Shown here: in pieces, positions 1-46,247 of the stretch
How positions within the stretch are numbered: position 1 is the stretch's first letter
Layout of the letters: every line of letters begins with the position of its first letter
Source of the DNA: Dehalococcoidia bacterium
Lineage (GTDB): Bacteria; Chloroflexota; Dehalococcoidia; Dehalococcoidales; Fen-1064
Reading direction: 5' to 3'
Assembly: GCA_003162335.1 (NCBI GenBank)
Contig: PMMG01000057.1
Coordinates: 991 to 47,237, forward strand
Length of the DNA stretch: 46,247 nucleotides
Program-made: the position numbers and the translations under genes
The notes under the pieces: model-generated
What the model saw: the letters and a program-made list of their open reading frames with translations, nothing else
The model's database searches: none
Told to the model about the DNA's origin: nothing

Positions 1-1554
1 GATAAACTGCCGGAACGGCTGATAGGACATGCCTAATGAACCCGATGAACGGAATGCCAGCGCGTCCTGCTTGTGACCGGTGCGAACGAAGTTAGTCCAG
101 GAGACGGGGTCCATCTGGCGGATTTCCATGTTAACGCCAACCGCGGCAAAGTAAGACTTTACGATCTGCAGCAAGTTCAGGTCGCCGGAACTGTCTGCCA
201 CACAGTCAGTATTAAAGCCGTTCGGATAACCGGCATCGGAGAGAAGTTTCTTGGCTGCCGCAGGATCATAGGAATACTGATTTTTCAGGTCTTGCGGCCA
301 TGTAGAATACGGGAAGCCCCAACCCTTTAACGTATAAGCGGTAAGGGTTTGAGGATCGGATGAACAAGTGCCGCCGTAATAGGTCGCGGCAATTGTTGTT
401 AGATCGACGGCTTTTTGTAATGCCTCTCTGACACGGATGTCAGTAAAAGGTTTCACATCTACCCTGGGGTCAACGGTGCCTCCCTGCGTGCCCGGCATGG
501 TAAGTTCGACGATTTGTGGATTGGTTTTTTGCATAGATTGGGAATCCTGCAGAGAAATTCCTTCCATTACATCGATCTTACCGGTGCGGATAGCGGCTAG
601 GGCCGTGGCCGAATCCGGAATAACCAGGACAATCAGTTTGTCGATGTAAGGAAGCTGGTTTTGCGGATAGCGCTCATCAAATCCCCAGTAATTCGGGTTC
701 TTGACAAGGGTCACCGAGCTGGAAGGAACGTAATCTTGCATCACAAACGGGCCGGTCCCGATGGCATGATGCCAGTCGTTAAGGTCGCCAAACTGCGCAA
801 CTGCGTCAGAGGCGGCAAATGGATCCTCACCGACGGCTTCCATGGATTCCAAAATAAATTCAACGTTGGGAGTGTTAAATTTAAAAACAACTGTGTATTT
901 ATCCGGGGCACTGACATCGGTAATGCTAGTTGTAAGTGGATTTGATGCTAAGAACGGGCTGGGTTTGGTAAAACCGGCTCCATGGCCGAAATCCCGGCCA
1001 AAATTGTAAACTACATCAGCGGAGGTGAACTCCCGTCCATTTACCGGCGCTATATTCTGCCAATGGACGCCCTGCCGCAAGTGAACAACATATGTACCGG
1101 GTGAAGTAAACTCCCAGCTCGCGGCTAACAGTCCGGTGACATAATCGGTAGGACGGAAACCGATACTGAAATCAAATACCGACGGATCCAGCGTCCAGTT
1201 ATCGCCGTAAAGCCCTTCCATGTAGGCGCCGGTGATGGTTGCCAACGACGAGCTGTTCATCGGATCCCACAAGCCAAAGTCCGCGGGACTGTAATCGGTC
1301 AGGACTCCGCCGTATTGCGGTTTACCGAATTTATCCCACCATTTACCGGTGGACGCAGTGGAGGTTGATGTTGCAACCTGGGTGGTGGACGTTGTAGTGT
1401 TTACCTTTTGGGTAGTGGTCGTGGTGGTGATAGACGTTGTTTGCGTAGTGGTTGATGCCTGTGTTGGTGTTGTTGATGATGTGGTACAGGAAGCCAGAAC
1501 AAGTGATGTGACAATTAGACAGGTTAAGACAATCCAGTAAGCTCCTCTTTTCAT
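1..1554 (-). CDS. ABC transporter substrate-binding lipoprotein, family 5 (peptide/nickel/opine type); 3' end runs off the window
   Basis: Absent from the supplied ORF track because it has no in-window stop. My own minus-strand translation from ATG 1554-1552 (RBS AAGGGGG upstream) stays open for all 518 codons to position 1. It reads MKRGAYWIVLTCLIVTSLVLASC (signal peptide plus lipobox), then a Thr/Ser-rich linker. Later segments are ...VHLRQGVHWQNIAPVNGREFTSADVVYNF...NPNYWGFDERYPQ...IRTGKIDV..., typical of SBP_bac_5 proteins. Confidence 0.85.
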   Translation of the reverse strand, partial: MKRGAYWIVLTCLIVTSLVLASCTTSSTTPTQASTTTQTTSITTTTTTQKVNTTTSTTQVATSTSTASTGKWWDKFGKPQYGGVLTDYSPADFGLWDPMNSSSLATITGAYMEGLYGDNWTLDPSVFDFSIGFRPTDYVTGLLAASWEFTSPGTYVVHLRQGVHWQNIAPVNGREFTSADVVYNFGRDFGHGAGFTKPSPFLASNPLTTSITDVSAPDKYTVVFKFNTPNVEFILESMEAVGEDPFAASDAVAQFGDLNDWHHAIGTGPFVMQDYVPSSSVTLVKNPNYWGFDERYPQNQLPYIDKLIVLVIPDSATALAAIRTGKIDVMEGISLQDSQSMQKTNPQIVELTMPGTQGGTVDPRVDVKPFTDIRVREALQKAVDLTTIAATYYGGTCSSDPQTLTAYTLKGWGFPYSTWPQDLKNQYSYDPAAAKKLLSDAGYPNGFNTDCVADSSGDLNLLQIVKSYFAAVGVNMEIRQMDPVSWTNFVRTGHKQDALAFRSSGSLGMSYQPFRQFI

Positions 1555-1939
1555 TAAAACCCCCTTTTTATTGATGAATTAAAGGTTCACCGTATCTTTA
1601 ATATATTTCATTCCCCGGATATTTGCAGAAATACGAGCAAATACGCATATATATTGGCAATAATAACGATTTTAAAAGAGTCACTTTTTCTCTTTCTATG
1701 TATTCGTGATAGTATCTGTTATAATATTCGATATCGAAAAAGCAAATTAGTTGCCACTATACCACCAATTTTGACTTTTGTCAAAAGAATAGGGTTTATA
1801 AATTTTCACTTTTTTAGTTCAGATCTTTCCACTGGCCTACTCTTTGGGCATTAATGGAAATGGTCACTCAGTCTGGAAATGAAAACCGGATTTAATTGAC
1901 CTCAGTTGCGATTAAGATAATACGGGGACGCGCGATTTT

Positions 1940-3355
1940 ATGAAAATAAAAATGGATTACAAATGGGTAGCATTATCAGTCACGACCGTCGGCATATTTA
2001 TGTCGAGTCTGGATATGAGTATTGTGGTGGTAGGTCTCCCCACGATATTACAGGATCTGCATGCGAGTATTGTGCATGGTATTTGGATTATCACCGGATA
2101 TACTTTGATGATGACGATACTGGCAGTAATACTCGGCCGCCTGGCTGATTTATACGGCAGAGTGAGACTTTATAATCTGGGATTTGTGCTGTTCACCATT
2201 GGTTCCTTGCTGTGCGCTTTGTCGCATACCGGCGAGCAACTGATAATCTTTCGTTTTTTGCAGGGTTCAGGCGCCGCTTTGCTGGCTGTAAACAGTGTTG
2301 CTATTATTACCGATGCTTTTCCTAAAAAAGAGCTCGGCAGGGGACTGGGAATAAATATCATGGCCGCGAACCTGGGAGCAATCGCGGGATATACGCTCAG
2401 CGGCGTGATGATAACATATTTCGGGTGGAGGTCTATCTTCCTGCTTAATGTTCCAGTCGGCATTTTTGGTTCCGTATGGGGTTATTTACGGTTAAAAGAA
2501 ATTGCCGCCAGACCCGTCGGCCAAAAATTCGATTATGCGGGTTCGATTTTATATTGCATTGCTTTAGCCACTATTTTATTCGGCCTGGCAATCGGAGATC
2601 CGGCTTCAACGCGCAACATCTTTATCATTGCAGGCGGGTTAATACTATTTGTCGCCGTAATAATTGTGGAACTGCGACAACCATATCCGACACTTGACTT
2701 GACACTGTTTAAGATAAGGCTGTTTGCTGCGGGAAATATATCCAGTTTCATCAACGCGGTTGCATTCAGTTGCGGCCCTTTTTTAAGATCACTTTACCTT
2801 CAACTGATACTCGGTTACAGTGCTTTAAAAACAGGTGTTTTACTGATACCGATGGAAATAATAATCTTCGCAATCAGTCCCATCAGCGGGCGATTAGCGG
2901 ATAGATACGGCAGCCGGGTATTGACTTCGGTGGGTTTAGCTTTTAATGCTGCCGCACTTTTCTGGTTTTCGACGCTGAACCAGAGTTCCACTTATGGGGC
3001 TGTATTAATCAGTTTATTCTTATTCGGATTAGGAACTGCCTTGTTTGCTTCGCCTAACGTCAGCTCGGTAATGGGTGCTGTTCCGCCGGAAAAGCGCGGC
3101 GTCGCCAACGGCATCAGGATGACACTCAACCAAACTGCAAACGTACTGAGTGTGCCATTTTCTTTACTGCTGATGACACTGGTAATGCCGTACGATAAAC
3201 TTTCCCAAATCGCGAGCAGCTCGCAACTCACTAACGCCAATGAAATTCCGATCTTCCTGAAAGCTATAAACCATGCCTGTTTTATCCTTGGGATAATCGT
3301 TTTAGTCGCGGTTATTCCATCATTTTTGCGGGGAAATAATAAAGTCCAGCAGTAA
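1940..3355 (+). CDS. MFS transporter, DHA2 (EmrB/QacA-like, about 14 TMS) family
   Basis: 471 aa and strongly hydrophobic throughout. The N-terminal LDMSIVVVGLPTI and GRLADLYGR motifs are typical of MFS drug:H+ antiporters. Start could be 1940 or 1952. Confidence 0.85.
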   Translation: MKIKMDYKWVALSVTTVGIFMSSLDMSIVVVGLPTILQDLHASIVHGIWIITGYTLMMTILAVILGRLADLYGRVRLYNLGFVLFTIGSLLCALSHTGEQLIIFRFLQGSGAALLAVNSVAIITDAFPKKELGRGLGINIMAANLGAIAGYTLSGVMITYFGWRSIFLLNVPVGIFGSVWGYLRLKEIAARPVGQKFDYAGSILYCIALATILFGLAIGDPASTRNIFIIAGGLILFVAVIIVELRQPYPTLDLTLFKIRLFAAGNISSFINAVAFSCGPFLRSLYLQLILGYSALKTGVLLIPMEIIIFAISPISGRLADRYGSRVLTSVGLAFNAAALFWFSTLNQSSTYGAVLISLFLFGLGTALFASPNVSSVMGAVPPEKRGVANGIRMTLNQTANVLSVPFSLLLMTLVMPYDKLSQIASSSQLTNANEIPIFLKAINHACFILGIIVLVAVIPSFLRGNNKVQQ

Positions 3356-3546
3356 CAAAATGACCGTTGAACAAAGCCGGCGGGTATTTTGTTGCGTTGG
3401 TGGCTGTTTGAAAATACTTGATATTGGTGATATACTCCAGGTAATATTCGATAACGAATATTACGGCAGTTGAAGCAAAAAGAGTATAATTTAATTGTAG
3501 AGCTAAATATTGTCGGCGAGCAAAAATACGGAGAAGGGGGACGGAT

Positions 3547-6018
3547 ATGACAATTGTGCTAGGTAACAAGAAAGTCCAGGATATTGGCAGTTGGCAAGAG
3601 TCTTTCGTTCCAACCTATTCTGAACGCGTTAAAAAAGCGATGAAAAGGGTAACGCATGCGCCGGAAATTTGTTTAGAGCACGCGCGGGCCGAAATCAAAG
3701 CGTATGAGCAGTATAAAGACGAACCCAGAATTATCCAGAGAGCGCGTTTTCTGGAGACTTATCTGCGGGAAAAGACCATCTATATCCTCGAGGATGAACT
3801 CATTGTCGGTAATGTTAACAGCAAAGTGCGGGGGCAAACCATTTCCGGCACCTCCGGCAGATATTTTGCCTACCAGCTCCAGGAGGCATATGATGACCCG
3901 GCGAATTCTGATAAGGTTCGCTTCAACGGCATCAGCATGGAAGGCATAGTCAGCCCCTCGGAGAAAAAAGAGCTGGAGGAAGTAATTCTCCCGCATTTTA
4001 AGGGAAAGTCTCTATTCGATTACAATTTCGCGCAATTGGACGACGTACTGAGGCAAAAGACATGCCAGGTAACGTCGCCCTGCCAGCATATCCCAAACGT
4101 GAACCGCATGTCGATGCTGAGAGACTCCGGCCACCAGATGGCGAACCACGAAAAGGTAATGAAAATCGGGCTTAAAGGTATCAAAGCAGAAACTGAATGG
4201 TACCTGGCTCAGCTCGACCAGCCGTATGCTCATTATCAGTTAAAAGAGAAGAAAGATTTTTATAAAGCAGTCCTGATTACGCTTGACGCCGTCATGGCTT
4301 ATTCTCAGCGTTACGCCGACCTTGCCCGGGAAATGGCAACCAAAGAAGATAACCCACGGCGTAAGAAGGAACTCGAGCGTATTGCCGATGTTTGTCAACA
4401 GGTGCCGGCAAATCCCGCCCGTGACTGGTGGGAAGCGGTGCAATCCACATGGATGATACATGTCATCGGCGATTGTGAACTTCCCGGTGGCACGAACAAC
4501 TACGGACGCTTTGACCAGTACATGTACCCCTATTATAAAAAATCTATTGTCGACGAAAAGACAATGACGCATGACGAAGCGCTGGAACTGCTGGAATTAT
4601 TCGAGATAAAAACAGTGTGCGCCCGAGGGGCAAGCGTATCTCTGAATATCGGCGGACAGACCCGCGACGGAAAAGATGCCTGTAACGATGTTTCCATGCT
4701 CTGTCTGGAAGCGGACGAGCAACTTAATGTACTGCAGCCGGAGACAGCTTTCCGGATTTGGGCAGGCACTCCTGATAAATACCTGAAAAAAGCAGCGGAA
4801 GTGGTTAAACTGGGCCGAGGGAAACCGAAATTTACCGGCGACCGGAAAGCAATCAAAATGATGGCGAAAGCTTTCCCCGATTTAACTCTGGAAGACTGGC
4901 GGGAATACGCGTTGATGGGATGTTCCGCAGCAACTATGCCGCACATCAGTATGGCGAATATGTCTGAAGGCGAAAGTAATGTCGCCAAACTGGTGGAATT
5001 AACGCTGAATAACGGTAAATGCGCGATTTGCGGAGAGCAAATCGGTCCATTGACCGGCGACCCCAGGACTTTTGAATCGATCGAAGCAGTTAAAAAGGCT
5101 TTCCGTGAACAGGTTTTCTATTGGATGAATTTTTCGGTCAAGGGCACAAAAGTATTCAAAGAGAGTCAAGCCGCCCTGTTACCCGCGCCGTTCAGTTCCT
5201 CCCTCGCCGAAGGTCCACTACAGAAGGGAATCGATATTATTCAGGGCGGTTCCTGGTATACCATCTACTCGATGTATCTGGTCGGTTTGGCTGATTCCGC
5301 GGACTCTCTTGCCGTGATTGATAAATTGATCTACCGCGACCAGAAGATAACCTGGGACCAATTGCTGGAGGCCGTCAAGGCGAACTGGCAGGGTTATGAG
5401 CAGTTGCGGCAATTATGCATCAACGGCGTGCCTAAATACGGCAACGACGATGATTTCGCCGATGAATGGGCAGTGTGGGTAATGAATACCTGGCAGGATA
5501 GTCTAGACTGGATCAACACCCAGAGGGAACTGCTCCCGTCATGGGGCGGAAAGTGGGTTGGTAAGACAGCCATCGGAAATATGAATGTCGACCACGGGAA
5601 GTTAGTCGGCGGACTACCAAACGGACGCCCTAACCCTAAGCCTGTGGCAGACGCCGTATCACCGGCTCAGGGCATGGACAGAAACGGTCCGACTGCGGTA
5701 ATTAAGTCAGTGAGTAAACTGCCGAAACACCGGCTCGCCGGAGGCGGTCCGATAAATCTGAGAATCAGTCCCCAGCTGGTAGCAACCGATCGCGATATTG
5801 ATAACTTCGTGTCCTTTCTCAGGACAATTGAAGAACTGGGAATATACCATGTCCAGTTTAATATTGTTTCCAGTGACCTTCTGCGCAAGGCCATGAAAGA
5901 CCCGGATAACTACCGCGACCTGATGGTGCGTGTGGGCAGTTTTGTCTCTTATTTTGTCAGCCTGCGGAAAGAAGAACAGATGGATATTATCAGCCGCACT
6001 GAGCACCAGGGTTTTTAG
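3547..6018 (+). CDS. Glycyl radical enzyme homologue (PFL2 / glycerol-dehydratase-like family) with a non-canonical Gly loop
   Basis: 823 aa with RBS AAGGGGGA. The N-terminus (PEICLEHARAEIKAYEQYKDEPRIIQRARFLETYL...IYILEDELIVGN) is typical of the PFL2 domain. A Cys loop MGCSAATMP is present (Cys codon 4921-4923). The C-terminus YRDLMVRVGSFVSYFVSLRKEEQMDIISRT matches the glycyl-radical fingerprint except at the Gly itself (see findings). Confidence 0.85.
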   Translation: MTIVLGNKKVQDIGSWQESFVPTYSERVKKAMKRVTHAPEICLEHARAEIKAYEQYKDEPRIIQRARFLETYLREKTIYILEDELIVGNVNSKVRGQTISGTSGRYFAYQLQEAYDDPANSDKVRFNGISMEGIVSPSEKKELEEVILPHFKGKSLFDYNFAQLDDVLRQKTCQVTSPCQHIPNVNRMSMLRDSGHQMANHEKVMKIGLKGIKAETEWYLAQLDQPYAHYQLKEKKDFYKAVLITLDAVMAYSQRYADLAREMATKEDNPRRKKELERIADVCQQVPANPARDWWEAVQSTWMIHVIGDCELPGGTNNYGRFDQYMYPYYKKSIVDEKTMTHDEALELLELFEIKTVCARGASVSLNIGGQTRDGKDACNDVSMLCLEADEQLNVLQPETAFRIWAGTPDKYLKKAAEVVKLGRGKPKFTGDRKAIKMMAKAFPDLTLEDWREYALMGCSAATMPHISMANMSEGESNVAKLVELTLNNGKCAICGEQIGPLTGDPRTFESIEAVKKAFREQVFYWMNFSVKGTKVFKESQAALLPAPFSSSLAEGPLQKGIDIIQGGSWYTIYSMYLVGLADSADSLAVIDKLIYRDQKITWDQLLEAVKANWQGYEQLRQLCINGVPKYGNDDDFADEWAVWVMNTWQDSLDWINTQRELLPSWGGKWVGKTAIGNMNVDHGKLVGGLPNGRPNPKPVADAVSPAQGMDRNGPTAVIKSVSKLPKHRLAGGGPINLRISPQLVATDRDIDNFVSFLRTIEELGIYHVQFNIVSSDLLRKAMKDPDNYRDLMVRVGSFVSYFVSLRKEEQMDIISRTEHQGF

Positions 6019-6101
6019 ATAACAGGATAGTTCAGGAAAACGCCTGTGGATTTATTGCCGCGCATTGAATATTATCAGGTTAATGTGGCGCATACCGGAA
6101 T

Positions 6102-6404
6102 ATGGGGAAAGTAATTTTAAAAGTCCCTCCATTTTTTGCCTCAATACTGGATCCGAAATCTTCGGGCTGGTTCATTGTGGAAACAGAGATTGCGGGAAAA
6201 ATAACCATTCGTAATCTTCTGATAGAGATTGCGGCAAATAAACCTGAGTTTCGTCAAGCTATTTTTAATCCTGATGAAGGAATCCTGAACGGGCAAATCG
6301 ATATCATACTCAATCAAAAATTCCTTCCGTTTCCCCATGCATTGGATACCGACTTGATTGATGGAGATATTATTACTTTGCTTCCGGTTTTATCCGGCGG
6401 TTGA
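6102..6404 (+). CDS. MoaD/ThiS-family ubiquitin-like small protein with C-terminal Gly-Gly
   Basis: 100 aa ending ...DGDIITLLPVLSGG followed directly by TGA (GGC GGT TGA, 6396-6404). This is the hallmark of beta-grasp sulfur-carrier proteins. It lies 20 nt upstream of the AOR start. Confidence 0.75.
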   Translation: MGKVILKVPPFFASILDPKSSGWFIVETEIAGKITIRNLLIEIAANKPEFRQAIFNPDEGILNGQIDIILNQKFLPFPHALDTDLIDGDIITLLPVLSGG

Positions 6405-6424
6405 ACCGGAAAGGTTGGGGTATC

Positions 6425-8305
6425 ATGGATCAGATTTATGGGTACAGCGGAAAACTGTTAAGGATAGACCTCACCAATGAGAAGGTCATTAAAGAGAATC
6501 TGGATGCAGCGACGCTCAGGAAATGGGTGGGCGGCACCGGATTGGGCGCAAAATACCTCTTTGATGAAGTATCTAGAGGTGTAGATTGGAGCGATGCAGA
6601 GAACCGTTTAATTCTGGCTTCGGGACCTTTAGGCGGCACCGCGATTAACGGCTCAGGAACTGTCGGTATTGTGACCAAAGGAGCGCTGACAAATGGTGCG
6701 GCAGCCTGCCAGGCCAATGGGTTTTTCGGCGCTTTTCTCAGATTTAGCGGCATCGATTGCCTCATCCTGCAGGGTAAAGCTAAAAGGTGGGTTTATCTCT
6801 CTATCCACGGCGATGAAGTAGAATTTAAGGATGCCTCTGCTCTGTCCGGGAAGGATACCTGGGAAACCAACGATCTCATCCGAAAGGAACTCGGGGCAAC
6901 CGAACACGGAGTATCCGTCGCCAGTATCGGACCGGCCGGGGAAAACCTGGTACGGTTTGCCGGAATATTTTTCGATAAAGGCCACGTTGCTTCACACAAC
7001 GGCGTCGGGGCGGTGATGGGTTCGAAGCAACTTAAGGCTATCGTCATTGCGCGGGGTGAGAGACGCCCTGTCGTACAGGACAAGGAACGTCTTGCCGCTA
7101 TCGCCGAGCAACAATTCGAAATCTACAAGCCCGTCGTGGTATATTCATCCGGCACACTTAACGGCGTGATCAGCTCGGTCATGGCAAAGGACGGAACTGT
7201 GCCGGTGAAAAACTACTCCACTAATGTCTTTGATGTCACCCCCGAGCAGCTGGACAAATTCAGCGCTAATTACATCCGCAGCCATTTCGATCCTAAGCCC
7301 AGCCCCTGCTGGGCTTGCCGGACACATCATTTGCACATGATTACGATTAACGAGGGGCCATTCAAAGGCTGCGCCAGCGAGGAACCTGAGTACGAGTGTC
7401 TCGCTGCTTTTGGGCCGATTACCGGTATCACTGATGCCGCCGCGACGGTTGGTCTTTGTAATGAAGCTGACCGCCTCGGTCTGGACAGCAATGAAACCGG
7501 CTGGACGATCGGTCTGGCCATGGAGTGCTTCGAGAAAGGACTTTTGACCACCTCGGATACCGGCGGCCTCCAGCTCAATTGGGGAAATTACCTCGCAGTT
7601 AAAGAGTTGATGCATCAGATTACCGAGCGTAAAGGATTCGGAGCAATACTGGCAGAAGGCGCGATGAGGGCAGCGCAGAGCATCGGGAAAGGAGCCCCGG
7701 ATTTCGCGCTGCACACAATGAAAGGTAATACTCCCCGCGGTCATGACCACCGCAACAATTGGCCCAGGCTCCTTGATACTTGTATGTCGCAGATGAGCAG
7801 CGATGAAGGCTACGATGTGCTCAAACCGCAGGATATCGGACTTAGCTTAACCAAGCTCGCCAGACCGGATACCTCAATCGAGGACACGCTGAAATACAAC
7901 ATCGGCTGCAAGGGCGCTGCCCAGTTTGAGGATTCCCTTGGGGTTTGCCGTTTTACTACTATGACGAACATGAAATTGCTTTGCGAAGCTGTGAGCGCCG
8001 TCACCGGTTGGGACTTTACCCCAAATGAAGGCATGGAAGTTGGGAAGCGCACCGTTAATCTCCTGCGCTGCTTTAACATCCGGCACGGCCACACTGCTGA
8101 CATGGACGCCCCGTCACCCAGATATGGTTCTGCTCCGGTTGACGGACCTTCAAAGGGAATCAGCATAATGCCGCAATGGAACGAGATGAGAAGCAAGTAT
8201 TATGAGGGTATGGGCTGGGATAAAGAAAGCGGGAAACCGCTGCCGGATACATTGAAACGTTATGGTCTGGAATACGCTATTAATGAATTATGGGGGAGAG
8301 TGTAA
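6425..8305 (+). CDS. aor: Aldehyde:ferredoxin oxidoreductase family (tungstopterin enzyme)
   Basis: About 626 aa from ATG 6425 (MDQIYGYSGKLLRIDL, typical AOR N-terminus). The track's TTG at 6401 overlaps the MoaD-like stop. AOR motifs seen: EEPEYE, CWAC, DSLGVC, and LWGRV at the C-terminus. Confidence 0.9.
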   Translation: MDQIYGYSGKLLRIDLTNEKVIKENLDAATLRKWVGGTGLGAKYLFDEVSRGVDWSDAENRLILASGPLGGTAINGSGTVGIVTKGALTNGAAACQANGFFGAFLRFSGIDCLILQGKAKRWVYLSIHGDEVEFKDASALSGKDTWETNDLIRKELGATEHGVSVASIGPAGENLVRFAGIFFDKGHVASHNGVGAVMGSKQLKAIVIARGERRPVVQDKERLAAIAEQQFEIYKPVVVYSSGTLNGVISSVMAKDGTVPVKNYSTNVFDVTPEQLDKFSANYIRSHFDPKPSPCWACRTHHLHMITINEGPFKGCASEEPEYECLAAFGPITGITDAAATVGLCNEADRLGLDSNETGWTIGLAMECFEKGLLTTSDTGGLQLNWGNYLAVKELMHQITERKGFGAILAEGAMRAAQSIGKGAPDFALHTMKGNTPRGHDHRNNWPRLLDTCMSQMSSDEGYDVLKPQDIGLSLTKLARPDTSIEDTLKYNIGCKGAAQFEDSLGVCRFTTMTNMKLLCEAVSAVTGWDFTPNEGMEVGKRTVNLLRCFNIRHGHTADMDAPSPRYGSAPVDGPSKGISIMPQWNEMRSKYYEGMGWDKESGKPLPDTLKRYGLEYAINELWGRV

Positions 8306-8400
8306 ATCTCTGGCCTTATAATACCACTTAATAATAATGTGACCATTTTAGATTCTCTGAGGGGAAATAAGCATATAAAGCGGGAAAATTTGGCTGATTT

Positions 8401-8474
8401 TGGAGCGGGATACGGGACTATGGCCCGCGACAACATGCTTGCAAATTACAGGTATTGACTAACTCCTGATTCAC
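8401..8474 (-). pseudogene. Decayed tRNA-Gly copy (3' 17 nt identical to the intact tRNA at 11881-11955)
   Basis: On the + strand, tggagcgggatacggga (8401-8417) is identical to 11881-11897. Recognisable but mutated T-arm (ttcgaa to ctatgg) and anticodon-arm sequence follows. No 5' acceptor strand remains. Confidence 0.6.
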
Positions 8475-8586
8475 TTGTCGTCTTTAGGACACATATCATT
8501 TTTCATAAAAACCGCCTCTTTCTCTTTTGATCCAATTAGATCAACTAAGTGTCTTTCTTGGGTTTTTAATATTCTTGAAATGCCTT

Positions 8587-10188
8587 CTATTTTACTTGAC
8601 ACACTAGAGCCGTTACAGAATGGGGCTCGAATAAATAGATAAAGGATTTTCCCGAAACATTAATAACAGTCTCCCGTTCCCCCACCTCATTGGGCTTTTC
8701 ATCGGTATTTTCAGCTTTAACATCCGGTCCATTTATTACGCATACCTGCACGATTCCTGTAAATTGTCCACTAGTTAAAGAAATATTTGTTTCCATCGCT
8801 TTTTCTTTGCTCTGGTTTACAACATACATCACCAGCTGCTTACGGTTCTTATCCAGAGTAGCGGCGACATCCAGCGTACGCATACCTTTATAAGCGCGAT
8901 TTTTATAGGTTCCAGAGAAGGTATCGCCATACCAGAATACATCCAGGGCAAGTTGTCCGCATGTACGGCTGTAGAGTTCAAACGGGAAGAAAATCGTTTT
9001 TAAAAGCACCGGCTTATCCGGCCGGTCGTAGTTAATCATTCCCCTGGTGGGCATCGGTGTAAAATTAGCCATCCGTACCGAATGCGCATGTCGAATAAAA
9101 GTATTCAGACATTGAGCTGTAGCCAGGGCATCTTCTAAGCTGACTTTTAATTTTATGTTGTAAGGAACATCTTTTTTACCTTCAGGAAGATGCATTACTC
9201 CCCATTCATCTGCGGCCAGTTTAATCGGGTCATCTTTACTATTATCTTCAGGGATGCGTGTACCATCCCATTCATCTACGGCGATGTTGATAGAATGCTT
9301 AATGCCTCTTTCCAGACTTACAGCGCGAATCAAACCCTCATAAGCATTCAGACGTTCGTTGAAGCTTTCTGCAAAGGCCATATATGTTTCGAATGGTTCA
9401 TTTTCTGATGGATGAGCATAGCGGTGTATTGCCAAATAATCAACAATGTCTCCGGCTTGCTCTAAAATCAATTGTGTTCGCTCAACCCACCGACTGTGCT
9501 GATCTGGGAACTGAGAAAGAGGATGATCTTCCCAAAGAGAAACTGCAGATGCAACAAGATTGATGTTCGGATCTACCCGTTTCATAACCTTGCTGAATTC
9601 CGTAACAGCTCGCGCATATTCCTGGGGAGTTTTGTAGCCTAATTGCCATGGACCATCAACTTCATTGCCAATGCCCCAGTATTTAACTTTATGTGGATCT
9701 TTAAAACCATGTTTGCGCCTCAGATTTACGAGTTCAGTATCACCGGTACCGTTACAGTATTCAACCCAATCAGCAGCCTCTCTCATATTACCATCGCCGC
9801 AATTAACACATAGATACGGCTCAATGTTCATTGAGCGGCAAAACCGAATGAATTCATTTGTACCATAATGATTTGGCACAATGCGTGGCGGATTATGAGC
9901 CAGATCATGTCTTATAGGGCGCTCATGCCTCGGCCCAACGCCATCCTCCCAACGATATCCGGAAGCAAAATTCCCACCCGGAAAGCGTATTGTTGCCAGG
10001 TTCATCCGCTCAAGTGCGTTTCTTACTTTGAAGGGCAATCTGCTTTTATCGGCATCGGCATTATCTCCGATATCTAAATAACTAAACTCGGTATCTCGAT
10101 GTGAACATGCAATCTCCATATAACCACCAAAAATATTTCGATCGATATCACTTACAATGCGTTCAAGATCAATTTTTATATGGTTCAT
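8587..10188 (-). CDS. abfA: GH51 alpha-L-arabinofuranosidase
   Basis: 533 aa. Contains IFGGYME, RFPGGNF, the acid/base motif WGIGNEVDGPWQ, and DEW nucleophile motifs. Confidence 0.85.
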   Translation of the reverse strand: MNHIKIDLERIVSDIDRNIFGGYMEIACSHRDTEFSYLDIGDNADADKSRLPFKVRNALERMNLATIRFPGGNFASGYRWEDGVGPRHERPIRHDLAHNPPRIVPNHYGTNEFIRFCRSMNIEPYLCVNCGDGNMREAADWVEYCNGTGDTELVNLRRKHGFKDPHKVKYWGIGNEVDGPWQLGYKTPQEYARAVTEFSKVMKRVDPNINLVASAVSLWEDHPLSQFPDQHSRWVERTQLILEQAGDIVDYLAIHRYAHPSENEPFETYMAFAESFNERLNAYEGLIRAVSLERGIKHSINIAVDEWDGTRIPEDNSKDDPIKLAADEWGVMHLPEGKKDVPYNIKLKVSLEDALATAQCLNTFIRHAHSVRMANFTPMPTRGMINYDRPDKPVLLKTIFFPFELYSRTCGQLALDVFWYGDTFSGTYKNRAYKGMRTLDVAATLDKNRKQLVMYVVNQSKEKAMETNISLTSGQFTGIVQVCVINGPDVKAENTDEKPNEVGERETVINVSGKSFIYLFEPHSVTALVCQVK

Positions 10189-10727
10189 AGATATACTCCT
10201 TCGTCAGACTTAATCTCTTAGAGTAACAACTCTGTGACAGTGATAAAGATTTCGATTTGGAGGAATAGATATAATGGTTGATAACTGAGCGAATTTTGAA
10301 GAATATTTTGCTAACGACCTGATTATATTCCTTTATCAGTTTTTCAATCAATGTCCAAAATTACAAAAACAAACTTCCCAAAACCTTACGGTCGCGGAAT
10401 TAAGTAAGCAAGAATAAAATTATTCCAAAAGAAAGTCTTTAACATATTCAGCCAGGTTATTTATGTATTCAGGCAATGTGAAACATCCGGGAACAACCGG
10501 TGTTACTGCGCTTCACTATAGCGGTGAAAGCACGTATTGATAAGTCGATTGAAGAAGGAATATAATCACTGCTATCGCCTGGTTCTAAAAATTACCGGAC
10601 TACCGGCACTTGAAGCCATGTTCCCGTGTACGTATATAACAACAAATCGAACTGGAAGGGTAAGTCAGAAAAAGTTGATAATTCTAAATTGCTTTGAAAT
10701 AAGATGAATATACGAATAGGAGATCTT

Positions 10728-11702
10728 ATGCAGTACAGAAAACTGGGGAAATGGGGATTAAAAATAAGTGAAATTGCTTTGGGAAGCTGGATGACAGATT
10801 TAATAAGCACAGAAGCTGTCGATACTGCAAAAAGAACATTGCGCCTGGCATACGGAAATGGCGTTAACTTTTTTGACTGCGCGGATGCGTATAGTGACGG
10901 CGCTGCTGAAATATTTTTAGGGAATGCCTTAAAAGAATTCACGAGAAGTTCTTATGTAGTATCAAGCAAGGTATTTTTCTCCGTAGGAAAAGGGCCGAAT
11001 GACAGAGGGCTGTCAAGAAAGCACATTTTTGAGCAGATTAACAAATCCCTGAAGAATCTGCAAACCGATTATCTTGATCTGTATTTCTGTCACCGATATG
11101 ATCCGGACACACCGATTGAGGAAATGTTACAGGCAATGAGTGATTTAGTGGTTCAAGGAAAAGTATTATATTACGGCGTTAGTGAGTGGAGTCCGGTGCA
11201 GATCACGGAAGGGCTTGGCCTAACCAGGACTATGGGACTCAGACCAATTTCTGTCATTCAACCTCAGTACAATATGTTTGACCGGTATATTGAAGATGAG
11301 ATTATGGGTATTTGTGAAAGCAATGGCATTGGAATTGTTCCTTTTTCACCGTTATCACAAGGACTTTTAACAGGCAAGTACAGAAAATGGATGCCGATTC
11401 CTGAGGGCTCACGGGCAACTCATCAGGCCGATATGCAGATTAACAAACTTCTTACCGATGACAATTTGGAAAAGGTTGAGAAGCTTATAAAAATAGCAGA
11501 TGAGTCAGGTGTCTCTCTCCCGGTTCTTGCTTTGGCGTGGACGCTGAGAAAACCGGTGATCAGCAGTTTAATCACAGGCGCTTCAACTCCCTCTCAACTG
11601 GAGTTAAATTTAAAGGCAAGCGGATTGACGTTATCTGCTCGTGTACTCGACGAAATAGAAAAGATTTTGGACTACAAACCATTCTTTAGAAAAATAGGAT
11701 AA
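10728..11702 (+). CDS. Aldo/keto reductase (Tas / K+-channel beta-subunit-like)
   Basis: Contains MQYRKLGKWGLKISEIALGSW..., FFDCADAYS and LDLYFCHRYD. AGGAGA RBS lies before ATG 10728. The track start at 10704 looks like an upstream extension. Confidence 0.85.
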   Translation: MQYRKLGKWGLKISEIALGSWMTDLISTEAVDTAKRTLRLAYGNGVNFFDCADAYSDGAAEIFLGNALKEFTRSSYVVSSKVFFSVGKGPNDRGLSRKHIFEQINKSLKNLQTDYLDLYFCHRYDPDTPIEEMLQAMSDLVVQGKVLYYGVSEWSPVQITEGLGLTRTMGLRPISVIQPQYNMFDRYIEDEIMGICESNGIGIVPFSPLSQGLLTGKYRKWMPIPEGSRATHQADMQINKLLTDDNLEKVEKLIKIADESGVSLPVLALAWTLRKPVISSLITGASTPSQLELNLKASGLTLSARVLDEIEKILDYKPFFRKIG

Positions 11703-11880
11703 TAAAACTGGAGAAAGCATCCATTATCCTGCCTCCGTTCGCCGGTGTTAAAAATACATGCCCCCGGTATAATATTTTAGTTACCGGATAGAAACGACGC
11801 ACCGGAGCAGGCAGATTGTCTAAATAAATAAAAACAGTCCAAAGAAAGGAATTTGATCTGAAGTAAAAGTGCACTCGAAT

Positions 11881-11955
11881 TGGAGCGGGATACGGGATTC
11901 GAACCCGTGACAACCTGCTTGGAAAGCAGGCGTTCTACCCCTGAACTAATCCCGC
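11881..11955 (-). tRNA. tRNA-Gly (anticodon UCC), CCA encoded
   Basis: Reverse complement is gcgggat-ta-gttc-aggggta-gaac-g-cctgc-ttTCCaa-gcagg-ttgtc-acggg-ttcgaat-cccgt-atcccgc-t-cca. This folds as a full cloverleaf with 7/4/5/5-bp stems. Confidence 0.95.
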
Positions 11956-12035
11956 AATTGTCTTTAAATTGTACCTAAATTACGGCAATTTGTCAAAAAG
12001 ATGATTCTCGCCACGACTTTCTGCGTGGGAAGCAG

Positions 12036-12563
12036 CTAACCGTCCAGAGAATGATGTTCCACTCTCGTAAACCAATCTACAGGATCCGTAAGATATTCAA
12101 TGTAATCCACAAGAATCAATTCATGTTGCCTTTCCTCGGCAGCGACAGCCTCATAAAAAATTCGTTCAGTATCATAAGTTGCATTCTGACTCTGTCTCTT
12201 ATAAAAATCATAGCTAGTTTTTTCCTTTTGGATAGCGGTGTTAATAGCATCAAATTCCATACCTGCTGCTTTTACATTTACTCCGGTCGCCGCACAAGCT
12301 TCGTTAAATATTTCATGCAGTTTTTGGCTGTTATCTGACAGCGAGTCGATTAAAGGCCATCCTTTATTATGCTGGATATCATTAAATATCTCTTCGAATT
12401 TCTTACGGTGTAAATCCTCGTCGCCAGCCAGTGACCCAAATATCTTCCTGCCAACATCGTTACCGCTATCCTGCCCAGCCTGGAGGTAACATTCTTTCCC
12501 CTCTTTTTCGATATCGATGGCAATTTTGAGCGCTTCCAAAATTTTATTCTGTTCAGTTTCCAC
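12036..12563 (-). CDS. Ferritin-like / rubrerythrin-family diiron protein (no rubredoxin domain)
   Basis: 175 aa with a GTG start. Shows a four-helix-bundle pattern with ExxH pairs (EDLH, EERQH) and preceding Glu residues (IEKEGKE, FYEAVAAEE). Confidence 0.7.
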   Translation of the reverse strand: METEQNKILEALKIAIDIEKEGKECYLQAGQDSGNDVGRKIFGSLAGDEDLHRKKFEEIFNDIQHNKGWPLIDSLSDNSQKLHEIFNEACAATGVNVKAAGMEFDAINTAIQKEKTSYDFYKRQSQNATYDTERIFYEAVAAEERQHELILVDYIEYLTDPVDWFTRVEHHSLDG

Positions 12564-12643
12564 GTCTGTTTCTTCCTTTTATTTTCCTACTCACCCCGGA
12601 AGCCCAACAGCTTTCCCATAATGTTGATATTGGTTTCAAGCCG

Positions 12644-14173
12644 TTAGCCGGGGCTTATCTTTCTTTCTTCAGTCATTTTTTTATCGACTTGTCTTAAATT
12701 TTTCAAATGTTTCCGGTAATATGGATCATTTTTCATGGATCCAATTGTTTTCCTGGCATAAACGTGGGCGAAGATGTCAGTAGCGAATAATCTGAATGCT
12801 CTAACCGGATCAGAAAAAAGCTGCCTGGAATCATAAAATAACGTACGCGATAGATGGCGGTTACTGAAAAGATCGAAATGTAGATCCAGATCTGTTTCTT
12901 GTAAACCCGAGCATGTAAACCCGCGAGGGGGTGCCGTCACAAGATGTTGCGCATCAAACAAGTTGCTCTCATTTTGGGCAAACTCAAAAATCGATTTTTC
13001 ATCACCCACGGGTGTGCCGGGAAAAGGCGTTAGTATCAACAGTTGACCGCTGCTCGATTTATTATCTTTTCTTAAGAAGTTTTTAAAGTTTTCTATAGTT
13101 TTGGGAGTATCGCCGTCAATTCCCACAACAAACATATCATGTACAAAGAACCCGAGCTTTCTTAATATCTCGGTTGACTTGATACTTTCTTCGGCGGTAA
13201 ATGGTTTACTGATATTTTTCAAAGATTCTGAATTAATCGACTCTTTTCCCTGAAAAACGGCAAATAGCCCGGCTTTTTTCCATAATTTCACAAGTTCGAT
13301 GTCTTCCGCGAAGCTGGCATCTATTTGGGCTAAATACCGCCTGATTAACTTTGATTCTATCAGTTTTTCCGCAACTTGCCGGGAAGCGGCTCGTTTAGGT
13401 CTTGGAGCTAAATTGTCGCCCGTAAAGAATATAGCCTCTCCGTCTTTACTGTCTCTAACTTCGGCGACGATCCTTTCCGGGGTTTTCATTCTGTATGTGT
13501 GTTTATAGGCAACGGTGACACAGCAAAATTTACAATTTCCATAACAGCCTCTTGATTCATTAACCGTATGCAAGTTCCTTTTTTTCTTGATGTATTCCGG
13601 ATAAAAGGGGAACGGCGCTTCAGAGAGTTCCTGTTCTGTTAATAACGGGCTATTTTCATTATGTTTTACCTCTCCGTTTATCTGGTAGCTGATTCCTTTG
13701 ATATATTCCAATGGTTCACCATTTATTATGGCTTTTACTGCCAACGGAGCCGTTTTTTCGCCCTCTCCCCGTACAACAACATCGACTCCGCTTAAAAGCC
13801 ATTTTTCCGGTTCAAAACTCGGACCGAAACCTCCTGCGATTACTTTTCCTACCGGATTAGTTTGTTTATATTGACGAACAGCATCGAGGGAAGAATCGGT
13901 ATTTCGAGTCGTACCGCTGAGCGCCAAAATATCGCTTTGAAAAATTCTTCTTATATCAGATTGTGTAAACTTTCCATATTCCGGGTAGAATCGGCTGTCT
14001 TCCGTAAACACTTTCGTAAAGCCGGCAGCTTTTAAAACACCGTCAATCGCTCCTACGCTATTGGAAGGAGCGCCGCTTTTTGTATATACATCGTTAGTGA
14101 TTTTACCGTTAAAGATACCCCCTTCGGTCGGAGGAATAATGGCAACGGAGATAACTGGTTGCAGGTACTCCAT
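12644..14173 (-). CDS. B12-binding-domain radical SAM protein (class B)
   Basis: Radical SAM motif CYGNCKFC (CxxxCxxC). The N-terminal Rossmann-like domain carries VVVRGEGE. ATG 14173 has RBS AAAGGTGAG. The track start at 14218 is a likely over-extension. Confidence 0.8.
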   Translation of the reverse strand: MEYLQPVISVAIIPPTEGGIFNGKITNDVYTKSGAPSNSVGAIDGVLKAAGFTKVFTEDSRFYPEYGKFTQSDIRRIFQSDILALSGTTRNTDSSLDAVRQYKQTNPVGKVIAGGFGPSFEPEKWLLSGVDVVVRGEGEKTAPLAVKAIINGEPLEYIKGISYQINGEVKHNENSPLLTEQELSEAPFPFYPEYIKKKRNLHTVNESRGCYGNCKFCCVTVAYKHTYRMKTPERIVAEVRDSKDGEAIFFTGDNLAPRPKRAASRQVAEKLIESKLIRRYLAQIDASFAEDIELVKLWKKAGLFAVFQGKESINSESLKNISKPFTAEESIKSTEILRKLGFFVHDMFVVGIDGDTPKTIENFKNFLRKDNKSSSGQLLILTPFPGTPVGDEKSIFEFAQNESNLFDAQHLVTAPPRGFTCSGLQETDLDLHFDLFSNRHLSRTLFYDSRQLFSDPVRAFRLFATDIFAHVYARKTIGSMKNDPYYRKHLKNLRQVDKKMTEERKISPG

Positions 14174-14513
14174 TTTTCTCACCTTTAATCTTCGTAAATA
14201 AAATAAATCATAATACATTCATAATCATGAGAGAATCAGTATAAAGAAGTCATAACATTTGCTCGTAAAATATAACAATTAAGTGTAGTCTTTTTTACTT
14301 TTTACGCAAATTAAGAAAGCCGGACCAATCCCGCAATTAGAACAAATAATATATTGCACTTATTCACTCTGGAATCTTATCTTGCTACCATATTGTCACC
14401 AATTTGTCATGTTTTTATCCAATTCGTTATACCTTTGTTACTAACCGTGAAGTAGAATACAACCAACATGAGTACATAAGATACTGAGGGAAAATAAATA
14501 GTAGAGGTGTAAT

Positions 14514-14669
14514 ATGGGGTTTTTATTGATTATCGGCATTATTCTGTTGATACTATGGTTGCTGGGGATATTCGTCTGGAGTCTGGGGGGACTAATTTAT
14601 ATTGCATTGGTCATTGGTGTCATTTTGATAATCCTCTGGTTACTGAAGCAAGTCTTCAAATTATTCTAG
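14514..14669 (+). CDS. Small two-TM membrane protein (lmo0937-like family)
   Basis: Not in the ORF track (51 aa). Sequence is MGFLLIIGIILLILWLLGIFVWSLGGLIYIALVIGVILIILWLLKQVFKLF. The LILWLLG...ILWLL repeat pattern is typical of this mini-protein family. RBS GTAGAGGTG. Confidence 0.55.
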   Translation: MGFLLIIGIILLILWLLGIFVWSLGGLIYIALVIGVILIILWLLKQVFKLF

Positions 14670-14751
14670 TACCGATAGTTTTAGAGTAAAACTTAGTTCG
14701 TTATTTTATTGAAAAACTCATGCTGGTTCTTAATCTCAAAGGAGGTAGAAT

Positions 14752-15075
14752 ATGGCAGCTAAAATTAAAATAACCCGGAAAAGTTACGTGCGGGAAAACG
14801 GAACTGTCGCAAAAGCAACATCCTATTACACCGAAGACAAAGGGAAACCCGGGAAAACGCCCATAACTGATAGATGGTATCAGCATAACGTAGAAATGCA
14901 ATGGCATAAGGATCTACCGGCTGAAATCAGGCGGGCCAATGCTCTGAAGGCGCATAAAGGCGATGTGTTAGCAACCGCCCGAGCTTTGCAAGCGTTAGCT
15001 AATGTTACTACGGATTCGGAGACAAGCAAGATAGCCAAGATCGATGCCGATTATTATTTCGCTAAGCATCAATAG
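14752..15075 (+). CDS. Hypothetical basic protein, 107 aa
   Basis: GGAGG RBS before the ATG. The N-terminus is KITRKSYVRENGTVAKATSYYTEDKGKPGKTP. I do not recognise a family. A hairpin agatcttcggatct follows the stop. Confidence 0.5.
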   Translation: MAAKIKITRKSYVRENGTVAKATSYYTEDKGKPGKTPITDRWYQHNVEMQWHKDLPAEIRRANALKAHKGDVLATARALQALANVTTDSETSKIAKIDADYYFAKHQ

Positions 15076-15225
15076 CATTACGTGAGATCTTCGGATCTAG
15101 TTATTTCCTTCTTTGCTTAATTGAAACCGGCAGGACCCCTATCTGGTTATATTAAAGTGAGTTTATTTAAGCTCTCCGTGAGGTCAGGACTTCAGTCTGA
15201 ACCAACTTCGTAAGGGAGAATTTAA

Positions 15226-15681
15226 ATGCTGGTTGGTATTGCGGCAGACCACGGCGGATTTGAGTTAAAAGTGTATTTGGCAAAGGCTCTCAAAGACGCC
15301 GGTTATGAGGTCAACGACTTCGGCGCACAAGAAATTGATATTGGAGACGATTACCCTGATTTCGTAATCCCGATGGCTAGAGCTGTTGCACAAAATAAGA
15401 TCCCCCGGGGTCTGGCCATATGCGATAGCGGTGTCGGGGCTTGCATTGCCGTAAATAAGGTACCGGGAGTACGCGCGGCATTGATCACTGATTCCTTTTG
15501 CGCTCACCAGGGGGTGGAAGACGATGATATGAACGTGATGTGCCTGGGCGGACAGATTACCGGACATGCGCTGGCCTGGGATTTAGTGCAAACCTTTCTA
15601 AACGCTCACTTCAAGGAGACCGAGAGGTTCAAGCGCAGGCTGGCGAAAATATCTGAGCTGGAAAATAAGGTAAATATATAA
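15226..15681 (+). CDS. rpiB: Ribose-5-phosphate isomerase B / sugar-phosphate isomerase (RpiB/LacA/LacB family)
   Basis: Contains GIAADHGGFELK and ICDSGVGACIAVNKVPGVRAA motifs. 151 aa. Confidence 0.85.
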   Translation: MLVGIAADHGGFELKVYLAKALKDAGYEVNDFGAQEIDIGDDYPDFVIPMARAVAQNKIPRGLAICDSGVGACIAVNKVPGVRAALITDSFCAHQGVEDDDMNVMCLGGQITGHALAWDLVQTFLNAHFKETERFKRRLAKISELENKVNI

Positions 15682-18215
15682 TGACAATCTCTTTGGGCCA
15701 AGGCAACAAGCCGTTTTGGACTTTTTCCCCCGAAGACGCGTTTAATCAACTCGGGACAAGCCGAAATGGATTGACCCAGGACGAAGCGCAAAAGCGGCTG
15801 GTACGTTTTGGTGCCAACCTTCTTAAACCTAAAGGAAAAACCGATACATTAACCCTCCTGATCAACCAATTCAGAAGTCCCCTTGTTCTCATTTTAATTA
15901 TCGCTGCCGTTTTGGCATTTTTTCTGGGAGACCCGATCAATGGCGGCATAATATTAACCATCGTAGTGGTTAGCGGCTTATTGGGATTCTGGCAAGAGAG
16001 AGGTTCGACAATGGCCGTCCAAAAGTTGATGGCTATCGTTCAGCTGAAAGTCTCCGTTGTACGTGACCTGAATCCTGTCGAGATTCCTGCCGAAGAAATT
16101 GTTCCCGGTGATGTTGTCTTGCTTTCAGCCGGAGATGTTGTTCCGGCGGATTGTTTGATTATTGAATCGAAAGATCTTTTTGTGGATGAGGCCACTCTGA
16201 CCGGCGAAACTTTCCCTGCAGAGAAATTAGCCGGAATATTGCAACGAGAGACACCGATTGCTCACCGGACAAACTCTCTTTTTATGGGAACACATGTAAT
16301 CAGCAGCAGCGTCAGGGCTGCTGTAGTGAACACCGGTCACAGCACCGAATTTGGAAAAATTGCCGAACATTTAAAATTCAGACCTGCAGAAACTGAATTT
16401 GAACACGGTGTAAAACAATTTGGTTATTTTCTCATGATTGTGACACTGGTTCTGGTGATGGCAATACTCGCCATTAACATATATTTCAAAAGGCCGTTGC
16501 TGGACTCAGTTCTTTTTTCTCTGGCTCTGGCAGTTGGTTTAACCCCGCAATTGTTACCGGTCATCATCAGCATCAACCTATCCCATGGGGCTAAACGAAT
16601 GGCGGAGCAAAAGGTCATCATCAAACGATTAGCCTCGATTGAAAACTTCGGAAGTATGAACATACTCTGTTCTGACAAGACCGGCACTTTAACCGAGGGA
16701 ATTATGCAGTTGCATTCGTTCGCGGGCGCAGACGGTAATGAAAATGAGAAAGTCTTATTATATGCCTATCTTAATTCTTCTTATGAAACCGGGTACAATA
16801 ATCCGATTGACACCGCCATTCGCGCGCATAAAGCACTGGATATTTCCGGCTACCAAAAATTGGATGAAGTGCCCTATGATTTCGTGCGAAAGCGGTTAAG
16901 CATCTTAGTATCGGCTAAAGATGGGAACCAGATAATCAGCAAAGGTACATTGCCTAACCTGTTTTCTATTTGTTCCCAAGCTGAGACGGCCGGTGGTATT
17001 GTAAGCCTGAACAGTGTCCGGGAAAAGATACAGGCTCAATTTGAAGATTACAACCGCCAGGGATTTCGCGTATTGGGAATAGCTTACCGCAGTAACATCA
17101 CGGGTACGACGATATCCAAAGACGATGAGAAGGAGTTCACATTCCTGGGTTTCATTGTGCTCGATGACCCTGTTAAGAAAGGCGTGTCTGAGACCATAAA
17201 AAAGTTGAAACAGCAGGGCATTTCTTTAAAAGTCATTTCCGGCGATAACCGACTGGTGACAGAACATATTGGCGAACAGGTAGGATTATCAACCTCAAGG
17301 ATAATCACAGGCTCAGACCTTCTGCACATTTCGGATGCCGCACTAGTCCAGCAAGCCAATCAAGTGAGCCTTTTTGCGGAAATAGAGCCCAACCAGAAGC
17401 AGCGCATTATTATTGCCCTGAAAAAAGCCGGCAACGTGGTTGGCTATATTGGTGATGGGATAAACGATGCTCCGGCGCTGCATGCCGCCGACGTCGGGAT
17501 TTCTGTAGACAGCGCAGCAGACGTGGCGAAGGAAGCTGCGGACATTGTCTTACTCGAGAAAGATCTGGGCGTGCTGGAACGGGGCGTACAGGAAGGACGG
17601 ATTACGTTTGCCAATACATTAAAATATGTGTTTATGGCCACCAGCGCTAATTTTGGCAACATGTTCAGCATGGCGGGCGCATCCATCTTCCTCACGTTCT
17701 TGCCGCTATTACCCAAACAGATTCTGCTTACAAATCTGATGACAGATTTCCCGGAAATGAATATCGCATCAGATAACGTTGATACTGAAGCAGTGATGCA
17801 ACCACGGCGGTGGAACATTAAGTTCATCCGCCAGTTTATGTTGACTTTCGGAATATTGAGCTCCGTTTTTGACTATCTGACGTTTGGCGCTCTTTTGGTG
17901 ATTTTGCATGCTTCTGAAAGCCAATTTCGAACAGGGTGGTTTATGGAATCGGTAATTTCAGCTTCCTTGGTCGTGCTGGTAATTCGAAGTCGAAAAACTA
18001 TTTTGCACAGCCGCCCCGGTAAATCTTTACTGATAGCTACTTTATCGGTCGTCGCAGCAACGTTTATTTTACCTTTTACACCATTAGCTCAGATACTTGG
18101 ATTCAGTAAATTACCGATTTCGTTTATTTTCGCAATCATCGGCATCGTTGCAATCTATATCATTGCCGCCGAAATCGCAAAGAAAGTTTTTTATAGATTA
18201 GTACAATTGGCTTAG
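15681..18215 (+). CDS. P-type cation-transporting ATPase (MgtA-like, type III)
   Basis: Contains LTGE, CSDKTGTLT and GDGINDAPAL motifs. 844 aa. The start ATG overlaps the rpiB stop (TAATG). Confidence 0.85.
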   Translation: MTISLGQGNKPFWTFSPEDAFNQLGTSRNGLTQDEAQKRLVRFGANLLKPKGKTDTLTLLINQFRSPLVLILIIAAVLAFFLGDPINGGIILTIVVVSGLLGFWQERGSTMAVQKLMAIVQLKVSVVRDLNPVEIPAEEIVPGDVVLLSAGDVVPADCLIIESKDLFVDEATLTGETFPAEKLAGILQRETPIAHRTNSLFMGTHVISSSVRAAVVNTGHSTEFGKIAEHLKFRPAETEFEHGVKQFGYFLMIVTLVLVMAILAINIYFKRPLLDSVLFSLALAVGLTPQLLPVIISINLSHGAKRMAEQKVIIKRLASIENFGSMNILCSDKTGTLTEGIMQLHSFAGADGNENEKVLLYAYLNSSYETGYNNPIDTAIRAHKALDISGYQKLDEVPYDFVRKRLSILVSAKDGNQIISKGTLPNLFSICSQAETAGGIVSLNSVREKIQAQFEDYNRQGFRVLGIAYRSNITGTTISKDDEKEFTFLGFIVLDDPVKKGVSETIKKLKQQGISLKVISGDNRLVTEHIGEQVGLSTSRIITGSDLLHISDAALVQQANQVSLFAEIEPNQKQRIIIALKKAGNVVGYIGDGINDAPALHAADVGISVDSAADVAKEAADIVLLEKDLGVLERGVQEGRITFANTLKYVFMATSANFGNMFSMAGASIFLTFLPLLPKQILLTNLMTDFPEMNIASDNVDTEAVMQPRRWNIKFIRQFMLTFGILSSVFDYLTFGALLVILHASESQFRTGWFMESVISASLVVLVIRSRKTILHSRPGKSLLIATLSVVAATFILPFTPLAQILGFSKLPISFIFAIIGIVAIYIIAAEIAKKVFYRLVQLA

Positions 18216-18265
18216 ATAAATAACCTGAGACTGAAGGTAAAAATAATAAAAAGGGGATATTAACA

Positions 18266-19744
18266 ATGACAACTTCTGATAAAAAAACGGGGAAAAGCAT
18301 TCTCGAACAAATCGCCCGACGTGTCATGCAAGAACAAGGGTTCCTGCCGGATTTTTCTAGTGCCGCGCTTGAAGAAATGGAGCAGATTCAAAATACCATT
18401 GCTCCGGTAACGGCAGTAAAAAAAGATTTGCGCCAACTCCTTTGGGCATCAATTGACAATGACGATTCCAAAGACCTTGACCAGTTGACCGTTGCGGAAG
18501 TGCTGCCTGGAGGTGCCGTCAAGGTTTATGTGGCTGTCGCCGATGTGGATACTCTCGTAAAAAAGAACGATGCGATTGATGAGCATGCCCATCAGAACAC
18601 GACTTCTATATATACTGCTGGAAAAACTTTTCCCATGCTTCCGGAAAACCTATCCACTAATTTGACATCGCTTAATTATCAGGAAGACCGCCCGGCGATA
18701 ATCGTCGAAATCACGGTCAGCGATTCCGGTGATATACAAGGTTCAGACATTTATCCAGCTGTGGTCAGAAATCATGCCAAGCTGGCATATAACGCGGTAG
18801 CAGCCTGGCTGGAAGGTAAAGAAACTGCTCCGGATAAATCTATAGTTGTCGACGCTGCTCTGGCCGGGAACCTCCGGATTCAGGATACGGTCGCGCAAAA
18901 ACTAAGGGCAAAGCGGCATTTACGCGGTGCTTTGGAATTACAGACTCTGGAAACCCTGCCAATCTTTGATGGAGACGAGATAAAAGACTTACAAATTGAT
19001 GAGACAAACCGGGCGAAGGAAATTATCGAAGATTTTATGATTGCGGCAAACGATGTCACGGCGGTTTTTCTTAAAGGAAAACGAATACCATCATTGCGGC
19101 GTGTCGTCCGTTCTCCGAAGCGCTGGGACCGCATTGTAGAAATTGCCGCCCAGCATAACTTTCAATTGCCTGTTGCACCGGATTCGAAGGCACTGGCAGA
19201 TTTTTTGGTCAAACAGAAAGCGGCCGACCCTCTCCGTTTTCCAGACCTGTCGCTCGTTATCATTAAACTGCTCGGCTCCGGCGAATATGTCGTTGAACTG
19301 CCGGATGAGACGGCGCCGGGCCACTTCGGGCTTGCGGTCAAAGATTACACCCATTCCACTGCACCAAACCGCCGCTTTCCCGACCTGATTACGCAACGGA
19401 TCCTGAAAGCAACTCTGGGCGGAATGTCCCAACCATATAGTCAGTCCGAATTAACGGAACTGGCGCAACATTGCACACTGAAAGAAGATGACGCCAACAA
19501 AGTAGAACGTCAGATCGCCAAATCGGCCGCTGCTATGCTGCTTTCTTCCAGGGTTGGTAATATTTTTGATGCCATCTGCACCGGTGCTGCGGACAAAGGA
19601 ACATGGGTACGTATCTTCCAACCGCCGATCGAAGGCCGTTTGCTCCATGGTTTTGAGGGAATTGATGTCGGTAGCCAGCTGAAAGTGAAACTTATTCACG
19701 TCGATGTGAATATGGGGTTTATCGATTTCGAAAAGGTAAACTGA
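18266..19744 (+). CDS. RNB-domain exoribonuclease (RNase II/R family) with C-terminal S1-like fold
   Basis: 492 aa. Contains IDNDDSKDLDQL and HFGLAVKDYTHSTAPNRRFPDL, which are RNB catalytic motifs. Confidence 0.8.
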   Translation: MTTSDKKTGKSILEQIARRVMQEQGFLPDFSSAALEEMEQIQNTIAPVTAVKKDLRQLLWASIDNDDSKDLDQLTVAEVLPGGAVKVYVAVADVDTLVKKNDAIDEHAHQNTTSIYTAGKTFPMLPENLSTNLTSLNYQEDRPAIIVEITVSDSGDIQGSDIYPAVVRNHAKLAYNAVAAWLEGKETAPDKSIVVDAALAGNLRIQDTVAQKLRAKRHLRGALELQTLETLPIFDGDEIKDLQIDETNRAKEIIEDFMIAANDVTAVFLKGKRIPSLRRVVRSPKRWDRIVEIAAQHNFQLPVAPDSKALADFLVKQKAADPLRFPDLSLVIIKLLGSGEYVVELPDETAPGHFGLAVKDYTHSTAPNRRFPDLITQRILKATLGGMSQPYSQSELTELAQHCTLKEDDANKVERQIAKSAAAMLLSSRVGNIFDAICTGAADKGTWVRIFQPPIEGRLLHGFEGIDVGSQLKVKLIHVDVNMGFIDFEKVN

Positions 19745-19759
19745 AATTTTAACCACGCG

Positions 19760-19789
19760 TTGACAATAATTATAATTAGCTTCTATAAT
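19760..19789 (+). promoter_or_regulatory. Sigma-70-type promoter (TTGACA, 18 nt spacer, TATAAT)
   Basis: Consensus hexamers at 19760-19765 and 19784-19789, directly after the RNB gene stop. Confidence 0.6.
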
Positions 19790-19819
19790 TAAGAAAATCA
19801 AGTAAGTAGACAGGGAGTT

Positions 19820-19945
19820 TAAACGTGCCGAACTGGAATCAACGCAAAAGTCAAAGAGAAACATCGACCATGATGATGCCTCGGGCTTGGTGTACCGCCA
19901 GTTCGGGGATCATGTTGTAATCCCTTCCCATGGTAAAGCTGAACC
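19820..19945 (+). promoter_or_regulatory. Structured 5' leader (unclassified riboswitch or attenuator candidate) of the homocysteine genes
   Basis: A 9-bp long-range helix pairs ccgaactgg (19828-19836) with ccagttcgg (19898-19906). An antiterminator pairing joins cgggcttggt (19882-19891) to accaagcccg (19943-19952). A mini-ORF MMMPRAWCTASSGIML lies at 19870-19920. Confidence 0.5.
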
Positions 19946-19980
19946 AAGCCCGGAAACAATTGTTTCCGGGCTTTTTGTTT
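19946..19980 (+). terminator. Intrinsic terminator inside the leader
   Basis: aagcccggaaaca-at-tgtttccgggctt forms a 13-bp stem, followed by tttt(g)ttt. It lies 47 nt upstream of ATG 20027. Confidence 0.8.
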
Positions 19981-20026
19981 ATTGACAGAATACTGAGAAC
20001 CAAATATCATACGGTGAAGGAGAAAA

Positions 20027-21235
20027 ATGGCTAAGACAATTGAAGAGATAAATCAGAAAATAAAAAAAGGTGAAGCAGTAGTTTTTACAGCCGAAGAAAT
20101 CATCGGCGTTGTGAAGGAAAAAGGGCTGAAAGAAGCAGCCGCAGAAGTTGATGTGGTGACTACCGGGACTTTCGGCCCGATGTGTTCATCCGGCGCTTAT
20201 TTTAATATCGGACATTCAAAGCCGCGCATCAAACTCGGCGGCGGGCGATCATATCTGAACGATGTGCCAGCTTACACCGGCCTGGCAGCCGTCGACCTGT
20301 TTCTCGGCGCGACAGCCACTCCGGATGATGACCCGCGCAATAAAATACATCCTGGTGAGTTTAACTACGGCGGCGGGCATGTGATCGAAGAGTTGGTGGC
20401 GGGCAAAGATGTAAGACTGGAGGCTACCGCTTACGGCACGGATTGTTACCCGCGTAAGAAACTGGAAACCTGGATCAATATCAAAGATCTCAACGAAGCG
20501 GTATTGTTCAATGTCAGAAACGCCTACCAGAATTACAATGTTGCGGTTAACCTATCGAATAAAACGATCTATACATACATGGGGGTGCTGAAACCAAACC
20601 TCGGCAACGCCACTTATTGCAGCGCCGGTCAACTCTCGCCGCTGCTAAATGACCCATATTATAAGACGATCGGCATCGCCACGAAGATATTCCTGGGCGG
20701 CGGTGTCGGTTACGTGGCCTGGCAGGGAACGCAGTTTAATCCCACCGTAGCCAGAAGTGAGAACGGTGTGCCGAAAGGCGGCGCCGGCACATTGGCAGTT
20801 ATCGGCGACCTGAAACAGATGAGTCCGCGCTTTCTTGTCGGCACGAGTATGCTGGGTTACGGCCCAACACTGACTGTCGGCATCGGGGTGCCGATTCCGA
20901 TATTATCCGAAGAAATTCTGAAATACACCACCGTCACCGACGACCAGATCATCGGCACGGTGATTGACTACTCGGATGCCTATCCCAACCGCAGAAACGA
21001 GCCGGTCGGTGAAGTGACTTACGCCCAGTTAAAGAGCGGGAAAATCACACTGCAGGGTAAAAAAGTCCCTACGGCGTCCCTCTCCAGTTATCCTCGGGCA
21101 GTGGAAATTGCCAATACGCTGAAGGATTGGATAAAGACTGGTAAATTTGAGTTGACCCAGCCGGTCGCTTATTTACCCGGCCCTGAAACCGGTCTCACTT
21201 TCAAACCTTTAAACGAAAGGCCTATCGAACGTTAG
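20027..21235 (+). CDS. Homocysteine biosynthesis protein, COG1900/DUF39 family (MA1821-like, without CBS pair)
   Basis: 402 aa with GAAGGAG RBS. The N-terminus MAKTIEEINQKIKKGEAVVFTAEEI... and GTFGPMCSSGAYFN are typical of the family. It is paired with the NIL-ferredoxin gene as in methanogens. Confidence 0.75.
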   Translation: MAKTIEEINQKIKKGEAVVFTAEEIIGVVKEKGLKEAAAEVDVVTTGTFGPMCSSGAYFNIGHSKPRIKLGGGRSYLNDVPAYTGLAAVDLFLGATATPDDDPRNKIHPGEFNYGGGHVIEELVAGKDVRLEATAYGTDCYPRKKLETWINIKDLNEAVLFNVRNAYQNYNVAVNLSNKTIYTYMGVLKPNLGNATYCSAGQLSPLLNDPYYKTIGIATKIFLGGGVGYVAWQGTQFNPTVARSENGVPKGGAGTLAVIGDLKQMSPRFLVGTSMLGYGPTLTVGIGVPIPILSEEILKYTTVTDDQIIGTVIDYSDAYPNRRNEPVGEVTYAQLKSGKITLQGKKVPTASLSSYPRAVEIANTLKDWIKTGKFELTQPVAYLPGPETGLTFKPLNERPIER

Positions 21236-21280
21236 CGCGGATATGCGATCACTGAGAATAAATTACGAGGAATTATAAAA

Positions 21281-21688
21281 ATGGTAGATAAAAAAATAGT
21301 GTTGCACTTTCCAAAAAGACTGGTAGACAGGCCGATCGTTTCTCACCTGATCAAAGACCACGATCTCGAATTCAATATTCTCAAGGCCTCCGTCACTCAG
21401 GACGAAGAAGGCTTGATGGTGCTCGAACTAAAAGGTAAACAGGAAGAATATGACAAAGGCATTGCTTACCTGAAGGAGGCGGGCGTGATTATCGAATCTC
21501 TCAGTCAGAATGTCATCCGTAACGAAGAACGCTGCACTCATTGCGGCGCTTGTATCACCATCTGTCCGGTGGGCGTGTTTGAACTGGACACAACGACACG
21601 CCAGATCAAATTCCAAGAGAAAAAGTGTATTGCGTGCGGAATCTGCATTAAAACCTGCCCGCCGCGGGCGATGGAACTGCATTTCTAG
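21281..21688 (+). CDS. NIL domain plus 2x[4Fe-4S] ferredoxin protein (MA1822-like partner of COG1900)
   Basis: 135 aa. The N-terminal NIL-like domain is followed by CTHCGACITICP and CIACGICIKTCP. Confidence 0.75.
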   Translation: MVDKKIVLHFPKRLVDRPIVSHLIKDHDLEFNILKASVTQDEEGLMVLELKGKQEEYDKGIAYLKEAGVIIESLSQNVIRNEERCTHCGACITICPVGVFELDTTTRQIKFQEKKCIACGICIKTCPPRAMELHF

Positions 21689-21710
21689 GTGCTGAGTTAT
21701 GAATAATGAA

Positions 21711-21749
21711 AAACCCCCGTCCTTTATCTTTTAGGACGGGGGTTTTGTC
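21711..21749. terminator. Bidirectional intrinsic terminator between convergent operons
   Basis: aaacccccgtcc / ggacgggggttt forms a 12-bp stem, flanked by an A-run upstream and a T-run downstream. Confidence 0.8.
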
Positions 21750-21784
21750 TACATTGTCAGTCGGAATCCGAAAAAATATCCAAC

Positions 21785-23335
21785 TTATTTTACAGGTTTA
21801 AAAAGTATTGTCCTCTTTACGTCATCAAACCCCATTTTGTCGATTAACTGTCGCGTATTCAGACCGTTCTTTTTGATCAGTTGCAATAAATTATCGGTAA
21901 TTCTAAATGCTTCGTCTTCCGAAACGAATTCGGTGATTTTTACACCCAGTGTGGTGCCCGGTTCGCCCCTGCCGCCCAGTAAAACGGCAATACCCTGTCT
22001 TTTTGAAGTGATGGCCTTCTGCGGACAAGCAGAGCGGCAAGCTCCGCAAAAAGCACAATTTTTCATTTCAATAACAGCTTTTTTATCTTTTACCTGGATG
22101 GTTTTCCGTTTGCAGGCCGCCACACAGGTACCGCAACCTGTACAAATTGCGGAATCGACCACGGGAATCATCACGCCGTGAAACCCGATGTCGCTAAGGT
22201 GCGCAATGCCGCAGGAACTGGGACAACCGGCGCCGGAGACAGTGATATTTATCTCACCCGGATCTAATTCTTGGATCCGCTTTTCGATCCGCTTGAGCAG
22301 CGCCTGCGGATCACAGAGTCCTTCGCTGCAATATCCGCCAAAACAGGACTGGAAGTTTTCGACATTGTCCTCAATTAACGCCATGTTTACCGCGGCCAGT
22401 TCTTTTATAATTACTGGAATTGATTTAGCTATAACGCCGGGAATCTCCGGCGCGCCGCGCACCGCAAAGTGAATTATACCATTGCCGTATTTTTCGGCTA
22501 TATCCGCAATTTTCCTGACCTGCTCTGTGGTGACTTCTCCGCAGACGGCCCGGATCTTTAAAACCTGTTTGACTTTATGCTGCTTCTCACTGGCGCTAGA
22601 GAAATGGACAGCCGGTAAAGTGGCATTCCGTCCGAGGTCTCGTGTTATCTTGGCTTTAAATTCATCAAGACCTAATCGATTGATAACATCCGCCGCCCTT
22701 TCCCCTTTTTTGCCTTCGGCGGCTAAAAGGTCGAAGTAGTTTTGTGTGAGATTGACGCATGCGTCTTCCGTTAACTGCTCGGCCATTTTAATGCCGACAA
22801 ACGGATTCACCCCAAGCCTCCCACCCGCATATGCTTCGTAACTTTTCTTTTTGTTATATTCTACGCCGACAAAACTGATATCGTTCAGGACGCGGGACAT
22901 CACGCAGTCCTTACTGCAGCCTGCTACCCCGATCTTTATCTTATGCGCCAATTGGCTGCCGAAAAATTTCTCCAATTTTTCACCTAACGGTATACAATTA
23001 ATGACTGCATCGGCGCAGGTTTTATCATCATAACAGATGTTCAGATTGCGGACGATGGGCCCATTATGGTCCATTCCTACGCCTACCTCGGCTAATTCAC
23101 TCTTCACCGTGAATACATCTCTGATATTAACAAACGGGACGATCGGAATCTGGCGGGAGGTAAACAGCAAAGAGCCGCGGGCGTATTTATCCGTAATATC
23201 CGCGACTTTCCGCAATTGTTTGGAATTCAAGTTGCAGCACTCCGTCTTCACCCAGATGGAAAACATATCTTTTTCACGAAGCGGTACCATCCCGCCCTTT
23301 TTCAGTTCATTAATATCTAATTTCTGCTCGCTCAT
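21785..23335 (-). CDS. Sulfite/nitrite-reductase-like protein with inserted 2x[4Fe-4S] ferredoxin domain (Dsr-like / small sulfite reductase)
   Basis: About 516 aa from ATG 23335 (GAGGA RBS). The N-terminal half has a siroheme-[4Fe4S] motif C-x5-C (CYDDKTC), about 33 aa, then C-x3-C (CSKDC). The second half carries CPSSC plus a degenerate first pair. Ferredoxin motifs are CTGCGTCVAAC and CAFCGACRSAC. Confidence 0.75.
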   Translation of the reverse strand: MSEQKLDINELKKGGMVPLREKDMFSIWVKTECCNLNSKQLRKVADITDKYARGSLLFTSRQIPIVPFVNIRDVFTVKSELAEVGVGMDHNGPIVRNLNICYDDKTCADAVINCIPLGEKLEKFFGSQLAHKIKIGVAGCSKDCVMSRVLNDISFVGVEYNKKKSYEAYAGGRLGVNPFVGIKMAEQLTEDACVNLTQNYFDLLAAEGKKGERAADVINRLGLDEFKAKITRDLGRNATLPAVHFSSASEKQHKVKQVLKIRAVCGEVTTEQVRKIADIAEKYGNGIIHFAVRGAPEIPGVIAKSIPVIIKELAAVNMALIEDNVENFQSCFGGYCSEGLCDPQALLKRIEKRIQELDPGEINITVSGAGCPSSCGIAHLSDIGFHGVMIPVVDSAICTGCGTCVAACKRKTIQVKDKKAVIEMKNCAFCGACRSACPQKAITSKRQGIAVLLGGRGEPGTTLGVKITEFVSEDEAFRITDNLLQLIKKNGLNTRQLIDKMGFDDVKRTILFKPVK

Positions 23336-23451
23336 GTATAATCCTCGCAACCTTGCTTTAAAAATAATTTTATTCTTTCCGCCGTATTATTACCAAAACG
23401 GTAAAAAAACAATTGAATCGATTCCGCTTAAACTTAAGCTGTTTATCAGCC

Positions 23452-23619
23452 TCAGCCGCGCGGAGTTTCCGTTTCGACGTACTTTTCCGGATTTTTATCA
23501 AAAGCTTTTTTACAACCGGGCGCGCAGAAGAAATATTTCTTGCCTTTGTATTCAGATGTTATTTTACAGTTTGTCTCTTCTACCTTCATTTTGCAAATGG
23601 GGTCAATTGAGATCGCCAT
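23452..23619 (-). CDS. YHS/TRASH-domain metal-binding mini-protein
   Basis: Not in the ORF track (55 aa). Sequence is MAISIDPICKMKVEETNCKITSEYKGKKYFFCAPGCKKAFDKNPEKYVETETPRG. It fits the classic DPVCxM...YYFCSxxCxxxFxxxPxxY pattern. Confidence 0.8.
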   Translation of the reverse strand: MAISIDPICKMKVEETNCKITSEYKGKKYFFCAPGCKKAFDKNPEKYVETETPRG

Positions 23620-23665
23620 GATATTATCCTCCCAGTTTTATGTAAAGTATTACTAATAATACTGT

Positions 23666-23989
23666 TTATGGCTGGATTAATGCTTCGACTTTTTTCTTCA
23701 GCACTGATTCCGGGACCAAACCCAGCGAACTGTCTTTCTGCACTCCCGCTTTGAAAAAGAGCACCAGCGGGATACTCATGACATTATACTTTCGAGCATT
23801 TGCCTGATTATCATCGACATTAATCTTACAGAACTTAACCTTACCGGCATAAGCTTCCGACAATTTTTCCGTAATCGGCGCCAAAGACCGGCACGGGCCG
23901 CACCACGGCGCCCAGAAATCCACCACCACCGGTACAGCGGATTTAATTACCTCATTCTCGAAATTCTGATCGTTAATTTCTACTACCAT
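23666..23989 (-). CDS. trxA: Thioredoxin
   Basis: 107 aa with the active site WCGPC and VVVDFWAPWCGPCR. Confidence 0.9.
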   Translation of the reverse strand: MVVEINDQNFENEVIKSAVPVVVDFWAPWCGPCRSLAPITEKLSEAYAGKVKFCKINVDDNQANARKYNVMSIPLVLFFKAGVQKDSSLGLVPESVLKKKVEALIQP

Positions 23990-24036
23990 CTACATCCCCC
24001 CTTTTTTATTTTAGCTATCTTCTTTTTAACATTTCT

Positions 24037-24483
24037 TTAAACAGCGTTTTTATGCTTTTTGCTATCTCTAACGCACTCCGAACAGTAGCCTTCCAGAAAG
24101 ACCTCCGCTCTGGCGACGATAAAACCTTTTTCATCTTTCACTTTTTTTATCATCGCTTTCAGAGGGCAATCAAAATCGACAACTTTGCCGCATTTATTGC
24201 AAACCAAATGCTGGTGTTCATGAGAGTTTTTGATTTCGTAATAACAACGTGACTGCCCCAACCGCTGCTCGTTAATCAATTCCAGCTCTTTGAAAAGTTT
24301 CAGGTTTCGATAAACGGTAGCAGGACTGATAGAACTGTCTTCATTTACCGCCAGCGTAAATAATTCTTTAGCGTCAACGTGCCGGTTGGCCTTACGCATT
24401 ATTTTTAACAGTAGTTCGCGTTGCCTGGTTTGCGGGTGCCCCTGCAATGTACTGAGGTTATTGCGATTGATTCTCATTCTCAT
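24037..24483 (-). CDS. Fur-family metalloregulator (Fur/PerR/Zur type)
   Basis: Winged-helix segment ISPATVYRNLKLF, His cluster HEHQHLVC, and two CxxC pairs (CNKC, CSEC). The start is uncertain: ATG 24483 or TTG 24519. Confidence 0.8.
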   Translation of the reverse strand: MRMRINRNNLSTLQGHPQTRQRELLLKIMRKANRHVDAKELFTLAVNEDSSISPATVYRNLKLFKELELINEQRLGQSRCYYEIKNSHEHQHLVCNKCGKVVDFDCPLKAMIKKVKDEKGFIVARAEVFLEGYCSECVRDSKKHKNAV

Positions 24484-24757
24484 ATACTGATAATAGTTCT
24501 TTGCCGAGGATGCTGTCAAATTATCGATACCGGTTTAAAGAAGATTAACAGTAAAATTGCAAAGCTCAGAAGGCTTTATTCACCTTAAAAAAGTATAATT
24601 AAGCATAAATCCTTCTGTGTCGCCCTTAAAAAATGGAGAAACGACCGCGAAATCCCTATTTCAGCTAAAATAGAACTTAAGTTTTTATTCATCTATCTTG
24701 ACATAGAGTCTCTAACCATCTAAATTGTAATCATACTGGTATTGCTGGAGGAATCAA

Positions 24758-25810
24758 ATGGAACAAAGAAAACCGAGAATCGGCATCATGACGAGCGGGG
24801 GCGATTGTCCCGGTCTCAACGCGGCAATCCGCGCTTGTGCCAAGACTGCCATCTGGTCCGGTTACGAAGCAATAGGCATCCACAACGGGTGGGAGGGCTT
24901 ACTGGAACACGACGATGAAGTGTTGAACGTGATGAGGACATCCGGCATTATCGATCGCGGCGGCACCATCCTGGGCACATCCCGGGTCAGTCCATTGCGC
25001 GTTGAAAACGGCGTGCAAAGAGTAAAAGACCGTTTTAACGTATTGAGATTAGAGGCGTTGGTAGTTTTGGGCGGCAACGGCGGTCTCAGCCTTGCTTACA
25101 AAATGTTCCAGCAGGGGATTCCCCTGGTCGGCATCCCGAAAACTATTGACAACGATGTTGTTGAAACGGATTTCTCCATTGGTTTCCAAACCGCAGTGCA
25201 GGTAGCTACGGATGCGCTTGATCGACTGCGTTCCACCGCCGAAAGTCACCACCGCATCATGGTACTGGAAGTGATGGGGCGTGACGCCGGCTGGATCGCC
25301 ACTTACGCCGGGCTGGCCAACGGCGCCGATGAAATCCTCATTCCGGAAATCCCGGTCACGGAAGAAAGGCTCGAAGCTATTTGCGATAAACTGAAAAGGC
25401 GTAAAAACAGAGGCATTTATTTCAGCATTATTGTTGTGGCGGAGGGCGCTAAACTGATGGGCCACAATGTATTACAAGAAGAACATGCCGGTGAAGACAG
25501 CCCCGCGCCGCGTCTGGGCGGTGTCGGACAGCAATTAGGAGAAATCCTGGAGAAACGCACCGGCATCGAAACCAGGGTTTCGACACTCGGTTATATTCAG
25601 CGCGGCGGCACGCCGGTGGCATATGACCGCACTTTAGCCACTGCGTTCGGCGTTAAAGCCACCCATCTCATCAAGACGAAAAAATATGGGGAAATGACCT
25701 CATTAAAAGGCGTTAGAATAATCGGGGTGCCCCTGGCAAAAGTCTGCGACGGCATTAAAACCGTGAATCTCAGCGCGTATAATGTGGCCAGCAAGTTCTT
25801 CGCTCAGTAA
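24758..25810 (+). CDS. 6-phosphofructokinase (ATP/PPi specificity unresolved)
   Basis: Contains SGGDCPGLNA, PKTIDND and MGRDAGW motifs. The phosphoryl-donor motif reads GGNGG rather than GGDGS. Confidence 0.85.
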   Translation: MEQRKPRIGIMTSGGDCPGLNAAIRACAKTAIWSGYEAIGIHNGWEGLLEHDDEVLNVMRTSGIIDRGGTILGTSRVSPLRVENGVQRVKDRFNVLRLEALVVLGGNGGLSLAYKMFQQGIPLVGIPKTIDNDVVETDFSIGFQTAVQVATDALDRLRSTAESHHRIMVLEVMGRDAGWIATYAGLANGADEILIPEIPVTEERLEAICDKLKRRKNRGIYFSIIVVAEGAKLMGHNVLQEEHAGEDSPAPRLGGVGQQLGEILEKRTGIETRVSTLGYIQRGGTPVAYDRTLATAFGVKATHLIKTKKYGEMTSLKGVRIIGVPLAKVCDGIKTVNLSAYNVASKFFAQ

Positions 25811-25837
25811 ATTATCGGTTTAAGTGTGAATTAGCAA

Positions 25838-26584
25838 GTGTTAACACCTGAAGAAAAACAGCGTTACGATCGCCAGATCATGATTCCCGGTTTCGGTGAA
25901 GCAGGACAGGAAAATTTGAAAAAAGCCCGCGTCGTGATTGCCGGGAGCGGCGGATTGGGATCGCCGATATCGCTCTACCTGGCTGCCGCCGGAGTTGGAA
26001 CCCTCCGCATTATCGATGATGACCGCGTGGAAGTGAGCAATCTTAACCGGCAAATTTTACATTGGGAAAAAGACATCGGCATGGAAAAAACTTATTCCGC
26101 GCAAGGAAAATTAACGCAATTAAATAAAAATATAAACATAGAAGCGGTAAACACAACTATTGACGAGACTAATATACTAACACTGGTAACGGGATTTGAC
26201 GTTATTGTCGATGCAATGGATAACATGCCCACCCGGTATCTGCTGAACCAGGCCGCAATCGCCGCCAGAATTCCGTTTGTTCACGGAGCAGTCTCCGGAC
26301 TGGAAGGCCGGGCGATGACCGTGATTCCCGGTAAAACCGCATGCATTAAGTGCCTCTATCATGCCGCACCGCTGAAAACCTGGTTTCCAGTGCTCGGGAC
26401 AACACCGGCGGTTATCGGAGCAATCGAGGCCACAGAAGTGATCAAGTATTTAACAGGAATTGGCACGCTGCTGACCAACCGGCTGCTGATCTACGACGGG
26501 TTTAATATGAAATTCACTGAACTGAACGTCGTCAGAAATACCAATTGCGAACATTGCGGCGATAAGATAATGGGGAAGAAATAA
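25838..26584 (+). CDS. ThiF/MoeB/HesA-family E1-like adenylyltransferase
   Basis: GTG start. Contains YDRQI, nucleotide loop IAGSGGLGS, SNLNRQ, and zinc motifs CIKC and CEHC. No rhodanese domain. Confidence 0.85.
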   Translation: MLTPEEKQRYDRQIMIPGFGEAGQENLKKARVVIAGSGGLGSPISLYLAAAGVGTLRIIDDDRVEVSNLNRQILHWEKDIGMEKTYSAQGKLTQLNKNINIEAVNTTIDETNILTLVTGFDVIVDAMDNMPTRYLLNQAAIAARIPFVHGAVSGLEGRAMTVIPGKTACIKCLYHAAPLKTWFPVLGTTPAVIGAIEATEVIKYLTGIGTLLTNRLLIYDGFNMKFTELNVVRNTNCEHCGDKIMGKK

Positions 26585-26781
26585 GCGATTCCGATCTCCA
26601 CCGGAATGAGTTGCTTTGGTAACCATTTATCTCCATACCAGTGTAGTAGACATAGCAATTAAAAGCGGTGTCCTGCTATTGTAATTTGTGATTGATTTTT
26701 CCATATCGGATGTATTATCAGATTGTTGTTGCATAGTTTTCTCCTGTTGGGGGGTATTTGAAGTGATTTAGCAGTGCAGTA

Positions 26782-27957
26782 TTACGCTTCGTACAGAGTT
26801 TTGTTCTCTCTGGCGTCCAGCCACTTTTGCTTCTGAGAAATGCGCGTTTTTTCATCTGTTGTCTGATATTGAGACAAAAACTCACTGCGGAATGTGCTAA
26901 AAGTGCCGTCAAGAATAGAATTCCTGACAGATTGCACCAGGTTACTCATGAACGCCAGATTATGGATTGTGGCTAGCCGGTAGGCCAGCAGCTCTTTACT
27001 GCGGAAAAGATGATGCAGGTAAGCTGCAGAGAAATTCCGGCAGGTATAACAGTGACAGGTTGCGTCGATAGGGCTGTCCTGCTGACTGTAAACCGCATTT
27101 TCGATGTCTACCCTGCCGGTGGGAGTGTAAAGGGCTCCGTTGCGGGCGACACGTGTCGGCATGGCGCAGTCGAAAATATCGATGCCTCGCGCCACACATT
27201 CCACTACATCTTCCGGCGCACCCACACCCATTAAATATCTCGGCTTATCCGCAGGCAAAAGACCGACTGTTTGCTCCGTTATGTCAAAAGTCACGTTCTT
27301 GGGTTCCCCAATACTCAGCCCGCCGATGGCATAACCGTCAAAATTCAAAGCAGTTAGATATTCCGCAGATATTTTTCGCAGATCAGGGAAAACCCCGCCC
27401 TGTACAATGGCATACAAAGCCTGACCCGCCTTATTATGCACTTTGAGGCAACGTTCAGCCCATTGATGGGTGCGCACCATCGCCGCCCAGACGCGCTCGC
27501 GGCTCTCGTTGTGATCAATGCATTCATCCAGCACCATAATGATATCGGCGCCAATCGATTCCTGGTATTTGATCGCCAGTTCCGGCGTAAAGGTATGCTG
27601 GCTGCCGTCAATATGGGAACGGAAGATCACACCGTCGTCATTAATCCGGCGCAATTTCGAAAGGCTGTAGAGTTGATACCCCCCGCTGTCAGTGAGGATG
27701 GCGCCGTCCCAATTCATGAACTTGTGCAAGCCGCCCATTTTCTCAAGCGTCGGGATGCCGGGACGCAGATATAAATGGTAAGTATTGGCCAGAATCATGT
27801 GCATACCCACATCTTTGATATCCTGGGGGGTAAGGGTTTTCACCGAACCCTGCGTTCCCACCGGACACAATACCGGGGTTTGGATAATACCGTGCTGCGT
27901 ATTTAATTCGCCCGCGCGGGCTTTGCCCTGTGTCTTCAGAATACGGATTTCATTCAT
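26782..27957 (-). CDS. tgt: Queuine tRNA-ribosyltransferase (tRNA-guanine transglycosylase)
   Basis: Contains LTDSGGYQ, GLSIGEP and the zinc motif CHCYTC. Confidence 0.95.
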   Translation of the reverse strand: MNEIRILKTQGKARAGELNTQHGIIQTPVLCPVGTQGSVKTLTPQDIKDVGMHMILANTYHLYLRPGIPTLEKMGGLHKFMNWDGAILTDSGGYQLYSLSKLRRINDDGVIFRSHIDGSQHTFTPELAIKYQESIGADIIMVLDECIDHNESRERVWAAMVRTHQWAERCLKVHNKAGQALYAIVQGGVFPDLRKISAEYLTALNFDGYAIGGLSIGEPKNVTFDITEQTVGLLPADKPRYLMGVGAPEDVVECVARGIDIFDCAMPTRVARNGALYTPTGRVDIENAVYSQQDSPIDATCHCYTCRNFSAAYLHHLFRSKELLAYRLATIHNLAFMSNLVQSVRNSILDGTFSTFRSEFLSQYQTTDEKTRISQKQKWLDARENKTLYEA

Positions 27958-27960
27958 AGA

Positions 27961-28410
27961 CTATCCAGGACTTCCACTTTCGGCTCTTTTTTTAATAATC
28001 GCCTGCTCTTCCAGGTAATCTTGCAATATCACCGCCGCGGCCATCGCATCATAACGGATGACTTTGTTTTTCCGGCGGGAACTGGTTTCCTGTTTTAAAC
28101 GCTGCGCTGTAACGGTGGTTAAACGCTCGTCGCGGTATTCGAGTGGAATCTGTGCCGCAGCTCGCATTGCCTCTGCAAATGTCTGGACTTTCTGCGCTTG
28201 CGGACCGATATCGCCGTTCATCAGGCGCGGCAAACCGACAATAATCCGTTCGGCGCCATGCTCTTGCGCAATCTTCAGAATAGCTGCAATGTCCTGTTGT
28301 TCTGTAGAATGCTCAATGATGGTCAACGGACTAGCCAGTATACCGCCGGAATCGCTTAACGCTAAACCGATCCTTCTGTCCCCGACATCGAGCCCCAGAA
28401 CACGCCCCAT
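27961..28410 (-). CDS. ruvX: Putative pre-16S rRNA nuclease / Holliday-junction-resolvase-like YqgF
   Basis: Contains VLGLDVGDRRIGLALSD. 149 aa. The start overlaps the alaS stop by 1 nt. Confidence 0.9.
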   Translation of the reverse strand: MGRVLGLDVGDRRIGLALSDSGGILASPLTIIEHSTEQQDIAAILKIAQEHGAERIIVGLPRLMNGDIGPQAQKVQTFAEAMRAAAQIPLEYRDERLTTVTAQRLKQETSSRRKNKVIRYDAMAAAVILQDYLEEQAIIKKRAESGSPG

Positions 28411-31061
28411 TACTTTCCCTGCTGCGCAACCAGTGTTTTTACCAGTTGCAGAGCTTCATCAATTTTCGTTTTATCTTTACCGCCGGCCTGCGCCATGGTT
28501 GGTTTGCCGCCACCGCTGCCGCCGGTGACTTTCGCCACTTCACGGACGATATTTCCGGCGTTATAACCTTTGGCAACCAGATCAGTACTTACATTTGCCA
28601 GGAAAGAAAGTTTATCATCATAAATTGTTCCTAACACAATGACAGCGCTTTTATACCTTTCACGAAGGTAATCAGTAATTTGCATCAGTCCTTGCGTGGA
28701 AACGCTTGAAATATGTTCTGAAATGAACGGCACTTCGTTAATTGGCGAGCGTTGCAAGACGATGGATTCTGCTATTTTATGAGCCAGTTCTTTCTCTATT
28801 GCCAACCGCTGTTTTTTTTCGGTTTCAAATGCGTTTACAGTATCCGCGACTTTTTCTTTCAAATTTTCCGAAGTCGCGCCAATGGATTTAGCAATCTCCT
28901 GCCAATCCTGTGTTAATTTTGCGAAATGAGCTTCGGCGCCGCGGCCGGTAACAGCTTCGATACGCCGCAGGCCGGAACCGACGCTGCTTTCGCTAATGAT
29001 ATGGAAAGCGCCGATCTGCCCGGTGGCGCTGATATGCGTGCCACCGCATAACTCAAAACTGACCGGCGGTTTGCCGATCTTCAGGCCGCGCACTTTATCG
29101 CCGTATTTCTCATCGAAGAGCGCCGTCGCGCCCTGTTCCACGGCCTTCTGATATGCCATCTCCTCGGCATAAACAGGCAGATTTTCGCGGATATGATGAT
29201 TAACGATCTGCTGGACTTTCTGAATTTCCTCCGGCAGCATGGCGATAAGGTGGGAAAAATCAAATCTCAACCTATCCGGCGTTACCAATGAGCCGCGCTG
29301 CTGTACTTGTTTCCCCAGTACCTGACGTAAAGCGTATTGGAGGATATGCGTGGCCGTATGGTTGCGGGAGATATCCAGACGGCGTTCGGCATCAACTTCA
29401 GCCTCAACAATTTCTTCTGTAGAAAGCGTGCCGCTGAGCATTTTACCGCGGTGCACAATTATTCCTAATGTTGTTTTGACAGTATCCATCACTGCAAACC
29501 GGCCGGATTTACCTGTAATTTCGCCTGCATCGCCGATCTGTCCGCCCATTTCCGCGTAAAAAGGCGTGGCATCCAGCACCAGGCTGGCCTCTTGTCCTTC
29601 GTTGACTACACCCACAGATTCACCTTCGGATAACAGAGCAAGGATGGATGCCTGAGCTTTAGTTTTTTCATAGCCCGTAAAAGCTGGCAACGGCGAGCCT
29701 TTTTTCCATTCCATATTTGATTCCATAGTCACGGTAGCATTACCGCTGACGCCATGTTTCTGGGCAGCTTTGGCGCGTTCGCGCTGTTTTTCCATCTCTG
29801 CTTCGAATCCATCCATTTCCACGGCAAAGCCGTGGGCGGCGGCAATGGTTTTTGTCAAGTCGATGGGAAAACCGTAGGTATCGTGCAATTCGAAAGCGTC
29901 ATTGCCGGAAATGACCTTTGGCTGCCCCTTTTGAGTCTCGATGGATTTGATCGTATTCTCCAGCATGCTGCGGCCGACCGGCAGGGTCTTGCGAAAACCC
30001 TCTGTTTCGATCGTAATAACATGCAAAATATGTTTTTTATTCGTTTCCAGTTCCGGGTACACATGTCCCATGTTCTTGATGACCTCTTCCGCCACGATGG
30101 TCAGGAAGGGCTTTTCGTGGGCCAGTGTCTCCCCGAAGTACTCCGCCCGGCGTAAAAGACGCCGCATAACGTAACCGCGCCCTTCTTTACTAGGCATCAC
30201 GCCGTCCGCCAGCAAGAAGGTAATGGCGCGGGCATGTTCCGCGACGATGCGCATAGCATTATCGGTAACCGGGTCGCTGCCGTACTTTTTACCTGATAAA
30301 TCAGTCACTTTTTGCAGCAATGGCATAAAAAGATCGGTGTCATAGAAGGAAGTCTTCCCCTGCATTATTGTCGTGACACGCTCCAGCCCCATACCGGTAT
30401 CGATATTCGGTTTGGGGAGCAGCGTGCGCTTGCCGCTTTCGTCCTGGTTGAACTGGGTAAAAACCAGGTTCCAGATCTCCGTGTAGCGCTTGCAGTCGCA
30501 GCCGGGTTTACAATCCGGTTTGCCGCAACCGTGTTTTTCGCCAAGGTCATAATGGATTTCGGTGCAAGGTCCGCACGGTCCTGAATTACCGGCCGGACCC
30601 CAGAAATTATCTTTTTCGCCAAGACGGACAATTCTATCCTCGGGGATGCCTGTTTTTCGCCAGATTTCAAATGCTTCATCGTCATCGCGAAAAACGGTCA
30701 CCCACAAACGGGAAGGCGGGATTTTCAAGTATTGGGTCACATATTCCCATGCCCATGGTATAACTTCTTTTTTAAAATAATCTCCGAAGCTAAAATTTCC
30801 CAGCATTTCGAAGAAAGTGCAGTGCGTGGCATCGCCAACAGAATCCATGTCTGTCGTACGGAAACATTTCTGGCAGCTGGCCAGACGCGGCGCCGGCGGT
30901 ACTGCTTTCTGCGTAAAATAGGGTTTGAACTGCACCATGCCTGCACTGGTCAACAGCAGCGTGGGGTCACCGTAAGGAATTAAGGAAGAACTGGGGATAA
31001 TTTTGTGTCCCCGCTCTTCAAAAAAATTCAGGTATGAACTTCTAATTTCGTCGCTTTTCAC
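28410..31061 (-). CDS. alaS: Alanine--tRNA ligase
   Basis: Contains HCTFFEMLGNFSFGDYFK and the editing-domain HTATHIL. GTG 31061 (VKSDEIRSSYLNFFEERGH) has GGAG 8 nt upstream. The track's TTG 31085 is a likely over-extension. Confidence 0.95.
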   Translation of the reverse strand: MKSDEIRSSYLNFFEERGHKIIPSSSLIPYGDPTLLLTSAGMVQFKPYFTQKAVPPAPRLASCQKCFRTTDMDSVGDATHCTFFEMLGNFSFGDYFKKEVIPWAWEYVTQYLKIPPSRLWVTVFRDDDEAFEIWRKTGIPEDRIVRLGEKDNFWGPAGNSGPCGPCTEIHYDLGEKHGCGKPDCKPGCDCKRYTEIWNLVFTQFNQDESGKRTLLPKPNIDTGMGLERVTTIMQGKTSFYDTDLFMPLLQKVTDLSGKKYGSDPVTDNAMRIVAEHARAITFLLADGVMPSKEGRGYVMRRLLRRAEYFGETLAHEKPFLTIVAEEVIKNMGHVYPELETNKKHILHVITIETEGFRKTLPVGRSMLENTIKSIETQKGQPKVISGNDAFELHDTYGFPIDLTKTIAAAHGFAVEMDGFEAEMEKQRERAKAAQKHGVSGNATVTMESNMEWKKGSPLPAFTGYEKTKAQASILALLSEGESVGVVNEGQEASLVLDATPFYAEMGGQIGDAGEITGKSGRFAVMDTVKTTLGIIVHRGKMLSGTLSTEEIVEAEVDAERRLDISRNHTATHILQYALRQVLGKQVQQRGSLVTPDRLRFDFSHLIAMLPEEIQKVQQIVNHHIRENLPVYAEEMAYQKAVEQGATALFDEKYGDKVRGLKIGKPPVSFELCGGTHISATGQIGAFHIISESSVGSGLRRIEAVTGRGAEAHFAKLTQDWQEIAKSIGATSENLKEKVADTVNAFETEKKQRLAIEKELAHKIAESIVLQRSPINEVPFISEHISSVSTQGLMQITDYLRERYKSAVIVLGTIYDDKLSFLANVSTDLVAKGYNAGNIVREVAKVTGGSGGGKPTMAQAGGKDKTKIDEALQLVKTLVAQQGK

Positions 31062-31269
31062 GATAGTAACTCCAAATTCAAGCAATTACATTTGATTTTA
31101 AGCTAACGGCGTGAGTGTGTCAATGAATACTGGCAGTCAACTATCAGCGTTCAAGTATTGGCTGGATAGTATGGTCGCACCTAAAATAAGTATGGAAAAG
31201 AAATATCAGACTAAATTCAAGCTGAGGGCTATTTTTGACTAGTCACCTGCCAACTGCTAAATTTAAGTT

Positions 31270-32091
31270 GTGGCTCGTATACTCGATAATCTGGATGTTC
31301 TACAAAAACTGCTCAAGCGTCAGCCGTTTGGTCTGATCACCGACATGGACGGCACACTCAGTGAGATCCCCCACAACTTTCTGGAAATTACTCCGCCGCC
31401 CCCCACGCTGCCGCAACTGGCCAAACTCGTAAAACGTTTTGAAGTTCTAGCTATAATCTCCGGCAGAAAAACCGAAGCGCTTAAAGACATTGTCAACATT
31501 GATGGGGTGCAATACATTGGGCATTACGGCATGGAATGGTGGAAGAATAACCAGGCAGTACTGCATCCGGAAGTCGCTGCTTCTGTAACCGCAATGCGCG
31601 AGCTGGCTGCAGAACTGGAAACCCTTAGGGCGGTGGACGGCATGATAATCCAGGATAAGTGGGCCACCATCAGCGTGCACTATCATATGACTCGCCAGCC
31701 GGAAACGGCCAAACAACAGATCATGGACCTGGTGCAAAAATCGCCCCACGGCAAAAATATGCGCTTGATAGAAGAAAAAAACAATATTAGTATTATCCCG
31801 CGGGTGGAAATCAATAAGGGGACAGCGGTTTCCAGCCTGATCAAAGAGCACAATCTGCAGGGGGCAATTTTTCTTGGGGATGATGTCGGGGATGTGCCTG
31901 GATTCCGAGCCATCCGCGTGGCTAGAGAGGTTCAAGAGTTTATGGGATTGGCAATTCTGGTCACCGGCTCAGAAACCTCGCAGGCTACTTTGAAAGAAGC
32001 TGATTTTACACTGAACGGTGTGGGGGAAACGGTAATGCTGCTGGATTGGCTGGTGGATAACACCGTGGAACGAACCCATACCCGTCCTTGA
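31270..32091 (+). CDS. otsB: Trehalose-6-phosphate phosphatase-like HAD hydrolase
   Basis: Contains DMDGTL, ISGR and LGDDVGD motifs. 273 aa with a GTG start. Confidence 0.7.
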   Translation: MARILDNLDVLQKLLKRQPFGLITDMDGTLSEIPHNFLEITPPPPTLPQLAKLVKRFEVLAIISGRKTEALKDIVNIDGVQYIGHYGMEWWKNNQAVLHPEVAASVTAMRELAAELETLRAVDGMIIQDKWATISVHYHMTRQPETAKQQIMDLVQKSPHGKNMRLIEEKNNISIIPRVEINKGTAVSSLIKEHNLQGAIFLGDDVGDVPGFRAIRVAREVQEFMGLAILVTGSETSQATLKEADFTLNGVGETVMLLDWLVDNTVERTHTRP

Positions 32092-32138
32092 AATTGTAAC
32101 TTTTGAATCTAATCAGATATTGACAGCCCGTTGTTGGT

Positions 32139-32168
32139 TTGACCGTGACAGCCTAAAAAGACTATAAT
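32139..32168 (+). promoter_or_regulatory. Putative sigma-70 promoter of purF (TTGACC, 18 nt spacer, TATAAT)
   Basis: Hexamers at 32139-32144 and 32163-32168. Confidence 0.4.
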
Positions 32169-32191
32169 AAAAATAGAGAAGGAAAGCCGGG

Positions 32192-33589
32192 GTGAACGTG
32201 GTAGATTTACACGAGAAATGCGGCGTCTTTGGAATTTACTGTCCAGGTGAGGATGTGGCGAGGCTTACCTTTTTTGCATTGTTCGCTCTCCAGCACCGTG
32301 GTCAGGAAAGCGCCGGTATAGCTACCGCAGACGGCAAGAAAATCCAATTCTTCGGCGATATGGGACTAGTTTCCCAGGTCTTTGATGAAACCTCCCTCGG
32401 GCAACTGAGCGGTCACATCGCCATCGGGCACAACCGCTATTCTACTACCGGTTCCAGCCGCAGTATCAACATACAACCACTCGTGCTTGGAATGGGCAAT
32501 GATACGATCGCCATCGCCAACAACGGTAACATCGTCAATGCCGAACATCTTTATCATGAGCTCTGCGACCAGGGCTATAATTTCCGCAGTTCCACGGACA
32601 CCGAGGTTATCGGCGACCTGATCCTTTCGGCTCCCTCGCTAGATTGGATCGAACGTATTAGGTATGCCATGCGCCGCTTACAGGGCGCCTATTCCATGGT
32701 AATGGTAAACAAGGATGCTCTTTTTGTGGTACGCGACCCGTGGGGAGTCCGCCCTTTGTGTCTCGGTTCTCTCAACGGCGGCTTTGTCGTTGCTTCCGAG
32801 AGCTGTGCCCTCGACCACATCGGCGCCAAACTCATCCGGGAAATCGAACCGGGTGAAATCGTGCGTATTAGCCAAAACGGCGTGGAAAGCTTCCCCGAAC
32901 CAGTCCGTAAACGCGCCCTGTGTATTTTTGAATTTATCTATTTTGCCCGGCCGGACAGTATAATGAACGGTCAATTGATATATCCTACCAGGCAGGCAAT
33001 GGGCGAGCAACTCGCAATAGAACACCCGGTTGACGTGGATTCGGTGATGGGTGTGCCGGACTCCGCCACGGCGGCCGGTATCGGCTACGCTCATAAAGCT
33101 AACCGGCCTTATTGCGAAGGGTTACTGAAAAACCGGTATGTTGGGCGTACATTTATCGCCCCTGACCAGCGAATCAGAGATCTCGGTGTGCAGTTAAAAT
33201 TCAATCCGCTGCCACAGTTGCTGAAAGGTCAGCGCATGGTCGTCGTTGATGACAGCATTGTTCGCGGCACTACCACCCCAAAAGTGGTTAATTTGTTAAG
33301 AAGAGCGGGCGCAAAGGAAATCCACATGCGGATATGCGCACCCCCGATCAAGCATCCCTGTTTCTTCGGTGTCGATATGGCCACCAGAAAAGAACTGATA
33401 GCCTCGCATAAATCGATTGAAGAGATCCGGCAATTCATCGGCGCTGATTCGCTCGGCTACTTGAGTCTGGAAGGGTTACTGAAATCAGTCCACCTGCCTG
33501 CTGATTCATTCTGCACCGCATGTTTCACCGGTAATTATCCTATTCCTGTGCAGTTGGAAATGGATAAACTGGCGCTGGAAAACAACTAA
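32192..33589 (+). CDS. purF: Amidophosphoribosyltransferase
   Basis: N-terminal nucleophile CGVFGI follows a short propeptide. Contains the PRTase motif VVVDDSIVRGTT and Cys ligands near the C-terminus. Confidence 0.95.
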   Translation: MNVVDLHEKCGVFGIYCPGEDVARLTFFALFALQHRGQESAGIATADGKKIQFFGDMGLVSQVFDETSLGQLSGHIAIGHNRYSTTGSSRSINIQPLVLGMGNDTIAIANNGNIVNAEHLYHELCDQGYNFRSSTDTEVIGDLILSAPSLDWIERIRYAMRRLQGAYSMVMVNKDALFVVRDPWGVRPLCLGSLNGGFVVASESCALDHIGAKLIREIEPGEIVRISQNGVESFPEPVRKRALCIFEFIYFARPDSIMNGQLIYPTRQAMGEQLAIEHPVDVDSVMGVPDSATAAGIGYAHKANRPYCEGLLKNRYVGRTFIAPDQRIRDLGVQLKFNPLPQLLKGQRMVVVDDSIVRGTTTPKVVNLLRRAGAKEIHMRICAPPIKHPCFFGVDMATRKELIASHKSIEEIRQFIGADSLGYLSLEGLLKSVHLPADSFCTACFTGNYPIPVQLEMDKLALENN

Positions 33590-33629
33590 CACTTAATTTC
33601 GGTTCCCCTGATTCTCCCAAAACTTTCCT

Positions 33630-34064
33630 TCAATATCTCTTCGCGTTAATCGTCAGAATGGTAAAGTAACTAATGCTCATCATCCCCAGCAAAACCGGGA
33701 ATACCAGGCTCGATGAGATATTTACCCAGATATTTACCCCCCATAATCCCAACATTAAAAAACTCATTATACCAAACGCTTCATATCCTGATTTATTTCT
33801 CAGGAATATATTTCTTTCTTCATTTTTTAACTCTATCTCTTTTTTCCATTTTTCGGGATTCCGTTTTACCCGATAATAATCCAACAGTAGTCCGATTCCC
33901 AGTGGTAAAAATCCAAACGTTAAACCGCCAATGATGCCGGAAAGCTTACCATTTAGCTTTCCTGAAATCAACAATATAACTAGCGCAATTAAAGCAATTA
34001 CTCCGATCACAATATATGCTATAGCAACCAAAAATTGACTTTTTAAATGTTTCTCGAAATTCAT
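33630..34064 (-). CDS. Four-TM membrane protein (DUF2178-like), partner of the XRE regulator
   Basis: 144 aa with four hydrophobic spans. It overlaps the upstream HTH gene by 4 nt. Confidence 0.6.
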   Translation of the reverse strand: MNFEKHLKSQFLVAIAYIVIGVIALIALVILLISGKLNGKLSGIIGGLTFGFLPLGIGLLLDYYRVKRNPEKWKKEIELKNEERNIFLRNKSGYEAFGIMSFLMLGLWGVNIWVNISSSLVFPVLLGMMSISYFTILTINAKRY

Positions 34065-34282
34065 TTATAATTCTCCTTATCAAATTCAAATACGTCTTCA
34101 ATGGCAAGATTAAAAACCTTAGCGATTTTATAGGCGAGAATGATGGATGGGTTATACCTGCCGCTTTCGAGGGAAATGATCGTTTGCCGGGAGACCGTGA
34201 CTTTTTCCGCCAGATCCTGTTGGGTATAACCGTTTTGTTCCCTTAATTGTTTGATCTTATTTTCAATCTTAATTCTCCTCAA
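34061..34282 (-). CDS. XRE-family helix-turn-helix transcriptional regulator
   Basis: Contains IKQLREQNGYTQQDLAEKVTVSRQTIISLESGRYNPS. The exact start is uncertain (TTG 34282 with an internal GAGGAGA). Confidence 0.85.
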   Translation of the reverse strand: MRRIKIENKIKQLREQNGYTQQDLAEKVTVSRQTIISLESGRYNPSIILAYKIAKVFNLAIEDVFEFDKENYK

Positions 34283-34290
34283 AATGTGAT

Positions 34291-34354
34291 GTAAAGCGTC
34301 CTTTACTTATCATTATAGTAGCACACCTTTTTTACAAAGTAAAGCGCCCTTTAC
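34291..34354. promoter_or_regulatory. Two copies of a 16-bp palindromic box GTAAAGCGnCCTTTAC (putative operator of the XRE regulator)
   Basis: gtaaagcgtcctttac at 34291-34306 and gtaaagcgccctttac at 34339-34354, immediately upstream of the regulator start. Confidence 0.5.
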
Positions 34355-34551
34355 AATAGAAGGGAATAAAGTACTACGAGGAGATAATCGGAGATTAATA
34401 ACAGCTTCTGGTAAACCTGAACCGGTGTTATAGATACCGGCCGCCGGTATGGGTGGGGGTTAAATGGTGGGCAATTCTTCTCTTACCCAATAAATTACAA
34501 TAATCAATTATTGTTATGAATTATTTCTTCGCAGGAACGATGAAAACGTAT

Positions 34552-35730
34552 TTATTTATACCCAACTTCAGCTTGCACGAAAGCGTCATCAATCACTTTG
34601 ACCATAACTTCGATATCGCCGGTAACGGAATAGCGTATATACGGCTCAAAGTGCACGCCTACTATACCGGTTTTCTCGATCATCAGGTAGTTGAAATGCT
34701 CGGCGTCTTTAATTTGTTGGCCAAAGGCTTTGTCAGGCCGCTGCCAGAGCGTGAAAAATCCGGCGCCGGGTTCGATTGCCAACTTCATACCCCGTTTGAT
34801 CAAAATATCTTTGAGCATACCAATACGGCGTTTGTACAATTCGCGGCAGGCTTTCACATTCACTTTGTCGTTTTCCATGGCATTCAGCACCCCGATTGCC
34901 ATCGGTGCGACAAAACCGCTGTCGGTATTGCCTTTGATCGTGGCAATGTCGCCGACAAAATCCGGTGAACCTATTATTGCGCCGATTCTCCAGCCGGTGC
35001 CGTTACTGATAACCTTAGAAGCCGAAAAAGCCTCGGCCCAGGAAAGGTCTTTGAATCCGGTAGCAATTTCGGCCAAAGCACTGCTCTCGGGAGTGTGTGA
35101 AAGGATATAATACGGGTTGTCGTTGAAAAGACGAATGTCGTTTTTTTCGCAATGGGCACAGATTTCCCGCCACCATTCGCGGGTGGCGATCTGGCCGGAG
35201 GGGTTGTGCGGATAGTTAACCATCAACAGTCTGGTGCCTTTCTTAATATCCGCCGGCTTGAAGCGGAACTTGTTTTCTATATTCAAAGGCAGGGTATATT
35301 GATTCAGACGCAAGTATTTCGCCCAATCAGTGGGCGTGGGATAACCGGGTTTATCCATAGTACCGATGATATATGTCTGCTGGGCAGCGCCGCAGGCTAA
35401 TTCCGCTACTCCCAGCATCGGTTTATTACCCGGTATCGGCAAATAGGCAACATCTTTCCCTACCAGGCTGAAATCAAAGTGAGCCTGAATAAAACGCTGC
35501 GAGAAATCCGGTATGCCCGGCGAACCGTTGTCCTGGTATTCATGCATCGATTCCAGGTCGCTCATTACCGCTTCCGCAGCGGCTTTTCTGGCGCTCAAAA
35601 GAGCCGGCCCGGCCGGTTGTCCGATAGAGAGACGGTATATTTTTTGCCCGGATGCTTCCGCTTCACGGGTTTTAGCTTTGATTGCCTGAAAAAGGTTGGC
35701 ACCGCCGCCGGGTAATAACGATTTTCTCAT
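34552..35730 (-). CDS. Class I/II PLP-dependent aminotransferase
   Basis: Contains NYPHNPSG and the PLP-lysine motif SASK. ATG 35730 has GAGGG 7 nt upstream. The track's TTG 35736 is also possible. Confidence 0.8.
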   Translation of the reverse strand: MRKSLLPGGGANLFQAIKAKTREAEASGQKIYRLSIGQPAGPALLSARKAAAEAVMSDLESMHEYQDNGSPGIPDFSQRFIQAHFDFSLVGKDVAYLPIPGNKPMLGVAELACGAAQQTYIIGTMDKPGYPTPTDWAKYLRLNQYTLPLNIENKFRFKPADIKKGTRLLMVNYPHNPSGQIATREWWREICAHCEKNDIRLFNDNPYYILSHTPESSALAEIATGFKDLSWAEAFSASKVISNGTGWRIGAIIGSPDFVGDIATIKGNTDSGFVAPMAIGVLNAMENDKVNVKACRELYKRRIGMLKDILIKRGMKLAIEPGAGFFTLWQRPDKAFGQQIKDAEHFNYLMIEKTGIVGVHFEPYIRYSVTGDIEVMVKVIDDAFVQAEVGYK

Positions 35731-35759
35731 TTTCAAACCCTCAAAAATAGATTCAAAGG

Positions 35760-36305
35760 TTAAGCGCTATTCGGTTTGCGGGCATTGCGCATTTCCTGCC
35801 ATTTCGTGAAGGAAATCTCCATCAGTAAAAATCTATATCCGTCCTGCTCGCGGTGGCCGCAGGGCGTCAGACCGCATTTTTCAAAACATTTGTGCGCGCG
35901 GAAATTATCTTCCAACGTCTTCAGGTATATCCTTCTGAATTTCCGCAAGCTGAAAACATAATCGATCAAGGTGCTGATAGTATCAGCACCGTAACCTTTG
36001 TTCCAGTAATCGCGGTCGCCGATCATAATCCCGATTTCGGTTTCATGACTTAATTCATCGATGTTGTAGTAAACACAATTCCCGATGTGTTTACCTTCCG
36101 GAGTGTCTACGCCGAAGGTAATGCGGCCCGGATAAGGGTGTTTCAGCCATTTGATATACTCGCGGTAGAACTCACCGTAAGACATTGTACTGGGAATCAT
36201 GGCGTCCAGCGCGGAGAGCTCAGGGTCAGTCTGCCAGCGGTAATCATTGTCCGCGTCGGATGGTTTCTTGGGACGGATAATGACTTTTTTACCTTCAATG
36301 TTCAT
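35760..36305 (-). CDS. GNAT-family N-acetyltransferase (RimJ/RimL-like)
   Basis: 181 aa. The acetyl-CoA loop reads YWNKGYGADTISTLIDYVF. Confidence 0.75.
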   Translation of the reverse strand: MNIEGKKVIIRPKKPSDADNDYRWQTDPELSALDAMIPSTMSYGEFYREYIKWLKHPYPGRITFGVDTPEGKHIGNCVYYNIDELSHETEIGIMIGDRDYWNKGYGADTISTLIDYVFSLRKFRRIYLKTLEDNFRAHKCFEKCGLTPCGHREQDGYRFLLMEISFTKWQEMRNARKPNSA

Positions 36306-37239
36306 GCGTATCCGGTTGCGGTGACATCTCGAAGATGGTCATGTCATCCTGAATGGATATTTCGTTCAACGCCTGTTCAACCGCACTCTGTATTGCTTCA
36401 TTTTCATCTTTGGCGTGCTTTTGTAAATATTGTTTCGCTTCGTTACCACCGATTTTACCCAGGGCCTGGATCACGGCCAACTGTACATCGATATCGGAGT
36501 CTGCAGCAACGGGAATTAAATATTGTAAAATTTCTTCATCACCAATTTCACCCAGAGCATTAACAGCTTCATAACGCATTTCCGCATCAGCATTTTTTAA
36601 TTCCTTTAACAGAAACGGCAGCCATTTCAGATCGCAATTTTTGCCCATTGCGTAGACCGCACTGATAGAGAGTCTTTCATCGCGGCTTTCGTAGGCTGTT
36701 TTGATGGCAGTTTTTACCTGTTCGGTGCTGATAGGCGCGACGGCTTCCAACGCCCGGCGTCTGACTTCAATCCCTTTGAATTTATCTCCGGTTGCAGTGA
36801 GCAAAACCTGTCCTACCTGCACACCGTATCGGGGCGATATCGAGCCAAGTTCGGCCATAAGTGCAAATCTGCCCAGGGCCAGCGCGGCGTTGGCCTGCAC
36901 TTTTTCCGATGGGTCTTTATTCAGCAATCCAATGAGAATGGGTATCAGTGAAGGCTCTTCGTTTTCCCAAAGCCCGTCGATTGCTTCGCTGCGGACATCC
37001 TCATCCGGATCGTTGAGACAATTTATAAAAACGTTATCGAAATTCAATTCCACGCTGTCGGTTCCGAGCTCCGTCAGCCGGTTGATGATCTCACGGCGGC
37101 GTTTCAGCTCGATGGTTTTCCATACCTGCTCGAATTCCCTGACGTTTGCGGAAGACAATTGTGATAAATCGGCAAGGTGAGTATTTACCAGCGGTTTTTC
37201 GGTATCCGCCATTTCTTTAATAATATCTTTAACTAACAA
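36295..37239 (-). CDS. HEAT-repeat protein (PBS-lyase HEAT-like repeats)
   Basis: 314 aa. Has repeated D-x-D/E-VR-x-x-A-x-x-AL-G helices (DEDVRSEAIDGL, DAEMRYEAVNALGEIG, DIDVQLAVIQALGKIG). TTG start. It overlaps the GNAT gene by 11 nt. Confidence 0.7.
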   Translation of the reverse strand: MLVKDIIKEMADTEKPLVNTHLADLSQLSSANVREFEQVWKTIELKRRREIINRLTELGTDSVELNFDNVFINCLNDPDEDVRSEAIDGLWENEEPSLIPILIGLLNKDPSEKVQANAALALGRFALMAELGSISPRYGVQVGQVLLTATGDKFKGIEVRRRALEAVAPISTEQVKTAIKTAYESRDERLSISAVYAMGKNCDLKWLPFLLKELKNADAEMRYEAVNALGEIGDEEILQYLIPVAADSDIDVQLAVIQALGKIGGNEAKQYLQKHAKDENEAIQSAVEQALNEISIQDDMTIFEMSPQPDTHEH

Positions 37240-37256
37240 AGGAAATGCCTCGTAAT

Positions 37257-38087
37257 CTAGTTTTGGTCGCCGATGTTACCCTCATCGTCGCCTTCATCTT
37301 CTTCGCCTTCCCCTTCGCCCTGCTCCCAGATCGGTTGGGTAAAATGCTCGATATATTCGCCCATGGCAATGGTCATGGCCTGTTTGATCTGCTCCGTCAT
37401 TTCGCGGGCATTTTCGGCCAGTTCTTTCGTCTCGATTTCAATGTCCAGTAACCGCATGAAAGTTTTCAGGATGGCCAGTGCGGCCATCGGATTTTCCATG
37501 CGGGAAGTCTGCGATGGCACTTCGGTCATCACGCACACACCGTTAAAATCCCTTTCTTTAGCCAGACCAAGGAGTAAACCGTTCAAACCGGCGATCTGAA
37601 TGCTGCCCTTTTGCAATAATTCGAATTTGCTCAATTCTTGCAGCAGCAATTTATTAGTGGCAACTGCCCAGACCTTGGGTTGTTCGGTAAAGTGGATATT
37701 GGTCATGGCAGCGGCACAAGTATACACCCGCTCCACGCCGTAATACTGTGCGAAATCCAGAACGCATCCGGCAAAATCATAGATCTTCACATCCGGCTGG
37801 TCATCCCCGACAAAAAGAATAATATCGTGAGCGCCTTTCTTATTTTTCCAGTAGTAGAAATGGCTCTGCGGGAATTGCGGCGTTTCGATAATATGATCTC
37901 TGGCCAGCACACCGATGGGATCGAAGAACAGGCTGGCATCGATTTCTGCCAGGTCTTTGAAATCGAGTTTGTCCAGCATGTAATTGGCCAGCAGCATCGC
38001 CACGTTGCCCACGCCCGGCCACGCAGCGATCATTACAGGCGCTTTGAGTTTTGGTTTGGCGGTTATTTTAATGAATTTTTTCATCAA
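37257..38087 (-). CDS. PAC2 (proteasome-assembly-chaperone-2-like) family protein with acidic C-terminal tail
   Basis: The N-terminus APVMIAAWPGVGNVAMLLANYMLDKL is typical of PAC2/COG2047 proteins. The tail is EQGEGEGEEDEGDDEGNIGDQN. Start is TTG 38087 or ATG 38084. Confidence 0.6.
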   Translation of the reverse strand: MMKKFIKITAKPKLKAPVMIAAWPGVGNVAMLLANYMLDKLDFKDLAEIDASLFFDPIGVLARDHIIETPQFPQSHFYYWKNKKGAHDIILFVGDDQPDVKIYDFAGCVLDFAQYYGVERVYTCAAAMTNIHFTEQPKVWAVATNKLLLQELSKFELLQKGSIQIAGLNGLLLGLAKERDFNGVCVMTEVPSQTSRMENPMAALAILKTFMRLLDIEIETKELAENAREMTEQIKQAMTIAMGEYIEHFTQPIWEQGEGEGEEDEGDDEGNIGDQN

Positions 38088-38198
38088 TTTTGACCTTGAC
38101 CGTATTCTCTACTCAAGGTTAATTCTAATACAATTTTGGAAATGGCGAAAGTGGCGATACTAAATATGGCAAATGGTTTGAATATTATGTTTACTATA

Positions 38199-39497
38199 CT
38201 ACCGGCACGCGACGGAGACATCGGCGCAACAGATGGACGGCGTGGACATGAAGCCGCTGACCCATTTGGCATCGCTGCCGATCGCCGCGATCTTTTTCAA
38301 AAGTTGATAAACATTGCCGGAGATCATCGTATCCTTGACCCTCCCGACAATTTCGCCTTTTTCGATTTTATAGCCGAGCAGAACATTGCCGCTGAAATCA
38401 CCACCGAGGCTATTCCCCTGCCCGGCTCCCAATAACTGCTCGACGATAATACCTTCATCAATATCTTTCACCATGGCCTCAAAGCTGACATTACCGGGTT
38501 TAACTACAAAGGCATGCGGTGAAGGACCCGGCAACCCGCCCTGCCGTTGACCGTTACCGGTGCTCTTTGTTTTTGCGCGGGAGGCAGTCTGTAAATCGTA
38601 TAAAAAGTTACTGACCACACCCCTACTGATCAGCGGCGTAATCTGGCAGGGAACAGCTTCGTCATCACAGGGACGGCTGTTCGTGTTAAAAGGAACCAGG
38701 GGATTATCGTCAATTGTCAGATTAGTATCAAAAACAATTTCGCCCAGTTTTTTACCAATGGGCGACGCGCCTTCCAGCACGATCTTGCCATTAAAAGCCG
38801 ATATCAACGGAAGAATTAGCGAACCGGGAACGCCGTCCGGGGAGAAAATTACGCTCATTGAACGGGAAGTCACTTTGGCCGTATTTCTGGCTAACTCCAA
38901 CTGGCGGATAGTTGTCTTGACTATTTCATCCGTTGTCAGTATCGGGTGACAGGAACTCTGGTGGTCGCCAACAAACAACATATCGGTGCCCCGGATGCGC
39001 TGCCCTTCGATCCCCAGGCCGAAGACACTCTGCCGGAAATTGGCCTGTCCGCCGCGTGAATTCATGATTGAGAGGGTGTATGTGCCCTTGGTCACGCCAC
39101 CTTCGCAGATCACCTCGGGGGAATATTGCGTCACTTTGGCAATCAATTCTTCACCCAGCTGCGTCATTTGTTCCAGACTGACTTTTTCCACTGCCGCATC
39201 AAAAACATCGACTCTAGGAAAAGTCTTCGCCGAAGGGAATTGGAATTCTGCTTTCGTGCCGAATTCTGCGGTGGCGACCGCATCGTCGACCAACTGCTGT
39301 CTATTTTCCAAACTGGTGCTGGTGGCATAGCCGGTCTTGCCGTTTTTAATAATACGGAGCGCTACGGTCTGACTCTGTTTATGCTGAATATTTTTCAACC
39401 GGTTAGATTCAAACTGCACCGGTGTTTCTTCGCTGGTAATCATGTAAACTTCGGCTTCTTCAGCCACTTTTTTGGCGAGAGCAAGGATTTTTTCCAA
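38199..39497 (-). CDS. pmbA: TldD/PmbA-family metallopeptidase subunit (PmbA-like)
   Basis: 432 aa with family-typical N- and C-terminal domains. TTG start lies directly after the tldD stop. No HExxxH, as expected for the PmbA partner. Confidence 0.8.
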   Translation of the reverse strand: MEKILALAKKVAEEAEVYMITSEETPVQFESNRLKNIQHKQSQTVALRIIKNGKTGYATSTSLENRQQLVDDAVATAEFGTKAEFQFPSAKTFPRVDVFDAAVEKVSLEQMTQLGEELIAKVTQYSPEVICEGGVTKGTYTLSIMNSRGGQANFRQSVFGLGIEGQRIRGTDMLFVGDHQSSCHPILTTDEIVKTTIRQLELARNTAKVTSRSMSVIFSPDGVPGSLILPLISAFNGKIVLEGASPIGKKLGEIVFDTNLTIDDNPLVPFNTNSRPCDDEAVPCQITPLISRGVVSNFLYDLQTASRAKTKSTGNGQRQGGLPGPSPHAFVVKPGNVSFEAMVKDIDEGIIVEQLLGAGQGNSLGGDFSGNVLLGYKIEKGEIVGRVKDTMISGNVYQLLKKIAAIGSDAKWVSGFMSTPSICCADVSVACR

Positions 39498-40874
39498 CTA
39501 CTTACCTCCCACCAGACATTGACGGATTCGGATGTGCGGGCTGCCGTTACTAACCGGCAACGGCGATTGACCGCCTTTGCCGCAACCGCCGCCTTCATTC
39601 ATATCCAGGTCATCACCAATGGCGTCGATATTCATCAAAGTGTTAAAAACATTACCGCTGAGCATTACCGGCCGCACCATTTCGGCGATTTTACCGTTGC
39701 GGATGCGGTATGTTTCCCCGGAGGAGAATGTGAACATCTCCATGCTGGTCTGACCGCCGTACCAGTTCTTGGCATAAACACCTTCTTTGATATCGGCGAT
39801 CATATCTTCGAAAGAACATTCTCCCGGCTGGATATAGGTGTTGGTCATGCGCACGATCGGAGGATGCCGGTAATTAATGGCGCGGGCATTGCCGGTGGGT
39901 TTCTCACCCATTTTCGCAGCGGTTTCGCGGGAATGCAGCCGTCCGGTCAACTTACCTTCTCTGATAAGGTAGGTCTTCGTGGAACGTGTGCCTTCATCAT
40001 CATACTTAAAACTGCCGCGCAATCCGGGTTTCGATGCGGAATCGATGATATTTAAATGCGGCTGGCCGAAAACCTTGCCGAGCGTCATGATCTCTTTCAA
40101 CTGCGCATTTTCATAAACAAAATCTGATTCGGAAAGATGTCCGAAAGCCTCGTGCACAAACACACCGGCCAGGATCGGATCGAGGACGACCGTGTATTGC
40201 CCGCCCGTAATGGTAGGGACAGTCAACATTTCTACGGCACGCTGCGCCAGCTTTTTGATTTCCTTGTGCAGTTTGCGGACCGGGCGGAAGTCATCCCGAC
40301 TGCCTTCGCTGAGGCCAGCCTGCTGAACTTCACCGTCTTTGGCAGCCACGGCAACAGCGCGGATGGTGACATCGGCTCTTTCCTGGGTAATAAAACTACC
40401 GGTGGAATTCAGAAAAAGAGTCTTGCGATTAGCATCACCGTAGCCAAGATTTGAGGTCTGGATGCCGGAAGTGCTCCAGATGGCATCATTGTATTCATCC
40501 AGTAATGCTTTCTTTTCGGAAAGCGGGATAAGCGCCGGATTTTCTTTGATTTTCGCGACGACGTCCTCAACGATCGGCTTGGATGCATAGAACTGGCTGG
40601 TTTCTTTACCGACAAAACGTGCCTGCTTGACCGCTAATTCCACTTTATTTTGAAGGTCATCCAAATCGTTGAAACTGACAAAACCCCAGCCACCTTTGAC
40701 AAGCGCGCGGACGTTGCCCCCGATTGAGGTGGTCTTACTGATGGATTCAAGTTGTTTGCCGCGATAAGAAATGGCGCTGAATTGGCTTTCTTCCAGGTGA
40801 GCTTCGATATAATCGGCGTTTTGCTTCTTGAGAAATGCAGCCAACTGTTGTCCGACGTTCTTTAAATCTGTCAT
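39498..40874 (-). CDS. tldD: TldD metallopeptidase
   Basis: 458 aa with the zinc motif HEAFGHLSE. Confidence 0.85.
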   Translation of the reverse strand: MTDLKNVGQQLAAFLKKQNADYIEAHLEESQFSAISYRGKQLESISKTTSIGGNVRALVKGGWGFVSFNDLDDLQNKVELAVKQARFVGKETSQFYASKPIVEDVVAKIKENPALIPLSEKKALLDEYNDAIWSTSGIQTSNLGYGDANRKTLFLNSTGSFITQERADVTIRAVAVAAKDGEVQQAGLSEGSRDDFRPVRKLHKEIKKLAQRAVEMLTVPTITGGQYTVVLDPILAGVFVHEAFGHLSESDFVYENAQLKEIMTLGKVFGQPHLNIIDSASKPGLRGSFKYDDEGTRSTKTYLIREGKLTGRLHSRETAAKMGEKPTGNARAINYRHPPIVRMTNTYIQPGECSFEDMIADIKEGVYAKNWYGGQTSMEMFTFSSGETYRIRNGKIAEMVRPVMLSGNVFNTLMNIDAIGDDLDMNEGGGCGKGGQSPLPVSNGSPHIRIRQCLVGGK

Positions 40875-41044
40875 AAGTAATTTTTAGTTTACCTTTCACA
40901 GCTCAAGTTGTCAAACAGGAGAAGAGAATGTTGATGAGGGGTTATTATAAGTTTAAACCTCAAGAAGGCCATTCGCTGCGCTCAGGGCAATAATTGTTCT
41001 TTTCGCCGATTCCGGCTTTCGCCAGAATGGATTGCCAACGATAT

Positions 41045-42088
41045 CTATATCAAATGAACTGATGAGGGTAAAAAGCTGATATAAACAGGGCTGCCGGTAT
41101 TGATTACCATATGCTCGAATTGCTGCCGCGGCAGCAAACATTCGAACTGCGGGGAGCAATCAACGGTAACCAGGATATTGGCGCCTTTATCTACGATTGT
41201 CTTAACGCTGCCCGGAAATGAATTGGAAATTAATATTGGTTTTTCCGCGGTCAGCTGCAGCATTTCAGGACGGATCACCGCGAATCCGGCTTTCGTGTTA
41301 TCCGATGAAGCAAATATCTCGATGGCGTCACACCTAAACACACTGCTTTTAGTGTCCCGTCCAATAACTTTCCCGCTAAAAATATTCCGTGCCATGGTGA
41401 AACGGGCTACGAATTCAGAGGACGGATGATAGAAAATCTCCGCGGGCGGGCCGACCTGCGCGATCTTCCCCTGATTGATCACCACAATGGTATCCGCCAG
41501 CGACATGGCCTCTTCAAAATCGTGGGTAACATGCAGTGTAGTAATATTGAGCTTATCGTGAATCGTTTTTAATTGAGAACGCATCTCTTCGCGGCTTTCC
41601 GCGTCAAGTGCGCTTAAAGGCTCGTCCAGTAATAATATATGCGGTCTGGTGATCAAAGCACGGGCTAGGGCGACTTTCTGGCGTTCCCCTCCGGATAGCG
41701 ACGCGGGTAACCTGTTTAACAAGGGTTGGATTTCGAACAAACCGGAGATCCAGTGCAGCGCTTCGTCAATTTGCGGCTTCGCTGTGTGTCTGACGCGTAA
41801 ACCAAATATAATATTTTCTTTGACCGTAAGATGAGGGAACAGGGAATAGTCCTGATATACGATACTGACTCCGCGCGCTTCCGGCGCAGTACCGGTGACA
41901 TCTTTACCGTCGAGGATAATCTCGCCATGACTAAGGGCATGCAGACCGGCAATCGATTCCAGTAAAACAGTTTTTCCCGCACCGGTTGGACCGAGTATAA
42001 CAGTATACTCGCCTTTGGAAACCACCAGATCGACCTGTTCCAAAAGGAAATCAGCTACTTTGACATGCAGGTTTTTTAACTCAATCAT
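41045..42088 (-). CDS. ABC transporter ATP-binding protein with C-terminal TOBE domain (molybdate/tungstate type)
   Basis: Walker A GPTGAGKT, signature LSGGERQ, Walker B LLLDEP, and a C-terminal beta-rich TOBE-like segment of about 110 aa. ATG 42088 overlaps the permease stop by 8 nt. Confidence 0.85.
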   Translation of the reverse strand: MIELKNLHVKVADFLLEQVDLVVSKGEYTVILGPTGAGKTVLLESIAGLHALSHGEIILDGKDVTGTAPEARGVSIVYQDYSLFPHLTVKENIIFGLRVRHTAKPQIDEALHWISGLFEIQPLLNRLPASLSGGERQKVALARALITRPHILLLDEPLSALDAESREEMRSQLKTIHDKLNITTLHVTHDFEEAMSLADTIVVINQGKIAQVGPPAEIFYHPSSEFVARFTMARNIFSGKVIGRDTKSSVFRCDAIEIFASSDNTKAGFAVIRPEMLQLTAEKPILISNSFPGSVKTIVDKGANILVTVDCSPQFECLLPRQQFEHMVINTGSPVYISFLPSSVHLI

Positions 42089-42905
42089 GTTTTCTATCCC
42101 GCTGTAAGACAAACCGGAAACCGATAAAAATGAACGCACAGATGATCACCAGAATAGCTGCGACTGGAACCGACTGCGTCAGCCCGTAAGTCGCAAATCG
42201 TTCGTAGATTAATGTGGACGTGACCATAGGATAATAGGTCAGAATAACCACTGCCCCGAATTCGCTGATACCGCGCGCCCACATCATCAGCGTACCTGCC
42301 AGGATACTGCGCCAGGCGAGCGGAAACGTAACGCGGTAAAATACCTGCCACGGTGAAGCTCCCAGTGTACGCGCCACGTTCTCCAGCCGCACATCGATCT
42401 TACGGAAACCGTCTTTGGCAGAGTTGATCAGAAACGGCACGCTGACAAATAGCATGGCGATTACGATACCCGCTAACGAATCGACAAAAGAAATACCAAT
42501 CGCATTAAACCATTTCCCCAATAAAAAATTCCGTCCGAAGACAAAAAGCAGCGCAATACCGGCAGCAGTATGCGGCACAACAATGGGCAAATCAATGAGA
42601 CCTTCAACGACACCCTTTAAGGGGAAATTATTGCGCGCCAGCAGGTAAGCCAGCGGCACTCCCAGCAGAAACCCGATCGCAGCGGTGATCAGAGCGGCAT
42701 ACAGGGTGAGTAAAATTGATTGCATAACGGAGGGATCAAGCAGGGCTTGCCACAATTCGCTTTTATCTGAAAACAAGATCAGCTTGGCCAGTGGAATAAA
42801 TATAAACAACACGATCAACAGGCTGAGGATACTGAAAACAGCCAGCAAACGGTGGCGGCCTAACCAACTGCATACGGAGTGTATGATTTTTGAGATAACT
42901 GCCAA
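42081..42905 (-). CDS. ABC transporter permease (ModB/WtpB-like)
   Basis: 274 aa with 5-6 TMS. The EAA-type loop reads ENVARTLGASPWQVFYRVTFPLA. TTG start with AGGAGA RBS. Confidence 0.85.
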   Translation of the reverse strand: MAVISKIIHSVCSWLGRHRLLAVFSILSLLIVLFIFIPLAKLILFSDKSELWQALLDPSVMQSILLTLYAALITAAIGFLLGVPLAYLLARNNFPLKGVVEGLIDLPIVVPHTAAGIALLFVFGRNFLLGKWFNAIGISFVDSLAGIVIAMLFVSVPFLINSAKDGFRKIDVRLENVARTLGASPWQVFYRVTFPLAWRSILAGTLMMWARGISEFGAVVILTYYPMVTSTLIYERFATYGLTQSVPVAAILVIICAFIFIGFRFVLQRDRKHD

Positions 42906-42914
42906 CCTTTTCTC

Positions 42915-43991
42915 CTAACGAAACAATGGTTTGAGAGAAGCAGGAAGTGCATTAATGTTATCACATCGAGGAGGTACCAATTCAGGCTGATTAGCATTCT
43001 GAAAAATACTTTGACCTTCGGCGCTCAGAACAAATTGAATGAATTTTTCCGCGGCGCCCGGATTTTTAGAATTATTGGCAATGGTCATGCCGTAGATAAT
43101 TGGTAATCCCTGGAATACAGGATTTACCGTTTTAAAACGCTGATAATCCGCTTTGACAACCACTTTGCCATAGTTTTGCGCTAAATTAGCATCAGACAGG
43201 TTGATTTCCGGTGGCAATTCCAGATATTGCAATCCATCCTGAATGACGGTACTTTTATAATCGATAGTATAATCAATATCCCCCGATTGAAGTAACGCAA
43301 GCAGTTCCATATGAGCGCCGCGCAGCACCATATGGGGGTCGGTTGGTTCTAATAATTCCGGGATATGGATAGTTGATGTGCCGTTAATATCGTTAGAAGT
43401 GATGGGCATGGAAAAATACTTGCCGATTGTATTATCCATGATATTACCGGTATGGTAATAAGATTCGGCGAGTTTCAATGCCATCAGGTTCCGATAACCA
43501 ACAGCATCCATGCGGGGGTCGGCGAATCCGAAGCGGACATCCGGGCGAGCGATTATCTGATACCAGTTACCGGCATTAAGTTCAGAGGCATATTTACTTT
43601 TGGAAGTGTACGCCAGTACCAGCTGATTAGTTGCCGGCATAATATCCCAACTGGCATAGGGTTTGCCGTCCGGCATTTTGGTCTGATACATCAACATCGG
43701 TATCAGCGAATAATCAGCCACCGCAACCACGTCCACATCCTGGCCGAGTTCCGTGACCTGCCGGATTACCTGAATACTACCGTGAGCCTGCATCTCCACT
43801 TGAATATCGGGGTTAGCCTGTTCAAATTCCTTTTTAACCTGGGAAAAAGGGACCATTAAACTGTCGGCTTCAAACACGACCAGCTTTGTTTTTCCGGTAC
43901 CGGTAACTCCGGAGGAAGGTGAAGAGTTGGTGCATGCCGCCATTCCGGTCAATAAACTCGCGAGCAGGCAAATCAGCACCAGTCTCTTCAC
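42915..43991 (-). CDS. Tungstate/molybdate-type periplasmic binding lipoprotein (long, WtpA-like)
   Basis: 358 aa with a GTG start and lipobox LLTGMAAC. The size and the VFEADSL...HGS... layout resemble WtpA rather than the short ModA or TupA. It forms an operon with the permease and TOBE ATPase. Confidence 0.65.
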   Translation of the reverse strand: MKRLVLICLLASLLTGMAACTNSSPSSGVTGTGKTKLVVFEADSLMVPFSQVKKEFEQANPDIQVEMQAHGSIQVIRQVTELGQDVDVVAVADYSLIPMLMYQTKMPDGKPYASWDIMPATNQLVLAYTSKSKYASELNAGNWYQIIARPDVRFGFADPRMDAVGYRNLMALKLAESYYHTGNIMDNTIGKYFSMPITSNDINGTSTIHIPELLEPTDPHMVLRGAHMELLALLQSGDIDYTIDYKSTVIQDGLQYLELPPEINLSDANLAQNYGKVVVKADYQRFKTVNPVFQGLPIIYGMTIANNSKNPGAAEKFIQFVLSAEGQSIFQNANQPELVPPRCDNINALPASLKPLFR

Positions 43992-44035
43992 GTTTTTTCT
44001 TCTTCTCTCGTAACTGTTTTTATCGAGTATGTTAA

Positions 44036-44641
44036 TTAAGGTGCGGCAACGACATCGATCTTACTTAATAACTTTGCCCATATACTACCGTCAGAAACCA
44101 GGCTCTCACTGGAAAGGAGACCTACTTCGAGGGGACCGGTAGAACTGTCCAGGGCAGCGCCATTGGCAAAATAGACTATAGCTAATGTAGGCTTCGCGGT
44201 GGGCGTGGCAGGATTTCCGGACGCATCGTACATAGTAAAACCGCCGCTGGTGATCTGGTCGTAAGAAACTGTGGAAGTGTAGCCATCTGTGCCCGTGAAT
44301 TTGACGATCTGACCACTGGCAACGCCGCCGACAGCATTCAATAAGTCGATCAGAGCAACGCCTTTATAGGGAATAGGGCCGGTAACAACACCCTTCTTGT
44401 TCTTGGTACCGCCGTTGCCGGTAACTGATTTCATTGCCTGTAAATCAGCCATTGAATAGGACTTTGTCTTGCTGCCGCTGGTAACCGTCAGGACAACCGG
44501 TCCGGCCGGAGTTTGGGCTACCGTCGTGGTAGTAGTGGTGGTAGTGGTGGTTGTATCGGTGGTGGTTGAACTGCAGGATGACATGATGATCATCGCTGCC
44601 AGCAACACGCCAAGACCTAACCATGTTACAAGTTTTTTCAA
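44036..44641 (-). CDS. Lipoprotein with poly-Thr linker and one Cys-less sulfite-oxidase/YedY-fold-like domain (function unknown)
   Basis: TTG start with GGAGG RBS. Lipobox MSSC, then a run of 11 Thr. The domain signature is GPIPYKGVALIDLL...TDGY...LAIVYFANGAALDSSTGPLEVG...SIWAKLLSKIDV. Confidence 0.6.
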   Translation of the reverse strand: MKKLVTWLGLGVLLAAMIIMSSCSSTTTDTTTTTTTTTTTVAQTPAGPVVLTVTSGSKTKSYSMADLQAMKSVTGNGGTKNKKGVVTGPIPYKGVALIDLLNAVGGVASGQIVKFTGTDGYTSTVSYDQITSGGFTMYDASGNPATPTAKPTLAIVYFANGAALDSSTGPLEVGLLSSESLVSDGSIWAKLLSKIDVVAAP

Positions 44642-44685
44642 TTTATTCCTCCATTTTATTATTTACATTTATTTTTATTTGTTGC

Positions 44686-45711
44686 TTATTTAGTCGTGGC
44701 GGTAGTAATGGTCGGAAAGACCAGCTTGATTTTATTGATCATGCCGATCTGGTGCTGGGCATCAACAGCGCTGCCGACGAGCGCCAGCGGCCATTGAGTG
44801 CTCGGCAGGGGGTTGCCGTCAATCTCGTATGCCAGGATGATGTTATCATTTCGTTTTACCTGCTGCGAAGTAAGCGAAATCATGTCCCCGTTAGAGTTTG
44901 CAACATGTACTTCATAACCGGCATCGGCGGCGGCATTGCTGTAGGACATGTCTCCGTTTGCATCGTCTACATTACCGACCAGGTACCAGAGCGGGATGCC
45001 CAGGTAAACATGCCCCTGCGCATCTGTCCAGGTTTTGCCGTGACATCCCGGCGCGGCGCCCGATTCAAATGTCGATTTATCCATGCTTTGTGTTATTGCT
45101 CCCTGCAGACTGATCGTCCAGGACGCCTGCATGGTAATTACTTCTACTTTCTGCGCCCATTTTATCCACCAGTGACCGTCAGTGACCTGGCCGGGCGCCA
45201 TAATGCCGATACGTAAAGGACCGATTGAATCATCGATCGGGTTACCGTCTTTTTCGTAAGCAATAAAAACGGTGATCGGACCGGCAGAGTTAACTTCTTT
45301 GCCTGTAGTGCTATCATAAGTGGGGAACTCAGCGCCTTTAACAACCTGGTTGTATGACATCGTCATCGAATAGCCGTCTTTCGCGGAGATTCGCACTGCG
45401 TTATTTGAGGTCATGCCCCCAACTGATTTGAGAATATCGGTGAGCGCTACGCCTTTGTAAGCGTAAGGGCCTTCGATCGTGCCGCTGCTGGTAATATCGC
45501 CGGTTGAACCGGAAAGCACGGGCAACGCTTTAATGTCAGCCAGACTTAAAGTTTTTGTCTGGGAACCGCTAACAACTGTCAGTGACGCTGCTTTTGCCGT
45601 GGGAGAAACGGTGACGGTCTTGGTGACACATCCCGTTAACAATGATGCCGTTAGCGCCAGAACCAGACCGAGACCGACGAGCGGTGGTAATAGTCTAAAC
45701 GATCTTTTCAT
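44686..45711 (-). CDS. Two-domain paralogue of the preceding lipoprotein (function unknown)
   Basis: ATG 45711 (AAGGGAG RBS) gives MKRSFRLLPPLVGLGLVLALTASLLTGC (lipobox). Domain 1 is clearly homologous to the 201-aa protein (GPYAYKGVALTDIL...KDGY...FIAYEKDGNPIDDSIGPLRIG...HWWIKWAQKVEV). Domain 2 shows the same fold pattern. The track's extra 42 N-terminal residues translate the leader RNA. Confidence 0.65.
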   Translation of the reverse strand: MKRSFRLLPPLVGLGLVLALTASLLTGCVTKTVTVSPTAKAASLTVVSGSQTKTLSLADIKALPVLSGSTGDITSSGTIEGPYAYKGVALTDILKSVGGMTSNNAVRISAKDGYSMTMSYNQVVKGAEFPTYDSTTGKEVNSAGPITVFIAYEKDGNPIDDSIGPLRIGIMAPGQVTDGHWWIKWAQKVEVITMQASWTISLQGAITQSMDKSTFESGAAPGCHGKTWTDAQGHVYLGIPLWYLVGNVDDANGDMSYSNAAADAGYEVHVANSNGDMISLTSQQVKRNDNIILAYEIDGNPLPSTQWPLALVGSAVDAQHQIGMINKIKLVFPTITTATTK

Positions 45712-45746
45712 ATGCTTACACTCCCTTCTATGTATAAAAACACGAT

Positions 45747-45774
45747 AAAAAAAGCGCCCCCGAAAGGAGGCGCC
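45747..45774 (-). terminator. Intrinsic terminator (expression platform) in the operon leader
   Basis: Minus-strand RNA is GCGCCUCC-UUUC-GGGGGCGC followed by U7. It lies 36 nt upstream of ATG 45711. Confidence 0.75.
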
Positions 45775-45779
45775 AAACA

Positions 45780-45925
45780 GCAAGATATGCCTGAACCGTC
45801 TCTCCTTTCCAAACACGGGAGGCGCAGGCGTTTTCACCTGTGCCCTCGGGACTTATTCAGTCCGGCGGTTGACATTCCGTAGCCAACGGCATTAGGAATG
45901 ACAACTCGAAGAGCTTTTTAAATGA
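45780..45925 (-). promoter_or_regulatory. Candidate Moco/Tuco (molybdenum/tungsten cofactor) riboswitch
   Basis: Minus-strand RNA contains ...GUCCCGAGGGCACAGGUGAAAACGCCUGCGCCUCCCGUGUUUGGAAAGGAGAGAC.... The CCGAG, GCCUCCC and GGAAAGGAG blocks are those I recall as the conserved core of the Moco RNA motif. It sits between a consensus promoter and a terminator, upstream of a tungstate/molybdate uptake operon. Confidence 0.55.
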
Positions 45926-45935
45926 CTCGTTCTTG

Positions 45936-45964
45936 ATTCTAACAAACAACTGATATAGTGTCAA
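45936..45964 (-). promoter_or_regulatory. Sigma-70-type promoter (TTGACA, 17 nt spacer, TAGAAT) on the minus strand
   Basis: The reverse complement reads ttgaca-ctatatcagttgtttgt-tagaat. The -35 is at 45964-45959 and the -10 at 45941-45936. Confidence 0.6.
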
Positions 45965-46203
45965 ATGAATTTTAACTATCAGGCTTATTTTTCAGCGTTC
46001 CGCGAATAGTTTTAAGTTGTGCGTTTTGAGTAGAAATCGAAACAATTGTCTGAAGTCTATTCCCAGTAAACAAAATCGGCATCCACTAATTTATCGCGTT
46101 AAAATGGATTCCTGCATATTTCCAAACCAGACTGCTGAATTAATGTCTTTTTTCACGCATTTCGATGTTATACGTTAGCTGAGGTTGTCCGAAAATTCCC
46201 TGG

Positions 46204-46226
46204 ATTGTCGGGTCAAGCCCGACAAT
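46204..46226. repeat. Perfect 9-bp-stem extragenic hairpin (REP-like palindrome)
   Basis: attgtcggg-tcaag-cccgacaat. There is only one copy in the window and no adjacent U-tract on either strand. Confidence 0.4.
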
Positions 46227-46247
46227 GACAAAAACAAATATTCTATT

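Follow-up and report, generated by a model that had tools for sequence, protein, structure and literature searches.

A Dehalococcoidia member of the seryl radical enzymes (SREs) with serine on the radical-glycine column and without an activase gene at its locus

What does a protein with the architecture of a glycyl radical enzyme (GRE) do if serine occupies the position of the radical glycine and if its locus lacks a gene for an activase? The question is raised by a gene in a stretch of 46,247 nucleotides of DNA from a Dehalococcoidia bacterium, the whole of which is called the window here. Fu et al. (JACS 2024, PMC11528403) reported on GRE homologues in which Ala, Ser or Thr takes the place of the glycine, and listed 21 SREs. 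Their model SRE, DaSRE of Dethiosulfatibacter aminovorans, displayed a 1:1:1:1 EPR signal assigned to a Cα seryl radical when activated by its partner (PMC11528403). A first, sequence-only reading of the window had offered three explanations, i.e. a scaffold repurposed for non-radical chemistry, a radical on the neighbouring glycine or a decaying gene. These omitted the one that we find best supported, a radical on the serine itself as shown for DaSRE by EPR. The features of the locus are compiled in Table 1.

Table 1. Features of the window around the SRE gene (positions are those of the window)
Feature	Position	Strand	Remarks
Family-5 ABC substrate-binding protein	1..1554	-	cut at window edge
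DHA2-family MFS transporter	1940..3355	+	directly upstream of SRE gene
Terminator-like hairpin	3364-3383		after MFS gene, before promoter-like site
Promoter-like site	3408..3436	+	10/12 matches, with TG; consensus match only
SRE gene	3547..6018	+	823 aa; PF02901 + PF01228; nested in published SRE clade
PFL-like domain	3622-5523	+	residues 26-659; PF02901, E 3e-153
Cys459 codon TGT	4921..4923	+	thiyl-radical cysteine on Cys loop; aligned to catalytic Cys of CutC
Ala461 codon GCA	4927..4929	+	replaces Glu of CXE motif; loop GCSAATM
Radical domain	5644-5958	+	residues 700-804; PF01228, E 2e-24
Radical-domain fingerprint	5929..6000	+	R-V-G-S-F-x6-L-x4-Q-x2-I-x2-R; R795 to R817, plus T818
Gly797 codon GGC	5935..5937	+	'x' position of RVxS
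Ser798 codon AGT	5938..5940	+	radical-Gly column; inferred Cα radical site
ThiS/MoaD-like small protein	6102..6404	+	100 aa; PF02597, TIGR01687
Tungsten-type aldehyde:ferredoxin oxidoreductase (AOR)	6401..8305	+	634 aa; PF02730 2e-64, PF01314 5e-84
B12-binding radical SAM gene	12644-14218	-	only radical SAM gene in window

The sequence-only reading had assigned the 823-residue protein to the PFL2-type GRE homologues, and the matches to PF02901 and PF01228 bore this out. A GGAG-rich ribosome-binding site directly precedes the ATG, and the translation of 3547..6018 (+) ends with RDLMVRVGSFVSYFVSLRKEEQMDIISRTEHQGF before the stop codon. The TIGR01774 score of 542 bits was below the cut-off of 678 bits. 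CutC was the best sequence match in the PDB with an E-value of 1e-124. The AF2 model of the protein (pLDDT 86, pTM 0.89) had glycerol dehydratase 1r8w as its top match in Foldseek with a TM of 0.89/0.93, and TM values of 0.89-0.93 were obtained for the GRE eliminases GDH, PD, HypD and CutC. The GRE 1,2-eliminases (1R8W, propanediol dehydratase, HypD, CutC) thus are the closest solved structures by sequence (CutC) as well as by fold (GDH), yet their identity to the window protein is merely 29-31%. They share the same two finger loops with it. In the model, Gly797-Ser798 and Cys459 are located at hairpin tips, Ser798 at that of E793-796/E799-802 and Cys459 at that of E455-457/E461-463. The GRE fold, in which a radical domain at the C-terminus comes after the PFL-like domain, is also that of the SREs.

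When the protein was aligned with solved GREs by phmmer, without gaps, Ser798 came to lie under the radical glycine of RVaGy, whose variable 'x' is matched by Gly797. The window protein therefore departs from the canonical GREs, which have the radical glycine in RVxG[FWY]. In this respect the sequence-only reading was right, and its position of the TGT codon was correct; its coordinates for GGC AGT (5932-5937), however, were one codon off (actually 5935-5940). No HMM alignment moved a glycine onto the radical column, as Ser798 occupies it. Ser798 was invariant in 52/52 aligned clade members, in every relative down to 42% identity and, among the best 120 homologues, in all 119 with the C-terminus present. 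The serine codon was always AGY in 62 SRE genes (36 AGC, 26 AGT, no TCN). The glycine codon GGT, which might have turned up in reads or orthologues, appeared neither in these 62 genes nor in three independent assemblies from different samples, which are >99.9% identical and carry the identical GGC AGT. Within the fingerprint R795, V794, S798, F803 and R817 were invariant, while Q811, D813, I814 and I815 were at least 90% conserved; the stretch from R795 to R817 is expected to be the activase recognition motif. The orthologues of the SRE gene are full length. Its dN/dS was 0.04 versus L054, an SRE locus of the closest genome, and 0.05 versus L001; for the C-terminal 247 amino acids the value versus L054 is 0.04. 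Thus the gene is under purifying selection, which speaks for function and not for decay, and serine on the radical column is a known family trait rather than a defect.

Membership in the family was settled through published accession numbers. The 90%-identity cluster P0015, which is 65% identical to the window protein, contains HEY95974.1 and MBN2077277.1, and P0113 is MCL5959289.1; all three accessions are in the published SRE table (PMC11528403). In a neighbour-joining tree the Ser clade was monophyletic with the window protein nested inside, beside L001-L003. Paralogues with RVAAY are nested in the SRE clade, too, and may be alanyl enzymes of independent origin. Across 78 genome loci all relatives with at least 42% identity had RVAS and all those with 37% or less had RV[AS]G. 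The accessions and the tree put the window protein inside the published SRE clade. Judged by its sequence the gene product is a new SRE and a member of the aminoacyl radical enzymes already described in 2024, a GRE class of unknown function according to a 2026 review (PMC13450708). It shares with the published SREs the RVxS[FY] fingerprint, the serine on the glycine column, the thiyl cysteine, the AGY codon and hosts from the Chloroflexota/Dehalococcoidales; HEY95974 and MBN2077277 even have the same Glu-less GCSA loop. In contrast to the published SREs it carries Gly instead of Ala at position -1, its locus is without a cognate activase, and it is probably part of a MoaD-like/AOR operon of a kind not reported for them. 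DaSRE is a distant relative of about 45% identity, a figure derived from the RVASYN-type locus L044. According to the supplement DNA its loop is GCTES and keeps the CXE glutamate, whereas the window protein has GCSAA. Of the DaSRE variants, S801G alone was still activatable (PMC11528403). A Cα seryl radical with its four-line EPR spectrum was demonstrated only in the case of DaSRE.

If the window protein is an SRE, where is its activase? Every aminoacyl radical enzyme was stated to be encoded near one (Fu et al. 2024, PMC11528403). A gene for a GRE-activase-type radical SAM protein, which would have CxxxCxxC plus a ferredoxin insert in about 310 aa, was not found in the 46-kb window, using Pfam on all sizeable ORFs and an activase HMM in six frames, nor in a further 6.7 kb upstream covered by near-identical contigs. 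Thus the sequence-only reading was correct in that no GRE activase flanks the gene and that the only radical SAM gene of the window encodes a B12-binding protein on the opposite strand. The latter was rejected as a substitute activase because no homologue was present near any other SRE gene; it matches methyltransferase-type families weakly. The window shares the lack of an own adjacent activase with all loci seen of a small subgroup with RVGSF, which is 72-100% identical to the window protein (window/L088-90, L054, L080, L085, L086/87 and the P0002 contig; the gene context of the P0002 and P0013 contigs was read from gene tables). Among the first 55 SRE loci a GRE-AE-type rSAM gene was near the SRE gene in 34, mostly immediately downstream. 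The closest genome, Dehalococcoidales bin_136, has several SRE paralogues with an activase at L007 and none at L008, L021 and L054. Similarly, MFD01231.bin.2.26 has an activase at L045 and none at L015, and MEGAHIT-group-0.852 has one at L030 and none at L016. In sister SREs with a Glu-less loop the activase gene is 22-79 bp (L002, L003, L084/P0008) or 6 bp (P0013) downstream. P0006 (L081), an RVGSF member, is located just 3' of a canonical RVAGF enzyme and its activase, and this activase is 40-45% identical to SRE activases and GRE activases alike.

There are precedents for radical enzymes which lack a dedicated activase gene and rely in trans on the activase of a paralogue. In E. coli PflA serves PflB, TdcE and GrcA. 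Likewise, Fu et al. (2024, PMC11528403) describe two TREs with a single TRE activase next to them. The genomes analysed here, in which SRE genes outnumber activase genes, match these precedents. Going by the sister genomes, the window SRE is most likely activated in trans by the activase at a paralogous SRE locus.

Thus we favor, as the probable explanation, the view that the window gene encodes an SRE which stores a Cα radical on Ser798, obtains its activase in trans and acts in a pathway that possibly proceeds via an aldehyde or carboxylate. A GRE-activase-type radical SAM enzyme, encoded with a paralogous SRE at another locus of the genome, would take the Cα hydrogen from Ser798, so that the tip of the 'Gly loop' carries a stable Cα seryl radical. 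In each turnover the radical on Ser798 would be handed to Cys459, which is located on the Cys loop opposite, and the thiyl radical formed there would abstract a hydrogen atom from the substrate. Radical formation on Ser798 of the window protein is inferred by analogy to DaSRE.

The Cys loop bears on the kind of reaction. Cys459 was invariant across the SREs and the nested Ala and Gly groups. GCSAA aligns to GCVEP of CutC, which puts Ala461 on the column of the CXE glutamate; thus the general-base glutamate is missing as the sequence-only reading had claimed. In all characterised eliminases and isomerases this glutamate hydrogen-bonds the substrate hydroxyl (review PMC13450708). The glutamate was present in 37/37 other aligned SREs and lost in the subclade P0001-P0013/P0015/P0016. 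A second loss was seen in P0099/P0111 with the loop GCTVCC. In addition, the nearby Asp464 is lost and Tyr201 and Trp353 are changed in the window protein. Its resemblance to the eliminases includes His196 on the column of Asp216 of CutC in a conserved G-H/G-D motif. The GRE 1,2-eliminases differ from the window protein in the radical residue, Gly versus Ser, and in the CXE motif, Glu versus Ala. Because the glutamate is gone from the Cys loop, the reaction is probably not a classical Glu-assisted 1,2-elimination, and together with the other changes of the active site this means that catalysis must differ from that of all characterised relatives. An SRE-specific metal site was considered and rejected: C179, C379, C495 and C624 are conserved, but without a clear four-Cys signature; C492 is conserved, too, and is shared with many GREs.

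The genes downstream point to the pathway. The ThiS/MoaD-like gene starts 83 nt past the SRE stop codon, there is no terminator-like site between the two, and its end overlaps the start of the AOR gene by 4 nt. The AOR has the AFOR_N and AFOR_C domains of a tungsten AOR, with the metal assigned by family. The order SRE-ThiS-AOR is kept in L080 (72% identity) and L088-L090, and an AOR is encoded within a few kb of the SRE in the window, L054, L080, L086/L087, L003, L007, L008, L013, L016, L023, L047 and the P0013 contig. Most loci of the RVGSF subgroup have the AOR next to the SRE, plus the MoaD-like gene where the sequence allows. The AOR and SRE genes converge in L054 and L086/L087 and are not co-transcribed there; the ThiS/MoaD-like gene travels with the AOR where the module is inverted (L054). 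The AOR probably is the operon partner of the window SRE. The conserved adjacency of a MoaD-like protein and a tungsten AOR suggests an aldehyde or carboxylate on the SRE pathway. GRE 1,2-eliminases make aldehydes, which would fit an AOR beside the window SRE. The promoter-like site 5' of the SRE gene may be the start of an SRE-MoaD-AOR transcription unit. Upstream, the MFS transporter gene holds the same position in near-identical contigs; its functional tie to the SRE is unproven. In 9 loci of the same branch, a homologue of the family-5 substrate-binding protein is again encoded close to the SRE. A GH51-like glycosidase and an aldo-keto reductase are further functions in the neighbourhood of the window SRE. 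A riboswitch search revealed none 5' of the SRE gene. The sole riboswitch found, at 45.8 kb, was a Moco/Tuco element. Other recurrent neighbours of SRE genes are family III CoA-transferases and β-oxidation-like modules. A literature search on Dehalococcoidia, glycyl radical and AOR found no papers.

Could the RVGSF subgroup have given up radical chemistry and kept the scaffold for catalysis without a radical, for binding or for a structural purpose, e.g. in partnership with the neighbouring AOR or with an SRE paralogue? The absence of an own activase at every subgroup locus seen, the loss of the CXE glutamate and Asp464, the change of several pocket-type positions and the low TIGR01774 score would be consistent with this. 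However, Cys459, Ser798 and the full activase-recognition fingerprint are strictly conserved, and the dN/dS of 0.04 was found in the radical domain itself, exactly where relaxation would be expected. Furthermore, sister SREs with a Glu-less loop keep an adjacent activase, and genomes with several SREs routinely have fewer activases than SREs. The non-radical repurposing proposed in the sequence-only reading is therefore disfavoured; we regard it as unlikely, and as having some chance for the activase-less subgroup.

We hold it to be quite unlikely that the RVGSF subgroup (at least 72% identity) is a functionally distinct SRE kind which has parted with its dedicated activase as well as with Glu-assisted elimination and acts with the tungsten AOR. 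The radical of such an enzyme may be on Gly797, or on Ser798 via a shared or generic activase, or there may be no radical.

A move of the radical by one residue to Gly797, where a generic GRE activase encoded elsewhere would install a glycyl radical, is very unlikely. Gly797 is conserved throughout the RVGSF subgroup and specific to it, it arises together with the loss of the locus's own activase, and P0006 is encoded just downstream of an RVAGF enzyme and its activase. Yet, Gly at -1 arose recently within a small subgroup; most SREs have Ala at this position, and Gly is sporadic in other SREs (RAGSY in P0038 and P0070, RVGSY in P0109). In the gap-free alignment Gly797 does not fall on the radical position of the R-V-x-G-aromatic recognition motif, members of the subgroup diverge by up to 28% and all retain Ser798, and the L081 activase is no nearer to SRE than to GRE activases.

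Finally, a sequencing or assembly error or a decaying gene, suggested by the single transition between GGT and AGT and by the TIGR01774 score below cut-off, is almost certainly wrong in view of the same GGC AGT in three independent assemblies, of serine in all of >120 homologue clusters and 62 genomic genes and of full-length orthologues with a dN/dS of 0.04-0.05.

With respect to annotation, such genes are neither pyruvate formate-lyases nor broken glycyl radical enzymes. The SRE family exceeds its published size, with at least 120 90%-identity clusters, most of them from Dehalococcoidales and other Chloroflexota, that share at least 55% identity with the window protein. The published rule of activase adjacency fails for the whole RVGSF subgroup. 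The CXE glutamate was lost at least twice among SREs, which points to reactions of more than one type within the clade, and the context of AOR/MoaD-like, CoA-transferase and β-oxidation-like genes suggests pathways via an aldehyde or carboxylic acid. If the RVGSF subgroup were indeed a distinct SRE kind acting with the AOR, this would reveal an undescribed anaerobic pathway of Dehalococcoidales and give the first clue to what an aminoacyl radical enzyme does.

The window protein contains the Pfam domains PFL-like (residues 26-659) and Gly_radical (residues 700-804) and scored 542 bits against the PFL2 model TIGR01774, under the cut-off of 678 bits. Its C-terminal sequence is RDLMVRVGSFVSYFVSLRKEEQMDIISRTEHQGF. 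In a gap-free phmmer alignment 'vrvgsf' of the window protein was located under 'iRVaGy' of solved glycyl radical enzymes (GREs), which places Ser798 on the column of the radical glycine and Gly797 on the variable position. Likewise, 'GCSAA' aligned without gaps under 'GCVEP' of CutC; this identifies Cys459 as the thiyl cysteine and puts Ala461 in place of the CXE glutamate. The sequence-only reading had made the same assignments, including the correct cysteine codon; its coordinates for the Gly-Ser codons, 5932-5937, were one codon off. In the AF2 model (pLDDT 86, pTM 0.89) Gly797-Ser798 and Cys459 form the tips of two β-hairpins, i.e. the finger loops of GREs. The model superposed with a TM of 0.88-0.93 on glycerol dehydratase, propanediol dehydratase, HypD and CutC; X-succinate synthases (TM 0.79-0.84) were a poorer match than these eliminases.

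Positions of the seryl radical enzyme (SRE) gene, its key codons and associated features in the window
Feature	Position	Strand	Remark
SRE gene, 823 aa	3547..6018	+	GGAG-rich ribosome-binding site before ORF
Cys459 codon TGT	4921-4923	+	
Gly797 codon GGC	5935-5937	+	
Ser798 codon AGT	5938-5940	+	
ThiS/MoaD-like gene	6102-6404	+	83-nt gap after SRE gene
Tungsten-type AOR gene	6401-8305	+	4-nt overlap with ThiS/MoaD-like gene
Moco/Tuco riboswitch RF01055	45786-45923	-	84.7 bits; ahead of operon 41045-45837 (-)

Fu et al. (2024, JACS 146:29645, PMC11528403) described homologues of GREs in which Ala, Ser or Thr takes the radical position, and named them aminoacyl radical enzymes (AREs, SREs, TREs); in EPR each formed its Cα radical on this residue once its partner radical SAM enzyme had activated it. 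DaSRE, the model SRE of Dethiosulfatibacter aminovorans, gave a four-line 1:1:1:1 spectrum, and among its S801 variants only S801G was still activatable (PMC11528403). In a 2026 review, aminoacyl radical enzymes are listed as a seventh class of GREs and have no known function (PMC13450708).

The window protein is an SRE and a new member of this family. Cluster P0015 (90% identity level; 65% identical to the window protein) includes HEY95974.1 and MBN2077277.1, and P0113 is MCL5959289.1; all three accessions are in the SRE table of Fu et al. (PMC11528403). Scanning one genome per species gave 78 loci, where every relative of at least 42% identity carried RVAS and every relative of at most 37% RV[AS]G, with phmmer scores dropping from >700 to ≤510 bits across the Ser/Gly boundary. 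In the NJ tree the Ser clade was monophyletic, and the window protein was nested inside as sister to loci L001-L003, of which L003 stems from a MAG named by Fu et al. (PMC11528403). L054, the closest genome, is a MAG of Dehalococcoidales, which makes this order the probable source of the window. In a set of 1.8 billion proteins represented at the 50%-identity level, just two full-length SREs preceded a fall from 873 to 516 bits; the radical position of the best 150 was Gly in 124, Thr in 10, Ala in 5, Ser in 2 and unassigned in 9. Taken together, the published accessions, the identity split, the tree and the finger loops identify the protein as an SRE. The sequence-only reading rightly called its features unusual, and the serine on the radical column defines a family that was published in 2024. 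Residue 557 (codon 5215-5217) is Pro in SREs (LAEGPLQKG) and an invariant Cys (EGC motif) in 33/33 neighbouring Gly-type enzymes; 26 further positions split the two clades as cleanly.

Paralogues with Ala on the radical column (RVAAY; L016 8053-10581, L026 3634-6129, L030 10330-12819, and P0250) fall inside the SRE clade, share 54-55% identity with the window protein and stand in a tandem arrangement with an RVASY gene. Because the published alanyl radical enzymes form a separate clade (PMC11528403), Ala-type enzymes may have arisen here independently, for a second time. The intact SRE P0005 has a second GRE-like gene in tandem upstream (L001 7460-9880), which is split into four fragments and reflects either a pseudogene or a frameshifted assembly.

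In every characterised eliminase and isomerase, the CXE glutamate forms a hydrogen bond with the substrate (PMC13450708). The subclade P0001-P0013/P0015/P0016, published HEY95974 included, has Ala, Ser or Gly on the column of this glutamate, and the glutamate is kept in 37/37 other aligned SREs. Tyr201, Trp353, Arg342, Arg144 and Tyr670 are also altered in the Glu-less aligned set. P0099/P0111 show a separate, independent loss within the SRE clade; their GCTVCC loop has Val for Glu, then two extra cysteines.

As the sequence-only reading had stated, a GRE-activase gene is absent nearby: scanning every sizeable ORF with Pfam and all six frames with an activase HMM revealed none in the 46-kb window, i.e. 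within 3.5 kb upstream or 40 kb downstream of the SRE gene, nor was one present upstream on near-identical contigs with the view extended to 6.7 kb. The sole radical SAM gene is indeed of the B12-binding type (12644-14218 (-)). It has weak matches to HpnJ/BchE-type families and forms a pair with a rubrerythrin-like gene (12036-14218 (-)); we regard this pair as unlinked to the SRE because no homologues occur near any other SRE gene.

A radical SAM gene of about 310 aa with CPLRCxWC and a ferredoxin insert was found near the SRE gene in 34 of the first 55 SRE loci, in most of these immediately downstream. Sister SREs retain it 22-79 bp (L002, L003, L084 (P0008)) or 6 bp (P0013) downstream. An adjacent activase is absent from L080 (P0009), L054, L085 (P0003), L086/L087 (P0004) and the P0002 contig, all of the RVGSF subgroup, i.e. 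relatives of 72-100% identity with Gly before the radical Ser. In L081 (P0006, same subgroup) a canonical RVAGF enzyme and the activase belonging to it are encoded upstream of the SRE. This upstream pair (25-3588) directly precedes P0006; the Gly enzyme has a Glu-less GCLGV loop, and the activase, cut off at 194 aa in the gene call, reads to its full 305 aa in frame 2. Thus, whereas Fu et al. (PMC11528403) state that every aminoacyl radical enzyme is encoded near an activase, the RVGSF subgroup has no adjacent activase of its own at any of the loci covered. Several MAGs encode SRE paralogues with an activase at only some loci: bin_136 (present at L007; none at L008, L021, L054), MFD01231.bin.2.26 (L045; none at L015) and MEGAHIT-group-0.852 (L030; none at L016). 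The simplest reading is therefore that the window SRE would be activated in trans by the activase of a paralogue. One activase with several partners has a precedent in E. coli PflA, which serves PflB, TdcE and GrcA.

No terminator-like site separates the SRE gene from the ThiS/MoaD-like gene and the following aldehyde:ferredoxin oxidoreductase (AOR) gene. L080 (72% identity) shows the same gene order; in L054 the MoaD-AOR pair adjoins the SRE gene inverted (822-3027 (-)), and in L086/L087, short contigs showing the AOR end only, at least an inverted AOR gene is adjacent. AOR genes also recur near SREs of other branches. This context suggests an aldehyde or a carboxylate on the SRE route. Further genes that recur beside SRE genes of the clade encode family III CoA-transferases, MaoC/FAS1-type and enoyl-CoA hydratases, DUF6282, DHDPS-like and UGSC proteins, and family-5 binding proteins. 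Downstream of the Glu-less SRE P0011 (L082, no activase), 12643-20245 encodes a thiolase, a DUF35-type zinc-finger/OB protein, two acyl-CoA dehydrogenases, a MaoC-like hydratase, a family III CoA-transferase and an SDR, a set resembling the benzylsuccinate β-oxidation (bbs) genes; this set hints at a carboxylic acid as the product of some SREs, with later degradation as a CoA ester. The operon behind the riboswitch (Oxidored_molyb-like protein, unknown 201-aa ORF, periplasmic binding protein, permease, ABC ATPase with TOBE) probably serves the uptake of molybdate or tungstate, in keeping with the tungsten AOR. The AOR gene is followed by a GH51-like α-L-arabinofuranosidase homologue (-) and an aldo-keto reductase (+) (8587-11702), at the same position in the near-identical contigs L088-L090. 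A cluster at 20027-26584 holds a homocysteine-biosynthesis sulfur-incorporation enzyme (PF01837), a NIL-ferredoxin protein, a sulfite/nitrite-reductase-like protein with ferredoxin domain, thioredoxin, Fur, phosphofructokinase and a ThiF-family protein.

We consider the following mechanism as a whole quite probable. An activase encoded elsewhere would take the Cα hydrogen from Ser798, and the seryl radical, held at the hairpin tip, would generate the Cys459 thiyl radical, which would abstract a hydrogen atom from the substrate. Without the CXE glutamate, the subsequent chemistry would be unlike classical 1,2-elimination. A scaffold repurposed for non-radical chemistry, which the sequence-only reading had raised from the serine together with the missing glutamate and activase, is improbable; Ser798, Cys459 and Arg795 are invariant in a 52-sequence alignment. 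Still less credible is a radical moved to Gly797: glycine precedes the radical serine only in the RVGSF subgroup, with alanine in most other SREs. Finally, sequencing error or gene decay, both considered before, is refuted by this invariance, by R[VA][AG]S in 119/119 homologues with intact C-terminus (among the best 120; 55-83% identity), by identical GGC AGT in three near-identical contigs from independent assemblies (>99.9% nucleotide identity), by a dN/dS of 0.04 over the radical domain against L054 (closest genomic relative, 89% amino-acid identity) and 0.05 against L001, and by a radical Ser codon of AGC or AGT, never TCN, in 62/62 SRE genes examined, the pattern reported by Fu et al. (PMC11528403).

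The distinctive features of the window SRE thus belong to the RVGSF subgroup: no activase in cis, a Glu-less Cys loop, Gly at position -1 and a conserved partnership with AOR. Together these traits are a lead toward the function of SREs.

Follow-up and report, generated by a model that had tools for sequence, protein, structure and literature searches.

The leader that precedes the HcyBio/COG1900 gene in this Dehalococcoidia genome is probably a ribosome-mediated (leader-peptide) transcription attenuator, which would gauge the supply of methionine by means of three Met codons in tandem. The stretch of DNA analysed, here called the window, is 46,247 nucleotides long (contig PMMG01000057.1 of assembly GCA_003162335.1). 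A comparison with COG1900 loci of named assemblies places its source among the Dehalococcoidales (Chloroflexota) of peat or permafrost. In it, the HcyBio/COG1900 gene and the NIL-ferredoxin gene that follows form the pair of the sulfide-dependent homocysteine pathway, homocysteine being the precursor of methionine. Leader-peptide attenuation is textbook knowledge for Trp, His, Leu, Thr, Phe and Ile/Val but not for methionine, whose genes are usually said to be under SAM riboswitches, T-boxes or protein repressors. To our knowledge, it is established neither for methionine nor for the phylum Chloroflexota. The evidence comes from the window and from a collection of 31 distinct versions of the leader in four Dehalococcoidales families, with most of the alignment statistics calculated on 23 of them.

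Layout of the leader and its open reading frame

The elements of the locus in the window are as follows.

18266-19744: RNB-family exoribonuclease gene, the upstream neighbour of the leader
19760-19789, + strand: promoter P1, TTGACA-18-TATAAT, consensus score 12/12
19813-19817, + strand: Shine-Dalgarno (SD) sequence GGGAG of the leader ORF, with GTG 7 nt downstream
19825-19920, + strand: leader ORF with GTG start, 31 codons and TAA, MPNWNQRKSQRETSTMMMPRAWCTASSGIML
19828-19836, + strand: segment 1, the 5' strand of helix 1:2, abutting the start codon and containing compensatory pairs
19842-19852, + strand: weak anti-antiterminator strand, seen in the minimum free energy (MFE) fold, whose partner in the OFF state is strand A
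19870-19878, + strand: three Met codons in tandem (conserved ATGATGATG), the proposed regulatory codons
19882-19891, + strand: antiterminator strand A, CGGGCUUGGU, exact complement of 19943-19952
19897-19910, + strand: segment 2, with segment 1 (OFF) and segment 3 (ON) as alternative partners
19920-19934, + strand: segment 3 (AUCCCU ... UGGU), which forms the predicted hairpin 2:3
19943-19957, + strand: T5, of which 19943-19952 pairs with strand A and 19946-19957 is the 5' arm of the terminator
19962-19980, + strand: T3 and U tract, the 3' arm of the terminator being 19962-19973 (12-bp stem)
19982-20010, + strand: promoter P2, TTGACA-17-TATCAT, an 11/12 match between the terminator and the COG1900 gene
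20027-21235, + strand: HcyBio/COG1900 gene (Pfam PF01837, E 5.5e-154)
21281-21688, + strand: NIL-ferredoxin gene (PF09383 and Fer4 domains)

The original prediction, made from the letters of the window, had described a consensus promoter, an intrinsic terminator upstream of the COG1900 gene, a 10-nt antiterminator complement and a separate 9-bp helix, and all four were recovered. P1 matches the consensus at every position, and in 30/30 relatives a site scoring 10/12 or better is found 28-45 nt upstream of the start of the small ORF (sORF); transcription from P1 would begin at about 19796. The 12-bp terminator stem (19946-19973) is followed by TTTTGTTT. The antiterminator CGGGCTTGGT (19882-19891) is exactly complementary to ACCAAGCCCG (19943-19952), and the 9-bp helix joins CCGAACTGG (19828-19836) to CCAGTTCGG (19898-19906). 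The leader folds more stably than its shuffled counterparts (z = -4.6; none of 200 shuffles was its equal), and its identity to the leaders of related genomes is 71-86%.

A mini-ORF had also been described, running from ATG ATG ATG at 19870 to the TAA ending at 19920. Its frame and its run of Met codons are real; its start is not at 19870, as the frame opens at GTG 19825. The weak SD that had been held against a peptide is no longer an objection, because the conserved GGGAG (19813-19817) and the GTG at 19825 serve the same frame and open a longer one. In all the aligned relatives GGAG or GGAGG is followed, after 5-8 nt, by a start codon. Among the 31 versions this codon is GTG in 28, TTG in three and ATG in none, which may reflect a structural constraint or a tuning of initiation in a leader that senses methionine. 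Frame 0 is open in every version (31/31), and the two other frames are interrupted by stop codons in 31/31 and 21/31. Three features expected of a leader-peptide attenuator, namely a conserved SD-led ORF, a run of Met codons and a terminator between the ORF and the gene, are present. This reading, one of the two offered originally, is the one supported.

The ORF is 30-33 codons long across the versions. The two lineages differ by a single in-frame indel of 3 nt, equivalent to one codon 5' of the Met run (15 versus 16 codons), and each of the 22 versions that make up one lineage has an ORF of 102 nt. In residues 4-16, every codon position is variable. The block ATGATGATG, by contrast, is invariant in 22/23 aligned versions, the sole exception being ATG GTG ATG; all the versions found later keep the triplet, which lies outside every conserved helix. 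As residues 4-16 are free to vary and the indel is in frame, yet the frame and the Met run are kept, it is the translation of this ORF, and not its protein sequence, that appears to be conserved: judging from the alignments, selection keeps translation, the run of Met codons and the helix-forming stretches.

The C-terminal end of the peptide behaves differently. Codons 30 and 32 show third-position changes only, and all four synonymous codons are used for Thr and for Pro. This pattern hints at a constraint on the peptide C-terminus that goes beyond a simple attenuator model; we can also speculate that synonymous variation near the C-terminus tunes the kinetics of termination at the stop codon. 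Pfam and NCBIfam profile scans of three leader peptides gave no match, and an exact look-up of eight leader peptides in a collection of 15 billion proteins found none of them. The leader ORF is a gene of 31-33 codons that annotation pipelines have not called.

Alternative folds and the proposed switch

The leader RNA is predicted to adopt two nested folds that are mutually exclusive, in that helix 1:2 and A:T5 cross and so do not coexist in a nested fold. The OFF fold consists of helix 1:2 (19828-19836/19898-19906), the weak pairing of 19842-19852 with strand A, and the terminator T5:T3 (19946-19957/19962-19973). In the ON fold, A:T5 (19882-19891/19943-19952) encloses hairpin 2:3 (19897-19910/19920-19934), whose loop contains the last Met codon and the stop codon. 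The MFE fold of the window also pairs the SD with the sequence after the stop codon (19812-19816/19921-19925); this pairing was set aside, helix 2:3 being better supported across the relatives.

An alignment of COG1900 upstream regions had been suggested originally, and in ours the helices and the Met-Met-Met frame are both conserved. The terminator is paired in 94% of cells, with compensatory changes in 7/12 pairs, and helix 1:2 in 95%, with two compensatory pairs (for example U-A to C-G). For hairpin 2:3, which 31/31 versions are predicted to form, the energies range from -8 to -23 kcal/mol, and compensatory A-U to G-C changes are seen in versions L015, L019 and L106; CAGUU/AACUG becomes CGGUU/AACCG or GCCGGU/AUCGGC in some versions, and the segment 1 partner changes with it. 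The anti-antiterminator has a core of 4 bp (columns 41-44/79-82; window 19849-19852/19884-19887) that is paired in 21-23 of the 23 versions with Y-G variation only, and its pairing outside this core is poorly kept.

The A:T5 helix is paired in 90% of cells in the 23 versions; as it is mostly invariant, its covariation statistics are not significant. Nevertheless, the change of CGG to TGG in strand A (Arg to Trp) tracks a G-to-A change in T5 and a C-to-T change in T3, changes in T5 are accommodated in strand A as G-U pairs, and the CC at 19944-19945, which lies outside the terminator stem, is conserved. These three patterns, drawn from sequence comparison, favour the A:T5 pairing.

We modelled the effect of a stalled ribosome by folding the RNA as it would be before the synthesis of T3, with the leading edge of the ribosome placed 13 nt past the first base of the A-site codon. 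With a stall at the first Met codon, the probability of A:T5 is about 1 in 23/23 leaders, T3 having not yet been made. A ribosome stalled on the second or the third Met codon masks part of strand A, and the probability is then lower; the spacing from the first Met codon to strand A is only 12 nt. In ribosome-free equilibrium folds, strand A stays sequestered in the sequence of the window, whereas the ON fold is preferred in many relatives; the OFF default must therefore rest on helix 1:2 forming first. Full-length folds with ribosome masks favoured the terminator in most leaders. This test did not discriminate between the states and was replaced by the folds preceding T3; in the model, dominance of the terminator in full-length equilibrium folds is as expected of a kinetic switch, and the model needs kinetics.

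The mechanism that we envisage would run as follows. Transcription would start from P1 near 19796, and a ribosome would load at the GGGAG and the GTG at 19825 and read the 31-codon leader. When charged Met-tRNA is low, the ribosome would stall once the first Met codon (19870) has entered its A site, with its leading edge near 19882. It would then have passed segment 1, while strand A, segments 2 and 3 and T5 would be free ahead. Hairpin 2:3 and A:T5 would then form, the terminator would be blocked, and RNA polymerase would enter the COG1900 and NIL-ferredoxin genes (ON). With ample methionine, the ribosome would reach the stop codon (19918) and occupy segments 2 and 3, which lie between A and T5, and this should leave T5 to pair with T3 (OFF). 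In the OFF state, helix 1:2 would lock strand A inside, T5 would pair with T3 and transcription would end at 19974-19980; were no ribosome to load, helix 1:2 would form first, and the outcome would again be OFF. A shortage of methionine would in this way lead to read-through and to more homocysteine synthesis, a logic that fits the biology. However, the role of methionine in initiation complicates any attenuator that responds to it.

A further complication is the second promoter. P2, in the form TTGACA-17-TAnnAT, is found in 24-27 of 30 leaders and is present too at loci without a leader. As P2 lies after the terminator, attenuation only supplements basal expression: read-through from P1 can only add to the level that the conserved P2 provides. 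An mRNA initiated at P2 would have a 5'UTR of about 10 nt. The same type of promoter directly 5' of COG1900 is conserved across the Dehalococcoidales whether or not a leader is present (in the window and at loci L038, L039, L041, L043, L051 and L067-L071); where there is no leader, the -10 box ends about 9 nt from the ATG, and the mRNA would be leaderless or almost so. The alternative that the P2 region is part of another small ORF was rejected, as the hexamers are kept and the spacer is variable.

One lineage has an additional element beside P2. In 10 of 14 leaders of this lineage (L045, L046, L049, L054, L056, L059, L063, L081, L085 and L106), a box CGCCA(A/G)GCC lies between the terminator and P2, 5-6 nt 5' of the -35 hexamer; the window does not have it. 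Like T5, this box is complementary to the antiterminator strand (GGCUUGGCG); it could act as a pairing partner in the RNA of read-through transcripts, or else as the DNA site of a regulator.

Distribution, transcription and competing explanations

The core ATGATGATGYCYYRGGCTTGG of the leader occurs in 39/363 genomes of the order Dehalococcoidales, spread over four families and 15 genera and always as one copy per genome. The reversed pattern, used as a control in the same order, found nothing (0 hits), and a search for the core motif in about 375 genomes from other orders of the class brought no true hit. The sole match with one mismatch outside the order, L143, is GC-rich, has no promoter, SD and GTG start, terminator or COG1900 neighbour, and was taken as chance. 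In every copy with enough flank, the leader lies 172-183 nt from the start of COG1900. The upstream neighbours vary, and include a recombinase, a GH3-like protein, a PHP protein and, on the opposite strand, a class-II aminoacyl-tRNA synthetase. The original prediction had allowed that the terminator might simply be that of the RNB gene, with an independent promoter downstream; since the upstream neighbours differ among genomes, the terminator is to be assigned to the leader, not to the RNB gene, but the independent promoter, P2, does exist. Nothing comparable in the way of further Met-run mini-ORFs was found in the intergenic DNA of this genome; a candidate mini-ORF on contig C132 was discarded because it lies in a different frame.

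The leader is also present in peat and wetland metatranscriptome assemblies. One run contains 19812-19964 alone, and one contig covers 19779-20029 and spans the terminator. In another run, the depth of the leader is about twice that of its flanks; these assemblies demonstrate transcription of the leader at the level of contigs, and carry neither transcript ends nor reliable ratios. A contig from run X31 has an in-frame deletion of three bases at 19870, and represents a population variant with two Met codons instead of three.

As P2 is present, the promoter, sORF and terminator could together be an independent small gene, encoding a small protein or a trans-acting short RNA, with COG1900 transcribed from P2. 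We consider this unlikely. P2 itself, at leaders and at loci lacking them, would suit such an arrangement, as would the strong terminator, the greater abundance of leader RNA than of its flanks in the metatranscriptome contigs and the restriction of codons 30 and 32 to third-position changes. Furthermore, for trpL in Sinorhizobium, the released attenuator RNA and the leader peptide are reported to have functions of their own (bioRxiv 10.1101/606483). However, residues 4-16 are unconserved, unlike those of a functional protein, a plain terminator has no use for the A:T5 alternative or for the chain of helices 1:2 and 2:3, and the leader is kept as a single copy per genome at a fixed distance from COG1900. 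A function in trans would, in any case, be compatible with attenuation in cis.

It is improbable that the leader is an undescribed metabolite riboswitch, for SAM, SAH, Met or Hcy, in which 19828-19836/19898-19906 would be the P1 helix of an aptamer and the ligand would favour the terminator. This was the other original reading, and it has obvious attractions: a closing helix surrounds the antiterminator strand on a terminator/antiterminator platform, genes for a methionine precursor are a context typical of SAM riboswitches, and no SAM-I was found in this genome. The Rfam covariance models, which had been proposed as a route to a known riboswitch class, assigned none. At the gathering score, used for the whole window, no family matched the leader; up to E 10, in 19700-20080, there were only partial matches driven by the terminator and no riboswitch class. 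The scores for Trp_leader (19.9 bits against a cut-off of 41) and Thr_leader (13.1 against 55) come from alignments that both rest on the terminator. The scan of the whole window did find a Moco/Tuco (molybdenum cofactor) riboswitch, RF01055, at 45786-45923 on the - strand (84.7 bits), and at 20 further loci no known RNA family was found upstream of COG1900. Moreover, the interior of helix 1:2 is variable, with its 3-nt indel, and shows no conserved ligand-binding core of invariant unpaired nucleotides except the Met triplet, ATGATGATG being the sole invariant unpaired block. An aptamer would also leave the SD, the start codon and the frame open in all the versions unexplained.

A ligand-sensing arrest peptide (MMMP[RW]AW...SG.M) in the manner of TnaC, SpeFL or plant CGS1, which would stall on free Met or SAM and not in response to tRNA charging, is very improbable. 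The conserved C-terminal half and the purely synonymous changes at codons 30 and 32 are what it would predict, but most of the conserved residues are encoded by RNA helices, and changes at the R/W position go hand in hand with changes in its RNA partners, so that the RNA and not the residue is selected there. In addition, a stall at high methionine on or after strand A would require the opposite wiring. Finally, a T-box-like tRNA-sensing leader with AUG as its specifier codon, for which one could cite the AUG codons in a loop and a UGG in the antiterminator strand, is scarcely credible, as there is no RF00230 match even at E<10, the features of Stem I are absent, and the UGG is paired in A:T5 and not bulged, with a following base that varies between U and C.

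Sister genera and known systems

Other genera of the same family carry a different arrangement before the same gene. In this type-B leader, a Met-rich uORF (..MM..LW.M[RH]CP.GQ..) lies about 130 nt upstream of COG1900 (loci L024, L025, L027-L032, L040, L042, L065, L096 and L103); there is no terminator, a GCCCGNNAGGGC hairpin is present, and no Rfam family matches this leader. The strand AUGCGUUGCCC, whose first codon is Met, pairs with GGGUAACGCAU, in which COG1900 has its SD and start region. The pairing of this helix, which has three covarying pairs, amounts to 89%, and slid controls reach 23-51%. From these patterns, the type-B leader looks like a translational Met attenuator. It would resemble translational attenuation of the ermC type, where a pause of the ribosome on the uORF would melt a helix hiding the downstream SD and start; the pause in type B would fall at Met codons, whereas that in ermC is induced by a drug, and the likeness concerns the sister genera and not the window. 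As two unrelated wirings share Met-rich translation before the same gene, the reading of Met codons would be the signal common to both.

A broader proposal can be built on this, which we put forward as tentative and, on balance, doubtful. The Dehalococcoidales would read methionine purely through the translation of Met-rich uORFs, by two unrelated wirings (a terminator switch and the masking of an SD) at the same gene, and in the first of these the obligatory non-AUG start and the ON-prone ribosome-free fold would give a response to shortage of both initiator and elongator Met-tRNA. If this is true, the dual response would solve the problem that methionine is needed to start, and may explain the presumed absence of Met attenuators.

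The only published suggestion of a Met-dependent leader peptide that we found in the literature is metL, predicted upstream of metNIQ in Streptomyces lividans, for which the authors call termination unclear (PMC8079986). In contrast to the leader described here, metL is leaderless, has scattered Met codons, precedes a transporter and is unrelated in sequence; it was given without comparative or structural support (PMC8079986). With regard to phylum, a survey of 2010, which itself added Firmicutes, described Proteobacteria and Actinobacteria as the only groups with leader-peptide systems known up to then (PMC2965389). The leader of the Dehalococcoidales would extend ribosome-mediated attenuation to the Chloroflexota, through a family of 31 versions in four families of uncultured members of the order, with alternative folds backed by covariation.

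In its role, the leader is comparable to SAM-I (the S-box), which also controls methionine-pathway genes through a terminator and an antiterminator, but which senses SAM directly. A search for SAM-I in this genome (G000) and its family found it sporadically in four related MAGs, of which three have 8-9% contamination and the fourth about 4%, and not in this genome.

The closest parallels in architecture are the trp, his, leu, thr, phe and ilv leaders of E. coli and Salmonella (trpL and hisL, for example). As in the present leader, a short ORF carries a run of codons for the amino acid of the pathway, helices 1:2 and 2:3 form a chain, and an antiterminator competes with an intrinsic terminator before biosynthetic genes. 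The differences are that methionine, which is also needed for initiation, would be sensed here, that the start is always GTG or TTG, and that the antiterminator A:T5 encloses 2:3, whereas in the enterobacterial leaders the antiterminator is 2:3 itself. Furthermore, there is no sequence relation, the host belongs to the Chloroflexota (Dehalococcoidales) and a second promoter follows the terminator. The system is testable, as codon swaps should re-programme the specificity of the leader.

Finally, the ilvB uORF motif of Corynebacterium (uORFC-75-1) was at first a riboswitch candidate and was later recognised as a uORF (PMC11109978). Like the leader described here, it keeps an in-frame start and stop and is enriched in codons of its pathway, with its antiterminator in P1 and its terminator in P2 (PMC11109978); it differs in that its codons are those for Ile, Leu and Val, in its phylum and in its sequence. 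The present leader carries a warning, that riboswitch-like leaders in metagenomic DNA may be translated.

Follow-up and report, generated by a model that had tools for sequence, protein, structure and literature searches.

Uptake of tungstate and molybdate is held to need just a binding protein, a permease, and an ATPase. The binding proteins of zinc importers have auxiliary extracytoplasmic partners, among them ZinT/YodA, the ZinT-like domain of streptococcal AdcA, and the polyhistidine-triad proteins that accompany AdcAII, and in the NEAT-domain haem relay of Gram-positives (IsdH/B/A/C to IsdE) one to five tandem small domains pass the ligand to the lipoprotein of the importer. Within the sulfite oxidase (SUOX) family (SorA, SorT, SoxC, chicken sulfite oxidase, YedY/MsrP; PF00174), the known periplasmic enzymes are Tat substrates that are loaded with Moco in the cytoplasm.

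The best match in both structure and sequence to the proteins described here is PruR (Agrobacterium Atu3496 and its Vibrio and Klebsiella homologues; 7kos, 7kou, 7kom, 7kp2, 7rkb), a single-domain protein of Proteobacteria that is encoded with the c-di-GMP enzyme DcpA, has Pro-Trp at the position of the Mo-ligand Cys, and binds tetrahydromonapterin. PruR acts through partner-protein binding in the periplasm (PMC11194511). Our literature search found no paper describing SUOX-fold proteins alongside tungsten/molybdenum (W/Mo) transporters; the nearest text, in the genome paper of Pelobacter carbinolicus, says of outer-membrane channels near "molybdopterin-binding proteins" or molybdopterin riboswitches that they "may transport metals" (PMC3543383). 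The two lipoproteins analyzed here apparently represent undescribed conserved partners of the WtpABC importer in many anaerobic bacteria and some archaea.

Results

The present study analyzes a window of 46,247 nt from a Dehalococcoidia bacterium (GCA_003162335.1, contig PMMG01000057.1), and all coordinates are positions in that window. On the minus strand a Moco riboswitch is followed by gene A, gene B, wtpA, a wtpB-like gene, and a wtpC-like gene, with the following features.

45936..45964, minus strand: promoter-like site TTGACA-17-TAGAAT, 5' of the riboswitch (consensus scan, 11 of 12 matches, TG extension; a pattern match only)
45786..45923, minus strand: Moco/Tuco riboswitch aptamer RF01055 (full-length match, 1-135, at 84.7 bits with E 2.7e-19; gathering score 36)
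45753..45774, minus strand: terminator-like hairpin and U-tract in the gap between aptamer and gene A (9-pair stem, 7 G-C, then a T-run)
44686..45711, minus strand: gene A, 341 aa, lipoprotein with two SUOX-fold domains (A-type, N and C)
45121..45594, minus strand: N-terminal domain of A, aa 40-197
44707..45120, minus strand: C-terminal domain of A, aa 198-335, a diverged copy
44036..44641, minus strand: gene B, TTG start, 201 aa, lipoprotein, Thr-rich tether plus a single B-type SUOX-fold domain (GPL-E variant)
44039..44506, minus strand: domain of B, aa 46-201
42915..43991, minus strand: wtpA, tungstate/molybdate substrate-binding lipoprotein (TIGR03730, 311.8 bits, over its cut-off of 242.75)
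42081..42905, minus strand: wtpB-like permease (best match NF040839, 312 bits, under its cut-off of 340; PF00528)
41045..42139, minus strand: wtpC-like ATPase with a TOBE domain (best match NF040840, 361.8 bits, under its cut-off of 440; PF00005 and TOBE)

The match to NF040840 starts at residue 18 of the longest wtpC-like open reading frame, and the true start is probably near 42088. With WtpA over its curated cut-off and permease and ATPase genes alongside, the locus has the make-up of a WtpABC importer. The hairpin at 45753..45774 likely serves as the expression platform of the riboswitch, one of eight RF01055 aptamers in the genome. Intergenic gaps of 44 nt (A/B), 44 nt (B/wtpA), and 9 nt (wtpA/wtpB-like), together with the single riboswitch, suggest that A, B, and wtpABC are co-transcribed. 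An initial annotation made from the DNA letters had described A and B as the first two genes behind a candidate riboswitch, apparently cofactor-regulated and encoding exported lipoproteins, and this description is borne out by the scores of the aptamer and of wtpA 3' of the pair and by Sec-type lipobox cysteines at Cys28 in A and at Cys23, followed by a Thr run, in B.

The domain of B and the N-terminal domain of A are paralogues, aligning over 150 aa at 40% identity (E 1e-33), and in the AlphaFold (AF2) models (pLDDT 87.9 for A, 85 for B) only the SUOX/PruR fold stands out for either. The A N-domain model matched PruR 7kom with Z 15.7 (rmsd 2.1 A, 125 of 134 residues), chicken sulfite oxidase with Z 15.5 (rmsd 2.2 A, 137 aa), and SoxC with Z 15.4; the B model matched PruR 7rkb with Z 15.3 (131 of 146 residues aligned), SorA with Z 14.8, and SoxC with Z 14.7, SUOX enzymes overall scoring Z 10-15 against it and the next unrelated fold Z 4.8. 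Pfam PF00174 was found in A at 32.7 bits against a threshold of 24; in B it reached 18.1 bits, below that threshold, and the fold match of B is unambiguous nonetheless. Against PDB sequences, too, the top match of the profile built from the domain was PruR 7kom (E 0.0022). The resemblance to the Moco domain of sulfite oxidase and YedY that had been read from sequence motifs is therefore that of a shared fold, and neither structure nor HMM comparison assigned the domain to some unrelated family. A second domain copy in A, also proposed at the outset, is real but diverged: hhalign aligned it to the domain profile with 94% probability (E 1.3e-7, 89 columns), whereas plain BLAST of the two copies gave a match of just 22 residues. 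SUOX was absent from the fold lists of the A model for the C-domain, those lists being dominated by N-domain matches, and the best fold match of this domain was 9a64 (YlaL model) with Z 10.8.

Compared with the SUOX family, A and B have the fold (Z 11-15.5) and the motifs Y-x-x-(N/D)-G, G-P-L-R, and W-x-K in common, but they lack the dimerisation and redox-partner domains, have a shorter hairpin, and are exported by Sec rather than Tat. The Mo-ligating hairpin Cys is absent from the A N-domain, which has no Cys, and from B, which has none beyond the lipid-anchor Cys. The initial annotation had called both proteins Cys-less; this holds for B and for the A N-domain but not for the A C-domain, where Cys223-His224 is kept in 77 of the 78 orthologues, which span many phyla, with near-invariant Trp228 and Asp230, and is placed just before the hairpin that bears the Mo-ligand Cys in SUOX enzymes. 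In HMM alignment to PruR only, the Cys-equivalent hairpin tip falls at Ser75-Gly77 in A and about Gly84 in B, some 8-10 residues beyond the pentapeptides TGNGG and SGSTG, which had first been set at the Cys position. Residue conservation over 78 A-type sequences outlined a face on the A N-domain formed by Ser75-x-Gly77, Asp112-Gly113-Tyr114, Arg167, His180, Trp181, Lys184, and Trp185, in which the Ser75-x-Gly77 tip was invariant in 77 of 78 sequences.

It is conceivable that these proteins are genuine extracytoplasmic molybdo- or tungsto-enzymes of the YedY kind, with Cys223 of the A C-domain as metal ligand, and the PF00174 match of A over threshold, the near-invariant Cys223-His224 beside the hairpin, and the public annotation as molybdopterin-dependent oxidoreductase or YedY-like all agree with that. 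Export speaks to the contrary. A twin-arginine motif was found in 0 of 77 A-type orthologues, while 61 of 77 had a Sec-type lipobox and the others a Sec signal peptide or an N-terminal helix, so A-type proteins are not ordinary Moco enzymes; and because Sec exports proteins unfolded and the Mo-ligand Cys is missing from the A N-domain and B, the module is ruled out as a normal domain of a Moco enzyme. Moreover, the one domain that bears a Cys has lost the Tyr of the DGY motif and the W-x-x-K motif, a redox partner gene (cytochrome, YedZ) is absent, and one to ten domain copies and fusions to binding proteins are not enzyme-like. We regard an enzymatic role as very improbable.

Linkage of A-type genes to W/Mo transport was very strong. 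Among 77 A-type genes, chosen by similarity to A alone and drawn from at least eight phyla (Chloroflexota, Atribacterota, Actinomycetota, Bacillota, Acetothermia, Cloacimonas, Phycisphaerae, and the archaeal Hadarchaeota), 60 have wtpA on the same strand, no more than 1.5 kb downstream. The other loci comprised one fusion to WtpA (729 aa; TIGR03730, 268.5 bits), one with wtpA directly upstream, six with wtpB/C downstream, six cut by a contig end, and three without such neighbours. A Moco riboswitch was present upstream in 22 of these 77 wider loci, and one was found directly upstream in eight other genomes as well. The orthologues are thus tied to wtp operons and, in many lineages, to Moco riboswitches, and linkage to W/Mo transport is what the initial annotation had made its reading depend on. 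The domain also occurs fused to binding proteins of other kinds: a ModA fusion in the same genome (TIGR01256, 201 bits) and in three relatives, a Peripla_BP_2 fusion followed by FecCD permease and ATPase genes, and a TupA-like protein bearing the domain C-terminally, the B-type fusions to ModA, TupA-like, and Peripla_BP_2 proteins being found in related Dehalococcoidales. In a sample of 401 genomes of the phylum the domain was present in seven, all seven with wtpA (a contig end truncates one of the domain copies). Only 15 of the 401 genomes had a true WtpA, one that passes the curated cut-off, and A/B-type proteins were absent from 9 of these 15. Since many WtpA-bearing genomes do without them, A/B-type proteins are not required for transport as such.

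The module is not always tied to W/Mo, as the wider family is found in other settings: in S-layer, cohesin/dockerin, and CARDB proteins, and in proteins with 9-10 repeats beside a Metallophos gene and an ECF-type transporter. About ten orphan domain copies in related genomes do not adjoin transporters. These settings might suggest ligand-free structural modules, that is, spacers or scaffolds setting the height or clustering of lipoprotein binding proteins under the S-layer of the wall-less Dehalococcoidia, and the Thr-rich tethers, the variable number of tandem copies, and the combination of the wider family with SLH, cohesin/dockerin, CARDB, and Big_1 surface domains would suit such a role. 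It would not lead one to expect specificity for W/Mo binding proteins and control by Moco riboswitches, nor an invariant polar face (Ser75, Asp112, Tyr114, Arg167, His180, Trp181, Lys184) kept across very different envelopes, including those of diderm Atribacterota and archaea, and we consider it unlikely.

Docking was predicted for the A-WtpA pair only, in three runs and with three controls, from alignments built for this analysis. The pair reached an ipSAE of 0.71 (0.68 to 0.71 in the three runs) against 0.00 for the best of the three controls; ipSAE is the model's own confidence, and in calibration 58 of 80 solved complexes attained 0.71, as did 2 of 110 mismatched pairs, counts that are only rough given our own alignments. 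At least 72% of contacts were in common between runs, with partner pLDDT of at least 87. To our knowledge no such complex has been solved, which makes it unlikely that the prediction reproduces a known structure. The predicted interface comprises residues 74-77, 112-117, 119, 178, and 180 of A and residues 43, 46, 69-71, 158, 160-162, 211-213, 223-226, and 283-287 of WtpA, among them the family-invariant Gly71, Asp158, Arg160, Asp162, Pro211, Arg224, and Arg285, such that the conserved face of the A N-domain is predicted to dock onto the ligand cleft of WtpA. Conservation of this face may reflect a protein interface alone, without a small ligand.

A predicted partner in WtpA recalls PruR, the closest solved relative of the A N-domain and B, which likewise works by binding a partner in the periplasm, and it could be that A, B, or both are pterin sensors of the same kind that bind free extracellular pterin, modulate WtpA or the transporter, and carry no metal. 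Like PruR, the A N-domain and B are secreted minimal SUOX folds, about 140 aa long and lacking the Mo-ligand Cys. In HMM/hhalign registers only, D-G-Y falls opposite the N-x-Y motif with which PruR contacts pterin, and the C-terminal Trp is retained. Unlike PruR, A/B-type proteins have one to three domains (up to ten in relatives) and a Ser-x-Gly hairpin tip, and their genes accompany those of W/Mo binding proteins, or are fused to them, under Moco riboswitches. The Pro-Trp motif of PruR is missing from the A N-domain and B, both of which have Gly in its place in the HMM register (Thr-Trp228 in the A C-domain), and the Tyr of DGY varies in copies fused to substrate-binding proteins. Nor is a DcpA-type signalling partner encoded at the A/B locus: where a PruR-type operon would hold the gene of a DcpA-type diguanylate cyclase/phosphodiesterase, A and B have wtpABC as neighbours, and at least 60 of the 77 loci have wtpA. 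It is also hard to see why a pterin sensor should be fused to oxyanion- or metal-type binding proteins of four kinds, and this role seems quite unlikely.

Discussion

We propose that A and B are probably accessory extracytoplasmic, membrane-tethered partners of WtpABC that capture W/Mo species or present them to WtpA. A role as accessory components of W/Mo uptake that could bind oxyanions or pterins had been suggested in the initial annotation; the domains might equally bind another W/Mo species, or WtpA alone. The accessory role gains support from the fold, the linkage to wtpA, the fusions to binding proteins, the riboswitches, and the modelled docking of A on WtpA. Of what we propose, the fold, the export type, the conserved gene order, the fusions, the riboswitch control, and the control-tested docking prediction are results of the analysis, while the binding and hand-over of a ligand by A and B, and any identity given to that ligand, are inferred. 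When the cofactor is scarce, the two proteins would be made under the Moco/Tuco riboswitch that they share with wtpABC, and, being built from minimal PruR-type SUOX-fold modules, they would be exported by Sec and tethered outside the membrane. The former cofactor face of the A N-domain (the Ser75-Gly77 tip, Asp112-Gly113-Tyr114, Asp178, His180) would dock at the mouth of the WtpA cleft, where A, probably with B, would capture or present the W/Mo species.

The closest functional parallels may be drawn by analogy with ZinT and AdcA for zinc and with NEAT-domain proteins for haem. Like ZinT and AdcA, the A/B domain is co-regulated with an importer and occurs free or fused to a binding protein, in this case in a riboswitch operon and in fusions to WtpA, ModA, TupA-like, and Peripla_BP_2 proteins; the fold is unrelated, the metal of ZinT is a cation, and direct metal binding is proven for ZinT but would be hypothetical for A and B. 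Contact with WtpA is predicted only. As with NEAT proteins, these are surface proteins with tandem small domains encoded with an ABC importer, but fold and ligand differ and an inter-domain relay in A/B-type proteins would be hypothetical.

If this proposal is correct, a conserved extra surface component adds an unrecognised step to W/Mo acquisition in anaerobes (Chloroflexota, Atribacterota, Actinomycetota, Hadarchaeota, and others) that live in metal-poor and often sulfidic settings and rely there on W/Mo enzymes. The widespread misannotation of such proteins as "molybdopterin-dependent oxidoreductase" or "YedY-like" would also be corrected, and the SUOX-fold binding proteins without cofactor, a class newly recognised with PruR, would gain a second function.

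More tentatively, and with considerable doubt on our part, A and B might allow the use of W/Mo forms that WtpA cannot take directly, such as thiotungstate and thiomolybdate in sulfidic water or the metal in released pterin-dithiolene cofactor. These would be bound by the former Moco pocket (Ser75, Asp112/Tyr114, Arg167, His180, Trp181, Lys184) and Cys223-His224 and freed as oxyanion while A and B cap the WtpA cleft. Such use of thio-metalates or cofactor metal would constitute a new extracellular step of trace-metal acquisition derived from a disabled molybdoenzyme fold.

MoaE was not found in the genome assembly, which is 86% complete. The genome does encode MoaA, MoaC, and MoeA and so makes the cofactor itself, which rules out Moco salvage as a necessity. 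Own synthesis of Moco is compatible with external cofactor serving as a source of metal.

Results

Genes A and B encode lipoproteins ahead of the tungstate/molybdate ABC importer genes wtpABC, in an operon with the following features.

45964-45936, minus strand: promoter-like site, heading the operon with the riboswitch
45786-45923, minus strand: full-length Moco riboswitch aptamer (RF01055, 84.7 bits against a gathering score of 36)
45774-45753, minus strand: terminator-like hairpin 3' of the aptamer
44686-45711, minus strand: gene A (N-domain and C-domain)
44036-44641, minus strand: gene B (one domain)
42915-43991, minus strand: wtpA
42081-42905, minus strand: wtpB-like permease gene
41045-42139, minus strand: wtpC-like ATPase gene with TOBE domain, start probably near 42088

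The five genes are spaced by 44, 44 and 9 nt and then overlap. The longest wtpC ORF shares 59 nt with wtpB, but since it aligns with the WtpC family only from residue 18 on, its true start probably lies about 51 nt further in. The longest ORF of A begins within the riboswitch; the ATG at 45711, used in the initial annotation, gives A a well-formed lipoprotein signal with lipobox Cys28 and was retained. B has a TTG start and lipobox Cys23 followed by a Thr run. A TldD/PmbA pair (38199-40874, minus strand) lies just downstream of wtpC, and another lies a few kb from a 9-repeat gene of the same domain family in an unrelated genome (context of cluster P0169); this recurrence is probably coincidence.

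The resemblance to sulfite oxidase (SUOX) first noticed from sequence motifs was borne out by structure searches, which place the A N-domain and B in the SUOX/PruR fold, PruR being a cofactor-less pterin-binding protein with a minimal SUOX fold. The A N-domain (aa 40-197) and the B domain (aa 46-201) share 40% identity (E 1e-33); A passed the Pfam PF00174 threshold, which B narrowly missed. Both AlphaFold models (pLDDT 87.9 for A, 85.0 for B) matched the sulfite oxidase fold and no other. The A N-domain aligned with PruR 7kom at Z 15.7 (rmsd 2.1 Å, 125 of 134 residues) and with chicken sulfite oxidase at Z 15.5. For B, a method independent of Foldseek matched PruR 7rkb (Z 15.3), SorA (14.8), SoxC (14.7) and YedY (11.0), with the first fold outside this group only at Z 4.8. 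PruR was also the best PDB sequence match to a profile of 28 domain copies (E 0.0022). The A C-domain (aa 198-335) is a diverged copy, matching the domain profile in hhalign with 94% probability (E 1.3e-7) and lacking the D-G-Y Tyr and the W-x-x-K motif.

Among 78 sequences of A-type (N plus C) architecture from at least 8 phyla, the N-domain was 95–100% conserved at Ser75-x-Gly77, which sits at a hairpin tip, Asp112-Gly113-Tyr114, Arg167, His180, Trp181, Lys184 and Trp185, while the C-domain keeps Trp228, Asp230, Gly238 and Pro308-Leu309. These domains had been called Cys-less, which is correct for B and the A N-domain but wrong for the A C-domain, because Cys223-His224 is kept in 77/78. G-P-L-Glu occurs in 19 of 23 B-type and substrate-binding-protein (SBP)-fused copies as against G-P-L-Arg in the A N-domain and SUOX enzymes, a split suggestive of two functional subtypes. 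Twin-arginine motifs were absent from all 77 A-type proteins, 61 of which had a lipobox. Known periplasmic SUOX enzymes receive Moco before export, in the cytoplasm, and leave by Tat, so the usual route to Moco is closed to A-type proteins.

The cassette of riboswitch, A, B and wtpABC recurred in genomes of the same genus and family (G004, G001, G007, G026 and G014), with A and B joined as a single 528-aa protein in the last. B-type domains were also found at the N-terminus of ModA, with modBC next downstream, in our genome (contig C27:8310-9626, TIGR01256 201 bits) and three relatives. A second fusion places the domain N-terminally on a Peripla_BP_2 binding protein, and genes for a FecCD permease and an ATPase come next; it stands behind riboswitches in G001, and contig C137 of our genome carries it as well. 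In G006 and at locus L164 the domain is instead C-terminal, on a TupA-like protein with tupBC after it. In the maximum-likelihood tree A N-domains formed one clade (100/98 support) and all SBP-fused copies a separate one (94/90), and therefore a single B-like lineage was shuffled onto different binding proteins. About ten orphan copies lay away from transporters, several adjoining aldehyde dehydrogenase (ALDH) genes.

In a 401-genome phylum sample, where true WtpA (over cut-off) occurred in only 15, 7 genomes carried the domain, all of them with wtpA, a pattern rather than a statistic since related genomes are not independent. Four new lineages (G188, G279, G303, G054) carried an A-type gene directly upstream of wtpA, the first three with riboswitches. 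A wider scan, with one genome per species and the A-type alignment alone as query, returned 80 loci from Dehalococcoidia, Anaerolineae, Thermoflexia and Caldilineae and from Atribacterota, Thermoleophilia/Gaiellales/Acidimicrobiia, Bacillota, Acetothermia, Cloacimonas, Phycisphaerae and archaeal Hadarchaeota. The ORF caller recovered the A-type gene at 77. The proposed linkage of orthologues to wtp, mod or tup operons is upheld by a same-strand wtpA no more than 1.5 kb downstream at 60/77 and by the ModA- and TupA-like fusions. At one further locus A is fused to WtpA (L161, 729 aa, TIGR03730 268.5 bits); elsewhere wtpA was just upstream (1), wtpB/C were downstream (6), the contig ended (6) or none was found (3). 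Searching with a covariance model of 21 aptamers placed a Moco riboswitch upstream at 22/77. At five loci in Anaerolineae, Acetothermia and Dehalococcoidia (L110, L113, L119, L125, L147) two WtpA-like genes flank the A-type gene, the upstream one unusually long (450-530 aa).

Complex prediction paired WtpA (residues 33-358) with A (residues 40-341), each with an alignment of 54 rows, those for A coming from the same loci. The ipSAE, which is the model's own confidence and not a measurement, was 0.71 (runs 0.68, 0.71, 0.71) against 0.00 for the best of three controls; its mark is reached by 58/80 solved complexes and 2/110 mismatched pairs, counts that are rough here given custom alignments. 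Runs shared at least 72% of contacts, with partner pLDDT of at least 87. The predicted interface uses the conserved N-domain face of A (residues 74-77, 112-117, 119, 178, 180) and on WtpA includes 43, 46, 69-71, 158, 160-162, 211-213, 223-226 and 283-287, among which Gly71, Asp158, Arg160, Asp162, Pro211, Arg224 and Arg285 are family-invariant. Carboxylates placed like these presumably complete octahedral oxyanion coordination in archaeal WtpA/ModA structures; if so, A would cap the mouth of the WtpA ligand cleft.

A full-library profile search gave 1162 clusters (E up to 0.001) with 1 to 10 tandem domain copies, only a few fused to binding proteins. Others were fused to SLH (S-layer anchors), cohesin/dockerin, CARDB, Big_1 or FmdE (e.g. 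P0298, P0170, P0214, P0197), so the module is a general extracytoplasmic, cell-surface building block, and it is in the A-type architecture that it goes with wtpA. A second conserved cassette for the family (L076:5437-14758; P0169 context) has two 9-10-repeat proteins, followed by a Metallophos phosphoesterase and by a ykoEDC-like ECF transporter (PF09819, double ABC_tran, CbiQ); no wtp genes appear in these neighbourhoods. One further member adjoins mobB.

Discussion

The evidence supports an accessory role for A and B in W/Mo acquisition under cofactor limitation, with docking of A on WtpA predicted. The ligand could be the oxyanion itself, with the domain an antenna raising local concentration, or a W/Mo species that WtpA cannot take, e.g. 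thio-metalates or pterin-bound metal. It could also be free pterin, or the domain could bind no ligand and be a protein interface only. Cofactor salvage is not a necessity, since MoaA, MoaC and MoeA are encoded together on contig C40; MoaE (PF02391) was not found in this 86% complete genome, which may be an assembly gap. The free-or-fused pattern is shared with ZinT/AdcA in zinc uptake and the tandem copies with NEAT proteins in haem uptake. No curated family names A or B, NCBIfam giving weak partial matches only, and source annotations read molybdopterin-dependent oxidoreductase, YedY-like or hypothetical. Our literature search found no paper describing such proteins with W/Mo transport; the PruR papers mention no such link, and the only remark in a Pelobacter genome paper is that channels near molybdopterin-binding proteins may transport metals (PMC3543383).

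Other genes in our genome are also behind Moco riboswitches. NAD-type ALDH genes (PF00171, E about 1e-160) directly follow them at C96:13794-15491, C96:19942-20500 and C26:6187-9394, with a xanthine-dehydrogenase-like gene set between the two units on C96. These ALDHs may stand in for W/Mo aldehyde oxidoreductases without needing the cofactor, being switched on under Moco scarcity. Orphan SUOX-like copies in relatives also lie beside ALDH genes (L061, L070, L072). At C9:466-5748 (L024), a tandem pair of Moco riboswitches (466-605 and 657-798) stands ahead of genes for a FecCD permease and an ATPase, then a Peripla_BP_2 lipoprotein, a methyltransferase and a WtpA-like SBP_bac_11 protein that lacks a signal. 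This set is a type-II (siderophore/MolABC-like) importer under cofactor control, and its signal-less member is a W/Mo-binding protein that is possibly cytoplasmic. WtpA-like genes of a similar signal-less kind lie on the flanks of the domain-Peripla_BP_2 operons of G001 (L068, L073).
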